From Ereboglobus sp. (GTDB lineage: Bacteria > Verrucomicrobiota > Verrucomicrobiia > Opitutales > Opitutaceae), in the NCBI GenBank assembly GCA_029974595.1, contig JARKRC010000063.1, positions 149,944 through 213,943 of the forward strand: a stretch of 64,000 nucleotides of DNA. The letters run 5' to 3'. Both the position numbers and the translations under genes were made by a program. Positions 1-64,000 of the stretch are shown in pieces. Under the pieces are notes generated by a model. The model did not search any database, was not told where the DNA came from, and saw only the letters and a list, made by a program, of their open reading frames with translations. Every line of letters starts with the position of its first letter. Position 1 is the first letter of the stretch.

Positions 1-32
1 GATTGATGCAAGTTGCGCTATTGCTGATGCCT

Positions 33-1994
33 TTATTCCTCGTTCGCAATCAGGCTCGTGACGACGGAAAAATCCTCCAGGGTCGTCGTGTCGCCTTTCA
101 CTTCTCCTCCGGCGGCGATTTCCTTCAGGATGCGACGCATGATTTTTCCGCTGCGCGTCTTCGGCAATGCGGCGGTGAACCGGATTTGGTCCGGCTTGGC
201 GATCGGGCCGATTTCCTTGCCGACATGCGCGCGCAGCTCCTCTTTCAACTTATCGCATGGCTGCAGGCCGGCCTTCAGCGTCACGAATACCACGAGCGAC
301 TGGCCCTTCAAGTCATCGGGCTTGCCCACGGCGGCGGCCTCGGCGACGGCGTGATGCGATACGAGCGCGCTTTCGATTTCCGCCGTTCCGATGCGATGGC
401 CGGAGACGTTGAGCACGTCGTCAATGCGGCCGACGATCCAGAAATAGCCGTCCTTGTCCTGGCGCGCGCCGTCGCCTGTGATGTAACAATCGCCATTGCC
501 GAGGAGCGGGCTCCAATACGCTTTCCTGAAGCGCGCGTCGTCGCCCCAGAGCGTGCGCAGCATCGAGGGCCAGGGTTTTGTGATGACGAGTTTGCCGCCC
601 GTGTTGCGCGGGACTTCACGGCCCTCGTCATCGACGATTTTTGGCGCGGCGCCGAAGAAGGGCAGGGTGCCGCTGCCGGGTTTGAGCGGTGTCACGCCGG
701 GAAGCGGCGTGATCATGATCGAGCCGGTTTCCGTCTGCCACCACGTATCCACGATTGGGCAGCGTTTTTTTCCGATGAGCGTGTAATACCACATCCAGGC
801 CTCCGGATTGATGGGCTCGCCCACGCTGCCGAGCAGGCGCAGCGAATCGAGGCGGTGGCGCAGCACGTAGTTGTCGCCCCAGCGCATGAAGGCGCGGATC
901 GCGGTCGGCGCCGTGTAGAGGATCGTGATGCCGTGGCGGTCGATCATGCGCCAGAGGCGGTCCGGCTCCGGCTGGTTTGGCGCGCCTTCGTAGATAAATA
1001 CGGTGGCCCCGTTGGAGAGCAGCCCGTAGACGACGTAGCTGTGTCCCGTCACCCAGCCGATGTCGGCGGTGCAGAAGTAGCGGTCGTTTTCCTTGAGGTC
1101 GAAAACGTAATACGCGCTCAGTTTTGCGCCGAGAAGATAACCCGCGCTTGTGTGTAGCACGCCCTTGGGTTTCCCGGTGCTGCCGCTCGTGTACAAAATA
1201 TACAGCGGGTGCTCGCTGTCGAAGGCCTTTGCCTCGTGCCGGTTCGGAGCGCCCTCCCATGCCTCGTGCCACCACACGTCGCGGCCATTGTGCATGTGCA
1301 CGGCGTTTTTGCAGCGGCGCAGCACGAGCACGGTTTGCACGCTCGGCGCGCCTTCGAGCGCCTTGTCCACCGTGGCCTTGAGCTCGACGACTTTTCCGCG
1401 GCGCCAGCCGCCGTCGGCGGTGATGACGAGCCGCGCCTTGCAATCGTTGATGCGGTCCTTGAGCGCCTCGGCGCTGAAACCGCCGAACACGACCGTGTGC
1501 ACGGCGCCGATGCGCGCGCATGCGAGCATGGCGATGATCGCCTCCGGCACCATGGGCAGGTAGATCGCCACGCGATCGCCCGCCACGATCCCGAGGTTTT
1601 CAAAAACATGCGCCAGCCGGTTTACGTGAAACAGCAGCTGCCGGTAGGTGATCGTGCGCACATCGCCCGGCTCGCCCTCGAAAATGATCGCGGCTTTGTT
1701 TTCGCGCGCCGTGCCCATGTGGCGGTCCAGACAGTTCTCGGCGACATTGAGTTTTCCGCCCGCAAACCACTTCGCGTGGGGCGGCGACCACTTCAGGACA
1801 TCGCGAAACGGCTTCCGCCACACAAGCTCCTTGAGAGCCTGCGTCCGCCAAAAACGCTCTGGGTTGTTGACAGACTCCGCATAAAGCTTCTTATATGTCG
1901 CCTGATTTCCAAGATTTGCTTGGCGCTGAAATTCGGCCGAAGGCCTGAAAATCCGGTTTTCCCGGGATACTGAGATAATGGTTTCGTTCGACAC
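33..1994 (-). CDS. acs: acetyl-CoA synthetase (AMP-forming)
   Basis: ORF 33..2078(-). Acs hallmarks are present: [28 protein letters not shown], and C-terminal SGKIMRR. Start placed at in-frame GTG 1994, which gives [19 protein letters not shown] 2054 or 2078 are alternative starts. Confidence 0.9.
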
Positions 1995-2128
1995 GTTTGG
2001 TGTAGCTGATTGTTGGATTGGAGAGCCCCGTATTTGTAAAAACGCGCTCCACATTCCGACATGGGAATCACCCGTCAACTCATCCGAATATTTTTATAAC
2101 TTTTTGAATATAACGAATTTGTAACATA

Positions 2129-3349
2129 ATGGACACAGCAGATACTCCCGCATCAACCGCGCCTGAAAACGCGTCCACGCAACTTCCCGCAGCCGCCGCA
2201 ACGCAGCCTCCCGCGCCAAAGCCGGAGACGCCCGACAACACCATTCGTGTCGAAGGCGTGCTCGACATCGACACGCAGAAAGGCGGCAACGGCCAGCTCC
2301 TCGACCTCGCCCGCTACGGGAAACGCCGCCCGACAGACGTCTTTGTGCCCAAGGAATTGATACGCCGCTTCAAGCTGCGCACCGGCATGATGATCACCGG
2401 CACGGCGTATCCCGCCGAGGGCAAGTTCCCGAATCCAAAGATGAAGTTCATCGAAAAAGTCGACGGCCTCGACATCGATGAACGCCGCGCGAAGTTCGAT
2501 TTCAATTCGCTCACGACCGTCTCGCCCGACAAAATGCTCCGCATGGAAACGAAGGACGAGCGCATGACCACGCGCGCCGTCGATCTTTTCTGCCCCGTCG
2601 GCAAAGGCACCCGCGGCCTCATCGTCGCCCCGCCGCGCACCGGCAAGACCACGCTCCTGCGCGACATGGCGCTCGGCGTCCTCGAAAACAACCCCGAATG
2701 CCACGTGATGATCCTCCTTGTTGACGAACGCCCCGAGGAAGTCACCGATTTCAAGCGCTCCGTCGCCGCCGAAATCTGGGCCTCGTCCAACGACGAACAG
2801 CTCGAAAACCACATCCGCGTGGCCGACCTTTGCATCGAGCGCGCCAAACGACTCGTTGAAACCGGCAGGCACGTTGTGCTCTTTCTCGACTCGATCACGC
2901 GCCTCGCCCGCGCGCACAACAACGCGCGCCACGGCGGCAAAACCATGTCGGGCGGCATCGATTCGCGCGCCATGGAAAAACCGCGCCAGCTCTTTGCGGC
3001 CGCGCGCAACACCGAGGAAGCCGGCTCGCTGACCATCGTCGCCTCCGTGCTCGTCGAAACCGGCAGCCGCATGGACGACATCATTTTCCAGGAGTTCAAA
3101 GGCACCGGCAACATGGAGCTCGTGCTCGACCGCAAGTGCGCCGAGATGCGCCTCTGGCCCGCGATCAACATCGCCAGCTCCGGCACCCGCCGTGAGGAAC
3201 TCCTCATCGACCCCAAGGATTTGGATTCGATTCACTTCTTCCGCCGCGCCCTCGTGCAGCAACGCATTGAGGAAGCCACCGAGACGATGATCATGCGCCT
3301 CTCGAAAACGAAGAGCAACGAGGAGTTCCTCAAACTCATCGCGCGGTAG
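2129..3349 (+). CDS. rho: transcription termination factor Rho
   Basis: ORF 2129..3349. P-loop APPRTGKTTLL, LLVDERPEEV, and GTGNMELVLDR are typical of Rho. The N-terminal extension is low complexity. Confidence 0.95.
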   Translation: MDTADTPASTAPENASTQLPAAAATQPPAPKPETPDNTIRVEGVLDIDTQKGGNGQLLDLARYGKRRPTDVFVPKELIRRFKLRTGMMITGTAYPAEGKFPNPKMKFIEKVDGLDIDERRAKFDFNSLTTVSPDKMLRMETKDERMTTRAVDLFCPVGKGTRGLIVAPPRTGKTTLLRDMALGVLENNPECHVMILLVDERPEEVTDFKRSVAAEIWASSNDEQLENHIRVADLCIERAKRLVETGRHVVLFLDSITRLARAHNNARHGGKTMSGGIDSRAMEKPRQLFAAARNTEEAGSLTIVASVLVETGSRMDDIIFQEFKGTGNMELVLDRKCAEMRLWPAINIASSGTRREELLIDPKDLDSIHFFRRALVQQRIEEATETMIMRLSKTKSNEEFLKLIAR

Positions 3350-3352
3350 TGC

Positions 3353-3955
3353 ATGGCTTCGAGCAAATCCCCGAATAACGCGTGCGACAGGGAAGGGCGG
3401 CTTTCTTGCCGCCCGACGAGGCGAAGCCCCGCCAAAAGCACCGGTGCGGAGATTCGGATTCCGCCAAGACACGCGCTGTTTTTGCTGCTTCTGTTTCTTT
3501 TCGCCTTCCCGTCCGCCCTCCCTGCTTTTTCGGCGGGCGATTACGACACCGTTCTTGTTCCCAAGATAAAAACCTCGGTCTACATTGGCAGCGTCACGCT
3601 TACCATGACGCCGCTGAAGCGCGGTCCCGACGAAATCTACGCCGCCGGCTACAAGGCCGCGGTCGTGCCGTTTTTCATGTTCAATGAAAGCGGCGGTTTC
3701 CGCATCACATTCACGAACGAGCAGCTCGCGCGGCTCGAACGGGGCGAGCGGGTCGAGTTTTCCGGCGACGGCCAAAACAAAAGCGGTTCGCCGCGCCCAA
3801 TCACCGGCCATGTGACCGCCGACGCCCCCGGCGCCAAAACCGGCAAAATCAAGGTGCGTGTTTTTGTGACGAAAAAAATCGCGCTCGTTTTTGACTCGAC
3901 CTACGAATTTGCCGCAACGGCAGAACCGGCTCCCGCCGTCGCCGCCCCGCCATGA
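3353..3955 (+). CDS. hypothetical secreted protein
   Basis: ORF with a hydrophobic signal-like segment (LFLLLLFLFAFPSALPAFSA) followed by a beta-rich body. The true start is probably downstream of ATG 3353, because a GC hairpin (3395-3414) lies inside the annotated N-terminus. Confidence 0.5.
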   Translation: MASSKSPNNACDREGRLSCRPTRRSPAKSTGAEIRIPPRHALFLLLLFLFAFPSALPAFSAGDYDTVLVPKIKTSVYIGSVTLTMTPLKRGPDEIYAAGYKAAVVPFFMFNESGGFRITFTNEQLARLERGERVEFSGDGQNKSGSPRPITGHVTADAPGAKTGKIKVRVFVTKKIALVFDSTYEFAATAEPAPAVAAPP

Positions 3956-4199
3956 AACGCCGGGAAAGGACGGGTTGAGTGGCACGGGCATCCTGCCCGT
4001 GTGGCGCATTGGACATGGGCAAGATGGGATATTAACGAGTGGATGCGATGGCACGAAGCAATGAAAAAGGCCCTTGGCCTCGCGACCGCGAACACCCGCT
4101 TTCGAACCGCCTAGTCTGACGACGGTCTGAGTTCCGTCCGGCGCCTTTTGATCATTCCTTGGCTTGGCAAACGCTCTCGCTCGCGCAAAGTCTGCTCGC

Positions 4200-4376
4200 A
4201 TGAAGACAACCGCCCTCAAAAAGCCCGCCCGCCGCACAACCGGCAAACGCGCGATGCCAAAACACGCTTCCGCAAATCCATCCAAGCGCGCTATTGCCGA
4301 GGCTTGGGCGCGCTCATCTGGCATTGTGAATACGGGTATTGGAAACCTCTCAACCCGTGAAGGCCTCGGCGATTAA
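4200..4376 (+). CDS. putative antitoxin (small basic protein upstream of a PIN gene)
   Basis: A 58-aa ORF (MKTTALKKPARR...LSTREGLGD) whose 3' end overlaps the start of the PIN reading frame. This is a typical type II TA arrangement. No family could be assigned by eye. Confidence 0.4.
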   Translation: MKTTALKKPARRTTGKRAMPKHASANPSKRAIAEAWARSSGIVNTGIGNLSTREGLGD

Positions 4377-4781
4377 TTACTTTGTTGATACCGGGCCGCT
4401 TGTCGCGCACTTGGACAAGTCCGACCAGTGGCATAAGTGGGGCACTTCGACAATCCGCGCCCTTGGCGAAACGCTGCACACCACGGAGGCCGTTATCACG
4501 GAAGTATTCCACCATTTGCACAGGCATCGCCCGGCATCGACGAACTGTTGCAGCACATTGAGGAAGGTGTTGTTCAGGTGCATCCGATTTTTCCAGCGCA
4601 GACCAGGCGCATAAAAGAAATGTTTGGCAAATATGACCGCATGGATCTTGCCGACGCCACCCTTGTTGCCCTTTCGGAGCAATATCCACGTGCAAAGCTT
4701 ATCACGATAGGCCGCACTGATTTCACCATTTACAGGCGTAAGGACGGCAAACCCGTGCCGTGCATCATGCCGCCGGAATGA
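4357..4781 (+). pseudogene. PIN-domain (VapC-like) toxin, disrupted by a 1-nt frameshift
   Basis: The N-terminal PIN half (INYFVDTGPLVAHLD...TTEAVITEVFHHL) is in the frame of ORF 4339..4614. The C-terminal half (GIDELLQHIEEG...DLADATLVALSEQYPRAKLITIGRTDF) is in the frame of ORF 4437..4781. The frames switch near 4515-4535. Confidence 0.6.
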
Positions 4782-4811
4782 TCGCGAATCACTTCGCCGC
4801 ATCCGTCGCCA

Positions 4812-5015
4812 TCACCCCGGCGCTTCGCGTGTCGCTTCCGATGTGAAATCGTGTGCGATCTTGCGTCCGTCCTGATCGCACCAGTGCAGGAAAAAGCGCT
4901 TTTGCCCGGCGGGCTTTTCGTAAGCAATTATTCCGCGCATGGGAGGGGGATGAGAAGGCGTCACAAAAACGGCAGCCTTGCTTTCGGGAATGTCCGGTGT
5001 CCGTTTGGTGTCCAT
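4812..5015 (-). CDS. small hypothetical protein
   Basis: This is the only protein-like frame in this gap (MDTKRTPDIPESKAAVFVT...KRFFLHWCDQDGRKIAHDF). No recognisable family. Confidence 0.3.
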   Translation of the reverse strand: MDTKRTPDIPESKAAVFVTPSHPPPMRGIIAYEKPAGQKRFFLHWCDQDGRKIAHDFTSEATREAPG

Positions 5016-5082
5016 CCCGGCACACAACCACGCACAACGGAAACGAAAATCCCTCTATGAAAACGCGTTTTGGGAGGGCAAA

Positions 5083-5159
5083 TGGTGGACGCTACTGGAC
5101 TCGAACCAGTGACCCCGTGCGTGTGAAGCACGTGCTCTAACCAACTGAGCTAAGCGTCC
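5083..5159 (-). tRNA. tRNA-Val (anticodon CAC)
   Basis: The reverse complement reads GGACGCTTAGCTCAGTTGGTTAGAGCACGTGCTTCACACGCACGGGGTCACTGGTTCGAGTCCAGTAGCGTCCACCA. It has a 7-bp acceptor stem, a GGTTCGAGTCC T-arm, anticodon loop TTCACAC, and an encoded CCA. Confidence 0.92.
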
Positions 5160-5361
5160 GGGACGTTTTTCACGCAAAAAAACGCGAGCACGCCACCGTG
5201 CCCGTCCGCGCGCGGAAATCAACACTGATTTTTCTCCAATTTCGCCGCTTGCTCCTGCGCCTCCAACCCTGCACGTTGTCCCGTTTCAATTCTCACAGCA
5301 CTTCCGCAATCGCCACACACAACTGCGCCGCCCATATCGCACCAGACCATTTCCGCATAGC

Positions 5362-7155
5362 ATGGACGACCTCCTGACACGTAATTTCTGCATCATCGCC
5401 CACGTCGACCATGGAAAGACGACGCTTTCCGACCGCCTGCTCGAATACACCAACACCGTCGAGCAACGCGTCCTCACCGACCAGCATCTCGATTCCATGG
5501 ATATCGAGAAAGAGCGCGGCATCACCATCAAGAGCCACCCCGTCACGATGACCTACCGCGCCAAGGACGGGCGCGCCTACAAGCTCAATCTCATGGACAC
5601 GCCGGGCCACGTCGATTTCTCCTACGAGGTGTCGCGTTCCCTCGCTGCGTGCGAAGGCGCCGTGCTTCTCATCGACGCCGCGCAAGGCGTCGAGGCCCAA
5701 ACCGTCGCCAACGCCCATCTTGCGAGTTCGCAGAATCTTAAAATCATCCCCGTCATCAACAAAATCGACCTGCCGAGCGCCAATCTCGAACTCTGTCTCC
5801 GGCAGCTCGAAGACATTCTTTTCATCCCGCACGACGAAGCCATCCTCGCCTCCGGCAAATCCGGCATTGGCATTCAGGACATCCTCGAAGCCGTGGTCAC
5901 CCGCATCTCCGCGCCCCGCTGGCGCGATTATCCGCAGACACGCGCGCTCGTGTTCGATTCCCTCTACGATTCCTACCGCGGCGTCATCACCTACACGCGC
6001 GTGTTCTCCGGTTCGCTCAAGGCCGGCGACGCCATGACGCTCATGAGCACCGGCCAGAAATACGAAATCAAGGAGGTCGGCGTCTTCACCCCGAAAATGG
6101 AAAAAGTCGATATCCTCGGCGAAGGCGACGTCGGTTATGTCGTTTCCAACATCAAGGACACTTCCGATATCAAGATCGGCGACACCATCACGCAGACGCG
6201 CCAGCCCGCCACCGAGATGCTCCCCGGCTACAAGGAAGTCCGCCCCATGGTTTTTTGCGGCCTGTATCCGCTTGAGTCCAACGACTACGAAAAACTCAAG
6301 GCCGCGCTCGGGCGCCTCCGCCTCAACGACGCCGCGTTCCAATACCAATCCGAAAGCTCCATCGCGCTCGGCTTCGGCTTCCGCTGCGGCTTCCTCGGGC
6401 TCCTGCACATGGAGATCATCCAGGAACGCATCCGCCGCGAGCACGACGTGGAAATCATCTCGACCTATCCGAGCGTCGTTTATCACGTCAAACCGCACGG
6501 CCAGCCCGAGATCGACGTGGACAACCCCGTGCTTCTTCCCGATCCCGGCACGATCGAATACATCGCCGAGCCCACGATCAAGGCGTCCATCCTCATCCCG
6601 AACACGGAAATGGGCGACATCCTCTCGCTCATCATGGAAAAGCGCGGCGCCGTCGAGCACACCGACACGCTCGACGCCAACCGCGTCATGCTCACCGCGA
6701 TCCTTCCGCTCAATGAAATCCTCGTCGATTTCAACGACCGCCTGAAAAGCATCACGCACGGCTACGGTTCGATGGATTACGAGCTTGGCGACTACCGTCC
6801 CGACGATCTTGTGAAAATGGACATCCTCATCAACGGCGACCCGGTTGACGCCTTTTCGAGCATCGTGCACCGCACCAAGGCCGAAGGCAAAGGCCGCGAG
6901 CTTTGCGAAAAACTCGCCGAGATCATCCCGCCCCAGATGTTCCGCGTCGCGATCCAGGCGGCCATTGGCGGGAAAATAATCGCCCGCGAAAACGTCCGCG
7001 AAATGCGCAAGGACGTCACCGCGAAATGCTACGGCGGCGACATCACCCGCAAGCGCAAGCTCCTCGAAAAACAAAAAGAGGGCAAAAAGAAGATGAAACA
7101 AATCGGCAAAGTCTCGATCCCGCCGGATGCGTTCATCCAGGTGCTCAAAAATTAA
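5362..7155 (+). CDS. lepA: translation elongation factor 4 (LepA)
   Basis: GTPase motifs [25 protein letters not shown], plus the LepA-specific C-terminal domain. Confidence 0.97.
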   Translation: MDDLLTRNFCIIAHVDHGKTTLSDRLLEYTNTVEQRVLTDQHLDSMDIEKERGITIKSHPVTMTYRAKDGRAYKLNLMDTPGHVDFSYEVSRSLAACEGAVLLIDAAQGVEAQTVANAHLASSQNLKIIPVINKIDLPSANLELCLRQLEDILFIPHDEAILASGKSGIGIQDILEAVVTRISAPRWRDYPQTRALVFDSLYDSYRGVITYTRVFSGSLKAGDAMTLMSTGQKYEIKEVGVFTPKMEKVDILGEGDVGYVVSNIKDTSDIKIGDTITQTRQPATEMLPGYKEVRPMVFCGLYPLESNDYEKLKAALGRLRLNDAAFQYQSESSIALGFGFRCGFLGLLHMEIIQERIRREHDVEIISTYPSVVYHVKPHGQPEIDVDNPVLLPDPGTIEYIAEPTIKASILIPNTEMGDILSLIMEKRGAVEHTDTLDANRVMLTAILPLNEILVDFNDRLKSITHGYGSMDYELGDYRPDDLVKMDILINGDPVDAFSSIVHRTKAEGKGRELCEKLAEIIPPQMFRVAIQAAIGGKIIARENVREMRKDVTAKCYGGDITRKRKLLEKQKEGKKKMKQIGKVSIPPDAFIQVLKN

Positions 7156-7158
7156 TCG

Positions 7159-7248
7159 AAAGTAGCGAGTAGCGGGTAGCGAGTAGTGAGTAGAAAAACA
7201 TTGCCGCCACCGCCAGCCAACTACTCGCTACTCACTACCCGCTACTTT
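7159..7248. repeat. intergenic hairpin with 7-nt-word arms (GTAGYGR)n
   Basis: Left arm aaagtagcgagtagcgggtagcgagtagtgagtag. Right arm ctactcgctactcactacccgctacttt. It fills the lepA-lepB spacer. Confidence 0.8.
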
Positions 7249-7258
7249 ATTCCACATC

Positions 7259-8575
7259 ATGTTCGGCCTTTTCACATCCCCCGAAAAACAAATGCGCGAC
7301 AACGCGCGCAACTGGCTCGATGTCGCGGATCGTATTTACAACTACCGCCGCGACCAGTTGAGCGAGGCCGCCCTTTCCGACCTGCGGCAGAAAACCGAGG
7401 CGCTCCGCGCCCGCGTCCGCGAAAAAGCCGACGCCGCCAGGCTCAAGCTCGCCATCGAGGAACTCGAACCCGTGCTCGCCCGCAACGGCGGGCGCATTTA
7501 TCCGCACAGCGGCATTCGCGAGTGGGTGGAGTTTTTTATCGTCGCCGCGATTCTCCTCGTCGGCTCGCGGCAGTTTTTTGCGCAGCCTTTCAAGATTCCC
7601 ACAAACTCAATGTGGCCCACTTACAACGGTATGGTGCCCGAAGTCCACGCCACGACGGACGCCGAGCCGGGCGCGGCGGCCCGCGTGTTTCGCAAGCTGA
7701 CTTTGGGCGCCAGCGCCTATCGAATCGATGCCCAGGCCAGCGGCGAGGTGCTCATTCCGATCACCGAGGAGAGGCTTTTCCGCTCGCCCGCGAAGGGCCG
7801 CCAGTTCATCGTCTTTCCTCAAGCCCAATACCGATACGAGCTTTTCGTCGGCAGCGAGCGCAAGCTCCCCAACGGCACGACCGCCTACGACATCAAGCCG
7901 CTCGCAAGTATTTCCGTTCCGACCGATTTCGATATGCCCATGCTTTATCGCGACGCCTTTGCGCCGGGCGCATTCGATTTCAGCGCCGCCGCCCGCGCAT
8001 GGCGGTATGTTGACGACATCGTTGCCGATGCCGATGGCCGCCCGATGCGCGTCCGTTTTCTTCGCACCGGCAAACACGTGCGCGCGGGCGAGCGCGTTCT
8101 CTCCTTCGACATCATCACCGGCGACCAGCTCTTTGTTGATCGCATCAGCTACCATTTTGTCCGGCCGCAGATTGGCTCCGGTTTTGTTTTCCGCACGACG
8201 AACATCCCCGGAACGCTCGATGAGCGCGGCAATCACATCAACAGCTATTACATCAAGCGCCTCGCCGGAATCCCCGGCGACAAACTCGAAATCCGCAGCG
8301 GCGTTCTTTATCGCAACGGCGCGCCCATCGACGGCGCGCAGGCCTTCGCCGACAATGCCGCGCGCACCGGCAAATACAGGGGCTACCAAAACACCGGCCT
8401 GCTCGCGGCGGGCAGAACCCACGCCGTGTCCGCCGACGGCTACATCGCGCTCGGCGACAATTCATACAGCAGCTCGGACAGCCGCTATTGGGGCGAAGTC
8501 CCGAAGCGCGACGCTGTGGGCCGTCCGCTCTGGGTCTTTTATCCGTTCGGCAGCCATTGGGGCGCGGCGAAGTGA
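7259..8575 (+). CDS. lepB: signal peptidase I
   Basis: S26 boxes are present: IPTNSMWPTY, GDQLFVDRISY, YIKRLAGIPGD, GDNSYSSSDSRYWG. Confidence 0.9.
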   Translation: MFGLFTSPEKQMRDNARNWLDVADRIYNYRRDQLSEAALSDLRQKTEALRARVREKADAARLKLAIEELEPVLARNGGRIYPHSGIREWVEFFIVAAILLVGSRQFFAQPFKIPTNSMWPTYNGMVPEVHATTDAEPGAAARVFRKLTLGASAYRIDAQASGEVLIPITEERLFRSPAKGRQFIVFPQAQYRYELFVGSERKLPNGTTAYDIKPLASISVPTDFDMPMLYRDAFAPGAFDFSAAARAWRYVDDIVADADGRPMRVRFLRTGKHVRAGERVLSFDIITGDQLFVDRISYHFVRPQIGSGFVFRTTNIPGTLDERGNHINSYYIKRLAGIPGDKLEIRSGVLYRNGAPIDGAQAFADNAARTGKYRGYQNTGLLAAGRTHAVSADGYIALGDNSYSSSDSRYWGEVPKRDAVGRPLWVFYPFGSHWGAAK

Positions 8576-8641
8576 AAGCGTGCCGCCCCTCTTGAGCGTT
8601 GCGCGGCTCCGCGCGCGGGCAAGAATGCCGCCGCCCGTTTT

Positions 8642-9784
8642 ATGAAATACACGCCCGCCAAGCCGCCGCTTACCGGCGAAACGCTCGAAACACTTGCCGT
8701 CCGCCTCGCGGAGCGCGGCGAGCCGGCGTTCCGCGCGAAGCAGATCCTCGAATGGGTGTATAAAAAACGCGCGCGTTCCTGGGACGCGATGAGCAATCTT
8801 TCCAAGCCGCTCCGCGCGTGGCTGGCCGATACGTTTGAATTGATGCCCGCCGCGCTCGTCCTCGGACGCCAGTCGGCCGACGTGACCGACAAGCTCCTGC
8901 TCGAACTTGGCGACCGCTCGCTCATCGAGACGGTCATCATCCGCGCGCCGCAGGAGGGCGTGGGCGTCGATCATTCGCGCAAGACGATCTGCATTTCAAC
9001 GCAGGTCGGCTGTGCGATGGCGTGTGCGTTTTGCGCGAGCGGGCTCGCCGGCCTCAAGCGCGATCTCACCGCGGGCGAAATCGTGGCGCAGCTCCTGCAC
9101 GTCTGCTATCGCGAGGACGCGCTCACGCCGCGCGCGCGCGCCGAGCTGGCGTCGTTCGACAACATCGTTGTCATGGGCATGGGCGAGCCGCTGGCAAATT
9201 ACGACGCGCTCATCCGCGCGCTCACGATTGTGAACGCGGAATGGGGTCTCGGTTTCGGGGCGCGGCGCATCACGATTTCGACGAGCGGCCTCGTGCCGAA
9301 AATCCTGAAACTCGCCGGCGAGCAGCTCGGTTTCCGCCTGGCGATTTCCCTGCACGGTGCGACCGACGAGGTGCGCGAAAAAATCATGCCCGTGAACAAG
9401 GCGTATCCGCTTGCGAAATTGCTGCCCGCCGTGAAGGCGTTTTCCGAAAAACACGGACGCATGATCACGCTGGAGTTCATCCTGATCGAGGATGTGAACG
9501 ACTCGCTCGACCAGGCGGAAAAGCTGCGCGACATCGCGCTCGATTTGCACGCGCACGTGAACCTGATCCCCTACAATACCGTGGAGGGTTTGCCTTGGAA
9601 GCGCCCGAGCAACAACCGGCAGGAACGCTTTGCCGGCGTGCTCCGCGACGCGCGCGTGTCGGTGACCCTGCGCCGCGAAAAAGGCCACGACATCGACGCC
9701 GCCTGCGGCCAGTTGCGTCTGAAAACGGAGAAGGAGCGCGAGGCGGTTGAATCAAATTCTCAATCCGGGTTTGGACAGGATTAA
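8642..9784 (+). CDS. rlmN: 23S rRNA (adenine2503-C2)-methyltransferase, radical SAM
   Basis: Radical-SAM cluster CAMACAFC, GMGEPLANY, and an RlmN/Cfr-like overall sequence. Confidence 0.93.
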   Translation: MKYTPAKPPLTGETLETLAVRLAERGEPAFRAKQILEWVYKKRARSWDAMSNLSKPLRAWLADTFELMPAALVLGRQSADVTDKLLLELGDRSLIETVIIRAPQEGVGVDHSRKTICISTQVGCAMACAFCASGLAGLKRDLTAGEIVAQLLHVCYREDALTPRARAELASFDNIVVMGMGEPLANYDALIRALTIVNAEWGLGFGARRITISTSGLVPKILKLAGEQLGFRLAISLHGATDEVREKIMPVNKAYPLAKLLPAVKAFSEKHGRMITLEFILIEDVNDSLDQAEKLRDIALDLHAHVNLIPYNTVEGLPWKRPSNNRQERFAGVLRDARVSVTLRREKGHDIDAACGQLRLKTEKEREAVESNSQSGFGQD

Positions 9785-9837
9785 CAGGATGTACCGGATG
9801 AAAAACAAGGCATCCTGTTAATCTTGTTCATCCTGTC
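9774..9837. repeat. hairpin repeat (ACAGGAT words) overlapping the rlmN stop
   Basis: gacaggattaacaggatg pairs with catcctgttaatcttgttcatcctgtc. It contains a perfect 11-bp inverted repeat ttaacaggatg/catcctgttaa. Confidence 0.7.
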
Positions 9838-9918
9838 TAAATTTCTGGTTTCCGTTCTCCGTCTTTCGATCTTCGTTTGGCTTTCTTTTGCTGTGGAGTG
9901 AAAGAGTGGCGCGTCAGC

Positions 9919-10006
9919 GCCGTAGCGCAGGCTTCCAGCCTGCCCATGCCACTCAATATCTCAACCCGCTCAATCCGGAATGCAGACTGGAAGTCTGCGC
10001 TACGGC
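9919..10006. repeat. inverted pair of palindromic repeat units
   Basis: gccgtagcgcaggcttccagcctgc (9919-9943) matches the reverse complement of gcagactggaagtctgcgctacggc (9982-10006). Each unit is itself palindromic. It lies between the convergent rlmN and the sigma54 activator gene. Confidence 0.75.
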
Positions 10007-10022
10007 TGGCGTTTCTGTGACC

Positions 10023-11537
10023 TCAGTTTTTCAGGCCGTATTCGTCGAGACGCTTGCGGAGCGTGGCGCGGGTGATGCCGAGCTTTTCGGAGGTGCGCAC
10101 GGTGTTGCCGCCCTCGGCTTTCATCACACGCATGATCATTTCACGCTCCAGGCGCGCGAGAATGGGCTCGCCGGTTTGGGAGAGATTTTCGTGCAGGAAA
10201 TCCAAGGCGTGCTCGATAGTGAGCGGCGGCGCGGCGCGCTCCTGCGCGGCGGGAATTGGCGCGGGTGCCGGCAGCGCGGACGCAGACGCCGGCGGCGGTG
10301 TTGCGGCGGGCTGGGGGAGGGCGGCTCCGGCGTCGCGCACTTCGTGCGGCAGGTCTTTTAACAGGATCGTGTCGCCCTGGGCGATGACGGCGCTGCGGTA
10401 GATTATGTTTTCGAGTTCGCGCACGTTGCCCGGCCAGCGGTAGCGGGTGAGCGCGGCCATCGCCTCGGGGGCGACTTTGCGGACGCGCGTTTTCTTCTGG
10501 CGCGCGAGGTTTTGCACGCAGTAATCGACGAGCTGCGGCACGTCGCCTTCGCGGTCGCGGAGCGCGGGCATGAGGATGCGCACGACGTTGAGGCGGTAAT
10601 ACAGGTCTTCGCGAAACGTTTTTTCGCGGATCATCGCTTCGAGGTCCTTGTTTGTCGCGGCGAGAATGCGGACGTCGATCTTGATGGTCTCGGCGCCGCC
10701 GACGCGCTGGATTTCGCCCTGCTGGAGGACGCGCAGGATTTTGGTCTGCGTGGCAAGGGCCATGTCGCCGATTTCGTCGAGGAAGATCGTGCCGCCGTCG
10801 CAGAGTTCGAATTTGCCGATGCGCTGGTTCATCGCGCCGGTGAAGGAGCCTTTTTCGTGTCCGAAGAGTTCGCTTTCGATGAGGTTTTCCGGAATCGCGG
10901 CGCAGTTGACGGCGATGAAGGGCTTGTTCGAGCGGTGGCTGTGTTTCCAGATGGAGCGGGCGACGAGTTCCTTGCCCGTGCCGCTTTCGCCGGTGATCAT
11001 CACGGTGACGTCGCTGGCGGTGACTTGTCCGATGATTTTGAACACGTCCTGCATGGGCTGGGAGCTGCCGACGATGCCCTCCTTGAAATCGTCGTTCGTG
11101 ATGATGGGTTTGTAGTCGCTGGCGGCGCGGATGTCGGCGTGGGTTTTGAGGGCGTTTTCGGCGAGCGTGAGCACCTTCTGCGGATCGAAGGGCTTCATGA
11201 TGTAGTCAAACGCGCCGTATTTCATGGCTTCGATGGCGGTTTGCGCGGTGCCGAACGCGGTCATGAGGATGACCATTTGCTGCGGGTTGGCGGAGCGGAT
11301 GTGCTGGAGGGCCTCGATGCCGCTCATGCCGCCCATGCGCACGTCGAGAAAAACGAGGGCGGGGGGGGACTTTTTGACGATGGCGATGCCTTGTTCGCCG
11401 CTGGAGGCTTCGAGAATCTGGTAATTGCGGGACGAAAGGACGCGCGCGAGCGAGTAGCGCACTTCCGGGTCATCGTCGATGACCAGTATGGTGGGAGACT
11501 TGGGCGCGCTTGCGGCGGTGGATGAGGTTTCTGGCAT
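10023..11537 (-). CDS. sigma54-dependent response regulator (NtrC family)
   Basis: Receiver domain ([10 protein letters not shown]), AAA+ activator motifs ([23 protein letters not shown]), and a C-terminal Fis-type HTH. No cognate kinase gene is adjacent. Confidence 0.9.
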
Positions 11538-11688
11538 ATGATTATTTGGCGCTTCCCAACAGACGATAACGTATGGGATGCCGAGTCAAACGCAGGTTTG
11601 CAAAGTGACAGGCGCTCGGGCCTCCAGGCGGAAGTTGAGATCAATTTTACGGCTTTTCGCCGCTGGCGCGCGAGCGCGGCGGCACGAT

Positions 11689-13650
11689 CTACAACTGCAC
11701 CGGCAGGCCGATTTCAAAAATCTGTGTCGGCAGGATTTTGTAGTAATCGCGCACCGGCGTCGCGTTGCGGCTGAGAAACGCGTAGAGGTGCTTCTGCCAT
11801 TCCCACATGCGCGCGTTGCCGCCGGTCATGATCATCTCGCGGTTGAAGAAAAACGTCGTGCTCATGGGATTGAGCGGGATGCCCTGCATTTTCAACCGCT
11901 CGACGATGTTGCCCACGTCGGGTGTCTCCATGTAGCCGTAGCGGCCGATGACGCGCCAGACGCCCGCGCCAAGGAAATCCATGGTCAGCCGCTCGTCGCC
12001 CGGAACCTGCGGCACGTCCTCGGTCGTGATCGTCATCAACACGACCGTTTCCTGCAGGCACTTGTTGGCTTTCAGGTGATGCAAAAGCGCCAGCGGCGTG
12101 CCGCGCGGCGTGCCAACCATGAACACCGCGCTGCCCATGACGCGCGTGATCGATTTGCTTCGCGCGATGCTTGGCAGGTCGAGCTCGGTGAGCGCCGTGC
12201 CGTAAACTTTTTCCTGAATCTCGGCGCGTCCGGTTTTCCATGTGAGCATGATTGCGATGATGGCCCCCGCTATCGCAAGCGGCAGCCAGCCGCCGTCGAG
12301 GAACTTGTGAAGCGTCGAGATAAACAGCGACAGGTCTATGGTCATGAAGAGCCCGCAAAGCGTCAGCGCCTTCCATGCGGGCCAGCGCCAGCGCAGGCGG
12401 CTGACGCGGTAAAACGCAAATGTGGTGACAACCATCGTGCCGGTCACCGCGATGCCGTAGGCCGCGGCGAGCCGGTCGCTTGAGGCAAATGTTATCACGA
12501 TGCCGATCGACAGCACGGCGAGCACGGCATTGATGAACGGCACGTAGATCTGCCCGGCGAGCTCGGCGCTGGTGTGTTTTATGCGAAGGCGCGGGAAATA
12601 GCCGAGCTGGACTGCCGAGCGCGTGAGGGAATAGGCGCCGGAAATCACCGCCTGGCTCGCGATGACCGCCGCAACGATGGACAGCGCGGTGAGCAAGCCG
12701 CGCGGCCAGCCGGTCGGCACGAGTTCGAAAAATGGATTCACCGTCTCGGGATGGGCCAGCACGTGCGCGCCCTGCCCGAAATAATTCAGCAGCAATCCGG
12801 GGAACGCGAACCAGAGCCATGCGCGCGTGATGGCGCCGCGCCCGAAGTGCCCCATGTCCGCGTAGAGCGCCTCGGCGCCCGTCACGGCGAGCACGACCGA
12901 GCCCATGAGTATCGCGGCGCGCGATGGATCGGCAGTGAGCAGGTTGAAGCCATGGATCGGGTTGAGCGAATTGAGCACATCCGGCGCTTCACAGATATGC
13001 CACAGCCCGAGCAGTCCGATCCCGAAGAACCACAGGATCATCACGGGTCCGAACACCCTGCCGATCGCGCCCGTGCCCTTGTGTTGCGCCCAAAACAAAA
13101 CCGCCAGGATCGCGCACGCAATGAGCACGATGAACGGCTGGGCGTTGCCGCCCGCAAAAAAAATCCCCGTGCCTCGCAAGCCTTCCACCGCGCTCAACAC
13201 CGTGATCGCCGGCGTGATCACGCTGTCGCCGTAGAGCAGCGCCGCGCCGAACAAAATAATGACCAGCGCCGTCCCGACGATTCGCCGCGATTTTCCGCCC
13301 GAGAGCGGCTGACCGAACTGGCTCAACGCCAGCAGCGCGAAAATCCCGCCTTCGCCGCGATTGTCCGCGCGCGTGACACACCAGATGTACTTTGCGCATA
13401 CCACGAGCACGAGCGCCCAGAAGATCAGCGACAGCACGCCGTGCACGCCTGCGAGGCGTTCCGGCGCGGGCAGCGTGGCAAGGCACTCCTTCATGGTGTA
13501 GAGCGGGCTCGTGCCAATGTCGCCGAATACAACGCCCAGCGCTCCCACGCACAGCCCCAGCTTGACTTTGTCCTTGCCGTAACCGGGCGGTTGCGCCGCG
13601 CCATCGTTGTTTGCGGAGTTCATGGGTTTATGCGGGCGGGAATTAAACAC
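11689..13650 (-). CDS. kup: potassium uptake protein Kup
   Basis: KUP/HAK family N-terminus (GALGVVFGDIGTSPLYT), multiple TM segments, and a cytoplasmic C-terminal domain. The start could instead be ATG 13623. Confidence 0.93.
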   Translation of the reverse strand: MFNSRPHKPMNSANNDGAAQPPGYGKDKVKLGLCVGALGVVFGDIGTSPLYTMKECLATLPAPERLAGVHGVLSLIFWALVLVVCAKYIWCVTRADNRGEGGIFALLALSQFGQPLSGGKSRRIVGTALVIILFGAALLYGDSVITPAITVLSAVEGLRGTGIFFAGGNAQPFIVLIACAILAVLFWAQHKGTGAIGRVFGPVMILWFFGIGLLGLWHICEAPDVLNSLNPIHGFNLLTADPSRAAILMGSVVLAVTGAEALYADMGHFGRGAITRAWLWFAFPGLLLNYFGQGAHVLAHPETVNPFFELVPTGWPRGLLTALSIVAAVIASQAVISGAYSLTRSAVQLGYFPRLRIKHTSAELAGQIYVPFINAVLAVLSIGIVITFASSDRLAAAYGIAVTGTMVVTTFAFYRVSRLRWRWPAWKALTLCGLFMTIDLSLFISTLHKFLDGGWLPLAIAGAIIAIMLTWKTGRAEIQEKVYGTALTELDLPSIARSKSITRVMGSAVFMVGTPRGTPLALLHHLKANKCLQETVVLMTITTEDVPQVPGDERLTMDFLGAGVWRVIGRYGYMETPDVGNIVERLKMQGIPLNPMSTTFFFNREMIMTGGNARMWEWQKHLYAFLSRNATPVRDYYKILPTQIFEIGLPVQL

Positions 13651-13745
13651 CCTGCGGTGAAAAACACCACACGTTGTTTTTTGCTGATGCGTCCGCCATC
13701 CCTGCCGGCTTTACCGGATGCGGCAGTCCCGCCGGATTTGCGCCA

Positions 13746-14309
13746 TCAGGCTTTTCCACCGCTCGTTTTGGCGGCCAGCTCCTTGATTTTTTTGTCGATG
13801 GCGGCACGCGATTTTTTGGACATGCGGTCGATGAACAGCACGCCGTTGAGATGATCCACCTCGTGCTGGATGCAGCGCGCAAACATGCCGTTGGACACGA
13901 GTTCGTGCGGCACGCCGCCGGCGTCCTTGTATTTTACCGTGATCTCGTCGCGGCGTTCCACGTCGCCGCGAATCCCCGGAAACGAGAGGCAGCCTTCCTC
14001 GATGATTTCCTTTTCGACCGGATGCACCGTCACCTCGGGATTCACGATCACCATCGGCATGATGAGTTCGAGGGGCGGGTGGCTTCCGTCGAGTTCCCAG
14101 TCGAAATTGTCATCCACCTGGGAGACATCGACGACGCACAGTTGCAACGCCTTGCCGATCTGCTGCGCGGCCAGTCCGATGCCCGGCGCGGCGTGCATCG
14201 TTTCGATCATGTCGCGGACAAGCGTGCCGAGCTCAGTGCCAAAGCCATCAACCTTGACACCCTTTTTTCTTAAAATCGGATCGTTATATTGAACTATTGG
14301 AAGAAGCAT
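13746..14309 (-). CDS. def: peptide deformylase
   Basis: Motifs GIGLAAQQIG, EGCLSFPG, QHEVDHLNG. Start set at the internal ATG (MLLPIVQYNDPILR). Confidence 0.9.
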   Translation of the reverse strand: MLLPIVQYNDPILRKKGVKVDGFGTELGTLVRDMIETMHAAPGIGLAAQQIGKALQLCVVDVSQVDDNFDWELDGSHPPLELIMPMVIVNPEVTVHPVEKEIIEEGCLSFPGIRGDVERRDEITVKYKDAGGVPHELVSNGMFARCIQHEVDHLNGVLFIDRMSKKSRAAIDKKIKELAAKTSGGKA

Positions 14310-14380
14310 GGGTCGATGATGGGCCGGATGCTGGGTTTGCGATTGCCGGCCCGCAATCAATATTCTCCATTCGTCAAAGG

Positions 14381-16084
14381 ATGACACAAAAGCGCGAAAA
14401 AAATCACAGCTTGCCCGTGGCGGTTGCCTGGCTCGTCGCCGGGCTCGCGCTGGTCGTGCTCGCATGGATGGTGCCGGTCAACCTGAAATCCGTCACTCCC
14501 GCGCTCCTGAAGGCCGCCGGCGAAAACACGCCCGGCGTCGCCGCCTTCGGGCAGCAACGCCTCGACGCGGAAAAACTCGGCGCGGCCCGCCTCATCCTCG
14601 AAGCCGCGCGCCTGACCGGCGATCCCGGCGCGCCCGGCCTCGAACGCAGCATCCAAAACATCGAGGCGCGCCGTCCCGACTGGGTGCCGTGGGGCGGCTG
14701 GGATCCCTTTCTCGATCCGCTCGTCAAGGACAACACCGCCCGCGCCGAAAGCACGCCGGTGCTGAATTTTTTCATCACCGCAAAAGCCCGCCGCTCGCTC
14801 CAGTCCTTCCTCTCCAACTCCCGCAGCATCGGCGTGCAGACCATCCTGCAAACCCGCGAAAACCAGGGCACGACGCGCTTTGTCCCCGCCAACCGCGCCG
14901 GCGGCGAAGCCCTCGACGCCGTCATCCTCCTCACCGCGCTCCTCTACCAGTCCGAGAACCTTTCGCCCGCGCTCCAGCGCGAACTCCGCGTGCTCGCGGA
15001 AACCGCCGCCGTCGAAAACCAAATGGGGCCGCTCGAAACCTTTTACCTCGATCTCCTCTCGCTGGGCAAACGCCTCAACTGGATGCAACTCTGCGAACTC
15101 CTCCGCGTGAGCGGCAGCACCCGCACCGTCGGCGAGTTTGCGCAGCTCGCCCGCGTTGCCTCCGACAACCTTCCGCTCATCTATACCGCCGCGCTCTATT
15201 CCGGCTCCGCCGACAATGTTGCCGATTACCTCATGGAATACGGCAAACAAGGCCTCGCCGATCTCCGCCTTTCGCTTGCGGACGGACTGGGCGCCGTGCA
15301 GCTCCTTCTCCGCAATCGCGCGCCCGTCAACCACGCCGCGGGGCCGAGCCTTGGCGCCGCCGCCGAACTCGCGCTCCTCAACCCGCGCGTCGCGCTCATC
15401 GCCAAATACGCCGGCTTTTTTGCCGGCGCATTCCTGCTCTTTCACGCGCTGGAGGTTTTCCTCTCCGGCGTCACCGCCGCCGGCGCGCGCATGCCGCCCA
15501 TGCGCTTGCGCAGCGCGCTCCTCGCGGGCATGATTGCGCTCTTCCTTGTTTTTGCCAGCGAACCGTTCCTCATCAAAACGCCTCCTCCCTCCGAATTTAA
15601 ATTCAAACTCTACATGCCCGTGCTGGCCATCGACCAGCCGGACTCGCCCATCACATCAGTTCCAATCACCACCGCCATGCTCGACAACGCCACCATCCTC
15701 TCGATCAGTCTTTTCGCCGCGCTGCAAATCGCAGTTTACGTGATCTGCCTGCTGAAAATCCGCTCCATCGCGCGCCAGCCCGTCCCGCCGCTGCTCAAGC
15801 TCCGGCTCATGGAAAACGAGGAGAACCTCTTCGACTCGGGCCTCTACGTTGGCATCGCCGGCACCGCCGCCGCGCTCGTGCTCCAAGTCCTGGGCCTGAT
15901 CCAGGCGAATCTCCTCGCCGCCTATTCGTCGAACCTCTTCGGCATCCTCTGCGTCGCGCTCGTGAAAATCCGCCATGTCCGCAATTTCAAGCGCCAGCTC
16001 ATCATCGAGTCGCAAGCAGGCGCGGGCGGAAGCCTCCAGACGCCCGCTGCCGCCGCCGTGAAACCCGCCGCAACGAACTTCTAG
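14381..16084 (+). CDS. hypothetical multi-pass membrane protein
   Basis: N-terminal TM segment (VAVAWLVAGLALVVLAWMV), a large soluble middle region, and several C-terminal TM helices. No recognisable family. Confidence 0.6.
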   Translation: MTQKREKNHSLPVAVAWLVAGLALVVLAWMVPVNLKSVTPALLKAAGENTPGVAAFGQQRLDAEKLGAARLILEAARLTGDPGAPGLERSIQNIEARRPDWVPWGGWDPFLDPLVKDNTARAESTPVLNFFITAKARRSLQSFLSNSRSIGVQTILQTRENQGTTRFVPANRAGGEALDAVILLTALLYQSENLSPALQRELRVLAETAAVENQMGPLETFYLDLLSLGKRLNWMQLCELLRVSGSTRTVGEFAQLARVASDNLPLIYTAALYSGSADNVADYLMEYGKQGLADLRLSLADGLGAVQLLLRNRAPVNHAAGPSLGAAAELALLNPRVALIAKYAGFFAGAFLLFHALEVFLSGVTAAGARMPPMRLRSALLAGMIALFLVFASEPFLIKTPPPSEFKFKLYMPVLAIDQPDSPITSVPITTAMLDNATILSISLFAALQIAVYVICLLKIRSIARQPVPPLLKLRLMENEENLFDSGLYVGIAGTAAALVLQVLGLIQANLLAAYSSNLFGILCVALVKIRHVRNFKRQLIIESQAGAGGSLQTPAAAAVKPAATNF

Positions 16085-16085
16085 T

Positions 16086-16194
16086 ATTTTCGATTTTTGA
16101 TTCTCGATTTTCGATTGGGAGCTTCCGCTCCATCTTCGGATTTCAAACCGCGCGGTAGCGCGCAATCGAAAATCGAGAATCGAAAATCAAAAAT
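16086..16194. repeat. intergenic hairpin with 7-nt-word arms (ATTNTYG)n
   Basis: Left arm attttcgatttttgattctcgattttcgattg. Right arm caatcgaaaatcgagaatcgaaaatcaaaaat. The inner 19 nt are perfectly complementary, and the outer words are permuted. Confidence 0.85.
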
Positions 16195-16209
16195 CCATTC
16201 ATCATCCCG

Positions 16210-17598
16210 ATGAACAAGACTCTCCTCCTCATCATCTGCGATTTTCTCCTGCTCAACCTGCTTGCGCTCACGCGCTGGGATGCGCCGGTTACGACGCCCG
16301 CGCCGCAAAACACCCCGCTCACCACCGAGCACAACAACACCCCCGCCGCCACCAAGGATCAGGACCTCGTTGAGCTGATGAAGCTTTCGCTGCAGGACGA
16401 GCAGGCCCTTCGCGCCGAGCTCGCGCGCCAGCTTCAGGACACCGCGCAAAACCTCCAGACCCGCGAGCAAAACCTCGCGCAGATCGAGGCCGAGAAAGCC
16501 AGGCTCGCGCAGAACCTCGACCAGACGCAGCGCAACGTCGCGCTCCTCGCGCAGGAAGCCGACACGGCGAAGCGCGACGCAGGCATCTCCAAGGAACGCA
16601 TCGCCGCCCTCCAGCGCGATCTCGAACACCGCGAAGCCGAGCTCGCCCGCGAAAAATCCAACATCTCCAAACTCGAACAAGACCAGGCCGAGTCGCGCCA
16701 GCGCATCGAAAAACTCAACGTCGCCGTGGCCGTCGCCGAGCAGGAAAAAGTCATGCTCCGCGAGACTGCCGAAACCTACAAAACCCAGGTCGAGGCCGAG
16801 CGCCAGGAACGCCTCAAGGTGCAGGAAACCACCACGCAACTCGCCCAAGGCGTGGGCACCCTCGCCGTCAAGTCCGACGACCTCACGAAGGAAATCCGCG
16901 AAAACCGCCCCATCAACGCCAACACGCTTTTCAGCGAATACATGGCGAACAACGTCCAGGTGCGCTTCGAGACGACGCGTCCCGGGCTTTTCGGCCCCTC
17001 CGCGCGCGTCGCCGACCTCCGCACGATCCTCGTCAGCGATGGCAAGGACACCTTTGCGATCCTGCATGCTGATGACACGCCGTTCGCGATCATCTATCCC
17101 GGCGCCGACATCTCGCGCGTCGCGATCACGCTGATCCGCGGCGCATACAGCACCACCGCGGGAAAAATCAACTTCCTCTCCATCGATCCGCGCATTCTCG
17201 TCATTCCGCTGACGCCCGAACAAGCCGCCGGCCTCGGCGCGAAAGTCTACATGACATCGCTTGAGCCGTTCCGGTTTTCCGACGCGCTCCTCATCAGCGC
17301 CAGCAGCGATCCGACAAAGACGAAATACGTGGAAACGCCCTTCAGACTCGATCCCACGCAACCCGCTTTCGTGCACATGCGCGTGAACTTTTTTTCGAGC
17401 AAGCGAGGCGACATCGTCATCAGCAAATCCGGCGAGCTCCTGGGCATCATGGTCAACAAGGACTACTGCGGGCTCGTGAACAACTTCCTCGCGACGCGCA
17501 CAATCACCGCCGCCGAGGACGCCAGGTCCCAGAACATCGGAGCCCTCATCAACGCGCTCGCCTCGCGCGTGCAAGCCCTGCCGCTGAAATTGCAGTAA
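16210..17598 (+). CDS. hypothetical membrane-anchored coiled-coil protein
   Basis: N-terminal TM segment, about 170 aa of heptad-like E/Q/R/A-rich coiled coil, and a beta-rich C-terminal domain of about 230 aa. Confidence 0.6.
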   Translation: MNKTLLLIICDFLLLNLLALTRWDAPVTTPAPQNTPLTTEHNNTPAATKDQDLVELMKLSLQDEQALRAELARQLQDTAQNLQTREQNLAQIEAEKARLAQNLDQTQRNVALLAQEADTAKRDAGISKERIAALQRDLEHREAELAREKSNISKLEQDQAESRQRIEKLNVAVAVAEQEKVMLRETAETYKTQVEAERQERLKVQETTTQLAQGVGTLAVKSDDLTKEIRENRPINANTLFSEYMANNVQVRFETTRPGLFGPSARVADLRTILVSDGKDTFAILHADDTPFAIIYPGADISRVAITLIRGAYSTTAGKINFLSIDPRILVIPLTPEQAAGLGAKVYMTSLEPFRFSDALLISASSDPTKTKYVETPFRLDPTQPAFVHMRVNFFSSKRGDIVISKSGELLGIMVNKDYCGLVNNFLATRTITAAEDARSQNIGALINALASRVQALPLKLQ

Positions 17599-17603
17599 GA
17601 AAA

Positions 17604-17635
17604 CGGCACGGGCATTTTTGCCTGTGCCGCTTTTC
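17604..17635. terminator. bidirectional stem-loop terminator
   Basis: cggcacgggc-attttt-gcctgtgccg followed by cttttc. It lies between convergent genes. Confidence 0.6.
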
Positions 17636-17670
17636 AATCCAATCGCCGGCGCTTTATGATTCGCGCGCGT

Positions 17671-18501
17671 TTACGGCGCGCGGATGTCGACCTTCGCCGC
17701 GGTCATGTCCCACGGACGCCCGTCGATGATGAACTGGACGCCTGTGTATTGCGCGGATTCCACGCGCAGCGCCTCACGACGAGGCAGGGCGCGCGACTGG
17801 CCCGCGGGGATCGTGCCTTGGTAATAAGTCGTGACCGCCCCGGTGCCTTGCGCGGGCTGGGCGGAAGTCACCTTGACTTCCACGGGAATGGTTTTGGCCG
17901 CTATCGTGACAATCGGCTCGTTGGGTTGCGCCTCCACCCAGATTTCCTTCGGGGGCGGTGGCGCCGACGGGCTGGTGCGTCCGCTCGCGAGCATGACGAT
18001 CAAAACGATGACGACCACGAGAGCGATCGCGATGCCGGCGATCTTGACGATGAGTTTTTTATCGAGCGGCGAGCCGGTCGAGTGCGGGGGCACGAAGGTC
18101 GCCGGATTCCGGCTGGCGGCAGGTTCGGCCGGATGCGCGGTCGCAGCCATCGGCGGGGTGGTGGCGCCGCCTGATTGCCCCGGGCTTGGCTCTTTTTCCT
18201 TGGAAGTCGTGATCTCCATGCGCCCGTACACTTCCCGGTTCACGGAGCGGCTGGGCTTCGTATCGATCCCTTGGTGGAGGGCGTTGTAGTCGGCGATGAT
18301 TTTGTCAGCCGGCAATTTTAGGAAATTGGAATACGAGCGGAGGAAGCCGCGCACATAAATCTCCGGCAGGCGGATGTCGTATTGGTTGCTTTCGAACTTA
18401 TGCAGATAATCGCTGCGGATTTTGGTCGCTTCCGCAGCCTCCCGGATGGAAATGCCCTTGCGCTTGCGGGCTTCTTCAAGACGTTCGCCGATTGATTGCA
18501 T
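17671..18501 (-). CDS. RodZ-like helix-turn-helix membrane protein
   Basis: N-terminal Xre-type HTH (IGERLEEARKRKGISIREAAEATKIRSDYLHKFE), a Pro-rich linker, one TM segment, and a C-terminal beta domain. Confidence 0.75.
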   Translation of the reverse strand: MQSIGERLEEARKRKGISIREAAEATKIRSDYLHKFESNQYDIRLPEIYVRGFLRSYSNFLKLPADKIIADYNALHQGIDTKPSRSVNREVYGRMEITTSKEKEPSPGQSGGATTPPMAATAHPAEPAASRNPATFVPPHSTGSPLDKKLIVKIAGIAIALVVVIVLIVMLASGRTSPSAPPPPKEIWVEAQPNEPIVTIAAKTIPVEVKVTSAQPAQGTGAVTTYYQGTIPAGQSRALPRREALRVESAQYTGVQFIIDGRPWDMTAAKVDIRAP

Positions 18502-18676
18502 GGTGTGAGACTTAGGGAAAAGCCGTGGTTATGGGAAGTGCGAAGTGCAACAGAATTTGTCCGTGGTCGCAAGCGTTGGCGCGCGGCGGCGGTGTTTTTT
18601 CGGCGTGCGCGCGCAATTTGGCTTTGCAACAAGGCGGATTTCACGGCGTTTTACGCCGTTTCCATTTGTCACAATC

Positions 18677-19402
18677 ATGACGATCTATCCAGCCATCGAT
18701 ATCAAGGACGGGCGTTGCGTGCGCCTCACTCAGGGACGCGCCGACCAGCAGACCGTTTATTCGGAAAACCCCGCCGAGGTCGCCGCGCAGTTCAAGGCCG
18801 CCGGCTCGGGCTGGGTGCATGTGGTCGATCTCGACGGCGCATTTTCCGGCGAGTCGCGCAACCTGGCTGTCGTCAAGGCAATCGTCGGCGCGGGCATGAA
18901 GGTGCAGCTCGGCGGCGGAATGCGAACGCGCGAAGCGGTGGAGCGCGCCCTGGGGATGGGAGTCACGCGGGTCGTCGTCGGCACGCGCGCGGCGGAAAGC
19001 GAGGATTTTGTGCGCGAGCTGGTGGCGGCGTTTGGCGGGCGGATCGCCGTTGGCATCGACGCGAAGAACGGCAAGGTCGCCGTAAAGGGCTGGGTCGCGA
19101 CGACAGGCACGGGCGCGTTGACCCTTGCGCAGCGCATGGACGCGCTTGGCGTGGGCACGTTGATTTACACGGACATCGGCACCGACGGCATGTTGACCGG
19201 GCCGAATCTAGCCGCGCAGGAGGCGATGCTCATGGCCGTGAAATGCCGTGTGATCGCATCGGGGGGCGTATCGCGCCAGGATGACGTGACGCTGCTCGGC
19301 AGGCTTGCGAAACGCTATGCCAATCTCGACGGCGTGATCATCGGCAAGGCGATTTACGAAAAACGCGTGGATCTCGTGCAAGCGATCGCCGACGCGGGTT
19401 GA
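18677..19402 (+). CDS. hisA: phosphoribosylformimino-5-aminoimidazole carboxamide ribotide isomerase
   Basis: N-terminus MTIYPAIDIKDGRCVRL and VHVVDLDGA are typical of HisA. Start set at internal ATG 18677. Confidence 0.9.
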   Translation: MTIYPAIDIKDGRCVRLTQGRADQQTVYSENPAEVAAQFKAAGSGWVHVVDLDGAFSGESRNLAVVKAIVGAGMKVQLGGGMRTREAVERALGMGVTRVVVGTRAAESEDFVRELVAAFGGRIAVGIDAKNGKVAVKGWVATTGTGALTLAQRMDALGVGTLIYTDIGTDGMLTGPNLAAQEAMLMAVKCRVIASGGVSRQDDVTLLGRLAKRYANLDGVIIGKAIYEKRVDLVQAIADAG

Positions 19403-19422
19403 ACGGGCGGGGGCGGCAAGCA

Positions 19423-19563
19423 TTTCACCACAAAGGCACAAAGGACGCGAAGAAAGACAAAAAACAGAGGACGGGAGTCAGAAGACGCAAAGTGCATTTT
19501 GATCTCTGTTCTCGGGCCTCTGTCTTTTCCGACCTTTGTGTCCTTTGAGTCTTGGTGGTGAAA
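19423..19563. repeat. long hairpin repeat, family TTCACCACAAAGGCAC (copy 1)
   Basis: Arm tttcaccacaaaggcacaaagg... pairs with ...cctttgtgtcctttgagtcttggtggtgaaa. The second copy is at 61777-61923. Confidence 0.85.
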
Positions 19564-19642
19564 CCTTCCTCGTTTGTGCGGGCGGGTGTTTTTCGATGTT
19601 GCTTCAAACCGTGCGCGGCGCATTCATTTTTGGCTTTTATCA

Positions 19643-20755
19643 ATGGCTTTCAATTTGCAAAAGGTGCTTCGCGCACTCCTGTTTTCCTCCAGCCAGGCAC
19701 TCTCCATCAAGGATGTGCAGGATATTTTTGCACGTTTTCACGAACAGGCGCCTCCCGCAGTCGAAAACGAGGAGGTGCTGTCGCCATTGACCGTGCCGGC
19801 TGCCGGAGCGGAACCCGGCGCCGAAATCGGGGAGGATGCGGAGCAAAGCGCAGAAAATTCCGGGGCGCCCGCTGCGGAACGCGAACCCGAACCGGACCCC
19901 GAAGCGCCGTCCTTGAAACCAGCCGGACTGCCTCCCGCGCAATCCGTGCAGGACGGCCAATCCGACGAAACCGGAAACGCAACGCCTGCTTCCGAAGCGC
20001 CGTCCCTTGACGGGCAGGTTGAGGAGCAGGCGGAAATCGCGGCGCAATCGCCGGAGGACACCGACGCGGAGCTTTACCAGGACGTGCCATCGCTCATCAC
20101 CGCCGCGCAGATTCGCGAGGCGATGGACGCGATTGCCGCCGAATTGCGCGCATCGGATGGCATCTACATTCTCGTGGAAGGCCCGGCCGGCTACCGCCTG
20201 ATGACCCATCCGCGTTACGCCCGCTGGATTCGCATCATGCGCGACGAAGCGCCGCCCGTGAAACTCACGCAATCGGCGCTCGAAACGCTCGCCGTCGTTG
20301 CCTACCGCCAGCCGGTCACCCGCAGCGAAATCGAGTCGATCCGCGGCGTTTCCGCCGAGGCGGGCCTGAACAAATTGATCGAGCGCGAACTCGTTTACAT
20401 CACGGGCCGCGCCGATTTGCCCGGACGTCCGCTGCAATACGGCACGACGGACAAGTTCCTCGAATTTGTGGGCGTCAAATCGCTCGTCGAATTGCCCGCG
20501 TCGGACATTCTCACGCCGCGCCAGATCGACGCGTGGCTGCAGAACTCCACGAAGATCACGCCGCCTTCCGACGCCGAGATGGGCCTGCCGCTCGAAGAGG
20601 GCGAATCGCCGAATCTCGCCAGCGTTTCAGTCGTCCATACCGAGGCGCCGTTTGAAACGACGGCGGGCGCTGAAACCGTTTCGCCTGCGCCGGAGCCGCA
20701 AGCCGATGCGCCCGGTCAGTCCGCCGCCGAAGAAACACCTGAAAAAGCCGAATAA
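19643..20755 (+). CDS. scpB: segregation and condensation protein B
   Basis: ScpB winged-helix regions (SALETLAVVAYRQPVTRSEIESIRGV, GRPLQYGTTDKFLEFVG). An acidic, Pro-rich insertion of about 110 aa follows the first ~33 residues. Confidence 0.85.
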   Translation: MAFNLQKVLRALLFSSSQALSIKDVQDIFARFHEQAPPAVENEEVLSPLTVPAAGAEPGAEIGEDAEQSAENSGAPAAEREPEPDPEAPSLKPAGLPPAQSVQDGQSDETGNATPASEAPSLDGQVEEQAEIAAQSPEDTDAELYQDVPSLITAAQIREAMDAIAAELRASDGIYILVEGPAGYRLMTHPRYARWIRIMRDEAPPVKLTQSALETLAVVAYRQPVTRSEIESIRGVSAEAGLNKLIERELVYITGRADLPGRPLQYGTTDKFLEFVGVKSLVELPASDILTPRQIDAWLQNSTKITPPSDAEMGLPLEEGESPNLASVSVVHTEAPFETTAGAETVSPAPEPQADAPGQSAAEETPEKAE

Positions 20756-20768
20756 TAATTCCCGCACC

Positions 20769-21845
20769 ATGGACCTCACCCCGTTTCGCGAAAAAATCGA
20801 CCTCATCGACCGCCAGCTCGTCGACCTGATCAACCAGCGCCTCGCGTTTGCCTCCGAGATTGGCAAAGCCAAGCGCAGCGTCGGCGGCAAAATCTACGTC
20901 GCCGAACGCGAGGCCGAGGTGCTGCGCAAAGTCACCTCGCTCAACAGCGGCCCGATAAAAAACGAAGCGCTCAAGGCGATTTACTGCGAAATCATGTCGG
21001 CGGCCATCGCGCTTGAAAAGCCGATGATGGTCGCCTACCTCGGGCCTGAATCGACAAACAGCCACCAGGCGGCGATCAAGAAATTCGGCTCCAGCGTGGA
21101 CTATCACGCCATGTCCACCTTCGCGGATATTTTCACTGCGGTGGAAAAAAAGGAGGCCGACTACGGAATCATCCCCATTGAAAATTCGACCGACGGCTCC
21201 GTGCGCGACGCACTCGACCAGTTTGTCACCTCCGAGCTGAAAATCGTGGCGCAGCTTTACATGGAAATTTCCTACTGCCTGATCACGAACGAGCCGCTCG
21301 ACAGCATCAAGAAAGTGTATTCGAAGGACCAGGCGCTTGCGCAATGCCGCCTCTGGCTCCAGCGCCATCTCTCGCACGCCGAGCTTTGCGATGCGCCCAG
21401 CACCGCGCGCGCCGTTCAGATCGCCTCCGAGCAGCCCGGCGTGGCCGCGGTCGCCAACGAGCTCGCCTCCGTGCGCTACGGCGTCCCCGTGCTCGCGCGC
21501 AACATCGAGGACAAGGCGAACAACATGACGCGCTTCTTCGTGATCGGGCGGGAACCGTCCGGCCGCGTCGGCAGCGGCCGCGACATGACGAGCCTGCTTG
21601 TGTCGCTCGACGAAAGCGCGGCGCTTCACTCGGGCACGCTCCTGAAGATGGTCGAGCCGCTTTCGAGGCGCGGGATCAATCTTACAAAAATCGAGTCGCG
21701 CCCGAGCCGCCGCAAGGCCTGGGACTATTATTTCTACATCGACGTCGGCGGCCATTTCGACGACCCCGCCATGCGCGAGGCCATCGCCGAGATGCGCCAG
21801 TATTGCGCCATGGTGAAATGGCTCGGCAGCTACCCGATGGTGTGA
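20769..21845 (+). CDS. pheA: bifunctional chorismate mutase / prephenate dehydratase
   Basis: Chorismate mutase domain (REKIDLIDRQLVDLINQR), prephenate dehydratase domain (NMTRFFVIG), and ACT domain (KIESRPSRR). Confidence 0.9.
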   Translation: MDLTPFREKIDLIDRQLVDLINQRLAFASEIGKAKRSVGGKIYVAEREAEVLRKVTSLNSGPIKNEALKAIYCEIMSAAIALEKPMMVAYLGPESTNSHQAAIKKFGSSVDYHAMSTFADIFTAVEKKEADYGIIPIENSTDGSVRDALDQFVTSELKIVAQLYMEISYCLITNEPLDSIKKVYSKDQALAQCRLWLQRHLSHAELCDAPSTARAVQIASEQPGVAAVANELASVRYGVPVLARNIEDKANNMTRFFVIGREPSGRVGSGRDMTSLLVSLDESAALHSGTLLKMVEPLSRRGINLTKIESRPSRRKAWDYYFYIDVGGHFDDPAMREAIAEMRQYCAMVKWLGSYPMV

Positions 21846-21968
21846 CGGCGAAAACGGCTGGCGAAGGCCGGTCATTTCACGTCTTTTTGAAACTTCCGCT
21901 GCGCCCGGGTTGATTTGTGTTTTTCCGCATTGCGGCGCGGCGCGGTTTGCGCGTTTTATTGCCGAACC

Positions 21969-23318
21969 ATGCGCATTTTAATCGTCGATGATGATGCCAG
22001 CATCCGAAAAACGACCGGGATGGCGGTCGAGTTCATGGGGCACAAGGCGGAGACGGCCCCGGGCGGCCCGCGCGCCCTCAGGATGCTCGAAGAGGATCCG
22101 TGCGACGTGTGCTTCCTCGACGTGAACCTGGGCGGCGAAAACGGGCTCGATCTGCTGGATAAAATCCTGAAGGCGCAACCGGGGATCGTGGTCGTGCTGT
22201 TCACCGCGTATGCGAATATCAGCACCGCGGTGGAGGCGATGCGGCGCGGGGCGTTTGATTTTATTCCGAAGCCGTTCACGCCGGACCAGATCAGGCAGGT
22301 GCTGGGCAAGATCGAGCGGGAGCGCAAACTGGAGCAGCGCGTGCGCGTGCTCGAGGCGCAGATCACGTCGGAGTCGGGCGTGATCACTTTCGAGTCCGTG
22401 GAGCCGGCGATGCAGCGCGCGGCGCAAATCGTGTTCAAGGCCGCGGAGACGCCGGCGACGATCCTGCTGCTCGGCCCGAGCGGGACGGGCAAGAGCGTGC
22501 TGGCGCGGGAGATTCACCGGCGCGGCGCGCAGCGCGACGGCGCGTTTGTCACGGTGAACTGCCCGAGCCTGTCGCGGGAGCTGCTCGAAAGCGAATTGTT
22601 CGGCCATGTGAAGGGATCGTTCACCGGCGCGGTCGGCGACACGATGGGCAAGGTGGCCGCGGCCGACGGCGGGACGCTGTTTCTCGACGAGATCGGCGAG
22701 CTGCCGCTGGAGATCCAGCCGAAGCTGCTGCGGCTGCTCCAGGAGCGCGAATATGAGCGGGTGGGCGAGCCGAAGGTGCGCCGCGCCAATGTGCGCGTGA
22801 TCGCGGCGACGAATCGCGATCTTGAAGCCGAGGTGAAGGCGGGAAAGTTCCGCGAGGATTTGTTTTACCGACTCAATGTAATCAATGTCACGCTGCCGCC
22901 GTTGCGCGAGCGTCCGGGCGATTTGATGCAACTGGCAAACGATGCGCTGCGGTTTTTCGGCGACGGCATGGGCAAGCGCATCAAGGGGTTTGCGCCCGAG
23001 GTGCGGGAGGCGTTTGTGCGTTACGAGTGGCCGGGCAACTTGCGCGAATTGCGCAATGTGATCGAACGCGCGGTGATTCTCTCGTCGGGCGGGGAGATCG
23101 TGATGGCGGATTTGCCGGAGCAATTCTCGGCCCGTTGCGGCTCCGGCGCGCAGGTGGGTGCGCGCCTCACGCTCGAAGCGCTGGAAAACGAGCACATACG
23201 GCGGATCATCGCCTCGTCGAAAAGCCTGGAGGAGGCGGCGCGCACGCTGGGCATCGACCCGGCGACGCTCTATCGCAAGCGCCAGAAGATGGCCGGGGCG
23301 CAGGGCGCGGCGGGCTGA
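21969..23318 (+). CDS. sigma54-dependent response regulator
   Basis: Receiver domain (MRILIVDDD), AAA+ motifs (GPSGTGKS, ESELFGHVKGSFTGA), and a C-terminal HTH. Confidence 0.9.
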   Translation: MRILIVDDDASIRKTTGMAVEFMGHKAETAPGGPRALRMLEEDPCDVCFLDVNLGGENGLDLLDKILKAQPGIVVVLFTAYANISTAVEAMRRGAFDFIPKPFTPDQIRQVLGKIERERKLEQRVRVLEAQITSESGVITFESVEPAMQRAAQIVFKAAETPATILLLGPSGTGKSVLAREIHRRGAQRDGAFVTVNCPSLSRELLESELFGHVKGSFTGAVGDTMGKVAAADGGTLFLDEIGELPLEIQPKLLRLLQEREYERVGEPKVRRANVRVIAATNRDLEAEVKAGKFREDLFYRLNVINVTLPPLRERPGDLMQLANDALRFFGDGMGKRIKGFAPEVREAFVRYEWPGNLRELRNVIERAVILSSGGEIVMADLPEQFSARCGSGAQVGARLTLEALENEHIRRIIASSKSLEEAARTLGIDPATLYRKRQKMAGAQGAAG

Positions 23319-23348
23319 CGATCGTGTATTTGCCATTCGGATACGACT

Positions 23349-25166
23349 TTGGGAACCATGCTGCGCAACAAACTCTACCTCGGCCTGCTGCCCCTGCTCG
23401 CGCTCCTGATCCTGGTGGGCGTGGCGGGGATTTTTGTCAGCCGGGACATTGCCAGCTCGAGCAGCGAAAAAATCAGCCGCGGCTACTCGGTGATGATGGC
23501 CGGGCACGACATGCGCGAGGCGGCGGGCGGGATGGCGGCGGCCATGCACGCGGCGCTGCGCGGGCGCGAGCTCGAGGCGCGCCCGGTGTTTGAGGAGCAT
23601 CGGGGGCGTTTCAAGCGCGCGCTGATGGCGGAGTCGTTTGCGGCGGCGGGCACGGGACGCGGCGAGGCGGTCGGTCGGGTTTCGGATGCATTCGATCGTT
23701 TCGAGTCGGTCGGCGCGTCGCTGGTGTCGGTCACGGCGGAGCGGGAGCGGGCCGGTTATGACGAGGTGGAAGGCGCGTATTTCGGCGTGCTCCATTCGCT
23801 GGACGAATTGTTGCGGATGGATTCGCGCGTGATGCAGGTGGAGTCGCAGCGCGTGGAAGGCATCGCGCGCGTGAGCATCGGCGTGCTCGTTGCCGTGATC
23901 CTGGCGGGCATCGCCCTGTCGGTGCTGCTGGCGTTCGCGCTTGCGCGGATGCTGATCGGGCCGATCAGCGCGCTGACACGGTCGGCCAGGGCGCTCGGCG
24001 AGGGGAACCTCGACAACAACGTCCCCGTGACATCGCGCGACGAGCTTGGCCAGCTTGCCCGGACTTTCAACACGATGGCAGCGCGCCTGCGCGAATACCG
24101 CGACGCGATGGCGGCCCGCGTGGTGCGCGCGCAACGCACGATGGAGGCCACGCTCACATCGACGCCCGACCCGCTCTTCATCGTTTCGCAAAACGGCGAG
24201 CCCGCCATCCGCAATCCCGCCGCGGACAAACTCGCCGTGCTGCCCGAGTTCGCGAACGGTTTTCCTGAGCCGCTCAACACCCGCGTGGAGGAGGTGCTGC
24301 GCACGCGGGAGCACTTTCTGCCCGCCGGCTACGACCAGGTCATCCAGGTGGCGGTGGACCATGACGAGCGTTTTTATCTGCCCCGCATCCTCTCGATCAG
24401 CGACAAGCTCACGGGGCAGGGGAGCGCGGCGATTTTGTTGCAGGACGTGACCAAGTTCCGCCTCCTCGACGACGCGAAGAACAACCTCGTGGGCACCGTG
24501 AGCCACGAATTGAAAACGCCCCTCACGAGCTTGCGCATGGCCGTGTATTTGCTGCTCGAACAAAACACCGGCGCGCTCACGCCCCCGCAGCGCGACCTGC
24601 TCGAAACCGCGCGCGACGATGCGGACCGGCTCCTGCGCATCCTCAACGACATTCTCGACCTCGCTCGCATCGAAAGCGGCGCCGCGGCGATCAGCCGCCG
24701 CGAAGTGGAGATCGGCCCGCTTTTCGAGGAAATGGCGCGAGAGATGCGCCCGATCATCGCCGGTGCCGGGCAGGGCATCGTCCTCCGCGTCGATCCCGCC
24801 GCGGGCATCGATGGAAAGGTCTTTCTCGATCCCGAGCGCATCCGGCACGTTTTTATCAACCTCCTCGGCAACGCGTCGAAATACACGCCGGAGGGCGGAC
24901 GGATCGAACTCTACGCCCTGCCGGGCGACACGCCGGGCGAGGTGCGTTTCGGCGTGCGCGACAACGGCGCGGGCATTGCCGCGAAAGACGTGCCCTATGT
25001 GTTTCAAAAATTCTATCGCGCGCCGGGACAGGCGCGCAAAGGCGCCGGCCTCGGCCTCTCCATCGCCCGCGAAATCGTGCTCGCCCACGGAGGCGCCATC
25101 GCCTGCGCGAGCAGGCCGGGCGAGGGGAGCGATTTTTATTTCACGCTTCCGCCCCGCCAGAATTGA
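23349..25166 (+). CDS. sensor histidine kinase (HAMP-HisKA-HATPase)
   Basis: Two TM segments, a HAMP domain, H-box SHELKTPLTS, N-box NLLGNASKYT, and G-boxes DNGAGI and GAGLGLSI. It lies directly downstream of the response regulator. Confidence 0.9.
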   Translation: MGTMLRNKLYLGLLPLLALLILVGVAGIFVSRDIASSSSEKISRGYSVMMAGHDMREAAGGMAAAMHAALRGRELEARPVFEEHRGRFKRALMAESFAAAGTGRGEAVGRVSDAFDRFESVGASLVSVTAERERAGYDEVEGAYFGVLHSLDELLRMDSRVMQVESQRVEGIARVSIGVLVAVILAGIALSVLLAFALARMLIGPISALTRSARALGEGNLDNNVPVTSRDELGQLARTFNTMAARLREYRDAMAARVVRAQRTMEATLTSTPDPLFIVSQNGEPAIRNPAADKLAVLPEFANGFPEPLNTRVEEVLRTREHFLPAGYDQVIQVAVDHDERFYLPRILSISDKLTGQGSAAILLQDVTKFRLLDDAKNNLVGTVSHELKTPLTSLRMAVYLLLEQNTGALTPPQRDLLETARDDADRLLRILNDILDLARIESGAAAISRREVEIGPLFEEMAREMRPIIAGAGQGIVLRVDPAAGIDGKVFLDPERIRHVFINLLGNASKYTPEGGRIELYALPGDTPGEVRFGVRDNGAGIAAKDVPYVFQKFYRAPGQARKGAGLGLSIAREIVLAHGGAIACASRPGEGSDFYFTLPPRQN

Positions 25167-25283
25167 CCGGATGCGGCGCTTTTGCGCCCTCCTTTCCCGG
25201 AAACGGCCAAATAAGAGTTGTCACGGCATGAGTTCCGGTTGAAAACATCAGGCGACCACACCTACAAAACCAAAGTAATATTG

Positions 25284-25964
25284 ATGGCCAACTCGTTTCC
25301 CAATGCCGGCGGACCAAACCGCGGCTCCTACTACAGACGCACGAACAACGATCCGTTCGCGAGCATTCGCCGTAATCACCGCATCAAAGCCCCGCAGGCC
25401 CGGGTCATCAGCCCCGAAGGCAAGCAACTAGGGATCATGCCCACCGAAAAGGCGCTGCAACTTGCCACGCAGGTCGGCCTCGATCTCGTCGAGATCGCAC
25501 CCAACGCGCAGCCCCCCGTATGCCGCATCATGGACTTTGGCAAATACGTCTATGAGGAGCAGAAAAAAAGTTCCCACTCCAAGGCCACCGCGGGCAAGGT
25601 GAAGGAAATCGAATTCACCGCGCGCATCGCCGGCAACGACTTCCTGACGAAACTCCGCCACGCGGAGCAATTCCTCAACACCGGCAACAAGGTGAAGCTC
25701 CGCCTCAAATTCCGCGGACGCGAGCTCGCGCACCCCGAACTCGGCTTCGAGATCATCAACAAAGCGCTCGCCGAACTTGCCAGCATGGGCCACCCGGACT
25801 CCGAGCCCAGGCTTCTCGGCAAGCAGATCAACGTGATGCTCACGCCCCTGCCCGCAAACAAGCGCAAACCCAAGTTCCTGCGGCCCGACGATGATGAAGA
25901 AGACATCCCCGACGATTCTGCGTCCTCCGCCGACGATGACGGCGATGATGACGAGAAAGCGTAA
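25284..25964 (+). CDS. infC: translation initiation factor IF-3
   Basis: IF-3 core (RIKAPQARVISPEGKQLGIM, VCRIMDFGKY). The start is uncertain, since IF-3 genes often use non-ATG starts. The C-terminal tail is acidic. Confidence 0.85.
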   Translation: MANSFPNAGGPNRGSYYRRTNNDPFASIRRNHRIKAPQARVISPEGKQLGIMPTEKALQLATQVGLDLVEIAPNAQPPVCRIMDFGKYVYEEQKKSSHSKATAGKVKEIEFTARIAGNDFLTKLRHAEQFLNTGNKVKLRLKFRGRELAHPELGFEIINKALAELASMGHPDSEPRLLGKQINVMLTPLPANKRKPKFLRPDDDEEDIPDDSASSADDDGDDDEKA

Positions 25965-25998
25965 GGGAATCCCGGGGCAAACGCAGTTGCGCGCGCGC

Positions 25999-27174
25999 AT
26001 GACAATGCCCGCAAAAGGCGTCGCGCGCATCGCGCTTCTTGCGTGCCTCTGCCTCTTTTTCGCCGCGCAAATCACGGCGCGCGGCCAGGACGCAAGCCGC
26101 CCGCTCAGCCCGCCCACGCGTCCCCCGACTTCGCGCCCGACCCAGCCTGGCGCCGCCGCGAGCTCGGCTTCCGCGCCGACAGCTCCGCGCGCCATCCAGC
26201 CCAGGCAAACCAAGGCTCCCGCGCCCGCCGCTCCGTCGAGCGGCGCATCGTCCGTCAAGCTCGGCGGGCTCGATTACATCAAGCTGGTCGATTTTGCGAA
26301 AAAACTCGGCTGTTCGGCGAGGTGGAAAAAAGCAGGGGAGCGGCTCACCGTGACAAAAGGCCCGCAACGCATCGAGTTCACCGGCGACTCCCGCGATTTT
26401 TATGTCAACGGCATCCGCGTTTTCGCCGGTTCGGCGATCCGCATCCACAGAGGCAGTCTCTGGATCAGCCGCATCGATGCCGACAATATCCTCGCGCCCA
26501 TCGTGGACCCCTCGCTTGGCCGCGCCGCCGTTGTGCCGTTGAAAGTGATCGCGATCGACGCCGGGCACGGCGGCATTGACAAAGGCAAGATCAACGAACG
26601 CCTGAAAGTTTACGAAAAAACCTTCACGCTCGACACGGCGCTGCGACTCAAGGCCTTGCTCGAAAAGCGCGGCTATAAGGTGGTGATGACCCGTTTGATC
26701 GACAAAAAAGTCGAGCTTGCGGATCGCCCCGAAATCGCCGCGAACGCCGGCGCGGATTTGTTTGTCAGCATCCATTTCAACTCGGTCGAGGCCGGCGCGC
26801 AAAGCGTGAGCGGCGCCGAGGTTTACCGCTTCACGCCGCGCTACCAGCCTCCGGTTTCGCGCTCGGAAGCAAACGCCGAGGACAAACTCGCGAATCCCGG
26901 CGATGCGAATGCTTTTTGGAGCGCCGTCGCCGCATACAACATCCACCGGGCTCTTCTCGCTGACCTGAAAGTGCCGGATCGCGGTTTCAAGCATCACAAA
27001 TTCGCCGTGCTCCGGCTCGCGAAATGCCCCGCCGTCCTGATTGAGGCCGGTTTTTTGTCGAACGATGCCGAGGCGCGCAAAATCGCCACGCCCGAGTATC
27101 GCCAGAAAATCGCGGAGGCCATCGCCGACGGCATCGGGGCTTACGCGGCCGCCGTGGCCGCCGCGCAGAAATAG
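25999..27174 (+). CDS. N-acetylmuramoyl-L-alanine amidase
   Basis: Signal peptide, then Amidase_3 motifs IAIDAGHGGIDKG, ADLFVSIHFNS, VLIEAGFLSN. Confidence 0.85.
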   Translation: MTMPAKGVARIALLACLCLFFAAQITARGQDASRPLSPPTRPPTSRPTQPGAAASSASAPTAPRAIQPRQTKAPAPAAPSSGASSVKLGGLDYIKLVDFAKKLGCSARWKKAGERLTVTKGPQRIEFTGDSRDFYVNGIRVFAGSAIRIHRGSLWISRIDADNILAPIVDPSLGRAAVVPLKVIAIDAGHGGIDKGKINERLKVYEKTFTLDTALRLKALLEKRGYKVVMTRLIDKKVELADRPEIAANAGADLFVSIHFNSVEAGAQSVSGAEVYRFTPRYQPPVSRSEANAEDKLANPGDANAFWSAVAAYNIHRALLADLKVPDRGFKHHKFAVLRLAKCPAVLIEAGFLSNDAEARKIATPEYRQKIAEAIADGIGAYAAAVAAAQK

Positions 27175-27240
27175 CCATTTCCGGCGCGCCCGTGAACCTC
27201 GTGCTTGCCCCGCCGCGTTTGCATCGCCCTAGTTGGATGC

Positions 27241-28380
27241 ATGACCCTTCAACGCACGCCCCTCTTTGATTTCCATGTCGCGCACGGCGGGCGCATGGTT
27301 GATTTCGCCGGATGGGAAATGCCCGTCCAATACAGGAGCATCCTCGACGAGCACAAGGCCGTGCGGCGTGCCGCCGGACTTTTCGACGTGAGCCACATGG
27401 GCGAGGTCGATGTGCGCGGCGCGGATGCGTCCGCGTTTTTGCAGCGCATCGTCACGAACGACCTCTCGAAAATGACGCCGGGCCGCATCGTGTATTCGCC
27501 GATGTGCTACCCCGGCGGCGGGGTCGTTGACGACCTTCTCATCTACAAGCGCGGCGACGCGGACTATTTTCTCTGCATCAACGCGGGCAATATCGGCAAG
27601 GACCTCGACTGGATTGCCGAGCAATCGGTCAGCCTCCGCAAACCGTGCGGCTCGCGTTATGACGTGACCATCGCCAACCGTTCCGCCGAATGCGCGCTGC
27701 TCGCGATCCAGGGCCCGCGCGCCCTCGAAATCGCGCAGTCTCTCACACCCGGCTTCGCCCTCGGTTCGATCAAATACTATCACTTCGCCGAAAACGTCGA
27801 TGTGGCCGGCGTGCGTTGCATCGCAAGCCGCACCGGCTACACGGGCGAGGACGGATTTGAATTCTACCACGACCCGTCCGCCGCGCCGAAACTGGTGGAA
27901 GCGCTCCTTGCCGCGGGCGCGCCGTCGGGCCTCGAACTCGCCGGACTCGGCGCGCGCGACAGCCTTCGCCTCGAAGCCGGCTTCCCGCTTTACGGGCACG
28001 AAATCACTGCGGACATTTCCCCGCTCACCGCCGGGCTCGACTGGACTGTGAAGTTGAAAAAGGAAGGCGGTTTTGTCGGCTGCGAATCGCTCGCGGCGGA
28101 GCTTGCCGCCCGGGAGCACGGCGACACGTCCCTCAGGAAAGTGATCTTTTTCAAAACCGGTGACCGTCGCATTGTGCGCGCCGGCGCGGCGGTGCTCGAC
28201 GCATCCGGCGCAAAAATCGGGGATGTGCTCTCGGGCACGCTCTCGCCGGTGCTCAACGAAGCAATCGGCTCCGCGCTCGTTCCCCGGCGCCTCGCGGATG
28301 CCGCGCTCTTCACCGACATACGCGGCGCAAAAATCGCCCTCCAGCCCGTCAAGCCTCCTTTTGTTCAACCAAAGAAATAA
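27241..28380 (+). CDS. gcvT: glycine cleavage system aminomethyltransferase T
   Basis: N-terminus MTLQRTPLFDFHVAHGGRMVDFAGWEMPVQY and a GcvT fold throughout. Confidence 0.95.
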   Translation: MTLQRTPLFDFHVAHGGRMVDFAGWEMPVQYRSILDEHKAVRRAAGLFDVSHMGEVDVRGADASAFLQRIVTNDLSKMTPGRIVYSPMCYPGGGVVDDLLIYKRGDADYFLCINAGNIGKDLDWIAEQSVSLRKPCGSRYDVTIANRSAECALLAIQGPRALEIAQSLTPGFALGSIKYYHFAENVDVAGVRCIASRTGYTGEDGFEFYHDPSAAPKLVEALLAAGAPSGLELAGLGARDSLRLEAGFPLYGHEITADISPLTAGLDWTVKLKKEGGFVGCESLAAELAAREHGDTSLRKVIFFKTGDRRIVRAGAAVLDASGAKIGDVLSGTLSPVLNEAIGSALVPRRLADAALFTDIRGAKIALQPVKPPFVQPKK

Positions 28381-28389
28381 CCAATCACC

Positions 28390-28773
28390 ATGAGCAACAT
28401 CCCCCAGGATCTCAAATACGCGCAATCACACGAATGGCTGCGCCTCGGCGCCGACGGCATCGCGACCATCGGCATCACCGACTACGCGCAAGGCAGCCTC
28501 GGCGACATCACCTACGTGCAGCTGCCGAAAGCAGGCGCGAGCCTCAAGGCCGGCGAAAGTTTCGGCGTCGTGGAATCCGTGAAGGCCGCGTCCGATCTCT
28601 ACGCGCCCGTGGCCGGCACGGTTGTCGAGGTGAATGCCGCGCTCGATGCCTCGCCCGAATTGGTGAACCAGTCGCCCTTCGCCGGCGGCTGGATGCTCAA
28701 ACTCAAGGTGGCGGACGCCGCGGACACCGCATCGTTGCTCGCCGCGGACGCCTACGCGAAGCACACCGCCTGA
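28390..28773 (+). CDS. gcvH: glycine cleavage system H protein
   Basis: Lipoyl-lysine motif VESVKAASD. It is 127 aa and adjacent to gcvT. Confidence 0.95.
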
Positions 28774-28874
28774 GGCTGCGCCGGAAACGACGCAGTCCGG
28801 CCCGCGTCTCGAAACATCGGGCTTCCCTCCCGTCAATTCGTGGTTAAACAACTGCGCAATAAACACACGCATTC

Positions 28875-29861
28875 ATGATCCGCTCCCTCATATTCAGCGA
28901 AGGCAAACTCGTGGGCCGCGACCTCGAAGTCGAGGCTCTCCGCCTCGTGCGCGCGGACAGGGGGCTCGTGATATGGGTTGACCTCGAAGACCCGACGGAC
29001 GACGAGACAAAATCCATCCTCGAAGGCGTTTTCCAGTTTCACCCGCTCGCCATCGAGGACTGCGTTTCGCCCAGCTCGCTCCCGAAGATCGAGGACTACG
29101 AGGATTATTTCTTCATGGTCGCCCACTGCGTGGACCCGACGCGTATTGAAAAATTCAATACAACCGAGCTGAATCTCTTCCTCGGGCGCGATTTCCTGGT
29201 CACGTTTCACCGCGCCAGGATGCACATCGTGCAGACCGTGATCGAGCGCAGCGCGCGCACGATCGGCGCCGCGATCGCGCGCGGCCCGGACCGCCTCGCG
29301 CATTTTCTCCTCGATGCGCTCATCGACAACTTCAAGCCCGTCACCGATGAGCTCCACAGCGAGCTTGAGCAGATCGAGGAGGACGTCCTCTCCGAGGAGA
29401 AAAACCCGAAGCACACCCCGAATCTCATTTCGAAGCTGCTCGAAGTGCGCTCCGAGATCAACCACCTGCGCCAGATCATCCGTCCGCTGCGCGACGTCGT
29501 CAGCCGCCTCACGATGGGCGACAACAAGAACATACGCGCTGTCACGCTGCCCTATTTTCGCGACCTTCGCGACAACCTGATCCGGGTTGACGAAACCGCC
29601 GCCAGCTATGCCGACCAGCTGCTCATCTCGTTCGACCTTTACCTGAGCAAGTCCGATTTCCAGGCCAACGAAGGCATCAAGACGCTCACCGCGCTCACCG
29701 CGCTCACGCTGCCCGCCACGCTTGTAGGCACCTGGTATGGCATGAATTTTGAAAACATGCCCGAGCTCAAGTCGCCGCTCGGCTATCCGGTCGCGATCAT
29801 CGTCACCATGCTGCTCACCGCGGCCATGTGGTTCTGGTGCAAACGCCGCCGCTGGATCTGA
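28875..29861 (+). CDS. corA: magnesium/cobalt transporter CorA (paralog 1)
   Basis: C-terminal YGMNFENMPEL motif and two TM helices. Confidence 0.9.
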   Translation: MIRSLIFSEGKLVGRDLEVEALRLVRADRGLVIWVDLEDPTDDETKSILEGVFQFHPLAIEDCVSPSSLPKIEDYEDYFFMVAHCVDPTRIEKFNTTELNLFLGRDFLVTFHRARMHIVQTVIERSARTIGAAIARGPDRLAHFLLDALIDNFKPVTDELHSELEQIEEDVLSEEKNPKHTPNLISKLLEVRSEINHLRQIIRPLRDVVSRLTMGDNKNIRAVTLPYFRDLRDNLIRVDETAASYADQLLISFDLYLSKSDFQANEGIKTLTALTALTLPATLVGTWYGMNFENMPELKSPLGYPVAIIVTMLLTAAMWFWCKRRRWI

Positions 29862-29881
29862 ACCTCGCACACGGGAAGCCC

Positions 29882-30856
29882 ATGATCACCTCGCTCGTAT
29901 ATCGCGACAGCAAACTCTTCTCGCACAACCCGCCGCCGGAGACGCTGGGCGCTTTGCGCGAGGAGCCCGGCGTTCTCCTGTGGGTCGATCTCTCCGATCC
30001 CACCGACGATGAGATCAAGCTCATCCTTGACACGACGTTTCATTTCCACCCGCTCGCCATCGAGGACTGCGTGAGCGACGCGCCTTTCCCGAAGCTGGAA
30101 GTCCACGAGGACTGCCTGCACCTCGTCATGCACGCGGTGACCTACAGCGAGGAGCATCTTTTCAAGACGAGTGAAATAGACCTGTTTATCGGCAAGAATT
30201 TTCTCGTCTCGTTTCACCGGGCGCCTCTCCGGGTGATCGACCAGGTGCGCGAGCGTTTTTTCAAGTCTCCATCGACCGTCGTGCGCGGTCCCGACCGCTT
30301 CGCGCATACGATACTCGACGGCATGGTCGATGGTTACAAACCCTCGCTCGAATCGCTGCGCCTCCAGGTTGAGGAGGTCGCGCAACGCGTCATCCAGCGC
30401 ATCGACGCCAGCGAGCTGTTCCCGACGATTGTCGCGATCCGCAAGCAGCTCTCGCAACTGCGCCAGATCGTGCGCCCGCAGCGCGCCGTCGCGCACGAAC
30501 TCGCCCTGGGCAAAACCAAATACATCCGCAGCCTGATGCTGCCCTATTTGCGCGATCTCGGGGAGGAGCTCGACCGCATCGAGGCGCAGGCCGCGTCGTT
30601 GTCCGACAACCTGATCCTGTCGTTCCGCATTTTTCTCAACAAGTCCAACAACGAGGCGAACTCCGGCATCCGCGTGATGACGGCGATCACCGCGCTCACG
30701 TTTCCGCCGCTCCTCGTCGGCGGCTGGTATGGCATGAATTTTGTGGATTTCATGCCCGAGTTGAAATTCACCTACGGCTATCTGCTTGCCGCCGGGGTCA
30801 CCGTGTTTGGCTTTTTGGGAACCTTGCTGCTCATGCGTTATAAAAAATGGATTTGA
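29882..30856 (+). CDS. corA: magnesium/cobalt transporter CorA (paralog 2)
   Basis: YGMNFVDFMPEL motif and the same architecture as paralog 1. Start set at ATG 29882. Confidence 0.88.
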   Translation: MITSLVYRDSKLFSHNPPPETLGALREEPGVLLWVDLSDPTDDEIKLILDTTFHFHPLAIEDCVSDAPFPKLEVHEDCLHLVMHAVTYSEEHLFKTSEIDLFIGKNFLVSFHRAPLRVIDQVRERFFKSPSTVVRGPDRFAHTILDGMVDGYKPSLESLRLQVEEVAQRVIQRIDASELFPTIVAIRKQLSQLRQIVRPQRAVAHELALGKTKYIRSLMLPYLRDLGEELDRIEAQAASLSDNLILSFRIFLNKSNNEANSGIRVMTAITALTFPPLLVGGWYGMNFVDFMPELKFTYGYLLAAGVTVFGFLGTLLLMRYKKWI

Positions 30857-30948
30857 ACGGAGCCGGTGGCGATAATTGCCGCCGGGCGCGCATTCCAATG
30901 CATCCTTTTCCCAAAAGCAGAGTCAAACATGGCAACACCGCACGCCAC

Positions 30949-32310
30949 ATGAAAACGCCAATCCGCATCGTTGTTCTGTGCCTCTTGCTCGCCTCCTCGC
31001 CCGCGTTCGCGCAAGCCGAGGCGCCTCCAAAACTCACCCCCGCCGAAGTCGAAACGCTGGTCGCCCCGGTCGCGCTCTATCCGGACGCGCTCATCGGCAT
31101 CATTCTGCCCGCCTCGACGAATGCGACCGACATCGTCCTTGCCGCGCGTTACCTCGAAAAAGGCGGGGACATCGGCCAGGCGGACAAACAGCCTTGGGAC
31201 GAAAGCGTGCGCTCCCTCGCGCATTATCCCGACGTGCTGAAATGGATGGATGAAAACCTCGAATGGACGCAGCAGCTCGGCGTGACTTTTCTCGCGCAAC
31301 CCGACGACGTGATGTCGGCGGTGCAACGCCTGCGCGCCCGCGCCGATGCGCTCGGCAACCTGCCCACGACCAGCCAGCTTACCGTCATCAAGGAAGACGG
31401 CTATATCCGCATCGTGCCGACCGTGGCCGAGACGATTTACGTGCCTTATTACGATCCGGACGTGATCTATGTCTCGCGCTTCCACTGGGGCTTTGGCCCG
31501 GCCTGGGTGAGCGGCCCGTGGCTCATGTATGACTGCAACTGGATCAGTCGCACCATTTGGATCGGCGCATGGAGGCCGGTTTATTTCCACCGTCCGGCGT
31601 GGAGATACGTTGACCGCCGTCCGCCTCCGCCGCGTGTTGTCGAGCGCCACACATGGCGTCCCAATCCGCATCGTCCCGGCCATCCGCATCCGGCACCGCG
31701 TCCGGGGCATATCGTGCGCCCGCGCCCGATTGCCGATTCGCTTGTCGCGAGGGCGGCGCCGTCTTCGCCGGCCCGGCCTTCGCAACGCCCGGGAAACAAT
31801 CTCACGGATGCGCGCCAGCATCCCGGCAAAAAAGGCGCGCAGCCCGCCGTCAGGCCGGGCGCGCAACAACGTCCTCCGCAGCCCAAAAACGCCGCGCCTC
31901 CACCGCAGGCGCGGACGCAGCGCGACGGCAATCCTGCAAAGCCGCCGCCCGCCGCCGCAAGCCGTCCGCCGCGCAATCCCAGGGCCGCCGACCAGGCTCC
32001 GCTGCCGGAACAACGCCAGTCGCGTGACATTTCGAAGGCACGAAATCCCCAGCCTGGTCGTCCCCAGCCTGCGCAGCCTCGCGAAAATACGCGACGAACC
32101 CCGCCGCCCGCGCCTCCGCCGCAAGCCTCCCGCGACAGCAGTTCCGAAACAAAAAGCTCCGCCAGCACGACCAAGGAGAGCCGGAGCGCCTCCGATTCCT
32201 CGTCTGCGAATCAGCAGAGCCAGTCGCGTTCTTCATCGCCTCCGGCTCAGCGCAATACACAGCCCTCGACGCCGCGCGAGTCGCGTTCGGGAAGGCCCGG
32301 CGCACGCTGA
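30949..32310 (+). CDS. DUF3300-like secreted protein with a Pro/Arg/Gln-rich tail
   Basis: Signal peptide, then a DUF3300-type core (LVAPVALYPDALIGIILPAS...HYPDVLKWMDENLEWT). The C-terminal ~230 aa are low complexity. Confidence 0.7.
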   Translation: MKTPIRIVVLCLLLASSPAFAQAEAPPKLTPAEVETLVAPVALYPDALIGIILPASTNATDIVLAARYLEKGGDIGQADKQPWDESVRSLAHYPDVLKWMDENLEWTQQLGVTFLAQPDDVMSAVQRLRARADALGNLPTTSQLTVIKEDGYIRIVPTVAETIYVPYYDPDVIYVSRFHWGFGPAWVSGPWLMYDCNWISRTIWIGAWRPVYFHRPAWRYVDRRPPPPRVVERHTWRPNPHRPGHPHPAPRPGHIVRPRPIADSLVARAAPSSPARPSQRPGNNLTDARQHPGKKGAQPAVRPGAQQRPPQPKNAAPPPQARTQRDGNPAKPPPAAASRPPRNPRAADQAPLPEQRQSRDISKARNPQPGRPQPAQPRENTRRTPPPAPPPQASRDSSSETKSSASTTKESRSASDSSSANQQSQSRSSSPPAQRNTQPSTPRESRSGRPGAR

Positions 32311-32391
32311 GGACGGCGGATCTTGCTGCGGCAGCCGCGGCGCCTCACCTTACGGCTTTTCAAAGGGCCGGATTTGCGCTGCTTGTTTGTC

Positions 32392-33195
32392 ATGTCCGAA
32401 AACGCAGCACCCGGTCCCGCCGACGCCGGCCACGAAATCCGCACGTATTTTGTGCGCAATCGCAACGCGCTTGTCGCGCGCGGCATGTTCGGCGAACTCT
32501 ATGTCGATTATTTCCTGCACGTCGGCGCGCAGAAGTTGCGCGTCGAGCCGGAACACGCGGAAATGTTCAAGCGCGCGCTCGCCGGCTTTGCGCTTCAGCT
32601 GGCGTCGCGCCCGTGGAATGAGATGACGGCGTGGACAATCCATTTTCAGCAGCCCCTGCTGAATCTTTTTCTTGCCGGCGACAACGAAACCGGGGCGATT
32701 GCGGGGCGTGTGTTCACCGAGGATGTGAAGGATATGCAGGGCAATTTGCTTTACGCCGACACCGTCGTCCCCGGGCAGCCCAAGCGGCGCAGCGCCGTCG
32801 ATTTCGAAGGCTCCGACCCGCTTGCCGGGATCGAAAAATTCCATGCCCAAAGCGAGCAGCGCCCTGCGCGCTTTTTCCAGCTCGGCGAGGAGGATTTTGT
32901 GATGGTTGCCGAGCATCCGGATTGCGACAAGGCGTGGTTCGACGCGCTCACCGCGGAGGCGGCGCGCACGCTCGATCAAAGCGAAACGCTCGCGCTTCTC
33001 GAACGCCGCATCTACCGGTGGCATTGCGGCTGCAACCAGCGGCGCATGATGGAGGTGCTCCTGCCCGTGATGACGCGCGATCCCGAAGGACTTTTCGGCG
33101 GCGCGGAAAAAATCGAGATGCGCTGCCCGCGCTGCGGCGCGCGTCACATCGTCACGCGCGAGGCGATGGAGGCGTTTGTCTCCGGAAAAAAATGA
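32392..33195 (+). CDS. hslO: Hsp33-family redox chaperone
   Basis: C-terminal zinc centre CGC...CPRC (RWHCGCNQRR...MRCPRCGARH), characteristic of Hsp33. Confidence 0.8.
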   Translation: MSENAAPGPADAGHEIRTYFVRNRNALVARGMFGELYVDYFLHVGAQKLRVEPEHAEMFKRALAGFALQLASRPWNEMTAWTIHFQQPLLNLFLAGDNETGAIAGRVFTEDVKDMQGNLLYADTVVPGQPKRRSAVDFEGSDPLAGIEKFHAQSEQRPARFFQLGEEDFVMVAEHPDCDKAWFDALTAEAARTLDQSETLALLERRIYRWHCGCNQRRMMEVLLPVMTRDPEGLFGGAEKIEMRCPRCGARHIVTREAMEAFVSGKK

Positions 33196-33316
33196 CACGC
33201 GAGCCGTTCGCGTGAAATTTCCGGATGTTTTTTATGAAATCCGGCCCTTAAGCATTGAAATAGCGGGCGATGATGTTTTTATGGAGCACCTCGGAGCCCT
33301 CAAATAGCTTTTAGCC

Positions 33317-34366
33317 ATGAAAAATACAACCCTCCTCCTAACCCTTACCCTCACGCTTGCCAGCTTCTTTGCGACAGTCACCGGTTTCGCACAAGACGCG
33401 GACGGAGCATTCAAGGAATATAAAAAACTCCGCGACGACAGGGAGACCAAGCCGAACCCGGCCCATAGCCAGAGAATCTCCGATGCGGGTACGACATTTC
33501 TCGCCGAATACGCGTCCGATACGAGAAGAGCCAGGCAGGTCGTCAACGAATTGCTCAGCTACGGCACGAACAATCTCTCCAAAGACAAGATATTGCGCGC
33601 CGACTGGTACGCGAAGCTGAATTATGCCGTTGTCGACAAGCAGTACTCGGCGCGCGACGACAAGACCAAGGCCGCCTTCGCCGCCCTTGCCGCCGCCATC
33701 GCGGAGGGCGAGGTCCTCGACAATGTGAGCAGTGGCCAGGCCCTCAGTTCGTGGCGTGCAAAGATCGACACCCTTGCGGGCATGCCCGAATCGCAACCCT
33801 ACATTCTCGATCGCGAAAAGGGTTTCTACGCCGTCATGAGCAGGGCGAGGGGGCCCAACGCGCAAAAGATTGCGGAATTGCAGATCAACGAACTTTCGAA
33901 GAGCAAAGACAGGGATACGGCCAACTGGGCCAAACAGGAAATCAAGCTGAGCGAACTCCGCAAGACGCCGATCAGCTTTGCGTTTACCACGCTTGATGGA
34001 AAGGAATTCGATCTGGCCAAGCGCAAAGGCACCCCGGCCTTGTATGTGTATTTCTGGAAAACGAACTCCAAAAATGTCGTGGGCGAACTCGATAAGCTCA
34101 TGTACACCTATTATGATTTTGGCCGCAAGCAGGTTGAGTTCGTGGTGTTCTGCTATGACGCGGAGGACAAGCGCGCCGAGGTGCTGGCCACCGTGAAAAA
34201 AGCGAAGGTCAAATGCCCGGTCTATTTCGACGGCGCAGGCGCCAAGGGCGAACTCTACCAAAAGCTGGTCGTCACCGGCGACCTGACCGGACATCTTTTC
34301 AACAACAAGGGCGAGCTCATCCAAACCAATGTCAAGCCGGGTGATCTGAAGCGGTTCATCAAATAA
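33317..34366 (+). CDS. secreted thioredoxin-fold (TlpA-like) protein lacking CXXC
   Basis: Signal peptide MKNTTLLLTLTLTLASFFA. The C-terminal segment (ALYVYFWKTNSKNVVGEL...VEFVVFCYD) looks like a thioredoxin fold but has no redox cysteines. Confidence 0.55.
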   Translation: MKNTTLLLTLTLTLASFFATVTGFAQDADGAFKEYKKLRDDRETKPNPAHSQRISDAGTTFLAEYASDTRRARQVVNELLSYGTNNLSKDKILRADWYAKLNYAVVDKQYSARDDKTKAAFAALAAAIAEGEVLDNVSSGQALSSWRAKIDTLAGMPESQPYILDREKGFYAVMSRARGPNAQKIAELQINELSKSKDRDTANWAKQEIKLSELRKTPISFAFTTLDGKEFDLAKRKGTPALYVYFWKTNSKNVVGELDKLMYTYYDFGRKQVEFVVFCYDAEDKRAEVLATVKKAKVKCPVYFDGAGAKGELYQKLVVTGDLTGHLFNNKGELIQTNVKPGDLKRFIK

Positions 34367-34405
34367 CGGCGGCGCCCGCTGATATTCGCCACGCCTTCAA
34401 TTCAA

Positions 34406-34437
34406 ACACGCCGCGGAACCGCGGCGTGTTTTCATTT
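34406..34437 (+). terminator. rho-independent terminator
   Basis: aacacgccgcgg-aa-ccgcggcgtgtt followed by ttcatttt. It lies between convergent genes. Confidence 0.7.
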
Positions 34438-34440
34438 TGC

Positions 34441-35475
34441 TCACAGCAACCCGACTGTCTCCTCGAAGCCGCACCAGAGATTCATGATTTGCACGGCCTG
34501 GCCGCTGGCGCCTTTCACGAGATTGTCCACGACCGACGTGATCACGAAATTCCCCGTGCGCGAGTCGAGCACGGCGGACATGTCCACGCGATTCGTTCCG
34601 GTGACATGCGCGGTGTCCGGCGTTTCGCCGGAAGGCAGCACCTGCACGAAGGGGCGGCCTTCGTAGGTCGATTTCCACGCGGCGTAAAGCATGTCGATCG
34701 TCGCGCCGGGGGCGGCGGGCACGGTGATCGTTGTCGCGATGCCGCGGCGCATCGGCGCGAGGTGCGGATTGAACTGGATGACGATGCACCGGCCACCGGC
34801 GTTTGCCGAAAGCTGTTCCTCGATTTCCGCGAGGTGGCGGTGTTTCGTGAGACCGTAGGCCTTGATGCTCTCGGCGCGCTCGACGTAGAGATACATTTCT
34901 TCGGCTTTTTTGCCCGCGCCGCTCACGCCGCTGTAGGAATTCACGACGATGTGTTCGCGGCTGATGATGTTGCCGGCGCGCACGAGAGGCACGAGCGGCG
35001 TGAGAACGCTTGTCGGATAGCAGCCGGGCGCGGCGATCAGCGCCGCCTCGGTTTTCCATGCGGGCGGCGTGAGCTCGGGATGCACGAAGCGCGCCTTCGG
35101 GAGCAGCTCCGGCGCGTGGTGTTTGCCGTAGTATTTTTCATACACGGCGAGATCGGCGATGCGGAAATCGGCGCTCAGGTCGATCACGCGTTTGCCGGCG
35201 GGCACGAGCACTTTTGCGAACTCGGCCGCGGCGCCGTGCGGAAGCGCGAGAAAGAATAAATCGATGTCGCTCGCGGCGAGCGCGGAGGCGTCGGAATCGA
35301 CAAACGTGAGCCCGCGATCCTGCCCGCGCAGCGAGGGCGCCACCAGCGAGAGGGGCTTTCCTGCCTGCGAGCGCGATGTCACGGCGGCGAGCGTGACGCG
35401 CGGATGCGCAAGGAGCAGTTTCAACAACTGCTCGCCCGAATAACCCGATGCTCCAATGACTCCGACTTTTAACAT
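34441..35475 (-). CDS. argC: N-acetyl-gamma-glutamyl-phosphate reductase
   Basis: N-terminus MLKVGVIGASGYSGEQLL and the catalytic Cys segment APGCYPTS. Confidence 0.95.
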   Translation of the reverse strand: MLKVGVIGASGYSGEQLLKLLLAHPRVTLAAVTSRSQAGKPLSLVAPSLRGQDRGLTFVDSDASALAASDIDLFFLALPHGAAAEFAKVLVPAGKRVIDLSADFRIADLAVYEKYYGKHHAPELLPKARFVHPELTPPAWKTEAALIAAPGCYPTSVLTPLVPLVRAGNIISREHIVVNSYSGVSGAGKKAEEMYLYVERAESIKAYGLTKHRHLAEIEEQLSANAGGRCIVIQFNPHLAPMRRGIATTITVPAAPGATIDMLYAAWKSTYEGRPFVQVLPSGETPDTAHVTGTNRVDMSAVLDSRTGNFVITSVVDNLVKGASGQAVQIMNLWCGFEETVGLL

Positions 35476-35528
35476 AGGGCCGCGATCTTCAGTCCGATTT
35501 TTCGGCGGCGCGAGTGATTTTTTACGTG

Positions 35529-36506
35529 TCAGGGGATGAGCACCGTCGAACCGGTGGTCTGGCGGGATTGCAGCGCGGTGTGCGCGGCGGCGGCTTCCGC
35601 AAGCGGGAAACGGCGGCCTATCTCAACGCGAATCCTCCCGTTGGCCATGAGCGCGAAAAGCTCATCGCTCATCTGCGCGAGACGTTCGGGCGTGTTTGCG
35701 TAGTGAAAAAGCGTGGGCCGTGTCACATAGAGCGAGCCTTTTTGCGAGAGGATGCCGAGGTTCACGCCGGTGACGGGGCCGGAGGAATTGCCAAATGTCA
35801 CCATCAGGCCGCGCGGCGCGACGCAATCGAGCGAGCGTTCCCACGTATCCTTGCCGACGGAATCATAAACGACGGGGCACTTTTTGCCGCCGGTGAGTTC
35901 ATGCACGCGTTTCACAAAATCCTCGCGGCTCAGGTCGATGACTTCCCATGCGCCGTGGGCTTTCGCGAGCGCGGCCTTCGCGGCGTTGCCCGCAGTGCCG
36001 ATGAGTTTTACGCCGAGCGCCTTTGCCCACTGGCACGCGATCAGGCCCACGCCGCCCGCCGCCGCGTGAAAAAGGATCGTTTCGCCTCCGCGCAATGGGA
36101 ACGTCTGGCGCAGCAGATATTGCACCGTGAGACCCTTGAGCATCACGGCCGCGGCCTGTTCAAAACCGATGGCATCCGGCAGGCGCACGAGGGCGGTTTC
36201 GGGCACCGCGTGATACTCCGCATAAGCGCCGAGCGGCGCGGACGCATAGGCGACACGGTCGCCGGGTTTGAAACGGCTGACCTCCGCGCCAACCGCCTCG
36301 ACAACACCCGCGCCTTCGGAGCCAAGTCCGGAGGGCAGCGCGGGCACCGGGTAAAGTCCGCTGCGGTGGTAGGTGTCGATGAAGTTCAACCCGACGGCGT
36401 GGTTTCGGACGAGGACATCGCGCATTCCGGGCACGGGCAGGGAACAGTCGCGATATTGCAAAACATCCGGTCCGCCGCAGGAAGAAAATTGGATGCGTTT
36501 TGGCAT
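35529..36506 (-). CDS. qor: NADPH:quinone oxidoreductase (zeta-crystallin family)
   Basis: MDR family (GLNFIDTYHRSGLYP, AAAGGVGL). Confidence 0.88.
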   Translation of the reverse strand: MPKRIQFSSCGGPDVLQYRDCSLPVPGMRDVLVRNHAVGLNFIDTYHRSGLYPVPALPSGLGSEGAGVVEAVGAEVSRFKPGDRVAYASAPLGAYAEYHAVPETALVRLPDAIGFEQAAAVMLKGLTVQYLLRQTFPLRGGETILFHAAAGGVGLIACQWAKALGVKLIGTAGNAAKAALAKAHGAWEVIDLSREDFVKRVHELTGGKKCPVVYDSVGKDTWERSLDCVAPRGLMVTFGNSSGPVTGVNLGILSQKGSLYVTRPTLFHYANTPERLAQMSDELFALMANGRIRVEIGRRFPLAEAAAAHTALQSRQTTGSTVLIP

Positions 36507-36532
36507 GGTGTGTGTGATGCGTGTTTGGCGCG

Positions 36533-36919
36533 TTATTTTCCGTGAGGCTTTTGTATCAGCTCCACCTCGTAGCCCTCGGGCGCGTCGATGAAGGCGATCA
36601 GGTCGCCGCTGCTCGTCGTGTGCGGGCCATCGCTCAGCGCGATGCCTTTTTCCTGAAGCGCGGCGGCGACGGCGGCGAGGTTGTCCACTTGAAACGCGAG
36701 GTGCATCAAATCGGGCTGCACACTGACCGGCTCGGCGTTGGGCAACTGGCAGAGCTCGATCTCTTCCTCGCTGCCGGGCGTTTGAAGAAAAACGAGGCGC
36801 GCGCCGCGCGGCGACACGCTGTCGCGCGCGACCTTGAGGCCGAGCACGCCGGTGTAAAAGCGGACTGTTTTTTCAATGTCGTTCACGCGCATGCGCGTGT
36901 GGAGAAGTTTTTTGACCAT
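36533..36919 (-). CDS. glyoxalase I / VOC family protein
   Basis: HTRMRVNDIEKTVRFYTGVLGL, 128 aa, VOC fold. Confidence 0.8.
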   Translation of the reverse strand: MVKKLLHTRMRVNDIEKTVRFYTGVLGLKVARDSVSPRGARLVFLQTPGSEEEIELCQLPNAEPVSVQPDLMHLAFQVDNLAAVAAALQEKGIALSDGPHTTSSGDLIAFIDAPEGYEVELIQKPHGK

Positions 36920-36920
36920 A

Positions 36921-37871
36921 ATGCAGACGCAGCATGCCGCGCTTGCCTTGAAAAAGCAAATAAAGGTAGCGCAGGCATTCCCGTTTGTGCCAGTTTTCCG
37001 TCGCGTGCCTCCTGAAAAAACAGCAACCGCCAGTCCTCGTTACGTCGGACGCCTCGCGCCGTCGCCGACGGGATATTTGCACCTCGGGCATGCGCGCACG
37101 TTTTGGTTTGTCTCGGAGCGGGCGAGGGCGGCGGGCGGCAGGCTTTTGATGCGCAACGACGATCTCGACCGCTCCCGTTGCAGGCCGGAGTTTGTGGCGG
37201 CGATGATCGAGGATTTGCGCTGGCTAGGACTTTCGTGGGAGGAACCCGTGTATTCGCAAAGCGGACGCCTGGCGGTTTATCGCGGGGCGCTGGAGCGCCT
37301 GCACGCGGCGGGATTGATCTATCCCTGCAATCGTTCGCGGCGCGATGTGGCCGAGGCGGCCGGCGCGCCGCATGAAAACGACCCGCAAAACGACGAACCG
37401 ATTTTTCCCCGCGAGTGGCGCCCTCCGGCGGATGCCGCGATTCCCTCGCTTCCGCCGCGCGGCGAGCCGGTCAGGATAAACTGGCGCTTCCGCGTGCCGG
37501 ACGGAGAGAAGGTGGTGTTTTCGGACAACGCCCTCGGCCCGCAACGCGCGCTGTGCGGGCGCGATTTCGGCGACTTCCTCGTGTGGCGTCGCGACGACAT
37601 GCCGAGCTACCAGCTCGCGTGCGCCGTGGACGACGCTGCGATGGGCATCACCGAAGTCGTGCGCGGCGCGGATTTGGTGCGCTCGACATTCCGGCAGATT
37701 CTGGTGCTGCGCGCGCTTGGCGCGCCGGCGCCGCAATATTTTCATTGCCCGCTGATGACCGATGAGAACGGCCAGCGTCTCGCGAAACGCCACGATGCGC
37801 TTGCGCTGCGCACGCTCCGGTCGCGCGGCGTGTGCGTGGAGGATTTGCTCGCGCAGTTCGGACGGCCGTGA
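36921..37871 (+). CDS. gluQ: glutamyl-Q tRNA(Asp) synthetase
   Basis: Class I HIGH region (PSPTGYLHLGHA). It is a short GluRS-like catalytic domain without an anticodon-binding domain. The start is uncertain. Confidence 0.8.
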   Translation: MQTQHAALALKKQIKVAQAFPFVPVFRRVPPEKTATASPRYVGRLAPSPTGYLHLGHARTFWFVSERARAAGGRLLMRNDDLDRSRCRPEFVAAMIEDLRWLGLSWEEPVYSQSGRLAVYRGALERLHAAGLIYPCNRSRRDVAEAAGAPHENDPQNDEPIFPREWRPPADAAIPSLPPRGEPVRINWRFRVPDGEKVVFSDNALGPQRALCGRDFGDFLVWRRDDMPSYQLACAVDDAAMGITEVVRGADLVRSTFRQILVLRALGAPAPQYFHCPLMTDENGQRLAKRHDALALRTLRSRGVCVEDLLAQFGRP

Positions 37872-37887
37872 GCGACGCGCTCAATAG

Positions 37888-39261
37888 CTAGCGCAGCATG
37901 ATGAGATATGCGACGGAGAAATAAATGATCAGGCCGGTCACGTCCACGAGTGTCGCTACGAAAGGCGCGCTTGATGCGGCGGGATCGAAGCCCGCTTTTT
38001 TCATGAGCAACGGGAGCATCGATCCGGCGAGCGAACCCCAGAGAACGATGCCGATGAGCGCGATGCCGACAGTGCCTGCGAGCAGTATGTGATGCGCCCC
38101 ATAATCAAAGCCGAGCCCCGCCCATATCTCGATGCGCAGGAAGCCCACCGTGCCGAGCACCACGCCGAGCGCGAGGCCCATGATGATTTCGCGCCGCATG
38201 ACGCGCCACCAGTCGCGAAGCTTGAACTCGCCGAGCGCAAGCGAGCGGATGACGAGCGTGGCGGCCTGCGAGCCGGCGTTGCCGCCGGCACTGATCACGA
38301 GCGGCACGAAAAGCGCGAGCACGATCACCCTTTCGATTTCATTTTGAAAGAATCCCATCGCCGTGGCGGTGAACATCTCGCCGATGAAGAGTGCCATCAG
38401 CCAGCCCGCGCGTTTGCGAAACATGCGCGAGAGGGAAATCGTCGTGTAGGGTTCGTCGAGCGCTTCACTGCCACCGAGTTTTTGGATGTCCTCGGTCGCT
38501 TCCTCCGCGGCGACATCGAGCATGTCGTCAACCGTGACGATGCCGATGATTCGTTTCGCATCGTCGGTGACGGGGAGCGCGATACGGTCGTATTTGCGAA
38601 AGATGCCGAGTGCGGTTTCGCGGTCGTCGGTGGGGGAGAGGTGCGCGTAGTTGCCGTCGAGAAGCGCGCTTACGGGCGTCTCGGGCGGGGAAATGAGGAA
38701 GCGGCGCACGCGCACGTCGTCGATGAGCCGACCCTGTTCATCGACGGCGTAAATGATGTTCAGCGTTTCGCGATCGTAGCCGTGGCTGCGGATGAAGTCC
38801 AGCGACTCGCGCACCGTCCACTCGGGGCGCACGGCGACGAAATCGAGCGTCATCATGCGCCCCACGCTGTTTTCCGGGTAGGCGAGGAGGGTTTGGGTGA
38901 CCTGGCGTTCCTCTGGCGAAAGCAGCGCGATCATCTGCGCGGCGACATCGGGAGGGAGCTCGTCGAGAAACGCCGTGCGGTCGTCGGGAGCGAGCGCGTT
39001 GAGCAGCGCGCCGGCCTGGCTTGTGTGGAGCAGGCGGAGCAGTTTTTTTTGCGCGCCGGATTGCAGATAGGCGAACGTGGATGCTGCGATTTCTTCGGTA
39101 GTGTGGCGGAAGAGCGCGGCGAGTTCCTCGACGGGCAGCTCGGCCAGGATGGGTGCGAGGTCAAGCGGAAGCCAGTGTTCGAAGAGCTTTTTGACCGTGG
39201 CGAAATCCTTGCGGTTGATGGCCGCCGAGAGATCGTTTTTATAATGTGGCTGCGCAAGCAT
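37888..39261 (-). CDS. mgtE: magnesium transporter MgtE
   Basis: MgtE N-domain, a CBS pair, and a TM domain with SAGGNAGSQAATL. Start set at MLAQPHYKND; upstream ATGs are also possible. Confidence 0.9.
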   Translation of the reverse strand: MLAQPHYKNDLSAAINRKDFATVKKLFEHWLPLDLAPILAELPVEELAALFRHTTEEIAASTFAYLQSGAQKKLLRLLHTSQAGALLNALAPDDRTAFLDELPPDVAAQMIALLSPEERQVTQTLLAYPENSVGRMMTLDFVAVRPEWTVRESLDFIRSHGYDRETLNIIYAVDEQGRLIDDVRVRRFLISPPETPVSALLDGNYAHLSPTDDRETALGIFRKYDRIALPVTDDAKRIIGIVTVDDMLDVAAEEATEDIQKLGGSEALDEPYTTISLSRMFRKRAGWLMALFIGEMFTATAMGFFQNEIERVIVLALFVPLVISAGGNAGSQAATLVIRSLALGEFKLRDWWRVMRREIIMGLALGVVLGTVGFLRIEIWAGLGFDYGAHHILLAGTVGIALIGIVLWGSLAGSMLPLLMKKAGFDPAASSAPFVATLVDVTGLIIYFSVAYLIMLR

Positions 39262-39515
39262 GCGAGAGCGACGGTTGTGGCTGGAAATTCTGGAGCCGCG
39301 AGCGAAGTCCGTCGGGCCGGTGTCTGCAAGCATGGAGCTGTTGTACCGCAAAGCCGGCGAATGCAGTAAGCATGAAAGGTAGGGTGGCACGGGCTTTCAT
39401 CCGGTGGATTTGGGTGGCATGGGTTGGATGGGTTGTGGCATCCGGTCCCCATGCATGATTTTTTGCCACATTTCATTTGACAGGACGTGTGACGGAGGGT
39501 GTTTTCACGCCTTTT

Positions 39516-39641
39516 ATGAAAGTCGTCTCCTCCATCAAATCCGCGAAGAAGCGTCACCCGGACTGCCAGGTTGTCCGTCGTCGTGGTAAGATTTACGTCA
39601 TCAACAAGACCGACCCGCGTTACAAAGCACGCCAGGGTTGA
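39516..39641 (+). CDS. rpmJ: 50S ribosomal protein L36, zinc-independent (type B) form
   Basis: A 41-aa ORF missing from the supplied track: [41 protein letters not shown]. It resembles the YkgO-type L36 and has only one Cys. Confidence 0.85.
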
Positions 39642-39673
39642 TCTCCTAAATATTTATTAAAGAACACACTACC

Positions 39674-39919
39674 GTGAAAGCCGAAGGCCATCCCACACTT
39701 AACAACGTTTGCTTCCTCGACGTCGCAACCGGCAAGCGTTTCCTCACCAAGTCCACCATGAAATCGGCCCGCAAGGAGAAGATCGATGGTCAGGACTATT
39801 TTGTCATCGTGCGCGACGTGACGATGGATTCGCATCCCGCCTACACCGGTGAGAAGCGCCTCGTGGACACCGCGGGACGCGTCGAGAAGTTCACCTCGAA
39901 GTTCCGCCGCAAGAAATAA
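39674..39919 (+). CDS. rpmE2: 50S ribosomal protein L31 type B
   Basis: MKAEGHPTLNNV...DSHPAYTGEKRLVDTAGRVEKFTSKF. It lacks the CxxC zinc motif. Confidence 0.9.
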   Translation: MKAEGHPTLNNVCFLDVATGKRFLTKSTMKSARKEKIDGQDYFVIVRDVTMDSHPAYTGEKRLVDTAGRVEKFTSKFRRKK

Positions 39920-39946
39920 GCGCGAGCCAAAACCAGCATTTTCGAG

Positions 39947-39975
39947 CCCTCTCCTCAAAACGGAGAGGGTTTTTT
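39947..39975 (+). terminator. rho-independent terminator
   Basis: ccctctcc-tcaaaac-ggagaggg followed by tttttt. It lies downstream of rpmE2. Confidence 0.85.
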
Positions 39976-40066
39976 ATCGCCACAAAAAGGCGCGGCGGAA
40001 CGGCTGGGAAATCGCGTTTGTTTTTCAGCCTTTCAGCGCTCCGGCCTTTCGGTTTTTCTTTTTTCC

Positions 40067-40786
40067 ATGCCCGATCCCGTCGCAGTCAATTCCATGTTTT
40101 CGCGCATTGCGCGCCGCTATGATGTGGCGAACCGCCTGCTCAGTTTCGGCATGGATGTGTGGTGGCGGCGGCGGCTCGTCCGCGCCGTGCGCAGCGGGAA
40201 TCCGGGCGTGGTGCTCGATCTGGCCACCGGGAGCGGCGATGTGGCGTTCGCGCTCGCTCGGGGACTCGCCGCCGGCACGCAGATCACGGGCATGGATTTT
40301 TGCCAGCCGATGCTGGATGAGGCGGAGGCGAAGCAGGCGGACGCCGTCGCGCGCGGCGGACGCGGGGCGGAGCGTCTTGCAAGGATTGTTTTCCGGCAGG
40401 GCGACGGGATGGCCCTGCCATTGCCGGATGCGTGCGTGGATGCGGTCACCATTTCATTCGGGCTGCGCAACATGGCCGACCGGCACAAATCGCTCTGCGA
40501 AATGCTCCGCGTGCTGAGGCCGGGCGGGCGCGTGTTTGTGCTGGAGTTCTCGCAGCCGTGGCGCTGGTTCAGGCCGTTTTATTATTTTTATCTGAGGCAT
40601 GTTTTGCCGCGCATCGCCGGTTGGGTGACGGGAGACCGGGAGGCATACAATTACCTGAACGACACGATCGAGCAGTTCCCGGCGCGCCCCGCGCTGGAAG
40701 CCGAGCTGGCCGCGGCGGGTTTCAGAAATGTAGCGTCGCGCGGCATGACGTGCGGAATTGTGGCGCTGCACAGCGGAAGCAAATAA
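40067..40786 (+). CDS. ubiE: demethylmenaquinone/ubiquinone methyltransferase
   Basis: N-terminus FSRIARRYDVANRLLSFG and SAM motif VLDLATGSGD. Confidence 0.9.
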   Translation: MPDPVAVNSMFSRIARRYDVANRLLSFGMDVWWRRRLVRAVRSGNPGVVLDLATGSGDVAFALARGLAAGTQITGMDFCQPMLDEAEAKQADAVARGGRGAERLARIVFRQGDGMALPLPDACVDAVTISFGLRNMADRHKSLCEMLRVLRPGGRVFVLEFSQPWRWFRPFYYFYLRHVLPRIAGWVTGDREAYNYLNDTIEQFPARPALEAELAAAGFRNVASRGMTCGIVALHSGSK

Positions 40787-40893
40787 ATACGCGGGCATAT
40801 CTGCAAAAAACTTGCGGCGGGCCTCGGAACCCGCACGCTTTGCGCAACCCATTGCAGAAAACAAACATCACCGGCAACCTCCTCAAAATCATC

Positions 40894-41244
40894 ATGAATA
40901 AAATCATCACATCCATGCTCGTCGCGTTTTGCGCGTGCGCGTTCGTTCTCACCGGCTGCTCGAAAAAGCAAGGCGTTATCGAAGTGCCGAAATTCAAGAG
41001 CGAAAACGTGAACGCCTATTTGAAAGATTATGCGGATTACTGTGAATCCTCCTCGAAAATGGACACCCGCCAGTTTGCGGAGATTCCCAAGAAGATGGAA
41101 GAATTCGCCAAGCGTCAGGCTGCGGTCGTCAAAGAGCTCCAGGGCGAGACCGAGATCAATGCCTTCAACAAGTGCATCACGCAAATCCGCGAGCATCTCG
41201 AAAAAACGCGCCTCGAAGTTTTGAAATCGAGTGGAGGCAAATGA
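40894..41244 (+). CDS. small lipoprotein
   Basis: Lipobox (VLTGC) after the hydrophobic signal MNKIITSMLVAFCACAF. 116 aa. Confidence 0.6.
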   Translation: MNKIITSMLVAFCACAFVLTGCSKKQGVIEVPKFKSENVNAYLKDYADYCESSSKMDTRQFAEIPKKMEEFAKRQAAVVKELQGETEINAFNKCITQIREHLEKTRLEVLKSSGGK

Positions 41245-41274
41245 CGGGAGCGCAAAGAAATTATTCGCAATCAA

Positions 41275-41307
41275 CGCGAGTCCGCATGGGCGGCTCGCGT
41301 TTTTTTA
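41275..41307 (+). terminator. rho-independent terminator
   Basis: cgcgagtccgc-atgg-gcggctcgcg followed by ttttttt. It overlaps the recN stop codon. Confidence 0.7.
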
Positions 41308-42966
41308 TTTGCCGAGCAATTCCGCGGCGTGGGCGAGGGCGCTTTTCGCAGTGCGGTCGCCGAGCATGCGGGCGAGTTCGCTGACGCGCGCCTTGCGGTT
41401 CTCATGAATCGGCTCGATGGTGACGACGGCGCGGTCTTTTGACTGGTCTTTCGCCACGACAAGATGGTTCGCAGCCTGCGCGGCGACCTGCGGGAGGTGA
41501 GTGACGCAGAGCACCTGGTGGTTGCGCGCGATGGAGGCCATTTTTTCGCCGACCACGCTGCCGATTTCGCCGCCGACATTGGCGTCAACCTCGTCGAATA
41601 CGAGCAGCGGCACTTCGTCGAGGTCGGCGAGCACGGTTTTCAGCGCGAGCATGACGCGGGCGAGTTCGCCGCTCGATGCGACGCGGTTGAGGGGCAGGGG
41701 AGCCTCGCCGACATTGGGCGAGAAAAGAAACTCGCAGCCGCAATCGCCCGCCGGCCCCGGCTCGGCAAGCGAAGTGATGCTCACGCGGAAATCGGCTTTT
41801 TTGAAACCGAGCTGCGCAATGCTTTTGGCGGCGGCCCTGGCGAGCTCCCTCGATGCTTTTTCGCGGACGGCGCGCAGGGCTTGCGCGGCCCCGGACATGG
41901 CGCGGGCGGCGTCGGAAATCTGTTTTTCGATGCGGGCGAGCGAACCTTCGATGTCGCCCTGGATTTCGAGGCGGCGGCGCATGTCGTCGCGCGCGGCGAT
42001 GACGGCGCGCACGTCGTTGCCATGCTTGCGGCGGGCGTCGAGCCAGGTGTCCATGCGCGTTTGCAGTTCCGCGGCCTGCTCGGGGTCGAACTGGTATTCA
42101 CCGCCGAGCGTTTCGAATTCGGCGCCGAGGTCGGCAAGTTCGAGCGAGGCGGAGGCAAGGCGGTCTGCGAGCGCCTTGCTCGCGGGATCGAGCGTTTCGA
42201 GGCGCCGGGCCTCGCGCACGAGCGCGGCGACGCGGGCGATCGCGCCGTCCTCGCCCGTCAGGCCGCCCGCAAGCGCGGCGGCGATGCCGATCAATTCCTG
42301 CGCGCGGCTCTGGCGCTGAAAATCGCGTTCGAGCGTCTCGATCGCCTCCTCGGTGAGATCGAGCGCGTCGAGTTTGGCGAGCTGGCGTTCGAGAAAGCTG
42401 ATCTGGTCGGACGAGAGGCGTGTTTCGCTGGCGATGCGGTCGCGCGCGGCGAGGAGTTCGCGCCATGCGCGGTATTTTTCCTGATACGCGGAGAGCTCGG
42501 CGGTGGCGCGGCCGAAGAGGTCGAGGAGTTCGAGCTGGCAGCTTTCCTTGAGGAGGCGGCGGGGTTCGCTGGGGCCGTGAAAATCAATCCACGTTTCGCC
42601 GAGTCGCTGGAGCATGGCGAGCGAGGCGAGCCCGCCGTTGATGGTGATCTTGGGGGCTTTTTCGCGGGGCAGGCTGCGTTTGAGAATAAGCACGCCGTCG
42701 TCGCATTCGGGCAAGTCGAGCGACGCGAGGAGCGCGTTGATTTTTTGCGGGCGCTCGAAAAAAAACGAGGCCTCGACCTCGCACGCGGGCGCGCCCTGGC
42801 GGATGAGGGTTTTGTCCGCGCGTTCGCCGGCGAGCAGGCTGAGCGCGCCGAGGAGGATGCTTTTGCCCGCGCCCGTCTCGCCGGTGACGGCGGTGAAGCC
42901 GGATTCGAAGTCGAGCGACACTTCTTCGAGAAGGGCGAGGTTCTTGATGCGGAGCGATTGGAGCAT
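41305..42966 (-). CDS. recN: DNA repair protein RecN
   Basis: Walker A GETGAGKSIL, a long coiled coil, and C-terminal LLVFDEVDANVGG. Confidence 0.95.
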   Translation of the reverse strand: MLQSLRIKNLALLEEVSLDFESGFTAVTGETGAGKSILLGALSLLAGERADKTLIRQGAPACEVEASFFFERPQKINALLASLDLPECDDGVLILKRSLPREKAPKITINGGLASLAMLQRLGETWIDFHGPSEPRRLLKESCQLELLDLFGRATAELSAYQEKYRAWRELLAARDRIASETRLSSDQISFLERQLAKLDALDLTEEAIETLERDFQRQSRAQELIGIAAALAGGLTGEDGAIARVAALVREARRLETLDPASKALADRLASASLELADLGAEFETLGGEYQFDPEQAAELQTRMDTWLDARRKHGNDVRAVIAARDDMRRRLEIQGDIEGSLARIEKQISDAARAMSGAAQALRAVREKASRELARAAAKSIAQLGFKKADFRVSITSLAEPGPAGDCGCEFLFSPNVGEAPLPLNRVASSGELARVMLALKTVLADLDEVPLLVFDEVDANVGGEIGSVVGEKMASIARNHQVLCVTHLPQVAAQAANHLVVAKDQSKDRAVVTIEPIHENRKARVSELARMLGDRTAKSALAHAAELLGK

Positions 42967-43123
42967 GGTATGCGGAAAGGCGGGCGGGATGCGAAAAGGC
43001 TGGCTGATATGCGCATACTAAAAGCGCGCTGTTTTCAAGCGCGCAAGGATGGCGTGGCACGAAGGCGGAGCGGCATGCCGTGCAACTGGCGCCGGCAGCC
43101 TGCCAGTCGCGCGAATCGGGGAA

Positions 43124-44593
43124 TCACCTCATGTTTGCCTCATATAGCACTGGCTCGGCGTTCTTCTTCGGCAGCCAAGCGGACAATGCATTCTTCACCG
43201 GTTTCATCTCTGCCTTGCCGGCCAGGTTTGTCCATTCCAGCGGGTCGGTTTTGCGATTGTAGAGTTCCTCGGAACCGTCGGCGTAGCGGATGTAGCGCCA
43301 GTCGGCGGTCGCCAGCGCGTGGTTGCCCTTGTTCATCGTCGTGAGCGCGGGCCGTTCCCATTTCATGGAGGGGTTGGAGAGGAGCGGCTTGATGCTTACA
43401 CCCTCCACGTGCTTTGGAGTGGGGATGGCGACCATTTCGCACAGGGTGGGGTAGATGCTCATCAGGTCCACGCCGGCATCGCTCTTGGCGCCTTTGGCCA
43501 CACCGGGTCCGGCCCAGATCATCGGCACCTGCGCGGCGGGCGCCCAGAGGGTGGTCTTGCCCCAGTGTTCCTTCTGCCCGAGATGCCAGCCGTTGTCGCC
43601 CACGAACACCACGATGGTGTTCGACGCATGGGGCGACTTGGCGAGCGCGTCCAACAGGCGGCCCACCTGGGCGTCCATGTAGGAGATGGCGGCGAGGTAG
43701 GCGCGCACGCGATCTTTCCAAAGCCCTTGCGCGAGTATTTTTTTGTGGGTGTTTCCGTCCTTGGTGAATTCGATGCCCGGAGGCGGCAGGTCGGCCAGGT
43801 CGTTCTCCAGCGTCTCGGGCAGCCGTATGCCGTCCTCCGGGTGGAGATCGAAGTATTTCTTCGGCACGTCCCAAGGGGTATGGGGGCGGTGGATGCCGCA
43901 TGCCATGAAGAAGCGGTTTTCGCCGGTCGTATCCAGTTTTTTGATACACCAGTCCACGCTGCGGGCGTCCACGAGGGTTTTCTCGGCGCGCTTTTCGTTG
44001 AAAGGCTCTGCGGGCTTGCCCTCGGTGAACATCCGGTAGCCGAACGGGCCGGGCCGCCGTTTCGCGTTTTTGCCGGCCGGGCCCGGCAGGGTGTCATCCC
44101 TTACGTAGAAGACTTCATCCCAATCCTCGGCCCGGTATTTGTTGTAATGATAGACCTTGCCGGCGGCGTAGGATTTGAAGCCGTGCTTGCGGACGTAATC
44201 GTTGATGCACAGGCCCGGCCCGATGTATTTGACCCAATGGTGTCCGTTCAAATAGATGCCGGTGGTGGAGGGCCGCAGGCCGGACATGAAGGCGGAGCGC
44301 GAGGGGTTGCAAAGCGGCGCGGGACATTGCGCGCTCATGAAGGTGACGCCCCGGGCGGCGAGTTTGTCCAGCGCGGGCGTTTTCGCCTGGGGGTGCCCTC
44401 CCATGGGGCCGACCCAATCGTTCAGGTCGTCCGCAATGATCAGGAGGATGTTTGCCGGGCGCTCCGGGGCGACGGCGGCCTGGGTGTGGGCCGGCAGGGC
44501 GCAAGTGGCCGCCACGGTGGTGAAGGCGAACAAAAATCCATTGTTGAGTGTGTGGGTGCGCTCCGGAGCGGAGGACCTGTCATGTGTTTTCAT
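43124..44593 (-). CDS. sulfatase (formylglycine-dependent)
   Basis: Signal peptide, IIADDLND, and the C-x-P-x-R motif (LCNPSRSAFMSG). Confidence 0.9.
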   Translation of the reverse strand: MKTHDRSSAPERTHTLNNGFLFAFTTVAATCALPAHTQAAVAPERPANILLIIADDLNDWVGPMGGHPQAKTPALDKLAARGVTFMSAQCPAPLCNPSRSAFMSGLRPSTTGIYLNGHHWVKYIGPGLCINDYVRKHGFKSYAAGKVYHYNKYRAEDWDEVFYVRDDTLPGPAGKNAKRRPGPFGYRMFTEGKPAEPFNEKRAEKTLVDARSVDWCIKKLDTTGENRFFMACGIHRPHTPWDVPKKYFDLHPEDGIRLPETLENDLADLPPPGIEFTKDGNTHKKILAQGLWKDRVRAYLAAISYMDAQVGRLLDALAKSPHASNTIVVFVGDNGWHLGQKEHWGKTTLWAPAAQVPMIWAGPGVAKGAKSDAGVDLMSIYPTLCEMVAIPTPKHVEGVSIKPLLSNPSMKWERPALTTMNKGNHALATADWRYIRYADGSEELYNRKTDPLEWTNLAGKAEMKPVKNALSAWLPKKNAEPVLYEANMR

Positions 44594-44786
44594 TGTCAGA
44601 AGTTACCAAGCAAGGGGGTTTTGTTTTATATGCGGATATCAGGGTATCGAACGGCGTTTTTTTTATCACGGATAATGATTTTACGACGATAGCGAAAAAA
44701 TTATTTTTGGTGCGCATGGTTTGCGGACGTTGGGGTCGGGCGGATTGAACATTTGCTTTTCTCAAAACCTCCCGCATATTGCGGCC

Positions 44787-46178
44787 ATGCGCATCGAACG
44801 AGATTCCATGGGCGAAATGCCCGTTCCCGACGAGACCCTTTACGGCGCTTCCACACAGCGCGCGTATTTGAACTTTCCCATCAGCGGACGGCCCCTGCCC
44901 AACGCCTTCATTCGCGGCCTCGCGCTCGTGAAGCTGGCCGCGGCCGTTGCCAACGAGCAACTCGGCCAGCTTTCGCCGGAGAAGTCCCGCCTCATCCAGC
45001 AGGTCGCGCAGGAAGTCATCGAGGACAAGCACCACGCGCACTTCCCGCTCGATATTTTCCAGACCGGCTCGGGCACCTCGACAAACATGAACATGAACGA
45101 GGTCATCGCCAACCGCGCCAGCCAGATCACGGGCAATCCCATCGGCTCGAAAAAACCGTTGCACCCGAATGATCACGTCAACCACGGGCAGTCCTCGAAC
45201 GACGTCATCCCGACCGCCCTGCATGTCTCGGTCGCGCTCGCCTTGCATGGCCGCCTCGTGCCCGCGCTCAAACATTTGCAGGCCGAGCTCGACAGGAAGG
45301 CGCATGAATTCGCCGGCATTGTGAAAATCGGGCGCACGCATCTCATGGACGCCACTCCCGTCACGCTCGGCCAGGAATTCTCCGGTTACGCCGCGCAAGT
45401 TGAGAAAGCCGCCGCGCGCGCCCAGAAAGCAGTCGTCTGCCTGCGCGAGCTTGCCATTGGCGGCACGGCTGTCGGCACCGGCATCAACACGCATCCCGAG
45501 TTCGGCGCCGCGGTCGCCCGCATCCTGACCGAGAAAACCGGCATCCTTTTCTACGAGGCCGAAAACCACTTCGAGGCCCAGGCTGCGCGCGACGATTGTG
45601 TCGAGGCCGCCGGGCATCTTTCCGCGATTGCCGCCGCGCTCACAAAAATCGCGAACGACATCCGGCTCCTCGGCTCCGGCCCGCGCAGCGGTTTGCAGGA
45701 AATAAAGCTCCCCGCCACGCAGCCCGGCAGTTCCATCATGCCGGGCAAGGTGAACCCCGTGATGAGCGAGATGCTCGTGCAAGTGTGCATTTATACGCAG
45801 GGCATGGCCAATATTGTCGCCATGTGCGGGCGCGACGGGCACTTCGAGCTCAATGTCACGCTTCCGCTCATGGCCTACGCGCTCCACGACTCGATCCACT
45901 GTCTCGCCGCAGGCGCGCGCCAGTTTGCCGACGCCTGCGTGAAAGGCATCGAAGCCGACCCGGAGCGCTGCCGCGAGCTCGTTGACCGTTCGCTCATGCT
46001 CGTGACGGCGCTCAATCCGCACATCGGTTACGATGCGGCGGCGGCGGTCGCGAAGGAGGCGTATGCAAAAAACAAAACCCTCCGCGAAGTCGTCCTGGAA
46101 AAAGGCCTGCTCGACGCCGCCACGCTCGACCGCGCGCTCGACCCGGCAGGCATGACGAAGCCCGGAGCGGAAGGGTGA
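44787..46178 (+). CDS. fumC: class II fumarate hydratase
   Basis: Signature GSSIMPGKVNPV. Start set at MRIERDSMGE. Confidence 0.95.
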   Translation: MRIERDSMGEMPVPDETLYGASTQRAYLNFPISGRPLPNAFIRGLALVKLAAAVANEQLGQLSPEKSRLIQQVAQEVIEDKHHAHFPLDIFQTGSGTSTNMNMNEVIANRASQITGNPIGSKKPLHPNDHVNHGQSSNDVIPTALHVSVALALHGRLVPALKHLQAELDRKAHEFAGIVKIGRTHLMDATPVTLGQEFSGYAAQVEKAAARAQKAVVCLRELAIGGTAVGTGINTHPEFGAAVARILTEKTGILFYEAENHFEAQAARDDCVEAAGHLSAIAAALTKIANDIRLLGSGPRSGLQEIKLPATQPGSSIMPGKVNPVMSEMLVQVCIYTQGMANIVAMCGRDGHFELNVTLPLMAYALHDSIHCLAAGARQFADACVKGIEADPERCRELVDRSLMLVTALNPHIGYDAAAAVAKEAYAKNKTLREVVLEKGLLDAATLDRALDPAGMTKPGAEG

Positions 46179-46460
46179 AAGGTGAAGTGAGAAGAGTGAA
46201 AAGGTGAGAGATGAAAAGTGGCGGGGTCGCGCACGCCAAGGGCGTGCCACCCGTCAGCCCGGCGGTTGAGCGTTGCGCGAGACCCCGGGTATCGAAAGTT
46301 TGGATACACGCGCCCTGTAGGGGCGCCACAATTCGTCGAATTACGCCTATGGCACCCCTACAGGGTCCTTTCTGAAAACGACAGGAAACCCAGGGTCTCG
46401 CGCGACGCGCTCGACGCCTGGGCTGACGGGTGGCACGCTGTTGGCGTGCCGGGATACTTC
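46176..46460. repeat. composite repeat: 7-nt-word purine-rich arm plus a ~220-nt imperfect palindrome
   Basis: (GTGAARN)n tract at 46176-46222. Outer inverted repeat 46231-46260 vs 46420-46449 (27/30 matches). Second-tier inverted repeat 46261-46290 vs 46388-46419. Inner inverted repeat ccctgtaggggcgcc vs ggcacccctacaggg (46313-46365). Confidence 0.8.
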
Positions 46461-46488
46461 CATCTTTTTTTGCGACACTCACCTGAAT

Positions 46489-49400
46489 CTACTTCCGAAA
46501 CAGGCGGGAAATCTTGAAATTGCCCGAATCCGGATCGCTGAAGGGGGCTTGCTTGTATGCCGGCGCGTCAACGCTCCCGTTCTCATGGACAAACACCACG
46601 GCCAGCCAGAACTTGTCCGATTGGTTCAATGCATAAAGTATTTCGTTGTGGGTGAGCGTCACCGTCGTGGCGCCGGCGGCGCGGCCTTTCACCTCGATGT
46701 GACGCACGGGCGGCAAAGCGCTTCCCGGCGCGGCGGACGGCGGTTGCGAGGTGATGTCCCATCCGCATTTTTTCGCGGAAACATCTTCGACCGCGCAACC
46801 GCGCTCGCGCTCGGCGCGCATGACGGCGTCCATCGCCAAACGCTCTATGCGCGCCCGCGCCTCCGCGCTTTGCGCCCATCGCGGGATTTCATCATTTTCG
46901 TTCGTTTCGCCGTCATGCCGGTTTTCGGGAGCCGCTGCGTTGCCGTCGCGCAGCTTTTTCAGCAGTCCCGCCGGCACCACGAGCATGCCACCGGTGATGA
47001 CCGGCACGCCTTGCGTGACGTGCTTTTCCGCCTTGAGCGACGCCGTCCGGCTGTCCAGCCGGTCCTGTAATTCGTTCACGCGCCTGCGAATTTCGGACAG
47101 GGGCAGCCGCACGTCCTTGCCCGCATCCCCGTCCTCGGCGAGCCGCTGGTAACGGTCCGTCCAAAACTCGATTTCCCCGCTCAGTCTGTCGTGCACGGCG
47201 GACAGCGTTTTTTCGACGAGAGCCAGGTGCTGCCCTTTGATTTCCTCGAAGTGCGATGACGCCAGCTCCGAGGCGGCGCGGGCCACGACCTTCTTTTCCA
47301 GCGCGTCGAAGGAAATGTTTTCCGGCCAGATATCGCGCGCGCTTGCGCGAATCAGATTCGCATCCGTCGTGTCGAGAGGCTCCAAATCCAAGTGCGGCGC
47401 GTGGCCAGCGAAACCGGTTTCCCCGCCGGGTTGCGCGCGGACGAATTGCATGCGCCTAGACAACACCCGATTGTCCTTTCCCGCGCGAACCTCGTGCATC
47501 AGCAGGAACACCACCGCTGGCGTTTCGCCGGGGTCATTTCTGTCGAGCAGCATGGCGCCGCGTCGCAGGATTTCGGCGTGCCTGTCCAGCATGACATCCG
47601 TGATCGCCAGCATCAGCGGATGCCCCGGATGCAGGAGCACCGCGGAGGGCTCGCCGGATTTTGTCGCACGGGTTGCGTCTTTCTCGAAACACACCCGCTC
47701 GTATCTCTGCAAAACGGGCGCGCTGTCGCGGCGGTTGCGTCCGGTCAGCAGGCGGTCGCGGTCGCGCAACAGTCCCGGCACGTGGGTGATTTCCCAGCGT
47801 CCCGCGCCGCGCGCGTGGATGGAGCCGCCCAGCTTTGCGAACGTCTCCATGAAATACGCCCGCACAAAGTGCGGCTGGAGTTTGCGGGCCTCGGCCTCGT
47901 CCAGTTTCGCTTTCACGGCATACAGCCGACTGCTGTCCATTGCCTCCATGGCCAGCGCGTTTCTGGCCAGTAGCCCGCGAAGCCTTTCCGCGTCGAGAGC
48001 GTCGTCGATTCTCCGGCCCAGGCGTTCCCGCACCTCCCGCCTGTCGCCATAGCGGACGGCCTCGATCAACATGTCCTTGAGTGGCCTGTCCTCGAAAACC
48101 TCGCCCAGAATGTCGAACACCCGGCCCCTGAATGCCTCGCTGATCGCATCCAGTTTGTGAAGCAGTGTGAAATACACGTCGCCCTCGCGGGTCTCCTTGG
48201 CGACGAGATTCCAGAGGTGGCAGACCTCCGTTTGTCCGATGCGGTGGATGCGCCCGAAACGCTGCTCCAATCGGTTTGGGTTCCAAGGCAGGTCGTAGTT
48301 CACCATCAGGTTTGCGCATTGCAAATTGACGCCTTCGCCCGCCGCGTCCGTGGCGACGAGCACCCGCACAGCCTTGTCGGAGCGAAACAACGCCTGGATG
48401 CGGTGGCGCTCATCGCGGCTTGTGCCGCCGTGGATGACCTCCACCGCGCGCGCATCGCCGAGCACCCGGCTCACGCGCTCGCGCAGATACTCCAGCGTGG
48501 CGCGATGCTCGGTGAAGATAATCAACTTGCGGAGCCGTCCGCCGGAGTCGCGCAACTCGGCGCTGTCCGATTGCAGCAGGCCTGAAAGCTCGTCCCATTT
48601 TCTGTCCACGTTGGAGGCGCGCAATGCGCGCGCCTGTGATTCGAGTCGCCGCAGGATTTCGATTTCCTCGCGCAGTTGTGCGAGATTCGTAGCGGCGGTG
48701 GCGCGGTCAACGAGCTCCTCCTCGATTCCTTCGCGCTCTTCCGCGGTCATTTCGTCGTCATAATCCGCAACATCCAAGTCCTCCGCTTTCGGCTCCAGGA
48801 AACTGCCGCCGGAGCGGGCGGCGATTTCTTCCGCGCGCAGGCGTTTCTCCAGCCGTTCGAGGCGGTTTCGCAAAGACTGCCAGATCGCCTCCGGCGACGA
48901 GGCCAGGCGGCGTTGCAGGGTCGTCAGCGCGAGCCCGACGCTGCCCCTGCGCTTCCCGTCCAGCGCGTCGGCCTTGCCCATTTCATCCGTCACATAATCG
49001 GTGACGGCGTTGTAGAGATCGACCTCCGCGTCGGAGAGTTTGTAGTTGAGCGTGCGCGCCCGCCGCTCGGGAAACAATGGCGTGCCGTCGAAGCGCACAA
49101 GCGATTCCTTTGTCATGCGCCTCATCAGGTCCGTCGCGTCCACCTTGTGGACGCCGTCGCGGAACTTTCCGTAAAAACGGTCGCTGTCGAGCAGCGAAAG
49201 AAACAGTTGGAAATCCGCCTCCTTGCCGCTGTGCGGCGTGGCCGTCATCAGCAGCAGGTGCCGTGTCCTCGCGCCCAGCCTCTCGGCGAGACGGAAGCGC
49301 CCCGTGCGGCTGATTTTGTTGCCGTCGTAATGCGCCGCGAGTTTGTGCGCCTCGTCGAAAATCACCAAATCCCACTCCACGCCGAGCACGCTCGTTTGCA

Positions 49401-50082
49401 AGGGGCCGGGGCGGCGCGAGTCGTCGGAAGCCGCTTCCGGCGCGGTTTCCTCGTCGCGGGCCAGTTGGTCGAGGCGGCAAATGACGCGTTCGTTGTCGGT
49501 GAAAAAATTCCCCGTTTGCGTCGTGTTTTCGGCTCCCCGTGAAAAAACACGAAACGGCAGGCCGAACTTCTCCCAAAGCTCCTCGCGCCACTGCTCCACG
49601 AGCGAGCCGGGCGCGACGATCAGCACCCGGCGCGCGTCGGCGCGCAAAAGCAGCTCGCTGATGTAAAGCCCGGCCATGATGGTTTTGCCCGCTCCCGGAT
49701 CGTCGGCCAGCACGAAGCGCAACGGCTGGCGCGGCAGCATGCTTTCATAAACGGCGGTGATCTGGTGCGGCAGCGGCTCGACATTGGATGTGTGGACGGC
49801 CATGAGCCGATCGAACAGGAACGCCAGGTCCATGCGCTTCGCCTCGACAGTGAGCTTGAACTCCGTCCCGTCGCCATCGAAGGCCCAGTCGCTTCCGCAG
49901 GCAACGGCAACACCCTCCGCCTCGGCGGCAGTCAGCAGCCGCTCTCCGATGCCGCCATCCGCGTGTCGGTAAACAATCTGCACGGCCTCCGCCTCCATCG
50001 GCGTAACGGCAATGACGGTGACATTTCCGGCGGCATCGACACCGGAAAGGATGTGTCCGTTTTGGATTTCAGCCAGATTCAT
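46489..50082 (-). CDS. SNF2-family helicase with a C-terminal PD-ExK (DUF3883-like) domain
   Basis: Helicase motifs DDPGAGKT, FDEAHK, MTATPHSGK, QRFGRIHRIGQ. The C-terminal ~120 aa carry GWDI...RHIEVKG...LTHNE...FWLAVV, resembling a restriction-endonuclease fold. The start lies 3 nt after the upstream gene's stop. Confidence 0.9.
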   Translation of the reverse strand: MNLAEIQNGHILSGVDAAGNVTVIAVTPMEAEAVQIVYRHADGGIGERLLTAAEAEGVAVACGSDWAFDGDGTEFKLTVEAKRMDLAFLFDRLMAVHTSNVEPLPHQITAVYESMLPRQPLRFVLADDPGAGKTIMAGLYISELLLRADARRVLIVAPGSLVEQWREELWEKFGLPFRVFSRGAENTTQTGNFFTDNERVICRLDQLARDEETAPEAASDDSRRPGPLQTSVLGVEWDLVIFDEAHKLAAHYDGNKISRTGRFRLAERLGARTRHLLLMTATPHSGKEADFQLFLSLLDSDRFYGKFRDGVHKVDATDLMRRMTKESLVRFDGTPLFPERRARTLNYKLSDAEVDLYNAVTDYVTDEMGKADALDGKRRGSVGLALTTLQRRLASSPEAIWQSLRNRLERLEKRLRAEEIAARSGGSFLEPKAEDLDVADYDDEMTAEEREGIEEELVDRATAATNLAQLREEIEILRRLESQARALRASNVDRKWDELSGLLQSDSAELRDSGGRLRKLIIFTEHRATLEYLRERVSRVLGDARAVEVIHGGTSRDERHRIQALFRSDKAVRVLVATDAAGEGVNLQCANLMVNYDLPWNPNRLEQRFGRIHRIGQTEVCHLWNLVAKETREGDVYFTLLHKLDAISEAFRGRVFDILGEVFEDRPLKDMLIEAVRYGDRREVRERLGRRIDDALDAERLRGLLARNALAMEAMDSSRLYAVKAKLDEAEARKLQPHFVRAYFMETFAKLGGSIHARGAGRWEITHVPGLLRDRDRLLTGRNRRDSAPVLQRYERVCFEKDATRATKSGEPSAVLLHPGHPLMLAITDVMLDRHAEILRRGAMLLDRNDPGETPAVVFLLMHEVRAGKDNRVLSRRMQFVRAQPGGETGFAGHAPHLDLEPLDTTDANLIRASARDIWPENISFDALEKKVVARAASELASSHFEEIKGQHLALVEKTLSAVHDRLSGEIEFWTDRYQRLAEDGDAGKDVRLPLSEIRRRVNELQDRLDSRTASLKAEKHVTQGVPVITGGMLVVPAGLLKKLRDGNAAAPENRHDGETNENDEIPRWAQSAEARARIERLAMDAVMRAERERGCAVEDVSAKKCGWDITSQPPSAAPGSALPPVRHIEVKGRAAGATTVTLTHNEILYALNQSDKFWLAVVFVHENGSVDAPAYKQAPFSDPDSGNFKISRLFRK

Positions 50083-50085
50083 GGG

Positions 50086-53000
50086 TTATTGCTCCCAGTC
50101 CGCGTTTTTGAGTTTCAGCGTGGCGGCGTTTTCGGACACCGTGCGCTTCAGGTTTTTGTCCGCGCCGCCGGAGGCGTCGTTGAACTTCGCGTCGATTTCC
50201 AGCGTCACCACGACCTCCGCATTCGGGTTTGCGGCGAGGTGCTTGATGATTTCGTCGTAGATTACCCCGGCCTCGATTTTGCCGCTGGCCGTCTTTGACA
50301 GCACCGCCGTGCCGTGGAAGTGCCGCCACATCTCCGGCGGCGGGGCTGGCTCGGCTGGCGGGCTTGTCGGATCGATCGGCACGGTTCCATCCGGCGCTTC
50401 CGCGCCGTCCATGGACTCCGCAACGACTCCGGCTCCGCTCCGCTTGTTTGCATCCTCCAAATCCGCGGCGATCTGTGCCATCGCCGCGCACCCTTTGACC
50501 ACCAAGCCGGCGCCTCCGTCCGGCGGCAGTGCGATGCGCTCGCCGTGCGTCAGGCCCAGATACCGCTTCTTCGCGACGTCGTATTCGTCGGCGTAGGCGA
50601 AACCGTTTTCCGCCCACAGCAAATCCCCGTCGCCCACGCCGCTCACAACCGCATCCACAAGCGTCTCCGGCCCCTTCAGCCTCGGCAGATACAGGTAGCT
50701 CGCAAAATCCCTCGCGAGTTGCTCCACGCTCACATGCGCCTTGCCGCCCATGCCGTCGTCGCCCTCGCGCCATAGCAGCGATTTCTCCATCTCGCGCCGC
50801 AACGCCGCCGCGCCGAGCTTCCAGCAGAGCGCGTCCACGTCGCGCGCCCGCAGCCTTTTCGCGACGCGCGCGGCCAGCCCATCCGAGCCAGAAAGCCGGT
50901 GCTCGTTCCACGCCACGGGTGTCGTCGCCGATTCCTGCCACGGCACGAGCATCCAGCAAAAGGCCTCCTCAAGTTTGGGCGGGATGGCCTCGCCCGCCTT
51001 GTCGCGGTTGCGCTCTGCCTCGGTCTTATTGCGGTCCGTCAAATCGAGCCGCTTCGAGTCCTTTGCAATGCTTTCCCATGCCAGAAACAGCCGCGTCGCG
51101 TCTTCCACCTCGGCCAGCCGCTGCGCGTCCGCCCCCAGGAAAACAAGCGCGTTGCGAAACACGCGCGGCGCGTTGCCCCGTTGTTCGAGAAAATCCGTCG
51201 CGCGCGTCACCGCTTCCGATTTCTCCGTTTCGCCCGCGCCCGTGCGCCCGCGTGTGTGCGTGGCTTCCAGCGGGAGCACCACCAGCCGCGTCTCCATCTC
51301 GTCAGGCACGTCGCCGCTCGATTCCGGGAACTCGTGGATTTTTCCAAATTCGCCGCGCGCCTTCCGGATATTTTCGGAGACACGCTTGCGGATTTCGGCA
51401 GTCACGTCCTCCGGCTTGCCGCGCAATGCCTCGGCGCGATCCGCCGCCATGCGATTGAGCGTGGGCACCGTGTCGAACCACGAGCGCGTCCCGTCCTGGT
51501 GCAGATAAGTGGCCGTTTTGCCGAGGTGGCGCAGCGCGTCGCCTATGAACGCCAGCTCTTCGCCCGGCATCGCGCAGCCGAGTTTCACGCGATTGTCCTC
51601 CAGCCCGCGATTGTTTGCGCCCGCCTGGGGCGCGCTGCCGAGAAACACCGTGCGTGTCACGCGGCGGCACGCGGAAAATTTGCCGAGGTTGGGATTGTTC
51701 GTGTCGAGACGCGACGGCAGCGCGTCCGCCCCGTCCACCTCGCCCCCGATGACCGCCGCCCACGGCGCGGAAAGGTAGCGCATCCACTCGCTTTGCAGCA
51801 CCGCCACCGGCAGGTGGGCGGGCAGGATGAGCGGGTTCTTGTCGTCGTTGTGCCACAACGCGCGAATGACGCCCGCCATAAGGCGCAGCACGCCGCGCGT
51901 GCGCTGAAATTTCGCCATGCCGCCCCAGTCCTCGTAAAGCCGTTTGAACACTTCCGGATGCACCGGATACGCCTCGCGCATGCGCCGCTCGTAATCGGTA
52001 TCCCCGCATTCCGGCGGGAAATCCTGCCGCTTCGCATCGTAAAGCTCTGAGAACGCCCGCGCCGTCATGTCGCATTTCAATGCGGTTTCCGCCGTCAGCG
52101 GCTCGAACAGCCGTCGCCGCACAATCATAAAACTCTCCTCCGCCGACGCCGTGTGCCACGCGCTCGCCTTGCGCCGCACGACGTTGTCCAGGCGCGAGAG
52201 GGCGGTGCGCCCGCGCGGCCCGCCAAGCTCGATTTCGTCGCCCTGTCCCGCGCTGTCCGACGCGGGCAGCGACACCACCAGCAGCGCATTGCCCGCCGAG
52301 GCGACCGCCTCCGTGAGCGCCTGCGCAAATGTGAACTGCGTCTCGAAATCCCCGCCCGGCAGCTCGCGCCCGCCGCCCTTGTCCGGCAGCTCGCGCGCAT
52401 AGGCCACCCACTCGTCGATCAGGATGAGCGCGGGGCCGAATTTTTCCAGTAGCACGCCCAGGCGCGAGCCGGGGTTTGTCGCGTTCCCATCGTCGGCGCG
52501 CACGATGTCATAGGCCTCGCGCCCGCCAAGCTGCCACGCCAGTTCGCCCCACAGCGTCCTGACGCGCGTGCCGTCGCGCTTCGGGTCGAGGCCGCTCGCG
52601 GAAATCTGCGTGCCCACCAGCGCCACGCGCTTCACTTTTTGCGGCAGCGCGTTTTCGCCGCCCAGTTCCTCCAGCCCTGGCAAATCCTTCAGCGCCACGC
52701 CGGAAAACAGATGCCACAACGCCAGCATCGAATGCGTCTTGCCGCCGCCGAAATTCGTCTGCAACTGCACCACCGGATCGCCGCCCCGTCCCGCCAGCCG
52801 CGCCAGCGCGCCTTCGAGCAAACGCCGCAGGCTCTCCGTCAGGAAGGTCCGCCGGAAAAACTCCACGGGGCTCTTGTATTCCGCCGCCACGCCCTGCTCG
52901 CCGCCGAAAGCCACCTTCCACAAATCCGCCGCGAACTCCGCGTCGTTGAACTTCTCGCCGAGCACGTCCGCATGCGGCGTCACCACCTCGCGCCACGGCG

Positions 53001-53478
53001 ACAGCCCGCCCGTGATCTGCCCGTTGACCACCTGATACTGCGCATTGCGGCGCTCGTTGCTGATCTTTTTTTCCAGCGTCGCGCGGCTCAGGTCCGCCTT
53101 CATCTCGGCAAGCGCTTCCGCGCCTTTTGCATCGCCGACTTTTTCCAAAAGCCGCCGCGCCGTGTCCAGGGCGCGCTCCGTGTCGTCGTTGGAAAACGCC
53201 ACCTGGTGCGCCCAGCGGTTGCGGGCTTCGCCAAGCTCGTGGACATGCCCCAGTCCGTCGCGGCCCAGCGCGCGTTTGAAGAGCATCGTGTGCGCCATGA
53301 TGTTCAACGCACCCGCCGCGTCCCAGTTCGGCGCGCGGTCGCGCAAATCCGGCGCGATCTGGGCGCGCCAGTTTGTGCCAAAGGTTTTTTGCAGCTCTCC
53401 CGACACGTGGGCGGAGAGGGTTTTTTGCAGCAGTTCCATTGCCTTCGCGATGCGGTCGGTGTTGGTCAGTTTTGCCAT
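50086..53478 (-). CDS. HEPN-DUF499 P-loop ATPase
   Basis: N-terminal Swt1-like HEPN domain with Rx4H (RNRWAH, 53206-53223), Walker A NFGGGKTHS, and Walker B ALILIDEW. The body is large, about 1130 aa. Start set at MAKLTNTDRIAKAM. Confidence 0.88.
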   Translation of the reverse strand: MAKLTNTDRIAKAMELLQKTLSAHVSGELQKTFGTNWRAQIAPDLRDRAPNWDAAGALNIMAHTMLFKRALGRDGLGHVHELGEARNRWAHQVAFSNDDTERALDTARRLLEKVGDAKGAEALAEMKADLSRATLEKKISNERRNAQYQVVNGQITGGLSPWREVVTPHADVLGEKFNDAEFAADLWKVAFGGEQGVAAEYKSPVEFFRRTFLTESLRRLLEGALARLAGRGGDPVVQLQTNFGGGKTHSMLALWHLFSGVALKDLPGLEELGGENALPQKVKRVALVGTQISASGLDPKRDGTRVRTLWGELAWQLGGREAYDIVRADDGNATNPGSRLGVLLEKFGPALILIDEWVAYARELPDKGGGRELPGGDFETQFTFAQALTEAVASAGNALLVVSLPASDSAGQGDEIELGGPRGRTALSRLDNVVRRKASAWHTASAEESFMIVRRRLFEPLTAETALKCDMTARAFSELYDAKRQDFPPECGDTDYERRMREAYPVHPEVFKRLYEDWGGMAKFQRTRGVLRLMAGVIRALWHNDDKNPLILPAHLPVAVLQSEWMRYLSAPWAAVIGGEVDGADALPSRLDTNNPNLGKFSACRRVTRTVFLGSAPQAGANNRGLEDNRVKLGCAMPGEELAFIGDALRHLGKTATYLHQDGTRSWFDTVPTLNRMAADRAEALRGKPEDVTAEIRKRVSENIRKARGEFGKIHEFPESSGDVPDEMETRLVVLPLEATHTRGRTGAGETEKSEAVTRATDFLEQRGNAPRVFRNALVFLGADAQRLAEVEDATRLFLAWESIAKDSKRLDLTDRNKTEAERNRDKAGEAIPPKLEEAFCWMLVPWQESATTPVAWNEHRLSGSDGLAARVAKRLRARDVDALCWKLGAAALRREMEKSLLWREGDDGMGGKAHVSVEQLARDFASYLYLPRLKGPETLVDAVVSGVGDGDLLWAENGFAYADEYDVAKKRYLGLTHGERIALPPDGGAGLVVKGCAAMAQIAADLEDANKRSGAGVVAESMDGAEAPDGTVPIDPTSPPAEPAPPPEMWRHFHGTAVLSKTASGKIEAGVIYDEIIKHLAANPNAEVVVTLEIDAKFNDASGGADKNLKRTVSENAATLKLKNADWEQ

Positions 53479-53518
53479 GGGATTTGGGTGTTTGTGGTTA
53501 GTGGTTGAAGCGTGGTTC

Positions 53519-53620
53519 GGGGAGCGCACGCGTCTCGCGTGCTGGTTTTGGCGTCCCGCCAAAACCTGTTTGTTGTTCGGCGGGACGCCGGACAAAGCAC
53601 GCGGGACGCGTGCGCTCCCC
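53519..53620. repeat. REP-like palindromic element inside the operon
   Basis: Arm ggggagcgcacgcgtctcgcgtgctggttttggcgtcccgcc matches the reverse complement of ggcgggacgccggacaaagcacgcgggacgcgtgcgctcccc. About 35 of 42 nt pair. The loop is 18 nt. Confidence 0.85.
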
Positions 53621-53657
53621 GGCAGGTGTTTCTTGCATCGCGTGAATCGCACGCATG

Positions 53658-56522
53658 TCAGAGCAGTTTCCCCTGTTCCGGTTTTGCCGCCGGCGTCTCC
53701 GCCGCGAGCGCGGCGAGCACGCCCCAGCCGGAGACGAGCGCGTTGTAGCCCTGCGCGTCCGCGCCGCGCCCGCTGCGCTCGGCCATGTTGAACAAACGAT
53801 ATGCCAGCGAACGCGCGTCATCGGCGCGGTCGCCCATCTCGCGCATCAGCGCAGCCGTCGCGGGTTCGCCCGCGTTCTCGACATGCCAGAGCCGCACGAG
53901 GTGGTGCGTCATCTCCCAGACGGTTAGCCGTGAATCTGTTTTCGGCGACCAGTCGCGCGGCAGTTCCGCCGGGCGCAGCAGTCGTGCCTTGCCGCCGCCG
54001 CTTTCCAAAATCCCCGCTTCGAGCAATGCCGACACGGAGATGTTTTTCGCGTTGGCGAGCGTCTCCGCGTCGCCGTAACGCGCCGCGTCGAAACCGTATT
54101 GGGCAAACCAGGCCAGCGCCCAGCGCGTCTCGTGGTCGTAATCGCCCTCATGCTCGGAGAGCACGGCGTCCTTGACTTGGATGATGGTCGCCAGTGCCTC
54201 GGCCACACTCATCGCGTTGCCCTCATTGTCTTCTACCTGCTTGTATTTGGAAAACACGGCCATGCCGGGACCGATGATGGCCTGCTCCAAGTCCACCGGA
54301 GCGATGGGAGAACCACTCGTCATATCCGCCAATGCTTTTGGTAGTTCCGTGTTTAACTCGCGCAAAAAATCACGGCGTGAAATCGAACACGCGTTCTCAT
54401 CGCGCTTGCGGCAGACCAGGATGATGCTGGATGCAAGGGCATTTGTACCATTGCCAATAGTTCGGCCTTCTTTTTCCGTTCGCATTGGCCATGTTCCTGT
54501 GACTGCGAATCCAACTCGAATGACAGCTTCCAAAAACGTCGCCCAACCCGTGTTTGACCTACCTTCGGATTTCAGTTCCGACTGTTTGAACGCGTAGTAA
54601 ATCGTCACGGGAAACGCCGGATGCGACAATTTTGCGAGGTTCTCTATCGCGGAAGTCATGCCGTCCAAGAAAAATTTTTCCGCAGCCTCCTTACTCCCAT
54701 GACGATAAGGCGTAGCGACAAGTTCATCCGTTTTCGGCACCACCAATGTCCCGAATAATTCAGGGTATATCGGTCCCAGCGATTTCCTTAGCCAGACGTA
54801 GAAGAAATCCGACAAATCTGCATAGCTGATGTTGTCATAATAAGGAGGGTCGGTGGAAATCACCTTGTCTATGCTGATGCGTTGAGTTTGCGCGTCAGCT
54901 TGCATGGCATGTCCGGCACCATTCCCAATCAACGCTCCCAACCCTTTTATTTGCCGTTCGAAGAGGTTGTTAAAACTTCCCGTTGAATCGCTAAGAATGT
55001 TTGCTTCGGCAAAGTCCCAGACCATCGGAATTGCTTGCCGCGAGAAGACCGATCGCATCTGCGTATTTGGATGATTCCATCCGCAAATTGAAGAAGAGTG
55101 GTTCGCTAACTGACTTACAAGAAACCCTAGATATACGCTGACGGCTTCAGCGTAGTCTTGGACATCGGTTTCCTTCGCGTCTTGATGGATAATTTCTCTC
55201 ACTTTTTGCATCAAGTCGCCAAACGTCGTCAATGCCATCAGTTGCCGCGAAGTGAACAAGTCGCCCCAAGTAAAAAATCCATAGCCGCGGCCGCTCACCA
55301 GATTCGCCGTATCGCGGTTCATCGTCGGAAATGTTTCTCGAATGATTTTCGCTCGTTCTTCAAGTTCTCCCAAGTCGGTATCTTGGTTTGGAGGCAAATA
55401 GACTCGTCCTCGTTTGCCTTCGGCGACAACAGCCATGAGTCTGGCACCCATGCGTCCCTTCATACTCTCCTCTTTGATATATTTTCCGGGAATGATTGTT
55501 TGGGAGAAGATACATTTGAAATCGGAACCTTTGCTTCCCGATTTGGTGCCATTTTCTGCTCCTGCTGGTGGCTTGCCCATACGCACTTCGAAACGGTAAC
55601 TATTACCGCTGATAACAGGCTCCACCCACGCCTCTCTGCCTGCCTTCGACGACAGTATGAATGTTGAGGTCAACGGCACTTCCGCACCTCCGAGTGCAGG
55701 ATTTGGCGAGCGCACCGTCCGAGCCCATAGCCATGCAATCACCGTGAGTTCCTCGCCGAGGTAGCTGCGCAGGATGGGTTGTTTCTGCACCACGTCTTTC
55801 GTGATTTTGATTCTTGGATACAGTTCCGCGATGATTTTTTCCGCCTCCCGGCGCATCCACTGCCCGTAGTAACGCACGTCCTCGGCAAGCCCTGTCGCGC
55901 CCGGCCAGCCATGTTCGCGCGCGGTATCATTTTGTGCATCGGGATTGACTGGAGGACGTCCCGCGAACTTCGGTGGAATCTCAATCATGGCCTTGTTGAT
56001 GAGCACGGCCACGGGATTCAAATCGCTCGCATATGACTCCAGACCCAATCGCTGCGCCTCCAGCGGCAGCGCACCTCCGCCTGCAAACGGATCGTGAAAC
56101 GCCGGGAGTTTTTGGGAATCAAAGAGCTCGCCGGCGCAGGGGTGGTTTGCGTTGTCGGCACAGGTGCGTTCCCAGCTTTTGCGAATCTCCGCGCGCGCTT
56201 CGTTGAGGACGTCTTCGTTTGTGGTGTTTTCCCAAACCACCAGCTTCGTGATGATGGCGAACAACCGCTCTCGCTCCTTCTTGACGGACTCTTGTGTCGG
56301 AAACAGTTCGGGATGCGAGGATGGGTCATCCACCATCTGCGCGAAGATGACAGCCCGTGCGGCGGCGAGCGGGCGTCGCGCCCACCACAAATGAAGCGTC
56401 GAAGGATGGCCGTGCCGGATGGATTTTTCACGGGCGGCGGCGGCGTTGATGGCGTCGAGGGGTAGGGCGACCTCGATGAGTTTTTTGCGCACGACAGGCG
56501 CGCTGCTGATGGGTGTGGACAT
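53658..56522 (-). CDS. DUF1156-type DNA methyltransferase (N6A/N4C class)
   Basis: N-terminal signature KKLIEVALPLD...REKSIRHGHPSTLHLWWARRP. AdoMet motif I HDPFAGGGA (56073-56093). Catalytic motif STDPPYY (54840-54851). Start set at the second ATG (56522), because the first ATG (56552) lies inside a hairpin. Confidence 0.9.
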   Translation of the reverse strand: MSTPISSAPVVRKKLIEVALPLDAINAAAAREKSIRHGHPSTLHLWWARRPLAAARAVIFAQMVDDPSSHPELFPTQESVKKERERLFAIITKLVVWENTTNEDVLNEARAEIRKSWERTCADNANHPCAGELFDSQKLPAFHDPFAGGGALPLEAQRLGLESYASDLNPVAVLINKAMIEIPPKFAGRPPVNPDAQNDTAREHGWPGATGLAEDVRYYGQWMRREAEKIIAELYPRIKITKDVVQKQPILRSYLGEELTVIAWLWARTVRSPNPALGGAEVPLTSTFILSSKAGREAWVEPVISGNSYRFEVRMGKPPAGAENGTKSGSKGSDFKCIFSQTIIPGKYIKEESMKGRMGARLMAVVAEGKRGRVYLPPNQDTDLGELEERAKIIRETFPTMNRDTANLVSGRGYGFFTWGDLFTSRQLMALTTFGDLMQKVREIIHQDAKETDVQDYAEAVSVYLGFLVSQLANHSSSICGWNHPNTQMRSVFSRQAIPMVWDFAEANILSDSTGSFNNLFERQIKGLGALIGNGAGHAMQADAQTQRISIDKVISTDPPYYDNISYADLSDFFYVWLRKSLGPIYPELFGTLVVPKTDELVATPYRHGSKEAAEKFFLDGMTSAIENLAKLSHPAFPVTIYYAFKQSELKSEGRSNTGWATFLEAVIRVGFAVTGTWPMRTEKEGRTIGNGTNALASSIILVCRKRDENACSISRRDFLRELNTELPKALADMTSGSPIAPVDLEQAIIGPGMAVFSKYKQVEDNEGNAMSVAEALATIIQVKDAVLSEHEGDYDHETRWALAWFAQYGFDAARYGDAETLANAKNISVSALLEAGILESGGGKARLLRPAELPRDWSPKTDSRLTVWEMTHHLVRLWHVENAGEPATAALMREMGDRADDARSLAYRLFNMAERSGRGADAQGYNALVSGWGVLAALAAETPAAKPEQGKLL

Positions 56523-56523
56523 A

Positions 56524-56660
56524 GACAGGGCTTTTGAATGCTCGCGCGACATTCAGCCCTGTCGGGATGGCTTGTCCTGTGTGTGCCTTTTGCGGTGCCT
56601 GAAAACAAAGAGGGGGCGTATCAAACGCCCCGTCACAGGCACCGCTAAGAGCCCACACAG
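56524..56660 (-). promoter_or_regulatory. structured leader upstream of the methylase gene
   Basis: Hairpin gacagggc..gaatg/cattc..gccctgtc (56524-56563) encloses ATG 56552. A three-tier nested stem spans 56577-56660: ctgtgtg/cacacag, gcggtgcctg/caggcaccgc, ggggcg/cgcccc. Confidence 0.5.
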
Positions 56661-56919
56661 AAGCGCTACGACACGCCCCCAATGGGAGCTGCATCGAGCG
56701 CCGTCCTGTGTTTCGAAATTAGCGGTTTCGTGACGGACAGCAGCCGAAGCTACGCGAAAAAATTAAATGTATGGATGGAGGATTATTCTTGGCGGTGAGT
56801 GAGTGGTTGCAGGAAAGACGGAGCCAACAGCCACGCGTATTTTGCGCGAGTTCGCAAGCCCGCTCTTGCCGGAAATACTCCCGGCCGGACCAGTGCCTCG
56901 CCCCGCCAACGTGGAAATC

Positions 56920-57537
56920 TCACAAATACTCCCGGCGGCCTTCGAGGGCGCTCTTGAGGGTCACCGAGTCGGCATACAAAACACCGCCGCCGCTTGGGAG
57001 GCCGAAGCCGATGCGTGTGGTTTTCACAGGCTCGCCGTCTGTCGTTTTCGGCAGGTGCTGGGTGAGGAAATGGCATGTCGCCTCGCCCTCCACGTCGTTC
57101 GACAGGGCGAGGATCAACTCGCGCGCGCCGCCGGTTCCCACGCGCTCGAACAGCGGCGCGAGGTTCAACTGCCCGGGGCCCACGCCCGAGATGGGGGAAA
57201 GTTTCCCGTGCAGCACATGATACACGCCGCGATACGCGCCCGAGTGCTCCATCGCCATCAAATCCGGCACATGCTCGACGACGCACACCACGGACTGGTC
57301 GCGGCGTTCGTCGGCGCAAATCGCGCATACCGGCGCATCGCCGTTTCCTTCCGCGAGATTGCCGCAGCGCACGCAACGCTTTACCGCGCGCGCTGCCTCG
57401 TGCAGCGCCTCCACGAGCGCGGGCAGGCGCTCCGGTTTTTCGACGAGCAAGTGCATCGCAATCCGCTCCGACGACCTGAAGCCGAGCCCGGGAAGTTGCT
57501 TTAGCTGCTTTTGCAGTTTTTCGAACGAAGGAGTCAT
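56920..57537 (-). CDS. recR: recombination protein RecR
   Basis: HhH region (LPGLGFRSSERIAMHL), zinc finger CVRCGNL...CAIC, and a Toprim domain. Confidence 0.95.
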   Translation of the reverse strand: MTPSFEKLQKQLKQLPGLGFRSSERIAMHLLVEKPERLPALVEALHEAARAVKRCVRCGNLAEGNGDAPVCAICADERRDQSVVCVVEHVPDLMAMEHSGAYRGVYHVLHGKLSPISGVGPGQLNLAPLFERVGTGGARELILALSNDVEGEATCHFLTQHLPKTTDGEPVKTTRIGFGLPSGGGVLYADSVTLKSALEGRREYL

Positions 57538-57538
57538 G

Positions 57539-57664
57539 AAAATTACGATTTACGAATTACGATTTACGATTGAAGGAAGGGCGCTGCCGCGCCGGCGGGT
57601 TTACGCCGGTGGCCGGTTGTTTGGGGCTCTTCATTCGTAAATCGTAAATTGTAATTCGTAAATT
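57539..57664. repeat. intergenic hairpin with 7-nt-word arms (ATTTACG)n
   Basis: Left arm aaattacgatttacgaattacgatttacgattg. Right arm cattcgtaaatcgtaaattgtaattcgtaaatt. It fills the whole ybaB-recR spacer. Confidence 0.85.
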
Positions 57665-57668
57665 ATCC

Positions 57669-57977
57669 TCACATCAGGCCGGGCATTTGGAAGGCGGAGG
57701 TGACTTTTTTCATTTCCTCGTCGTTCTGTTCCTTCGCCTGCTTGGAGGCGTCCTGGACGGCGGCGAGGATGGTTTCGCTCACGAACTTCGGGTCTTCCTT
57801 CAAAAATTCCGGGTCGAGGGTGATCGCGAGAAATTTACCCGCGCCGTTGATCTTGATTTTGACTGCGCCGCCGCCGTGCGCGAACTCCATTTCCTTCGCT
57901 TCCATCTGGGCTTGGAGCGACTCGATCTGCCGCTGCATTTTCTGCGCTTGTTTGAGAAGTTTTCCGACGCCTGCCAT
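57669..57977 (-). CDS. ybaB: nucleoid-associated protein YbaB/EbfC
   Basis: KLLKQAQKMQRQIESLQAQMEAKEMEF...GGGAVKIKINGAGK. 102 aa. It is adjacent to recR, as is commonly seen. Confidence 0.9.
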   Translation of the reverse strand: MAGVGKLLKQAQKMQRQIESLQAQMEAKEMEFAHGGGAVKIKINGAGKFLAITLDPEFLKEDPKFVSETILAAVQDASKQAKEQNDEEMKKVTSAFQMPGLM

Positions 57978-58083
57978 GGTGTGTGTGGTATTGGTTGAGT
58001 GTTGGGAGGATTGGTTTTGAAAGGGAGTGAAATGCGCCAGATTCGCGAGTGGCAGCAAGCACCAATTGCGTCTCCGGTTTTGC

Positions 58084-58671
58084 TCAATCGACGCTTCTGC
58101 CGCCGAAGCCGCCGGTCGCCGCGATGCTGAGCAACACCGGCCAGAAACGTGCGGAGAGCGCCGCTTCGCCGGCGGCATGGCGTTCGAGCAAGGCGCGGCA
58201 GCCGGCGCGGTCGAGCAGGTGCACGCGGATGCGTTCGCCCTCGACGCCCGGGTTTTCCGACGGCGTGCCGGAACAGGTGGCGACGATGAACGCGATCGAC
58301 TCGTCGGTCATGCCCGGGGATGAAAACGTGGGGCCGCTCGCGGCATCCGCGGATGCGAGCGTGAGGCCGGTTTCCTCGGCGAGTTCGCGGCTGGCGCAGA
58401 CGGCGGGCGCTTCGCCGGGTTCGAGAAGGCCCGCGGGCGTGTCGAACACCCAGGCCTGCACGGGCACGCGCCATTCCTCAATTACGACGAGGCGGCGCCG
58501 GAGCGAGCCGTCGGCGCGGGGTTCCTCGTGAAACGCAATGATGGCGAGACCGTCGGTGCGCGGCGGGGCGTCAACGGGGCGGCGGCTCGCGTAGATCCAT
58601 TTGCCGCGCCGGCAAAGATTGAGCCAGCGCGTGGCGTGGAGGAGTTCCGGCGTCGTCGAGGGCTCGGTCAT
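58084..58671 (-). CDS. NUDIX hydrolase
   Basis: Nudix box GLLEPGEAPAVCASRELAEETGL. Confidence 0.8.
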   Translation of the reverse strand: MTEPSTTPELLHATRWLNLCRRGKWIYASRRPVDAPPRTDGLAIIAFHEEPRADGSLRRRLVVIEEWRVPVQAWVFDTPAGLLEPGEAPAVCASRELAEETGLTLASADAASGPTFSSPGMTDESIAFIVATCSGTPSENPGVEGERIRVHLLDRAGCRALLERHAAGEAALSARFWPVLLSIAATGGFGGRSVD

Positions 58672-58729
58672 CGGGGGGATGTCTCGCGGTTTGCTTCGGA
58701 CGCGCGCGGGCGCTGACGGCGGGTTTGCG

Positions 58730-60559
58730 TCAGGTCGCGCTGCGGGCGGCGCGGTCGTGTTTGCGGCGTTCGATGGCGCTCAGGATTCTTTTGCGGAGAC
58801 GCAGGTTTTTTGGCGTCACCTCGACGTATTCGTCGGGCGCGATGTATTCGATGGCGCGTTCGAGCGAGAGTTTGATCGGGGGGGTGAGCTGGATGCCCTT
58901 GCCTTCGCCTTGGGAGCGGAAGTTGGTGAGTTGTTTCGCCTTTGTGGCGTTGACGGGGATGTCTTCCTGGCGCGGATTTTCGCCGATGAGCATGCCTTCG
59001 TAAACGTCTTCGCCGGGGCCGACAAAGAGGCGTCCGCGCTCCTGGATGGCGTCGAGGGCGTAGGCTGTCGTCGTGCCGGCTTCGGTGGCGACGAGCGTGC
59101 CCGTGAGGCGCGTGGTGAGTTCGCCCGCCCAGGGGCCGTATTCCTTGAAGAGGTGATTCATCGTGCCGCGTCCGCTGGTGGCGTTGACAAGATCAATTTC
59201 GAGGCCGATGAGGCCGCGCGTGGTGATCGTGGCCTCGATCAGCGTGAAATGCGGGTGCTTTTCCATGTTCGTGATCTGGCCTTTGCGGTTGGCGAGATTT
59301 TGCATGATGGAACCGACGCAATCCTCGGGCGTTTCGATCCAGACGGTTTCGTAGGGTTCGAGGCGCTGGCCGTTTTCGTGCTTTTCGATGACGGTGGGGC
59401 GCGAGACGAGCACTTCGTAACCTTCGCGGCGCATCGTCTCAACGAGGACGGCGATCTGCATGGCGCCGCGGGCCTTGATGTTGAAAACGCCGGCGGTGTC
59501 GGAGTCGCCGACTTGGATGGAGATGTTTGTCTTCGCCTCCTTGTAGAGGCGGTCGCGGATTTGGCGCGAGGTGACCATCCTGCCGTCGCGGCCCACGAGG
59601 GGGCCGTCGTTGACGGCAATCTGCATTTCGAGGGTGGGCGGATCAATGTCGGTGAAGGGCAGGGGATGGGCCTCTTCCATTTCGGCGAGCGTGTCGCCGA
59701 TGTCCACGTCCTCGAAGCCGGAGAGTCCGACGATGTCGCCCGCGGCGGCGGTGCTGGCGTCCTCGGTGCCGAGCCCGGCGTATTCGAAGAGTTTGGTGAT
59801 TTTGGCGCGGACGCGCTGCTTGTCCTTGTTGCGGATGACCCAGACGTTGTCGCCGACGTTGATTTTGCCGGCGAGGATTTTGCCGACGGCGATGCGGCCC
59901 ACGTAGTCGCTCCAGTCGATGTTGGAGACGAGCATCTGGAAAGGCTGGTTGGGGCGCGCGAAGGGAGGCGGAACGTGTTCGAGGATGACGTCGAAGAGGG
60001 GCGTCATGTCCTTGTCGGGGTCGGTGAGTTTGCGCTTCATGAAACCGTCGCGGCCGGAGCCGTAAACGACGGGGGCGTTGAACTGCTCTTCGTTGGCGTC
60101 GAGTTCGAGGAGGAGCTCCAGCACCTGGTCATACATTTTTTTCGGGTCGGCGTTTTCGCGGTCGATTTTGTTGATGACGATGACGACCTTGAGTCCGTGG
60201 TGGAGGGCCTTGCGGAGGACGAAACGGGTCTGGGCCTGGGTGCCCTCGTAGGCGTCAACGAGCAGGAGCACGCCATCGACCATGCGGAGGGCGCGCTCGA
60301 CCTCGCCGCCGAAATCGGCGTGGCCCGGGGTGTCGACGATGTTGATCGTCTTGCCCTGCCATTTGACGGCGGTGTTCTTGGCCTTGATGGTGATGCCTTT
60401 TTCCTTTTCGAGGTCCATCGAGTCCATGGCGCGCTCGGCGACCTGCTGGTTGGCTCGGAAGGTGCCACCGGCTTGGAGGAGTTTGTCAACCAGGGTCGTT
60501 TTGCCGTGGTCGACATGCGCGATGATCGCGATATTTCGGATGTTTTGATTCATTATCAA
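58730..60559 (-). CDS. typA: translational GTPase TypA/BipA
   Basis: [35 protein letters not shown], and a BipA C-terminal domain. Confidence 0.97.
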
Positions 60560-60620
60560 TGGGCCTGTTTCAGTTGAAAAAGGGATTAAGGGTGCGCCGC
60601 GCAGAGGGCGGTTGCAAGAA

Positions 60621-60747
60621 GGAAGGATGTAGAGAGGAGTCAGGATGGGAGGATGTAGAGGAGTCAGGAGTTAGAGGAGTCAGGAGACGATCCTCGGAGC
60701 CGGAGTGCTTTTCTCCTGACTCCTTCCATCCTGACTCCTTTAACTCC
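60621..60747. repeat. hairpin repeat, family GGAGTCAGG (copy 1)
   Basis: GGAGTCAGG words on the left arm, CCTGACTCC words on the right arm, and a loop containing cggagccggagtgctttt. The second copy is at 62977-63080. Confidence 0.85.
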
Positions 60748-60833
60748 TTCTTTTTGGGCTTTCCACGCGCGCGCGTGGCCCGTGGCAAAGTTTGGCTTCC
60801 GTTTTTTTTGGCGATGTCCGAAGGTTTCCGCGC

Positions 60834-61775
60834 ATGGCATCACGCGAAACGACACAATTTTACAACCGATACACTAAGCAGCTCGAAACCGAGAAGATTT
60901 ACGGCGAGCGCTGGCTGCGGTTTGCGTATGAAAATCCGGTCGGGCGCTTCTTCCTGTGGGCGTTGGTGAAGCGAAAGGTCTTTTCATGGTATTACGGCTG
61001 GAAAATGAACTGGCGCAGCAGCTCGAAGCGCGTGCTCCCGTTCATCATCGAATACGGCATGGAGGACGCCGCGCAAAAGGAATTCACCAAGTCGATTTTC
61101 GATTACAGGACGTTCAACGAATTCTTCATGCGCGCGCTGAAATCCGAGGCACGGCCCATCGCGCCGGGCGATGACGTGGCGGTGTTCCCGGCCGACGGGC
61201 GGCACTTGGTTTTCCCGGATGTGGCCAAGGCCGGCGGCTTTTATGTCAAGGGGAGCAAGTTTGCGCTGGAGGATTTGCTGGGCGAGGGGCATTTGCCGGA
61301 GGAGCAGCGCGAGCTGTCGAAGACATTTGCGGGCGGCGCGATGATGATTTCACGGTTGTGTCCGGTGGATTATCACCGGTTTCATTTCGCGGCGGCGGGC
61401 AAGGCGGGTGCGGCGCGTCTGATCAAGGGCGCGCTGTATTCCGTGCACCCGATCGCGCTGCGCAGGCGCATCGAGTATCTCGTGCAAAACAAGCGCATGA
61501 TCACGCTGATCGAAACGGATGCCTTCGGCACGATGGCCAGCATCGAGATCGGCGCGACAAACGTCGGCTCGATCCTGCAAACCTATCCGGAGGATTTTCA
61601 GGTGAAGAAAGGCGAGGAAAAGGGCCTGTTCAAATTCGGCGGCTCATGCGTGGTCACGCTGTTCCAAAAGGACCGGATCACGTTCGACGATGACCTGGTC
61701 GCGCAGAGCGCGGCGTATGTGGAAACCTTCGCCAAAATGGGCGACCGCATGGGCGCGGCGTCGGGGCGTATTTGA
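60834..61775 (+). CDS. psd: phosphatidylserine decarboxylase family protein
   Basis: CPVDYHRFHF and FKFGGSCVV (Gly-Ser self-cleavage region). The start is uncertain (60792 or 60834). Confidence 0.82.
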   Translation: MASRETTQFYNRYTKQLETEKIYGERWLRFAYENPVGRFFLWALVKRKVFSWYYGWKMNWRSSSKRVLPFIIEYGMEDAAQKEFTKSIFDYRTFNEFFMRALKSEARPIAPGDDVAVFPADGRHLVFPDVAKAGGFYVKGSKFALEDLLGEGHLPEEQRELSKTFAGGAMMISRLCPVDYHRFHFAAAGKAGAARLIKGALYSVHPIALRRRIEYLVQNKRMITLIETDAFGTMASIEIGATNVGSILQTYPEDFQVKKGEEKGLFKFGGSCVVTLFQKDRITFDDDLVAQSAAYVETFAKMGDRMGAASGRI

Positions 61776-61776
61776 G

Positions 61777-61923
61777 ATTCACCACAAAGGCACGAAGAGC
61801 ACAAAGGTCGGAAGGAGACCGAAGGTAGAGATCAAAAGCCAACGTGTCTTTTTGTCCTCTGTCTCCCGATCTCTGATCTCTGCCTTTTCCGACCTTCGTG
61901 CTCTTCGTGCCTTTGTGGTGAAT
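61777..61923. repeat. long hairpin repeat, family TTCACCACAAAGGCAC (copy 2)
   Basis: attcaccacaaaggcacgaagagcacaaaggtcggaagg pairs almost perfectly with ccttttccgaccttcgtgctcttcgtgcctttgtggtgaat. Confidence 0.88.
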
Positions 61924-62972
61924 CAATCCGGGGCTTCGCAGTTGGGGCGGGCGATGACGCCGGGGTAGGGGGCGTCGGAGAAGAGGCGCGCGGGTTCCGC
62001 GAGGAGGTGTCGGTCGCAGACTTCAAAGAGCGCGGCGGCGGTCGTGGCGCGGCGCATGTCGCGGAGGAAGGCGGCGTCGGGATCGACGGACTGGCCGATG
62101 AAGTTGAGGAATTTCTTCATGCGGCTGATGTGCGCGTGCTCGGGAATCGGCTCGCCGGTGCCGGCGTCGGCTGCGGTGGCTTCGTAGAGGCGCTGGATGT
62201 AGTCGCGCACGTCGGCAAGCGTGACGGGCGTGACGGGCTGGCCGGAGAAATACTCGCGGCACTGGCGGAAAATCCACGGGTTGCGGATGGCGTGGCGGCC
62301 TATCATCACACCGGCGGCGCGGGTTTCGGCGACGACGGCGGAGGCTTTCGCCGCGGTGACAATGTTTCCATTGGCGAGGACGGGGCAGCGGACGCGCGCG
62401 ACGGCGCGGGCGATTTCGTCGTAGTGAACCTCGCTGCGGTAGAGTTCGCGCACGGTGCGTCCGTGGACGCTGAGCATGTCGATGCGGTGCGTGTTGATGA
62501 GGTCGAGTATTTCCTCGTAGTGCCGCGTGTCCTCGAAGCCGATGCGCATTTTCACCGTGAAAAGCCCGGGGACGGCGGCGCGGAGGGCGGCGAGGATTTC
62601 GCCGATTTTTTTCGGTTCGCGCAAAAGTCCGCCGCCGACGTTTTTCTTGTAAACCTTCGGCGCGGGACAGCCGAGGTTGAGGTCGATACCGGCGATGGGA
62701 TGGCGCAAAAGTTCCTCGACCGTTCGCATGAGGAGCGACACGTCCTCGCCGATGAGCTGGGCGAAAATGGGACGGCCCGTCGTGTTTTCGTCAATGGAAC
62801 GGAGGATGTGTTTTTCGGGGCGTGATTGCGCGTGGACGCGGAAGAATTCGGTGACGAAGTAATCGGGCGCGCCGCAGCGCGCGATGACGCGCATGAACGC
62901 GAGATCGGTGACGTCCTGCATCGGCGCGAGCGCGGTCAGCGGCTGGTTCGGCGTGATGGGCGCGGGAAGCAT
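61923..62972 (-). CDS. dus: tRNA-dihydrouridine synthase
   Basis: LAPMQDVTDLAFM and IDLNLGCPAPKV (catalytic Cys). FMN TIM-barrel family. Confidence 0.9.
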   Translation of the reverse strand: MLPAPITPNQPLTALAPMQDVTDLAFMRVIARCGAPDYFVTEFFRVHAQSRPEKHILRSIDENTTGRPIFAQLIGEDVSLLMRTVEELLRHPIAGIDLNLGCPAPKVYKKNVGGGLLREPKKIGEILAALRAAVPGLFTVKMRIGFEDTRHYEEILDLINTHRIDMLSVHGRTVRELYRSEVHYDEIARAVARVRCPVLANGNIVTAAKASAVVAETRAAGVMIGRHAIRNPWIFRQCREYFSGQPVTPVTLADVRDYIQRLYEATAADAGTGEPIPEHAHISRMKKFLNFIGQSVDPDAAFLRDMRRATTAAALFEVCDRHLLAEPARLFSDAPYPGVIARPNCEAPD

Positions 62973-62976
62973 GGAG

Positions 62977-63080
62977 GGAAAGGAGTCAGGATGGGAGGAG
63001 TCAGGAGTTAGAGGAGGCAGGCAGCGGAGCCGGAGTGCTTTTTACTGACTCCTGACTCCTTTACATCCTGACTCCTTTGC
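62977..63080. repeat. hairpin repeat, family GGAGTCAGG (copy 2)
   Basis: ggaaaggagtcaggatgggaggagtcaggagttagagg...cggagccggagtgcttttt...actgactcctgactcctttacatcctgactcc. Confidence 0.85.
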
Positions 63081-63085
63081 TTGTC

Positions 63086-64000
63086 TCACTCGGCGCGGGT
63101 GCAGGGGAGGAGGGCGGCGTCCTGCATGCCGTGGATGATTTTTTTGTCGGGCGGGCAGAAGGTGGCGAGCGCGCCGGCGAGCTTGGGTTTCCCTCCGGCG
63201 ATGAAATAGTAGGGGCAGAGGCGGAGGCGTCCGTCGGCTTCGACGGGTTGCTTGCCGGCGTTGTAGAGGGTGTGCCGGGCGCGGCGCGGTTTTTTGTATT
63301 CCTGAAGGATGTGGAGATTGCGCGGGGCGTCGGCGATGGCGTTGGCAATGCCGGCCTGCCATTCCTCGCGCGAGCAATCGCTGCCGAGGACGACGCTGCG
63401 CGCGCCCCAGGCGGTCTCGTGGTAGCCGGAGATTTTTATGATGAGTTCGCGTTCCTTTTGCGAGGCGGCGGCGAGCTGGCGCCAGTCGGAGAGGGCGCGG
63501 CCGGCGACGCGCGGGCCGTCGAGGATGGCGCCGGGCGGGAGGGGCGCGGGGTCGATGACCCAGGAATTGGGGATGAGTTGCTTGAGGAGTTTGTGCGCGC
63601 GGCTGCTGAGCGCCTCGGCCCAGTAGTCGGCGAGGAGGTGGTGATGGAAGAGCGCGAGGCCGAGTTTTTCCTCCTGAAAAGGGCGCATGGGCGGGGTGAT
63701 GACGACTTCGCCGGACTGCCATGCTTCGAGGATGAATTGGAAGGCGGGGATGTTGGCGAGGTCGAAGAGCTCGAAGAAGCGGTAGATGATGTCGATTTTT
63801 TCGGGATCGCCGTCGATGTCGAAGCAGAGGGTGCCGCCCAATGGAAAAATGTCCCCGGGAGCGAGGCAGACGACGCGTTTTCCGAGGCGTTGGAGTTGTT
63901 CGGTGAGCCAGCGCATTTCGGGGCGGTAGGTCGATGCCTCGTCGCTGACGACGAGGGCGATGAGCGGGTTGCGTTGATCGGTGCGGAGGGCGGCGAGCGC
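63086..64000 (-). CDS. hypothetical protein, possibly ATP-grasp/glutathionylspermidine-synthase-like (5' end outside the window)
   Basis: ORF 63086..63916. The same frame stays open to the window edge (…NPLIALVVSDEASTYRPEMRWL…), so the gene is N-terminally truncated here. The family assignment is only a guess from sequence flavour. Confidence 0.55.
   Translation of the reverse strand, partial: ALAALRTDQRNPLIALVVSDEASTYRPEMRWLTEQLQRLGKRVVCLAPGDIFPLGGTLCFDIDGDPEKIDIIYRFFELFDLANIPAFQFILEAWQSGEVVITPPMRPFQEEKLGLALFHHHLLADYWAEALSSRAHKLLKQLIPNSWVIDPAPLPPGAILDGPRVAGRALSDWRQLAAASQKERELIIKISGYHETAWGARSVVLGSDCSREEWQAGIANAIADAPRNLHILQEYKKPRRARHTLYNAGKQPVEADGRLRLCPYYFIAGGKPKLAGALATFCPPDKKIIHGMQDAALLPCTRAE

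Follow-up and report, generated by a model that had tools for sequence, protein, structure and literature searches.

A compact, HEPN-fused Hma defence operon predicted downstream of recR in an Ereboglobus genome

Which defence system, if any, is encoded by three co-directional ORFs inserted on the minus strand between fumC and recR of an Ereboglobus genome, and how might its components cooperate? We analyzed a 64,000-nt stretch of this genome (the window), in which a reading made from the sequence alone had proposed a restriction-modification-like module of the Hma type. The ORF analysis placed the three genes, in the order hmaB, hmaC and hmaA, between fumC (44721-46178, plus strand) and recR (56920-57537, minus strand), as that reading had it. 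The relevant features are as follows.

56553-56919, minus strand: leader from the recR stop to the hmaB start, 367 nt, with an 84-nt hairpin at 56577-56660
53658-56552, minus strand: hmaB, predicted DUF1156-type N6-adenine DNA methyltransferase; ATG at 56552, alternative ATG at 56522
53479-53657, minus strand: hmaB-hmaC spacer, 179 nt
53518-53621, no strand assigned: palindromic REP-doublet-like element in the spacer, 104 nt, 46-nt arms
50086-53478, minus strand: hmaC, predicted HEPN_Swt1 plus DUF499 BrxC-like AAA+ ATPase, 1130 aa from the first ATG
50080-50088, minus strand: hmaC stop/hmaA start junction (TAA-ccc-ATG), 3-nt gap
46489-50082, minus strand: hmaA, predicted SNF2-family helicase with a C-terminal NOV_C/DUF3883 PD-ExK nuclease, 1197 aa
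46231-46449, no strand assigned: large inverted repeat, imperfect (81% complementarity between its 52-nt arms, which lie 115 nt apart)

The three ORFs are full-length and free of frameshifts and internal stops, and database gene calls on the contig give 964 aa for HmaB and 1130 aa for HmaC. The gene limits first proposed for hmaC and hmaA were retained, while the hmaB start given at 56522 proved to be the second in-frame ATG, the first being at 56552. No ORF is embedded in the operon, where hmaB and hmaC are separated by 179 nt and hmaC and hmaA by 3 nt. A search of the flanking intergenic regions on both sides, the leader included, revealed no credible additional ORF. As had been claimed, neither a specificity subunit nor another separate gene was found.

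HmaB contains a DUF1156 domain (aa 29-100, 56253-56468; 1.9e-32) together with the methyltransferase motifs I, DPFAGGG (aa 154, 56073-56093), and IV, DPPY (aa 568, 54840-54851), in agreement with the initial assignment. The gene is a compositional mosaic: codons ~301-750 (54303-55652) have a GC3 of 0.42-0.62, compared with 0.75-0.9 elsewhere in the operon. Relative to the nearest homologous locus, L001, residues 451-550 are 44-46% identical, while the flanking bins share 66-86% identity. At least 8000 HmaB homologues are present in the database. The AF2 model of the protein is poor (mean pLDDT 66, and below 50 in the motif I and IV regions of the catalytic core); no PDB entry was matched at E <= 0.001, and the similarities found, to beta-class amino-methyltransferases, were short and local. 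This comparison did not confirm the likeness to the Type-3 BREX methylase (PglX/BrxXI) that has been claimed for such proteins.

In HmaC, an N-terminal HEPN_Swt1 domain (aa 12-115, 53134-53445; 2.1e-20) precedes DUF499 (1.2e-25), which is the architecture originally described. The HEPN motif RNRWAH (aa 86, 53206-53223), the Walker A motif GGGKT (aa 244, 52735-52749) and the Walker B motif LILIDE (aa 351) are intact and kept in 77-80 of 80 homologues (RNxxxH in 77). At least 8000 homologues exist, and the best 120 listed all combine HEPN_Swt1 with DUF499. The top PDB fold matches of the AF2 model were entries for Acinetobacter BrxC (9zll_B, E 6.1e-5, probability 1.00; 9zdx_C), although the similarity is weak, with a target-normalised TM of 0.43. 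This fold-level likeness of DUF499 to the newly solved BrxC is an independent confirmation and a by-product of some value.

HmaA was correctly anticipated to be an SNF2 helicase fused to a PD-ExK module. Its helicase core (aa ~101-636, 48175-49782) carries GAGKT (aa 130), DEAH (aa 243) and QRFGRIHR (aa 607), and the NOV_C nuclease (aa 1079-1167, 46582-46848; 7.9e-21) retains residues D1109, E1130-x-K1132 and E1147. These motifs, including the active PD-ExK, are kept in all 30 full-length helicases compared. A Shine-Dalgarno-like GGGAG lies within the last hmaC codons, before the hmaA start, and the junction has exactly the TAA-ccc-ATG sequence noted earlier; the equivalent junction of L001 reads TGA-agcg-ATG with an identical GGGAG. 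The 3-nt gap and the internal GGGAG make translational coupling between hmaC and hmaA probable.

The Pfam domains that the sequence-only reading had named for profile searches, i.e. DUF1156, DUF499, HEPN_Swt1, SNF2 (as SNF2-rel_dom), Helicase_C and DUF3883 (as NOV_C), all scored above their gathering cut-offs. In PADLOC, the models for HmaA (1691 bits over aa 1-1187), HmaB (1417 bits over aa 21-957) and HmaC (903 bits over aa 159-1129) matched at full length. An Hma system is defined by these three proteins, once each on one strand with at most three embedded genes, and this is the arrangement observed here. Every motif quoted in the sequence-only reading is there, and the catalytic ones proved conserved in comparisons with 30-80 homologues. 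Judged by its sequence, the locus is thus an intact, compact and typical Hma operon, alias a HEPN-fused Type-1 DUF499-centred BREX-related (BR) system; the suggested Hma identity was real, but the system is not new. Genes for HEPN-DUF499, a methylase and a helicase were noted as neighbours in 2013, the name Hma was given in 2021 by Payne et al. for 1638 instances in 26 phyla (PMC8565338), and the Type-1 BR system is a 2026 re-description in NAR covering 2446 taxa (PMC12839542). The window shares with these the three proteins, their domain architectures and the single coding strand (PMC8565338, PMC12839542), and differs from most in its B-C-A gene order, its lack of embedded genes and the palindromic element in the B-C spacer. 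Such peculiarities, to which the mosaic methylase gene can be added, are minor, the palindromic element being the one that stands out.

Related loci in the genome contig collection number more than 589 and span many phyla. The B-C-A order was found only in the window and in loci L001, L036 and L122, as against ~40 A-B-C loci; it is common to Opitutae relatives, whereas most other loci are ordered A-B-C. The nearest relative, L081 (RecR 98%, nucleotide identity 89.5%), has other genes in place of the operon: its homology to the window ends at 56918, exactly at the recR stop, and it does not share the leader. The Hma genes of L001 and L122, the two closest loci, lie beside other neighbours than in the window. 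Since homology to L081 ends at this point and the neighbours differ, the operon is interpreted, from these comparisons, as lying in strain-variable, mobile DNA directly downstream of recR.

The locus was also compared with other systems. The DISARM system combines the helicase DrmA with DrmB and DrmC, or the SNF2 helicase DrmD with the methylase DrmMI, and HmaA, an SNF2 helicase, does match DrmD models, scoring 383 bits with PADLOC and 382 bits with NCBIfam. DISARM was nevertheless rejected, as 382 bits is below the DISARM_DrmD cut-off of 610 and DrmA, DrmB (DUF1998) and DrmC (PLD) are absent from the locus. The DUF1156/DUF499/PLD-helicase trio (NCBIfam NF042962-NF042964) scored 127, 140 and 177 bits against cut-offs of 1000-1200 and was also rejected; its helicase carries a PLD domain in place of the PD-ExK nuclease. 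This anti-phage trio represents a sister type and a different family. Classical Type I or III restriction-modification was dismissed, with neither HsdS nor a Mod/Res pair and no further ORF at the locus. The ResIII Pfam match reflects only the SF2 core.

Type 3 BREX (BrxC, PglXI, BrxHII, PglZ and others) resembles the window in the BrxC-like fold of HmaC and the self-marking logic of an N6-adenine methylase, and HmaA scored 271-313 bits with the PADLOC BrxHI/BrxHII models. In contrast to type 3 BREX, the helicase of the window is predicted to carry an active nuclease. BREX membership was rejected because the set PglZ, BrxC and PglX is incomplete: PglZ is absent, none of the three proteins, HmaC included, matched BrxC or PglX at sequence level in PADLOC, and only the HmaC fold resembles BrxC. 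One could still imagine a BREX-like block of replication without DNA degradation, in which the methylase-ATPase complex is active and the nuclease dispensable, given the BrxC-like fold, the BrxHII-like helicase and the classification of the family as BREX-related (PMC12839542). We consider this very improbable, as PglZ, BrxA, BrxB and BrxL were found neither in the three Hma proteins nor in the neighbouring genes (fumC, sulfatase, recR, ybaB and typA), the active PD-ExK is present in every full-length helicase compared, and the nuclease was needed experimentally in a Halomonas homologue (PMC11232893).

This homologue, HmaA of Halomonas meridiana, shares SNF2 motifs I and VI with HmaA of the window, and its mutation-tested residues D1084, E1104, K1106 and E1121 have a spacing like that of D1109, E1130, K1132 and E1147. 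In Halomonas, Septu and other genes lie between the hma genes, and hmaA was the sole component tested; the operon of the window, by comparison, is compact and its HmaC carries a HEPN domain. Expressed alone, Halomonas HmaA protected E. coli from T4 about 100-fold and was nontoxic without the methylase. Defence required helicase motif VI and the PD-ExK nickase, and the ExK mutant was defenceless at an MOI of 2 (PMC11232893). It had been stated earlier that the effector of such systems is not known; in view of the HmaA nickase demonstrated against T4, this is partly outdated (PMC11232893). It was also argued that the combination of HEPN and PD-ExK makes this copy attractive, yet most such systems are built that way: the HEPN fusion occurs in 1370 of the 2446 taxa with Type-1 BR systems and the nuclease fusion in 79% (PMC12839542). 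The finding adds one canonical locus to thousands already catalogued and matters little. The host, an Opitutaceae-like verrucomicrobium, is less tractable than many others, and for the cooperation of methylase, BrxC-like ATPase, HEPN RNase and helicase-nuclease this copy is no better a testbed than other compact HEPN-fused copies.

The best explanation overall (probability about 0.7) is an intact Hma system in strain-variable DNA, in which methylation marks self, HmaC licenses HmaA, the HEPN domain provides a back-up, and a hairpin and translational coupling set the expression of the genes. HmaB, judged by its domains, would methylate adenine N6 in a short host-DNA motif as the self mark, the motif probably being set by the variable central region of the protein. 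HmaC, as a BrxC-like AAA+ protein, may assemble on DNA, tell unmodified invader DNA apart and then license HmaA. The SNF2 motor of HmaA would translocate along DNA, with nicks or cuts introduced into the invader by the PD-ExK domain, as the Halomonas homologue suggests. The HEPN RNase of HmaC may serve as a second effector of the abortive-infection type. That this RNase is instead the primary effector, acting through RNA cleavage with the PD-ExK domain minor or involved in sensing, seems distinctly improbable: RNRWAH is intact and widely conserved and more than half of Type-1 systems have the fusion, but ~44% lack HEPN altogether, the helicase-nuclease fusion is the more frequent one (PMC12839542), and mutating ExK in Halomonas HmaA abolished defence at an MOI of 2 (PMC11232893).

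As Halomonas HmaA worked without HmaB and HmaC and was not toxic, it fits poorly with strict restriction-modification logic. HmaA might thus be an autonomous sensor-effector similar to Nhi or Hna, with HmaB and HmaC as accessories (tuning, self-protection or an independent HEPN abortive-infection layer) and not obligatory partners in reading methylation. Such autonomy would agree with the presence of unrelated defence genes between hma genes in 62.7% of systems (bioRxiv 10.1101/2024.01.29.577857) and with L122, where one gene is embedded between hmaC and hmaA. We nevertheless regard it as unlikely, because the three genes co-occur in at least 26 phyla with a conserved same-strand arrangement, and the 3-nt hmaC-hmaA gap, likewise close in L001, argues for stoichiometric co-expression.

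The spacer downstream of hmaB was already described as a structured region of 179 nt, and its folding energy (-94.4 kcal/mol; z = -10.3 against shuffles) bears this out. The palindromic element within it has outer arms GGGGAGCGCACGCGTC and GACGCGTGCGCTCCCC, each a mini-hairpin itself (GCACGCG-YCY-CGCGTGC), and inner hairpins centred on GGCGTCCCGCC and GGCGGGACGCC. In L001 the corresponding spacer is only 54 nt long and homologous to the 3' part of that in the window, which identifies the ~105-nt element, at the sequence level, as a lineage-specific insertion absent from L001. The element occurs once in the window, and its arms were found, conserved, in 38 metagenome contigs (GC 49-70%; termite gut, soil and peat), adjoining unrelated housekeeping genes such as valS, gltX and thrC. 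Members of the family are intergenic, are located at the 3' ends of genes, point either way with respect to transcription, and show covariation in hairpin B of the consensus fold. No Rfam family matches the element, and no associated RAYT gene was found. The spacer element resembles REP doublets, REPINs and other palindromic intergenic repeats (e.g. PMC3733652) in being a ~105-nt imperfect palindrome with mini-hairpin arms, intergenic and at gene 3' ends; it differs in lacking the GTAG or CGTC tag architecture and in having a single copy in the 64 kb. The structured spacer is accordingly classed as a predicted dispersed palindromic element and not an Hma-specific regulatory RNA, a recognition that is a by-product of some value.

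The insertion might be taken to have broken operon expression and left a silent or decaying relic, all the more as the hmaC start lacks the GGAG that L001 has. The three full-length ORFs, the intact catalytic motifs and the fully host-like GC3 of hmaC and hmaA make this hardly credible. In the preferred reading of a functional Hma system, the stable hairpin at the hmaB 3' end would most likely attenuate read-through or stabilize the hmaB message, and the methylase would therefore be favoured over the restriction components. A regulatory role of the hairpin is countered by the occurrence of the family in both orientations and by a C-A mismatch, in place of a G-U pair, in the mRNA sense of the window copy. 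A bolder proposal, which we find doubtful, is that the element belongs to an undescribed, low-copy but widespread structured intergenic family (24-bp outer stem, two covarying inner hairpins) whose insertion sites may be small palindromes near the 3' ends of genes, and that here it serves as a polarity switch, decoupling expression of the methylase from that of the HEPN-ATPase and helicase-nuclease, a pair that could be toxic to its own cell.

At the other end of the operon, the imperfect inverted repeat lies in the 310-nt gap separating the convergent hmaA and fumC genes, and is probably a bidirectional terminator-type structure.

The region between fumC and recR contains three long minus-strand ORFs, and ORF and flank calls bear out in full the sequence-only reading of three co-directional genes at this position:

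44721-46178, plus strand, fumC, operon flank
46489-50082, minus strand, hmaA, SNF2 helicase-nuclease (1197 aa)
50086-53652, minus strand, ORF containing hmaC, HEPN-ATPase
53658-56552, minus strand, hmaB, methylase (964 aa)
56920-57537, minus strand, recR, operon flank, followed by ybaB and typA

Translation of the 58 codons that precede the first ATG of the middle ORF yields Arg/Pro-rich junk, so the start of hmaC was placed at 53478, giving a product of 1130 aa. Exactly this product and the 964-aa methylase are both present in a public protein collection (377-kb contig). An exact look-up of the helicase protein in a contig index gave no match. HmaB homologues usually start about 5 residues ahead of a conserved KKLIEV, so that either ATG 56552 or the second ATG 56522, the one chosen previously, may be the hmaB start. 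The TAA-ccc-ATG junction of hmaC and hmaA and the 179-nt spacer between the hmaB stop and the hmaC start are both seen in the sequence, as had been reported. In the window and in the nearest Hma relative, an Opitutaceae MAG locus (L001), hmaA starts 3-4 nt past the hmaC stop and GGGAG lies within the final hmaC codons, which makes translational coupling of the two genes plausible. No credible ORF was found in either intergenic region flanking the operon, and a sigma-70 promoter scan of the region gave no candidate.

Specific functions were assigned by profile searches. Pfam matches, all above gathering thresholds, comprise DUF1156 in HmaB, HEPN_Swt1 and DUF499 in HmaC, and SNF2-rel_dom, Helicase_C and NOV_C in HmaA. 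The PADLOC HmaB, HmaC and HmaA models give essentially full-length matches (1417, 903 and 1691 bits, respectively), and the runner-up models score far lower (DrmD 383 bits, BrxHI 313, DUF499 107). The Hma-type identification proposed earlier is thus upheld: at the level of sequence, the locus has every feature that defines an Hma system. Related systems were considered and rejected, namely BREX (no PglZ), DISARM (no DUF1998 or PLD, and an NCBIfam DrmD score far below the cut-off), classical R-M (no specificity subunit) and the NCBIfam DUF1156/DUF499/PLD anti-phage trio (scores far below the cut-offs); DISARM and this trio are sister systems. Each of the catalytic motifs quoted in the sequence-only reading was found in the proteins; a rival but very unlikely view of the locus is that it is a silent relic.

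Hma was named in the PADLOC paper of 2021, with 1638 instances in 26 phyla (PMC8565338). A 2024 preprint used it as a “guilt-by-embedding” scaffold, recording 1485 systems, mostly outside defence islands, with embedded genes in 62.7% (bioRxiv 10.1101/2024.01.29.577857). A 2026 NAR paper, which credits the first sighting to a 2013 HEPN survey, recast these loci as Type-1 DUF499-centred BREX-related systems; of its 2446 taxa, 1370 carry the HEPN fusion and 79% the helicase-nuclease fusion (PMC12839542). The combination of both candidate effectors, for which this copy had been singled out as attractive, is therefore the majority form, and the locus is a routine further member of a known, catalogued family.

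Protein searches returned at least 8000 homologues each of HmaC and HmaB. Scanning a single genome for each species turned up more than 589 loci with a full-length HEPN-ATPase relative, spanning Verrucomicrobiota, Planctomycetota, Chloroflexota, Acidobacteriota, Proteobacteria, Deinococcota, Bacteroidota and methanogenic archaea. HEPN_Swt1 and DUF499 occur together in 120/120 of the HmaC matches listed. Among relatives, Walker A is kept in 80/80 and RNxxxH in 77 of the 80, DPFxGxG and (D/N)PP(Y/F/W) in 45/45, and helicase motifs I, II and VI and the C-terminal D..ExK in 30/30. The gene order is B-C-A in the window, in L001 and in two further loci (L036 and L122, the latter from a Puniceicoccales MAG), and A-B-C in about 40 other three-gene loci. 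In L122 two AAA_14/DUF4143 ATPase genes (5472-6785 and 10493-11740) lie on either side of the helicase gene, one of them embedded between hmaC and hmaA, where the junction in the window is only 3 nt.

Neither HmaB nor HmaC has a sequence relative among solved structures; the closest one to HmaA is RapA. An AlphaFold2 model of HmaC (48 sequences) has a mean pLDDT of 68.5, with the HEPN domain and residues 670-1010 confident. In the PDB, the top two fold matches of this model are both the Acinetobacter BREX ATPase BrxC (9zll_B and 9zdx_C; for 9zll_B, E 6.1e-5, probability 1.00, 512 columns), and this lends weak support to a BrxC-like DUF499. The HmaB model is poor in the catalytic core and, because of this, a fold search gave no significant match; its weak structural matches are only to beta-class amino-methyltransferases (CcrM, M1.HpyAVI, TTHA0409 and MTA1). 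In HmaB an HP..P-like DUF1156 signature (aa 47-61) is followed by motif I (154-160), an insert of about 400 aa and DPPY (568-571). The element order and these weak matches of a low-quality model hint at a possible permuted, beta-like core.

Experimental data are available for a homologue. Halomonas HmaA on its own restricts T4 in E. coli by means of its motor and nickase, the latter being the NOV_C domain; both motif VI (R610) and the glutamate of ExK (E1104) are important (PMC11232893, 2024). The spacing of D1109, E1130, K1132 and E1147 in HmaA of the window equals that of the Halomonas residues. For the present locus we propose that HmaB would place an m6A self-mark on DNA, and that the BrxC-like HmaC would sense, or assemble on, unmodified DNA and then license HmaA, with HEPN as a putative back-up RNase. 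The hairpin inserted between hmaB and hmaC would probably shift expression toward the methylase. The mechanism proposed for the family in PMC12839542 is essentially the same. Three less likely rivals concern the individual components: HmaA could be autonomous, as the Halomonas protein is in E. coli; HEPN, the RNxxxH of which is so widely kept, could act first, in abortive infection; and the likeness of HmaC to BrxC could reflect a BREX-like block without degradation.

The methylase gene is a mosaic. Codons ~301-750 of hmaB (54303-55652) have a GC3 of 0.42-0.62 versus 0.75-0.9 across the remaining operon, and hmaB of L001 shows a weaker dip across the same stretch. Within it, HmaB aa 451-550, the variable region of the family, share only 44-46% identity with L001, and the flanking bins share 66-86%. 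No recent donor was found, no homologue exceeding 68% identity over aa 441-560. Exchange of the part of the protein that determines specificity, or its rapid divergence, would account for this pattern, as is usual in methylases of this kind.

The surroundings of the operon were compared with those of related loci. RecR shares 83% identity with its Ereboglobus luteus (Opitutaceae) counterpart and 98% with a metagenomic RecR, the contig of which (L081) aligns to the window from 59738 down to 56918 at 89.5% nucleotide identity. The homology ends exactly at the recR stop, beyond which L081 carries Wzy_C-type and other genes in place of Hma. The closest Hma loci lie elsewhere, adjoining ABC-transporter genes in L001 (HmaC 78% identical) and T6SS genes in L122 (70%). 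These differences indicate that the operon, with its 367-nt leader, is strain-variable, horizontally moving DNA, in agreement with its earlier description as inserted.

The window is not a defence island: the neighbours of the operon have housekeeping roles (acs, kup, lepA, recN-like, mgtE, an NtrC-type regulator, fumC, recR, ybaB and typA), and no other defence system was recognised. Only two further PADLOC matches were obtained in the window, both to candidate-system models and best explained by shared ATPase domains rather than defence systems:

10023-11537, sigma-54 response regulator, RtcR_PspF2--CARF_AAA_HTH (367 bits)
41305-42966, SMC_N-domain (recN-like) ORF, ‘mad3’ (107.6 bits)

A minus-strand ORF of 1036 aa at 21978-25088 has coding-like GC3 (0.69) and no Pfam or PADLOC match. 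In another Opitutaceae relative (L082) a Y1_Tnp gene (5730-6740) lies near ybaB-recR. In one HmaB homologue (P0245; 1228 aa, 5.36-Mb contig) the annotation combines DUF1156 with a Y1 transposase domain (PF01797), which points either to a fusion or to an IS200/IS605-type insertion joined by the gene caller.

The hmaB-hmaC spacer contains a palindromic element, 53518-53621, predicted to form a hairpin (-94 kcal/mol, z -10.3). L001 lacks it, its spacer being 54 nt long with homology at the 3′ end only. A pattern built from the two 16-nt arms of the element identified it in 38 metagenome contigs (termite gut, soil and peat; 49-70% GC), one copy each; these are unrelated beyond the element and none carries Hma genes. 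In copies with a clear context, the element follows the stop of valS, gltX, thrC, aminotransferase, ThuA or other housekeeping genes by a few nucleotides, in either orientation. An Hma-specific regulatory structure was therefore rejected.

Family members (53518-53621 and L084-L121) measure 96-118 nt and have invariant arms, GGGGAGCGCACGCGTC...GACGCGTGCGCTCCCC. They share a 24-bp outer stem, each arm of which is a mini-palindrome (GCACGCG-YCY-CGCGTGC), and two inner hairpins around GGCGTCYCGCC and GGCGRGACGCC; the stems of these inner hairpins covary. The predicted fold is a multi-hairpin junction in 25/39 copies and a single long hairpin in 14. Complementarity extends to the bases immediately beyond the conserved arms, although these are copy-specific; the flanks are inverted repeats and show no direct-repeat target-site duplication. 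The element has no Rfam match. At gathering threshold Rfam found only tRNA-Val in the whole window, and permissive scans of the spacer, leader and downstream gap gave only sub-threshold miRNA-type hairpin models, with no known riboswitch, leader or sRNA.

The closest likeness of the element is to a REP doublet (REPIN-type; compare PMC3733652), so that membership of either kind is possible, although its copy number is low and no transposase was identified. A covariance-model scan and mismatch search found no further copy in the 64-kb window, and there was none in ~47 kb of related Opitutae loci or in viral contigs, so a high-copy REP is unsupported.

Long intergenic inverted repeats (arms of 20-52 nt) are numerous at gene ends in the window:

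7159-7248, long inverted repeat
9919-10006, long inverted repeat
16086-16194, long inverted repeat
46231-46449, long inverted repeat
57540-57664, long inverted repeat
60666-60748, long inverted repeat
61776-61924, long inverted repeat
62996-63076, long inverted repeat

Examples are the hairpin that separates ybaB from recR, two co-directional genes, and the one downstream of hmaA. Large gene-end hairpins are a habit of this genome and not an Hma feature. A role as terminators or mRNA stabilisers, typical of the lineage, is probable, and in several of them the arms consist of low-complexity repeats of short period (ATTTTCGATT-like, AATTACGATTT-like, GTAGCGAGTAGCGG-like and AGGAGTCAGGAG-like).
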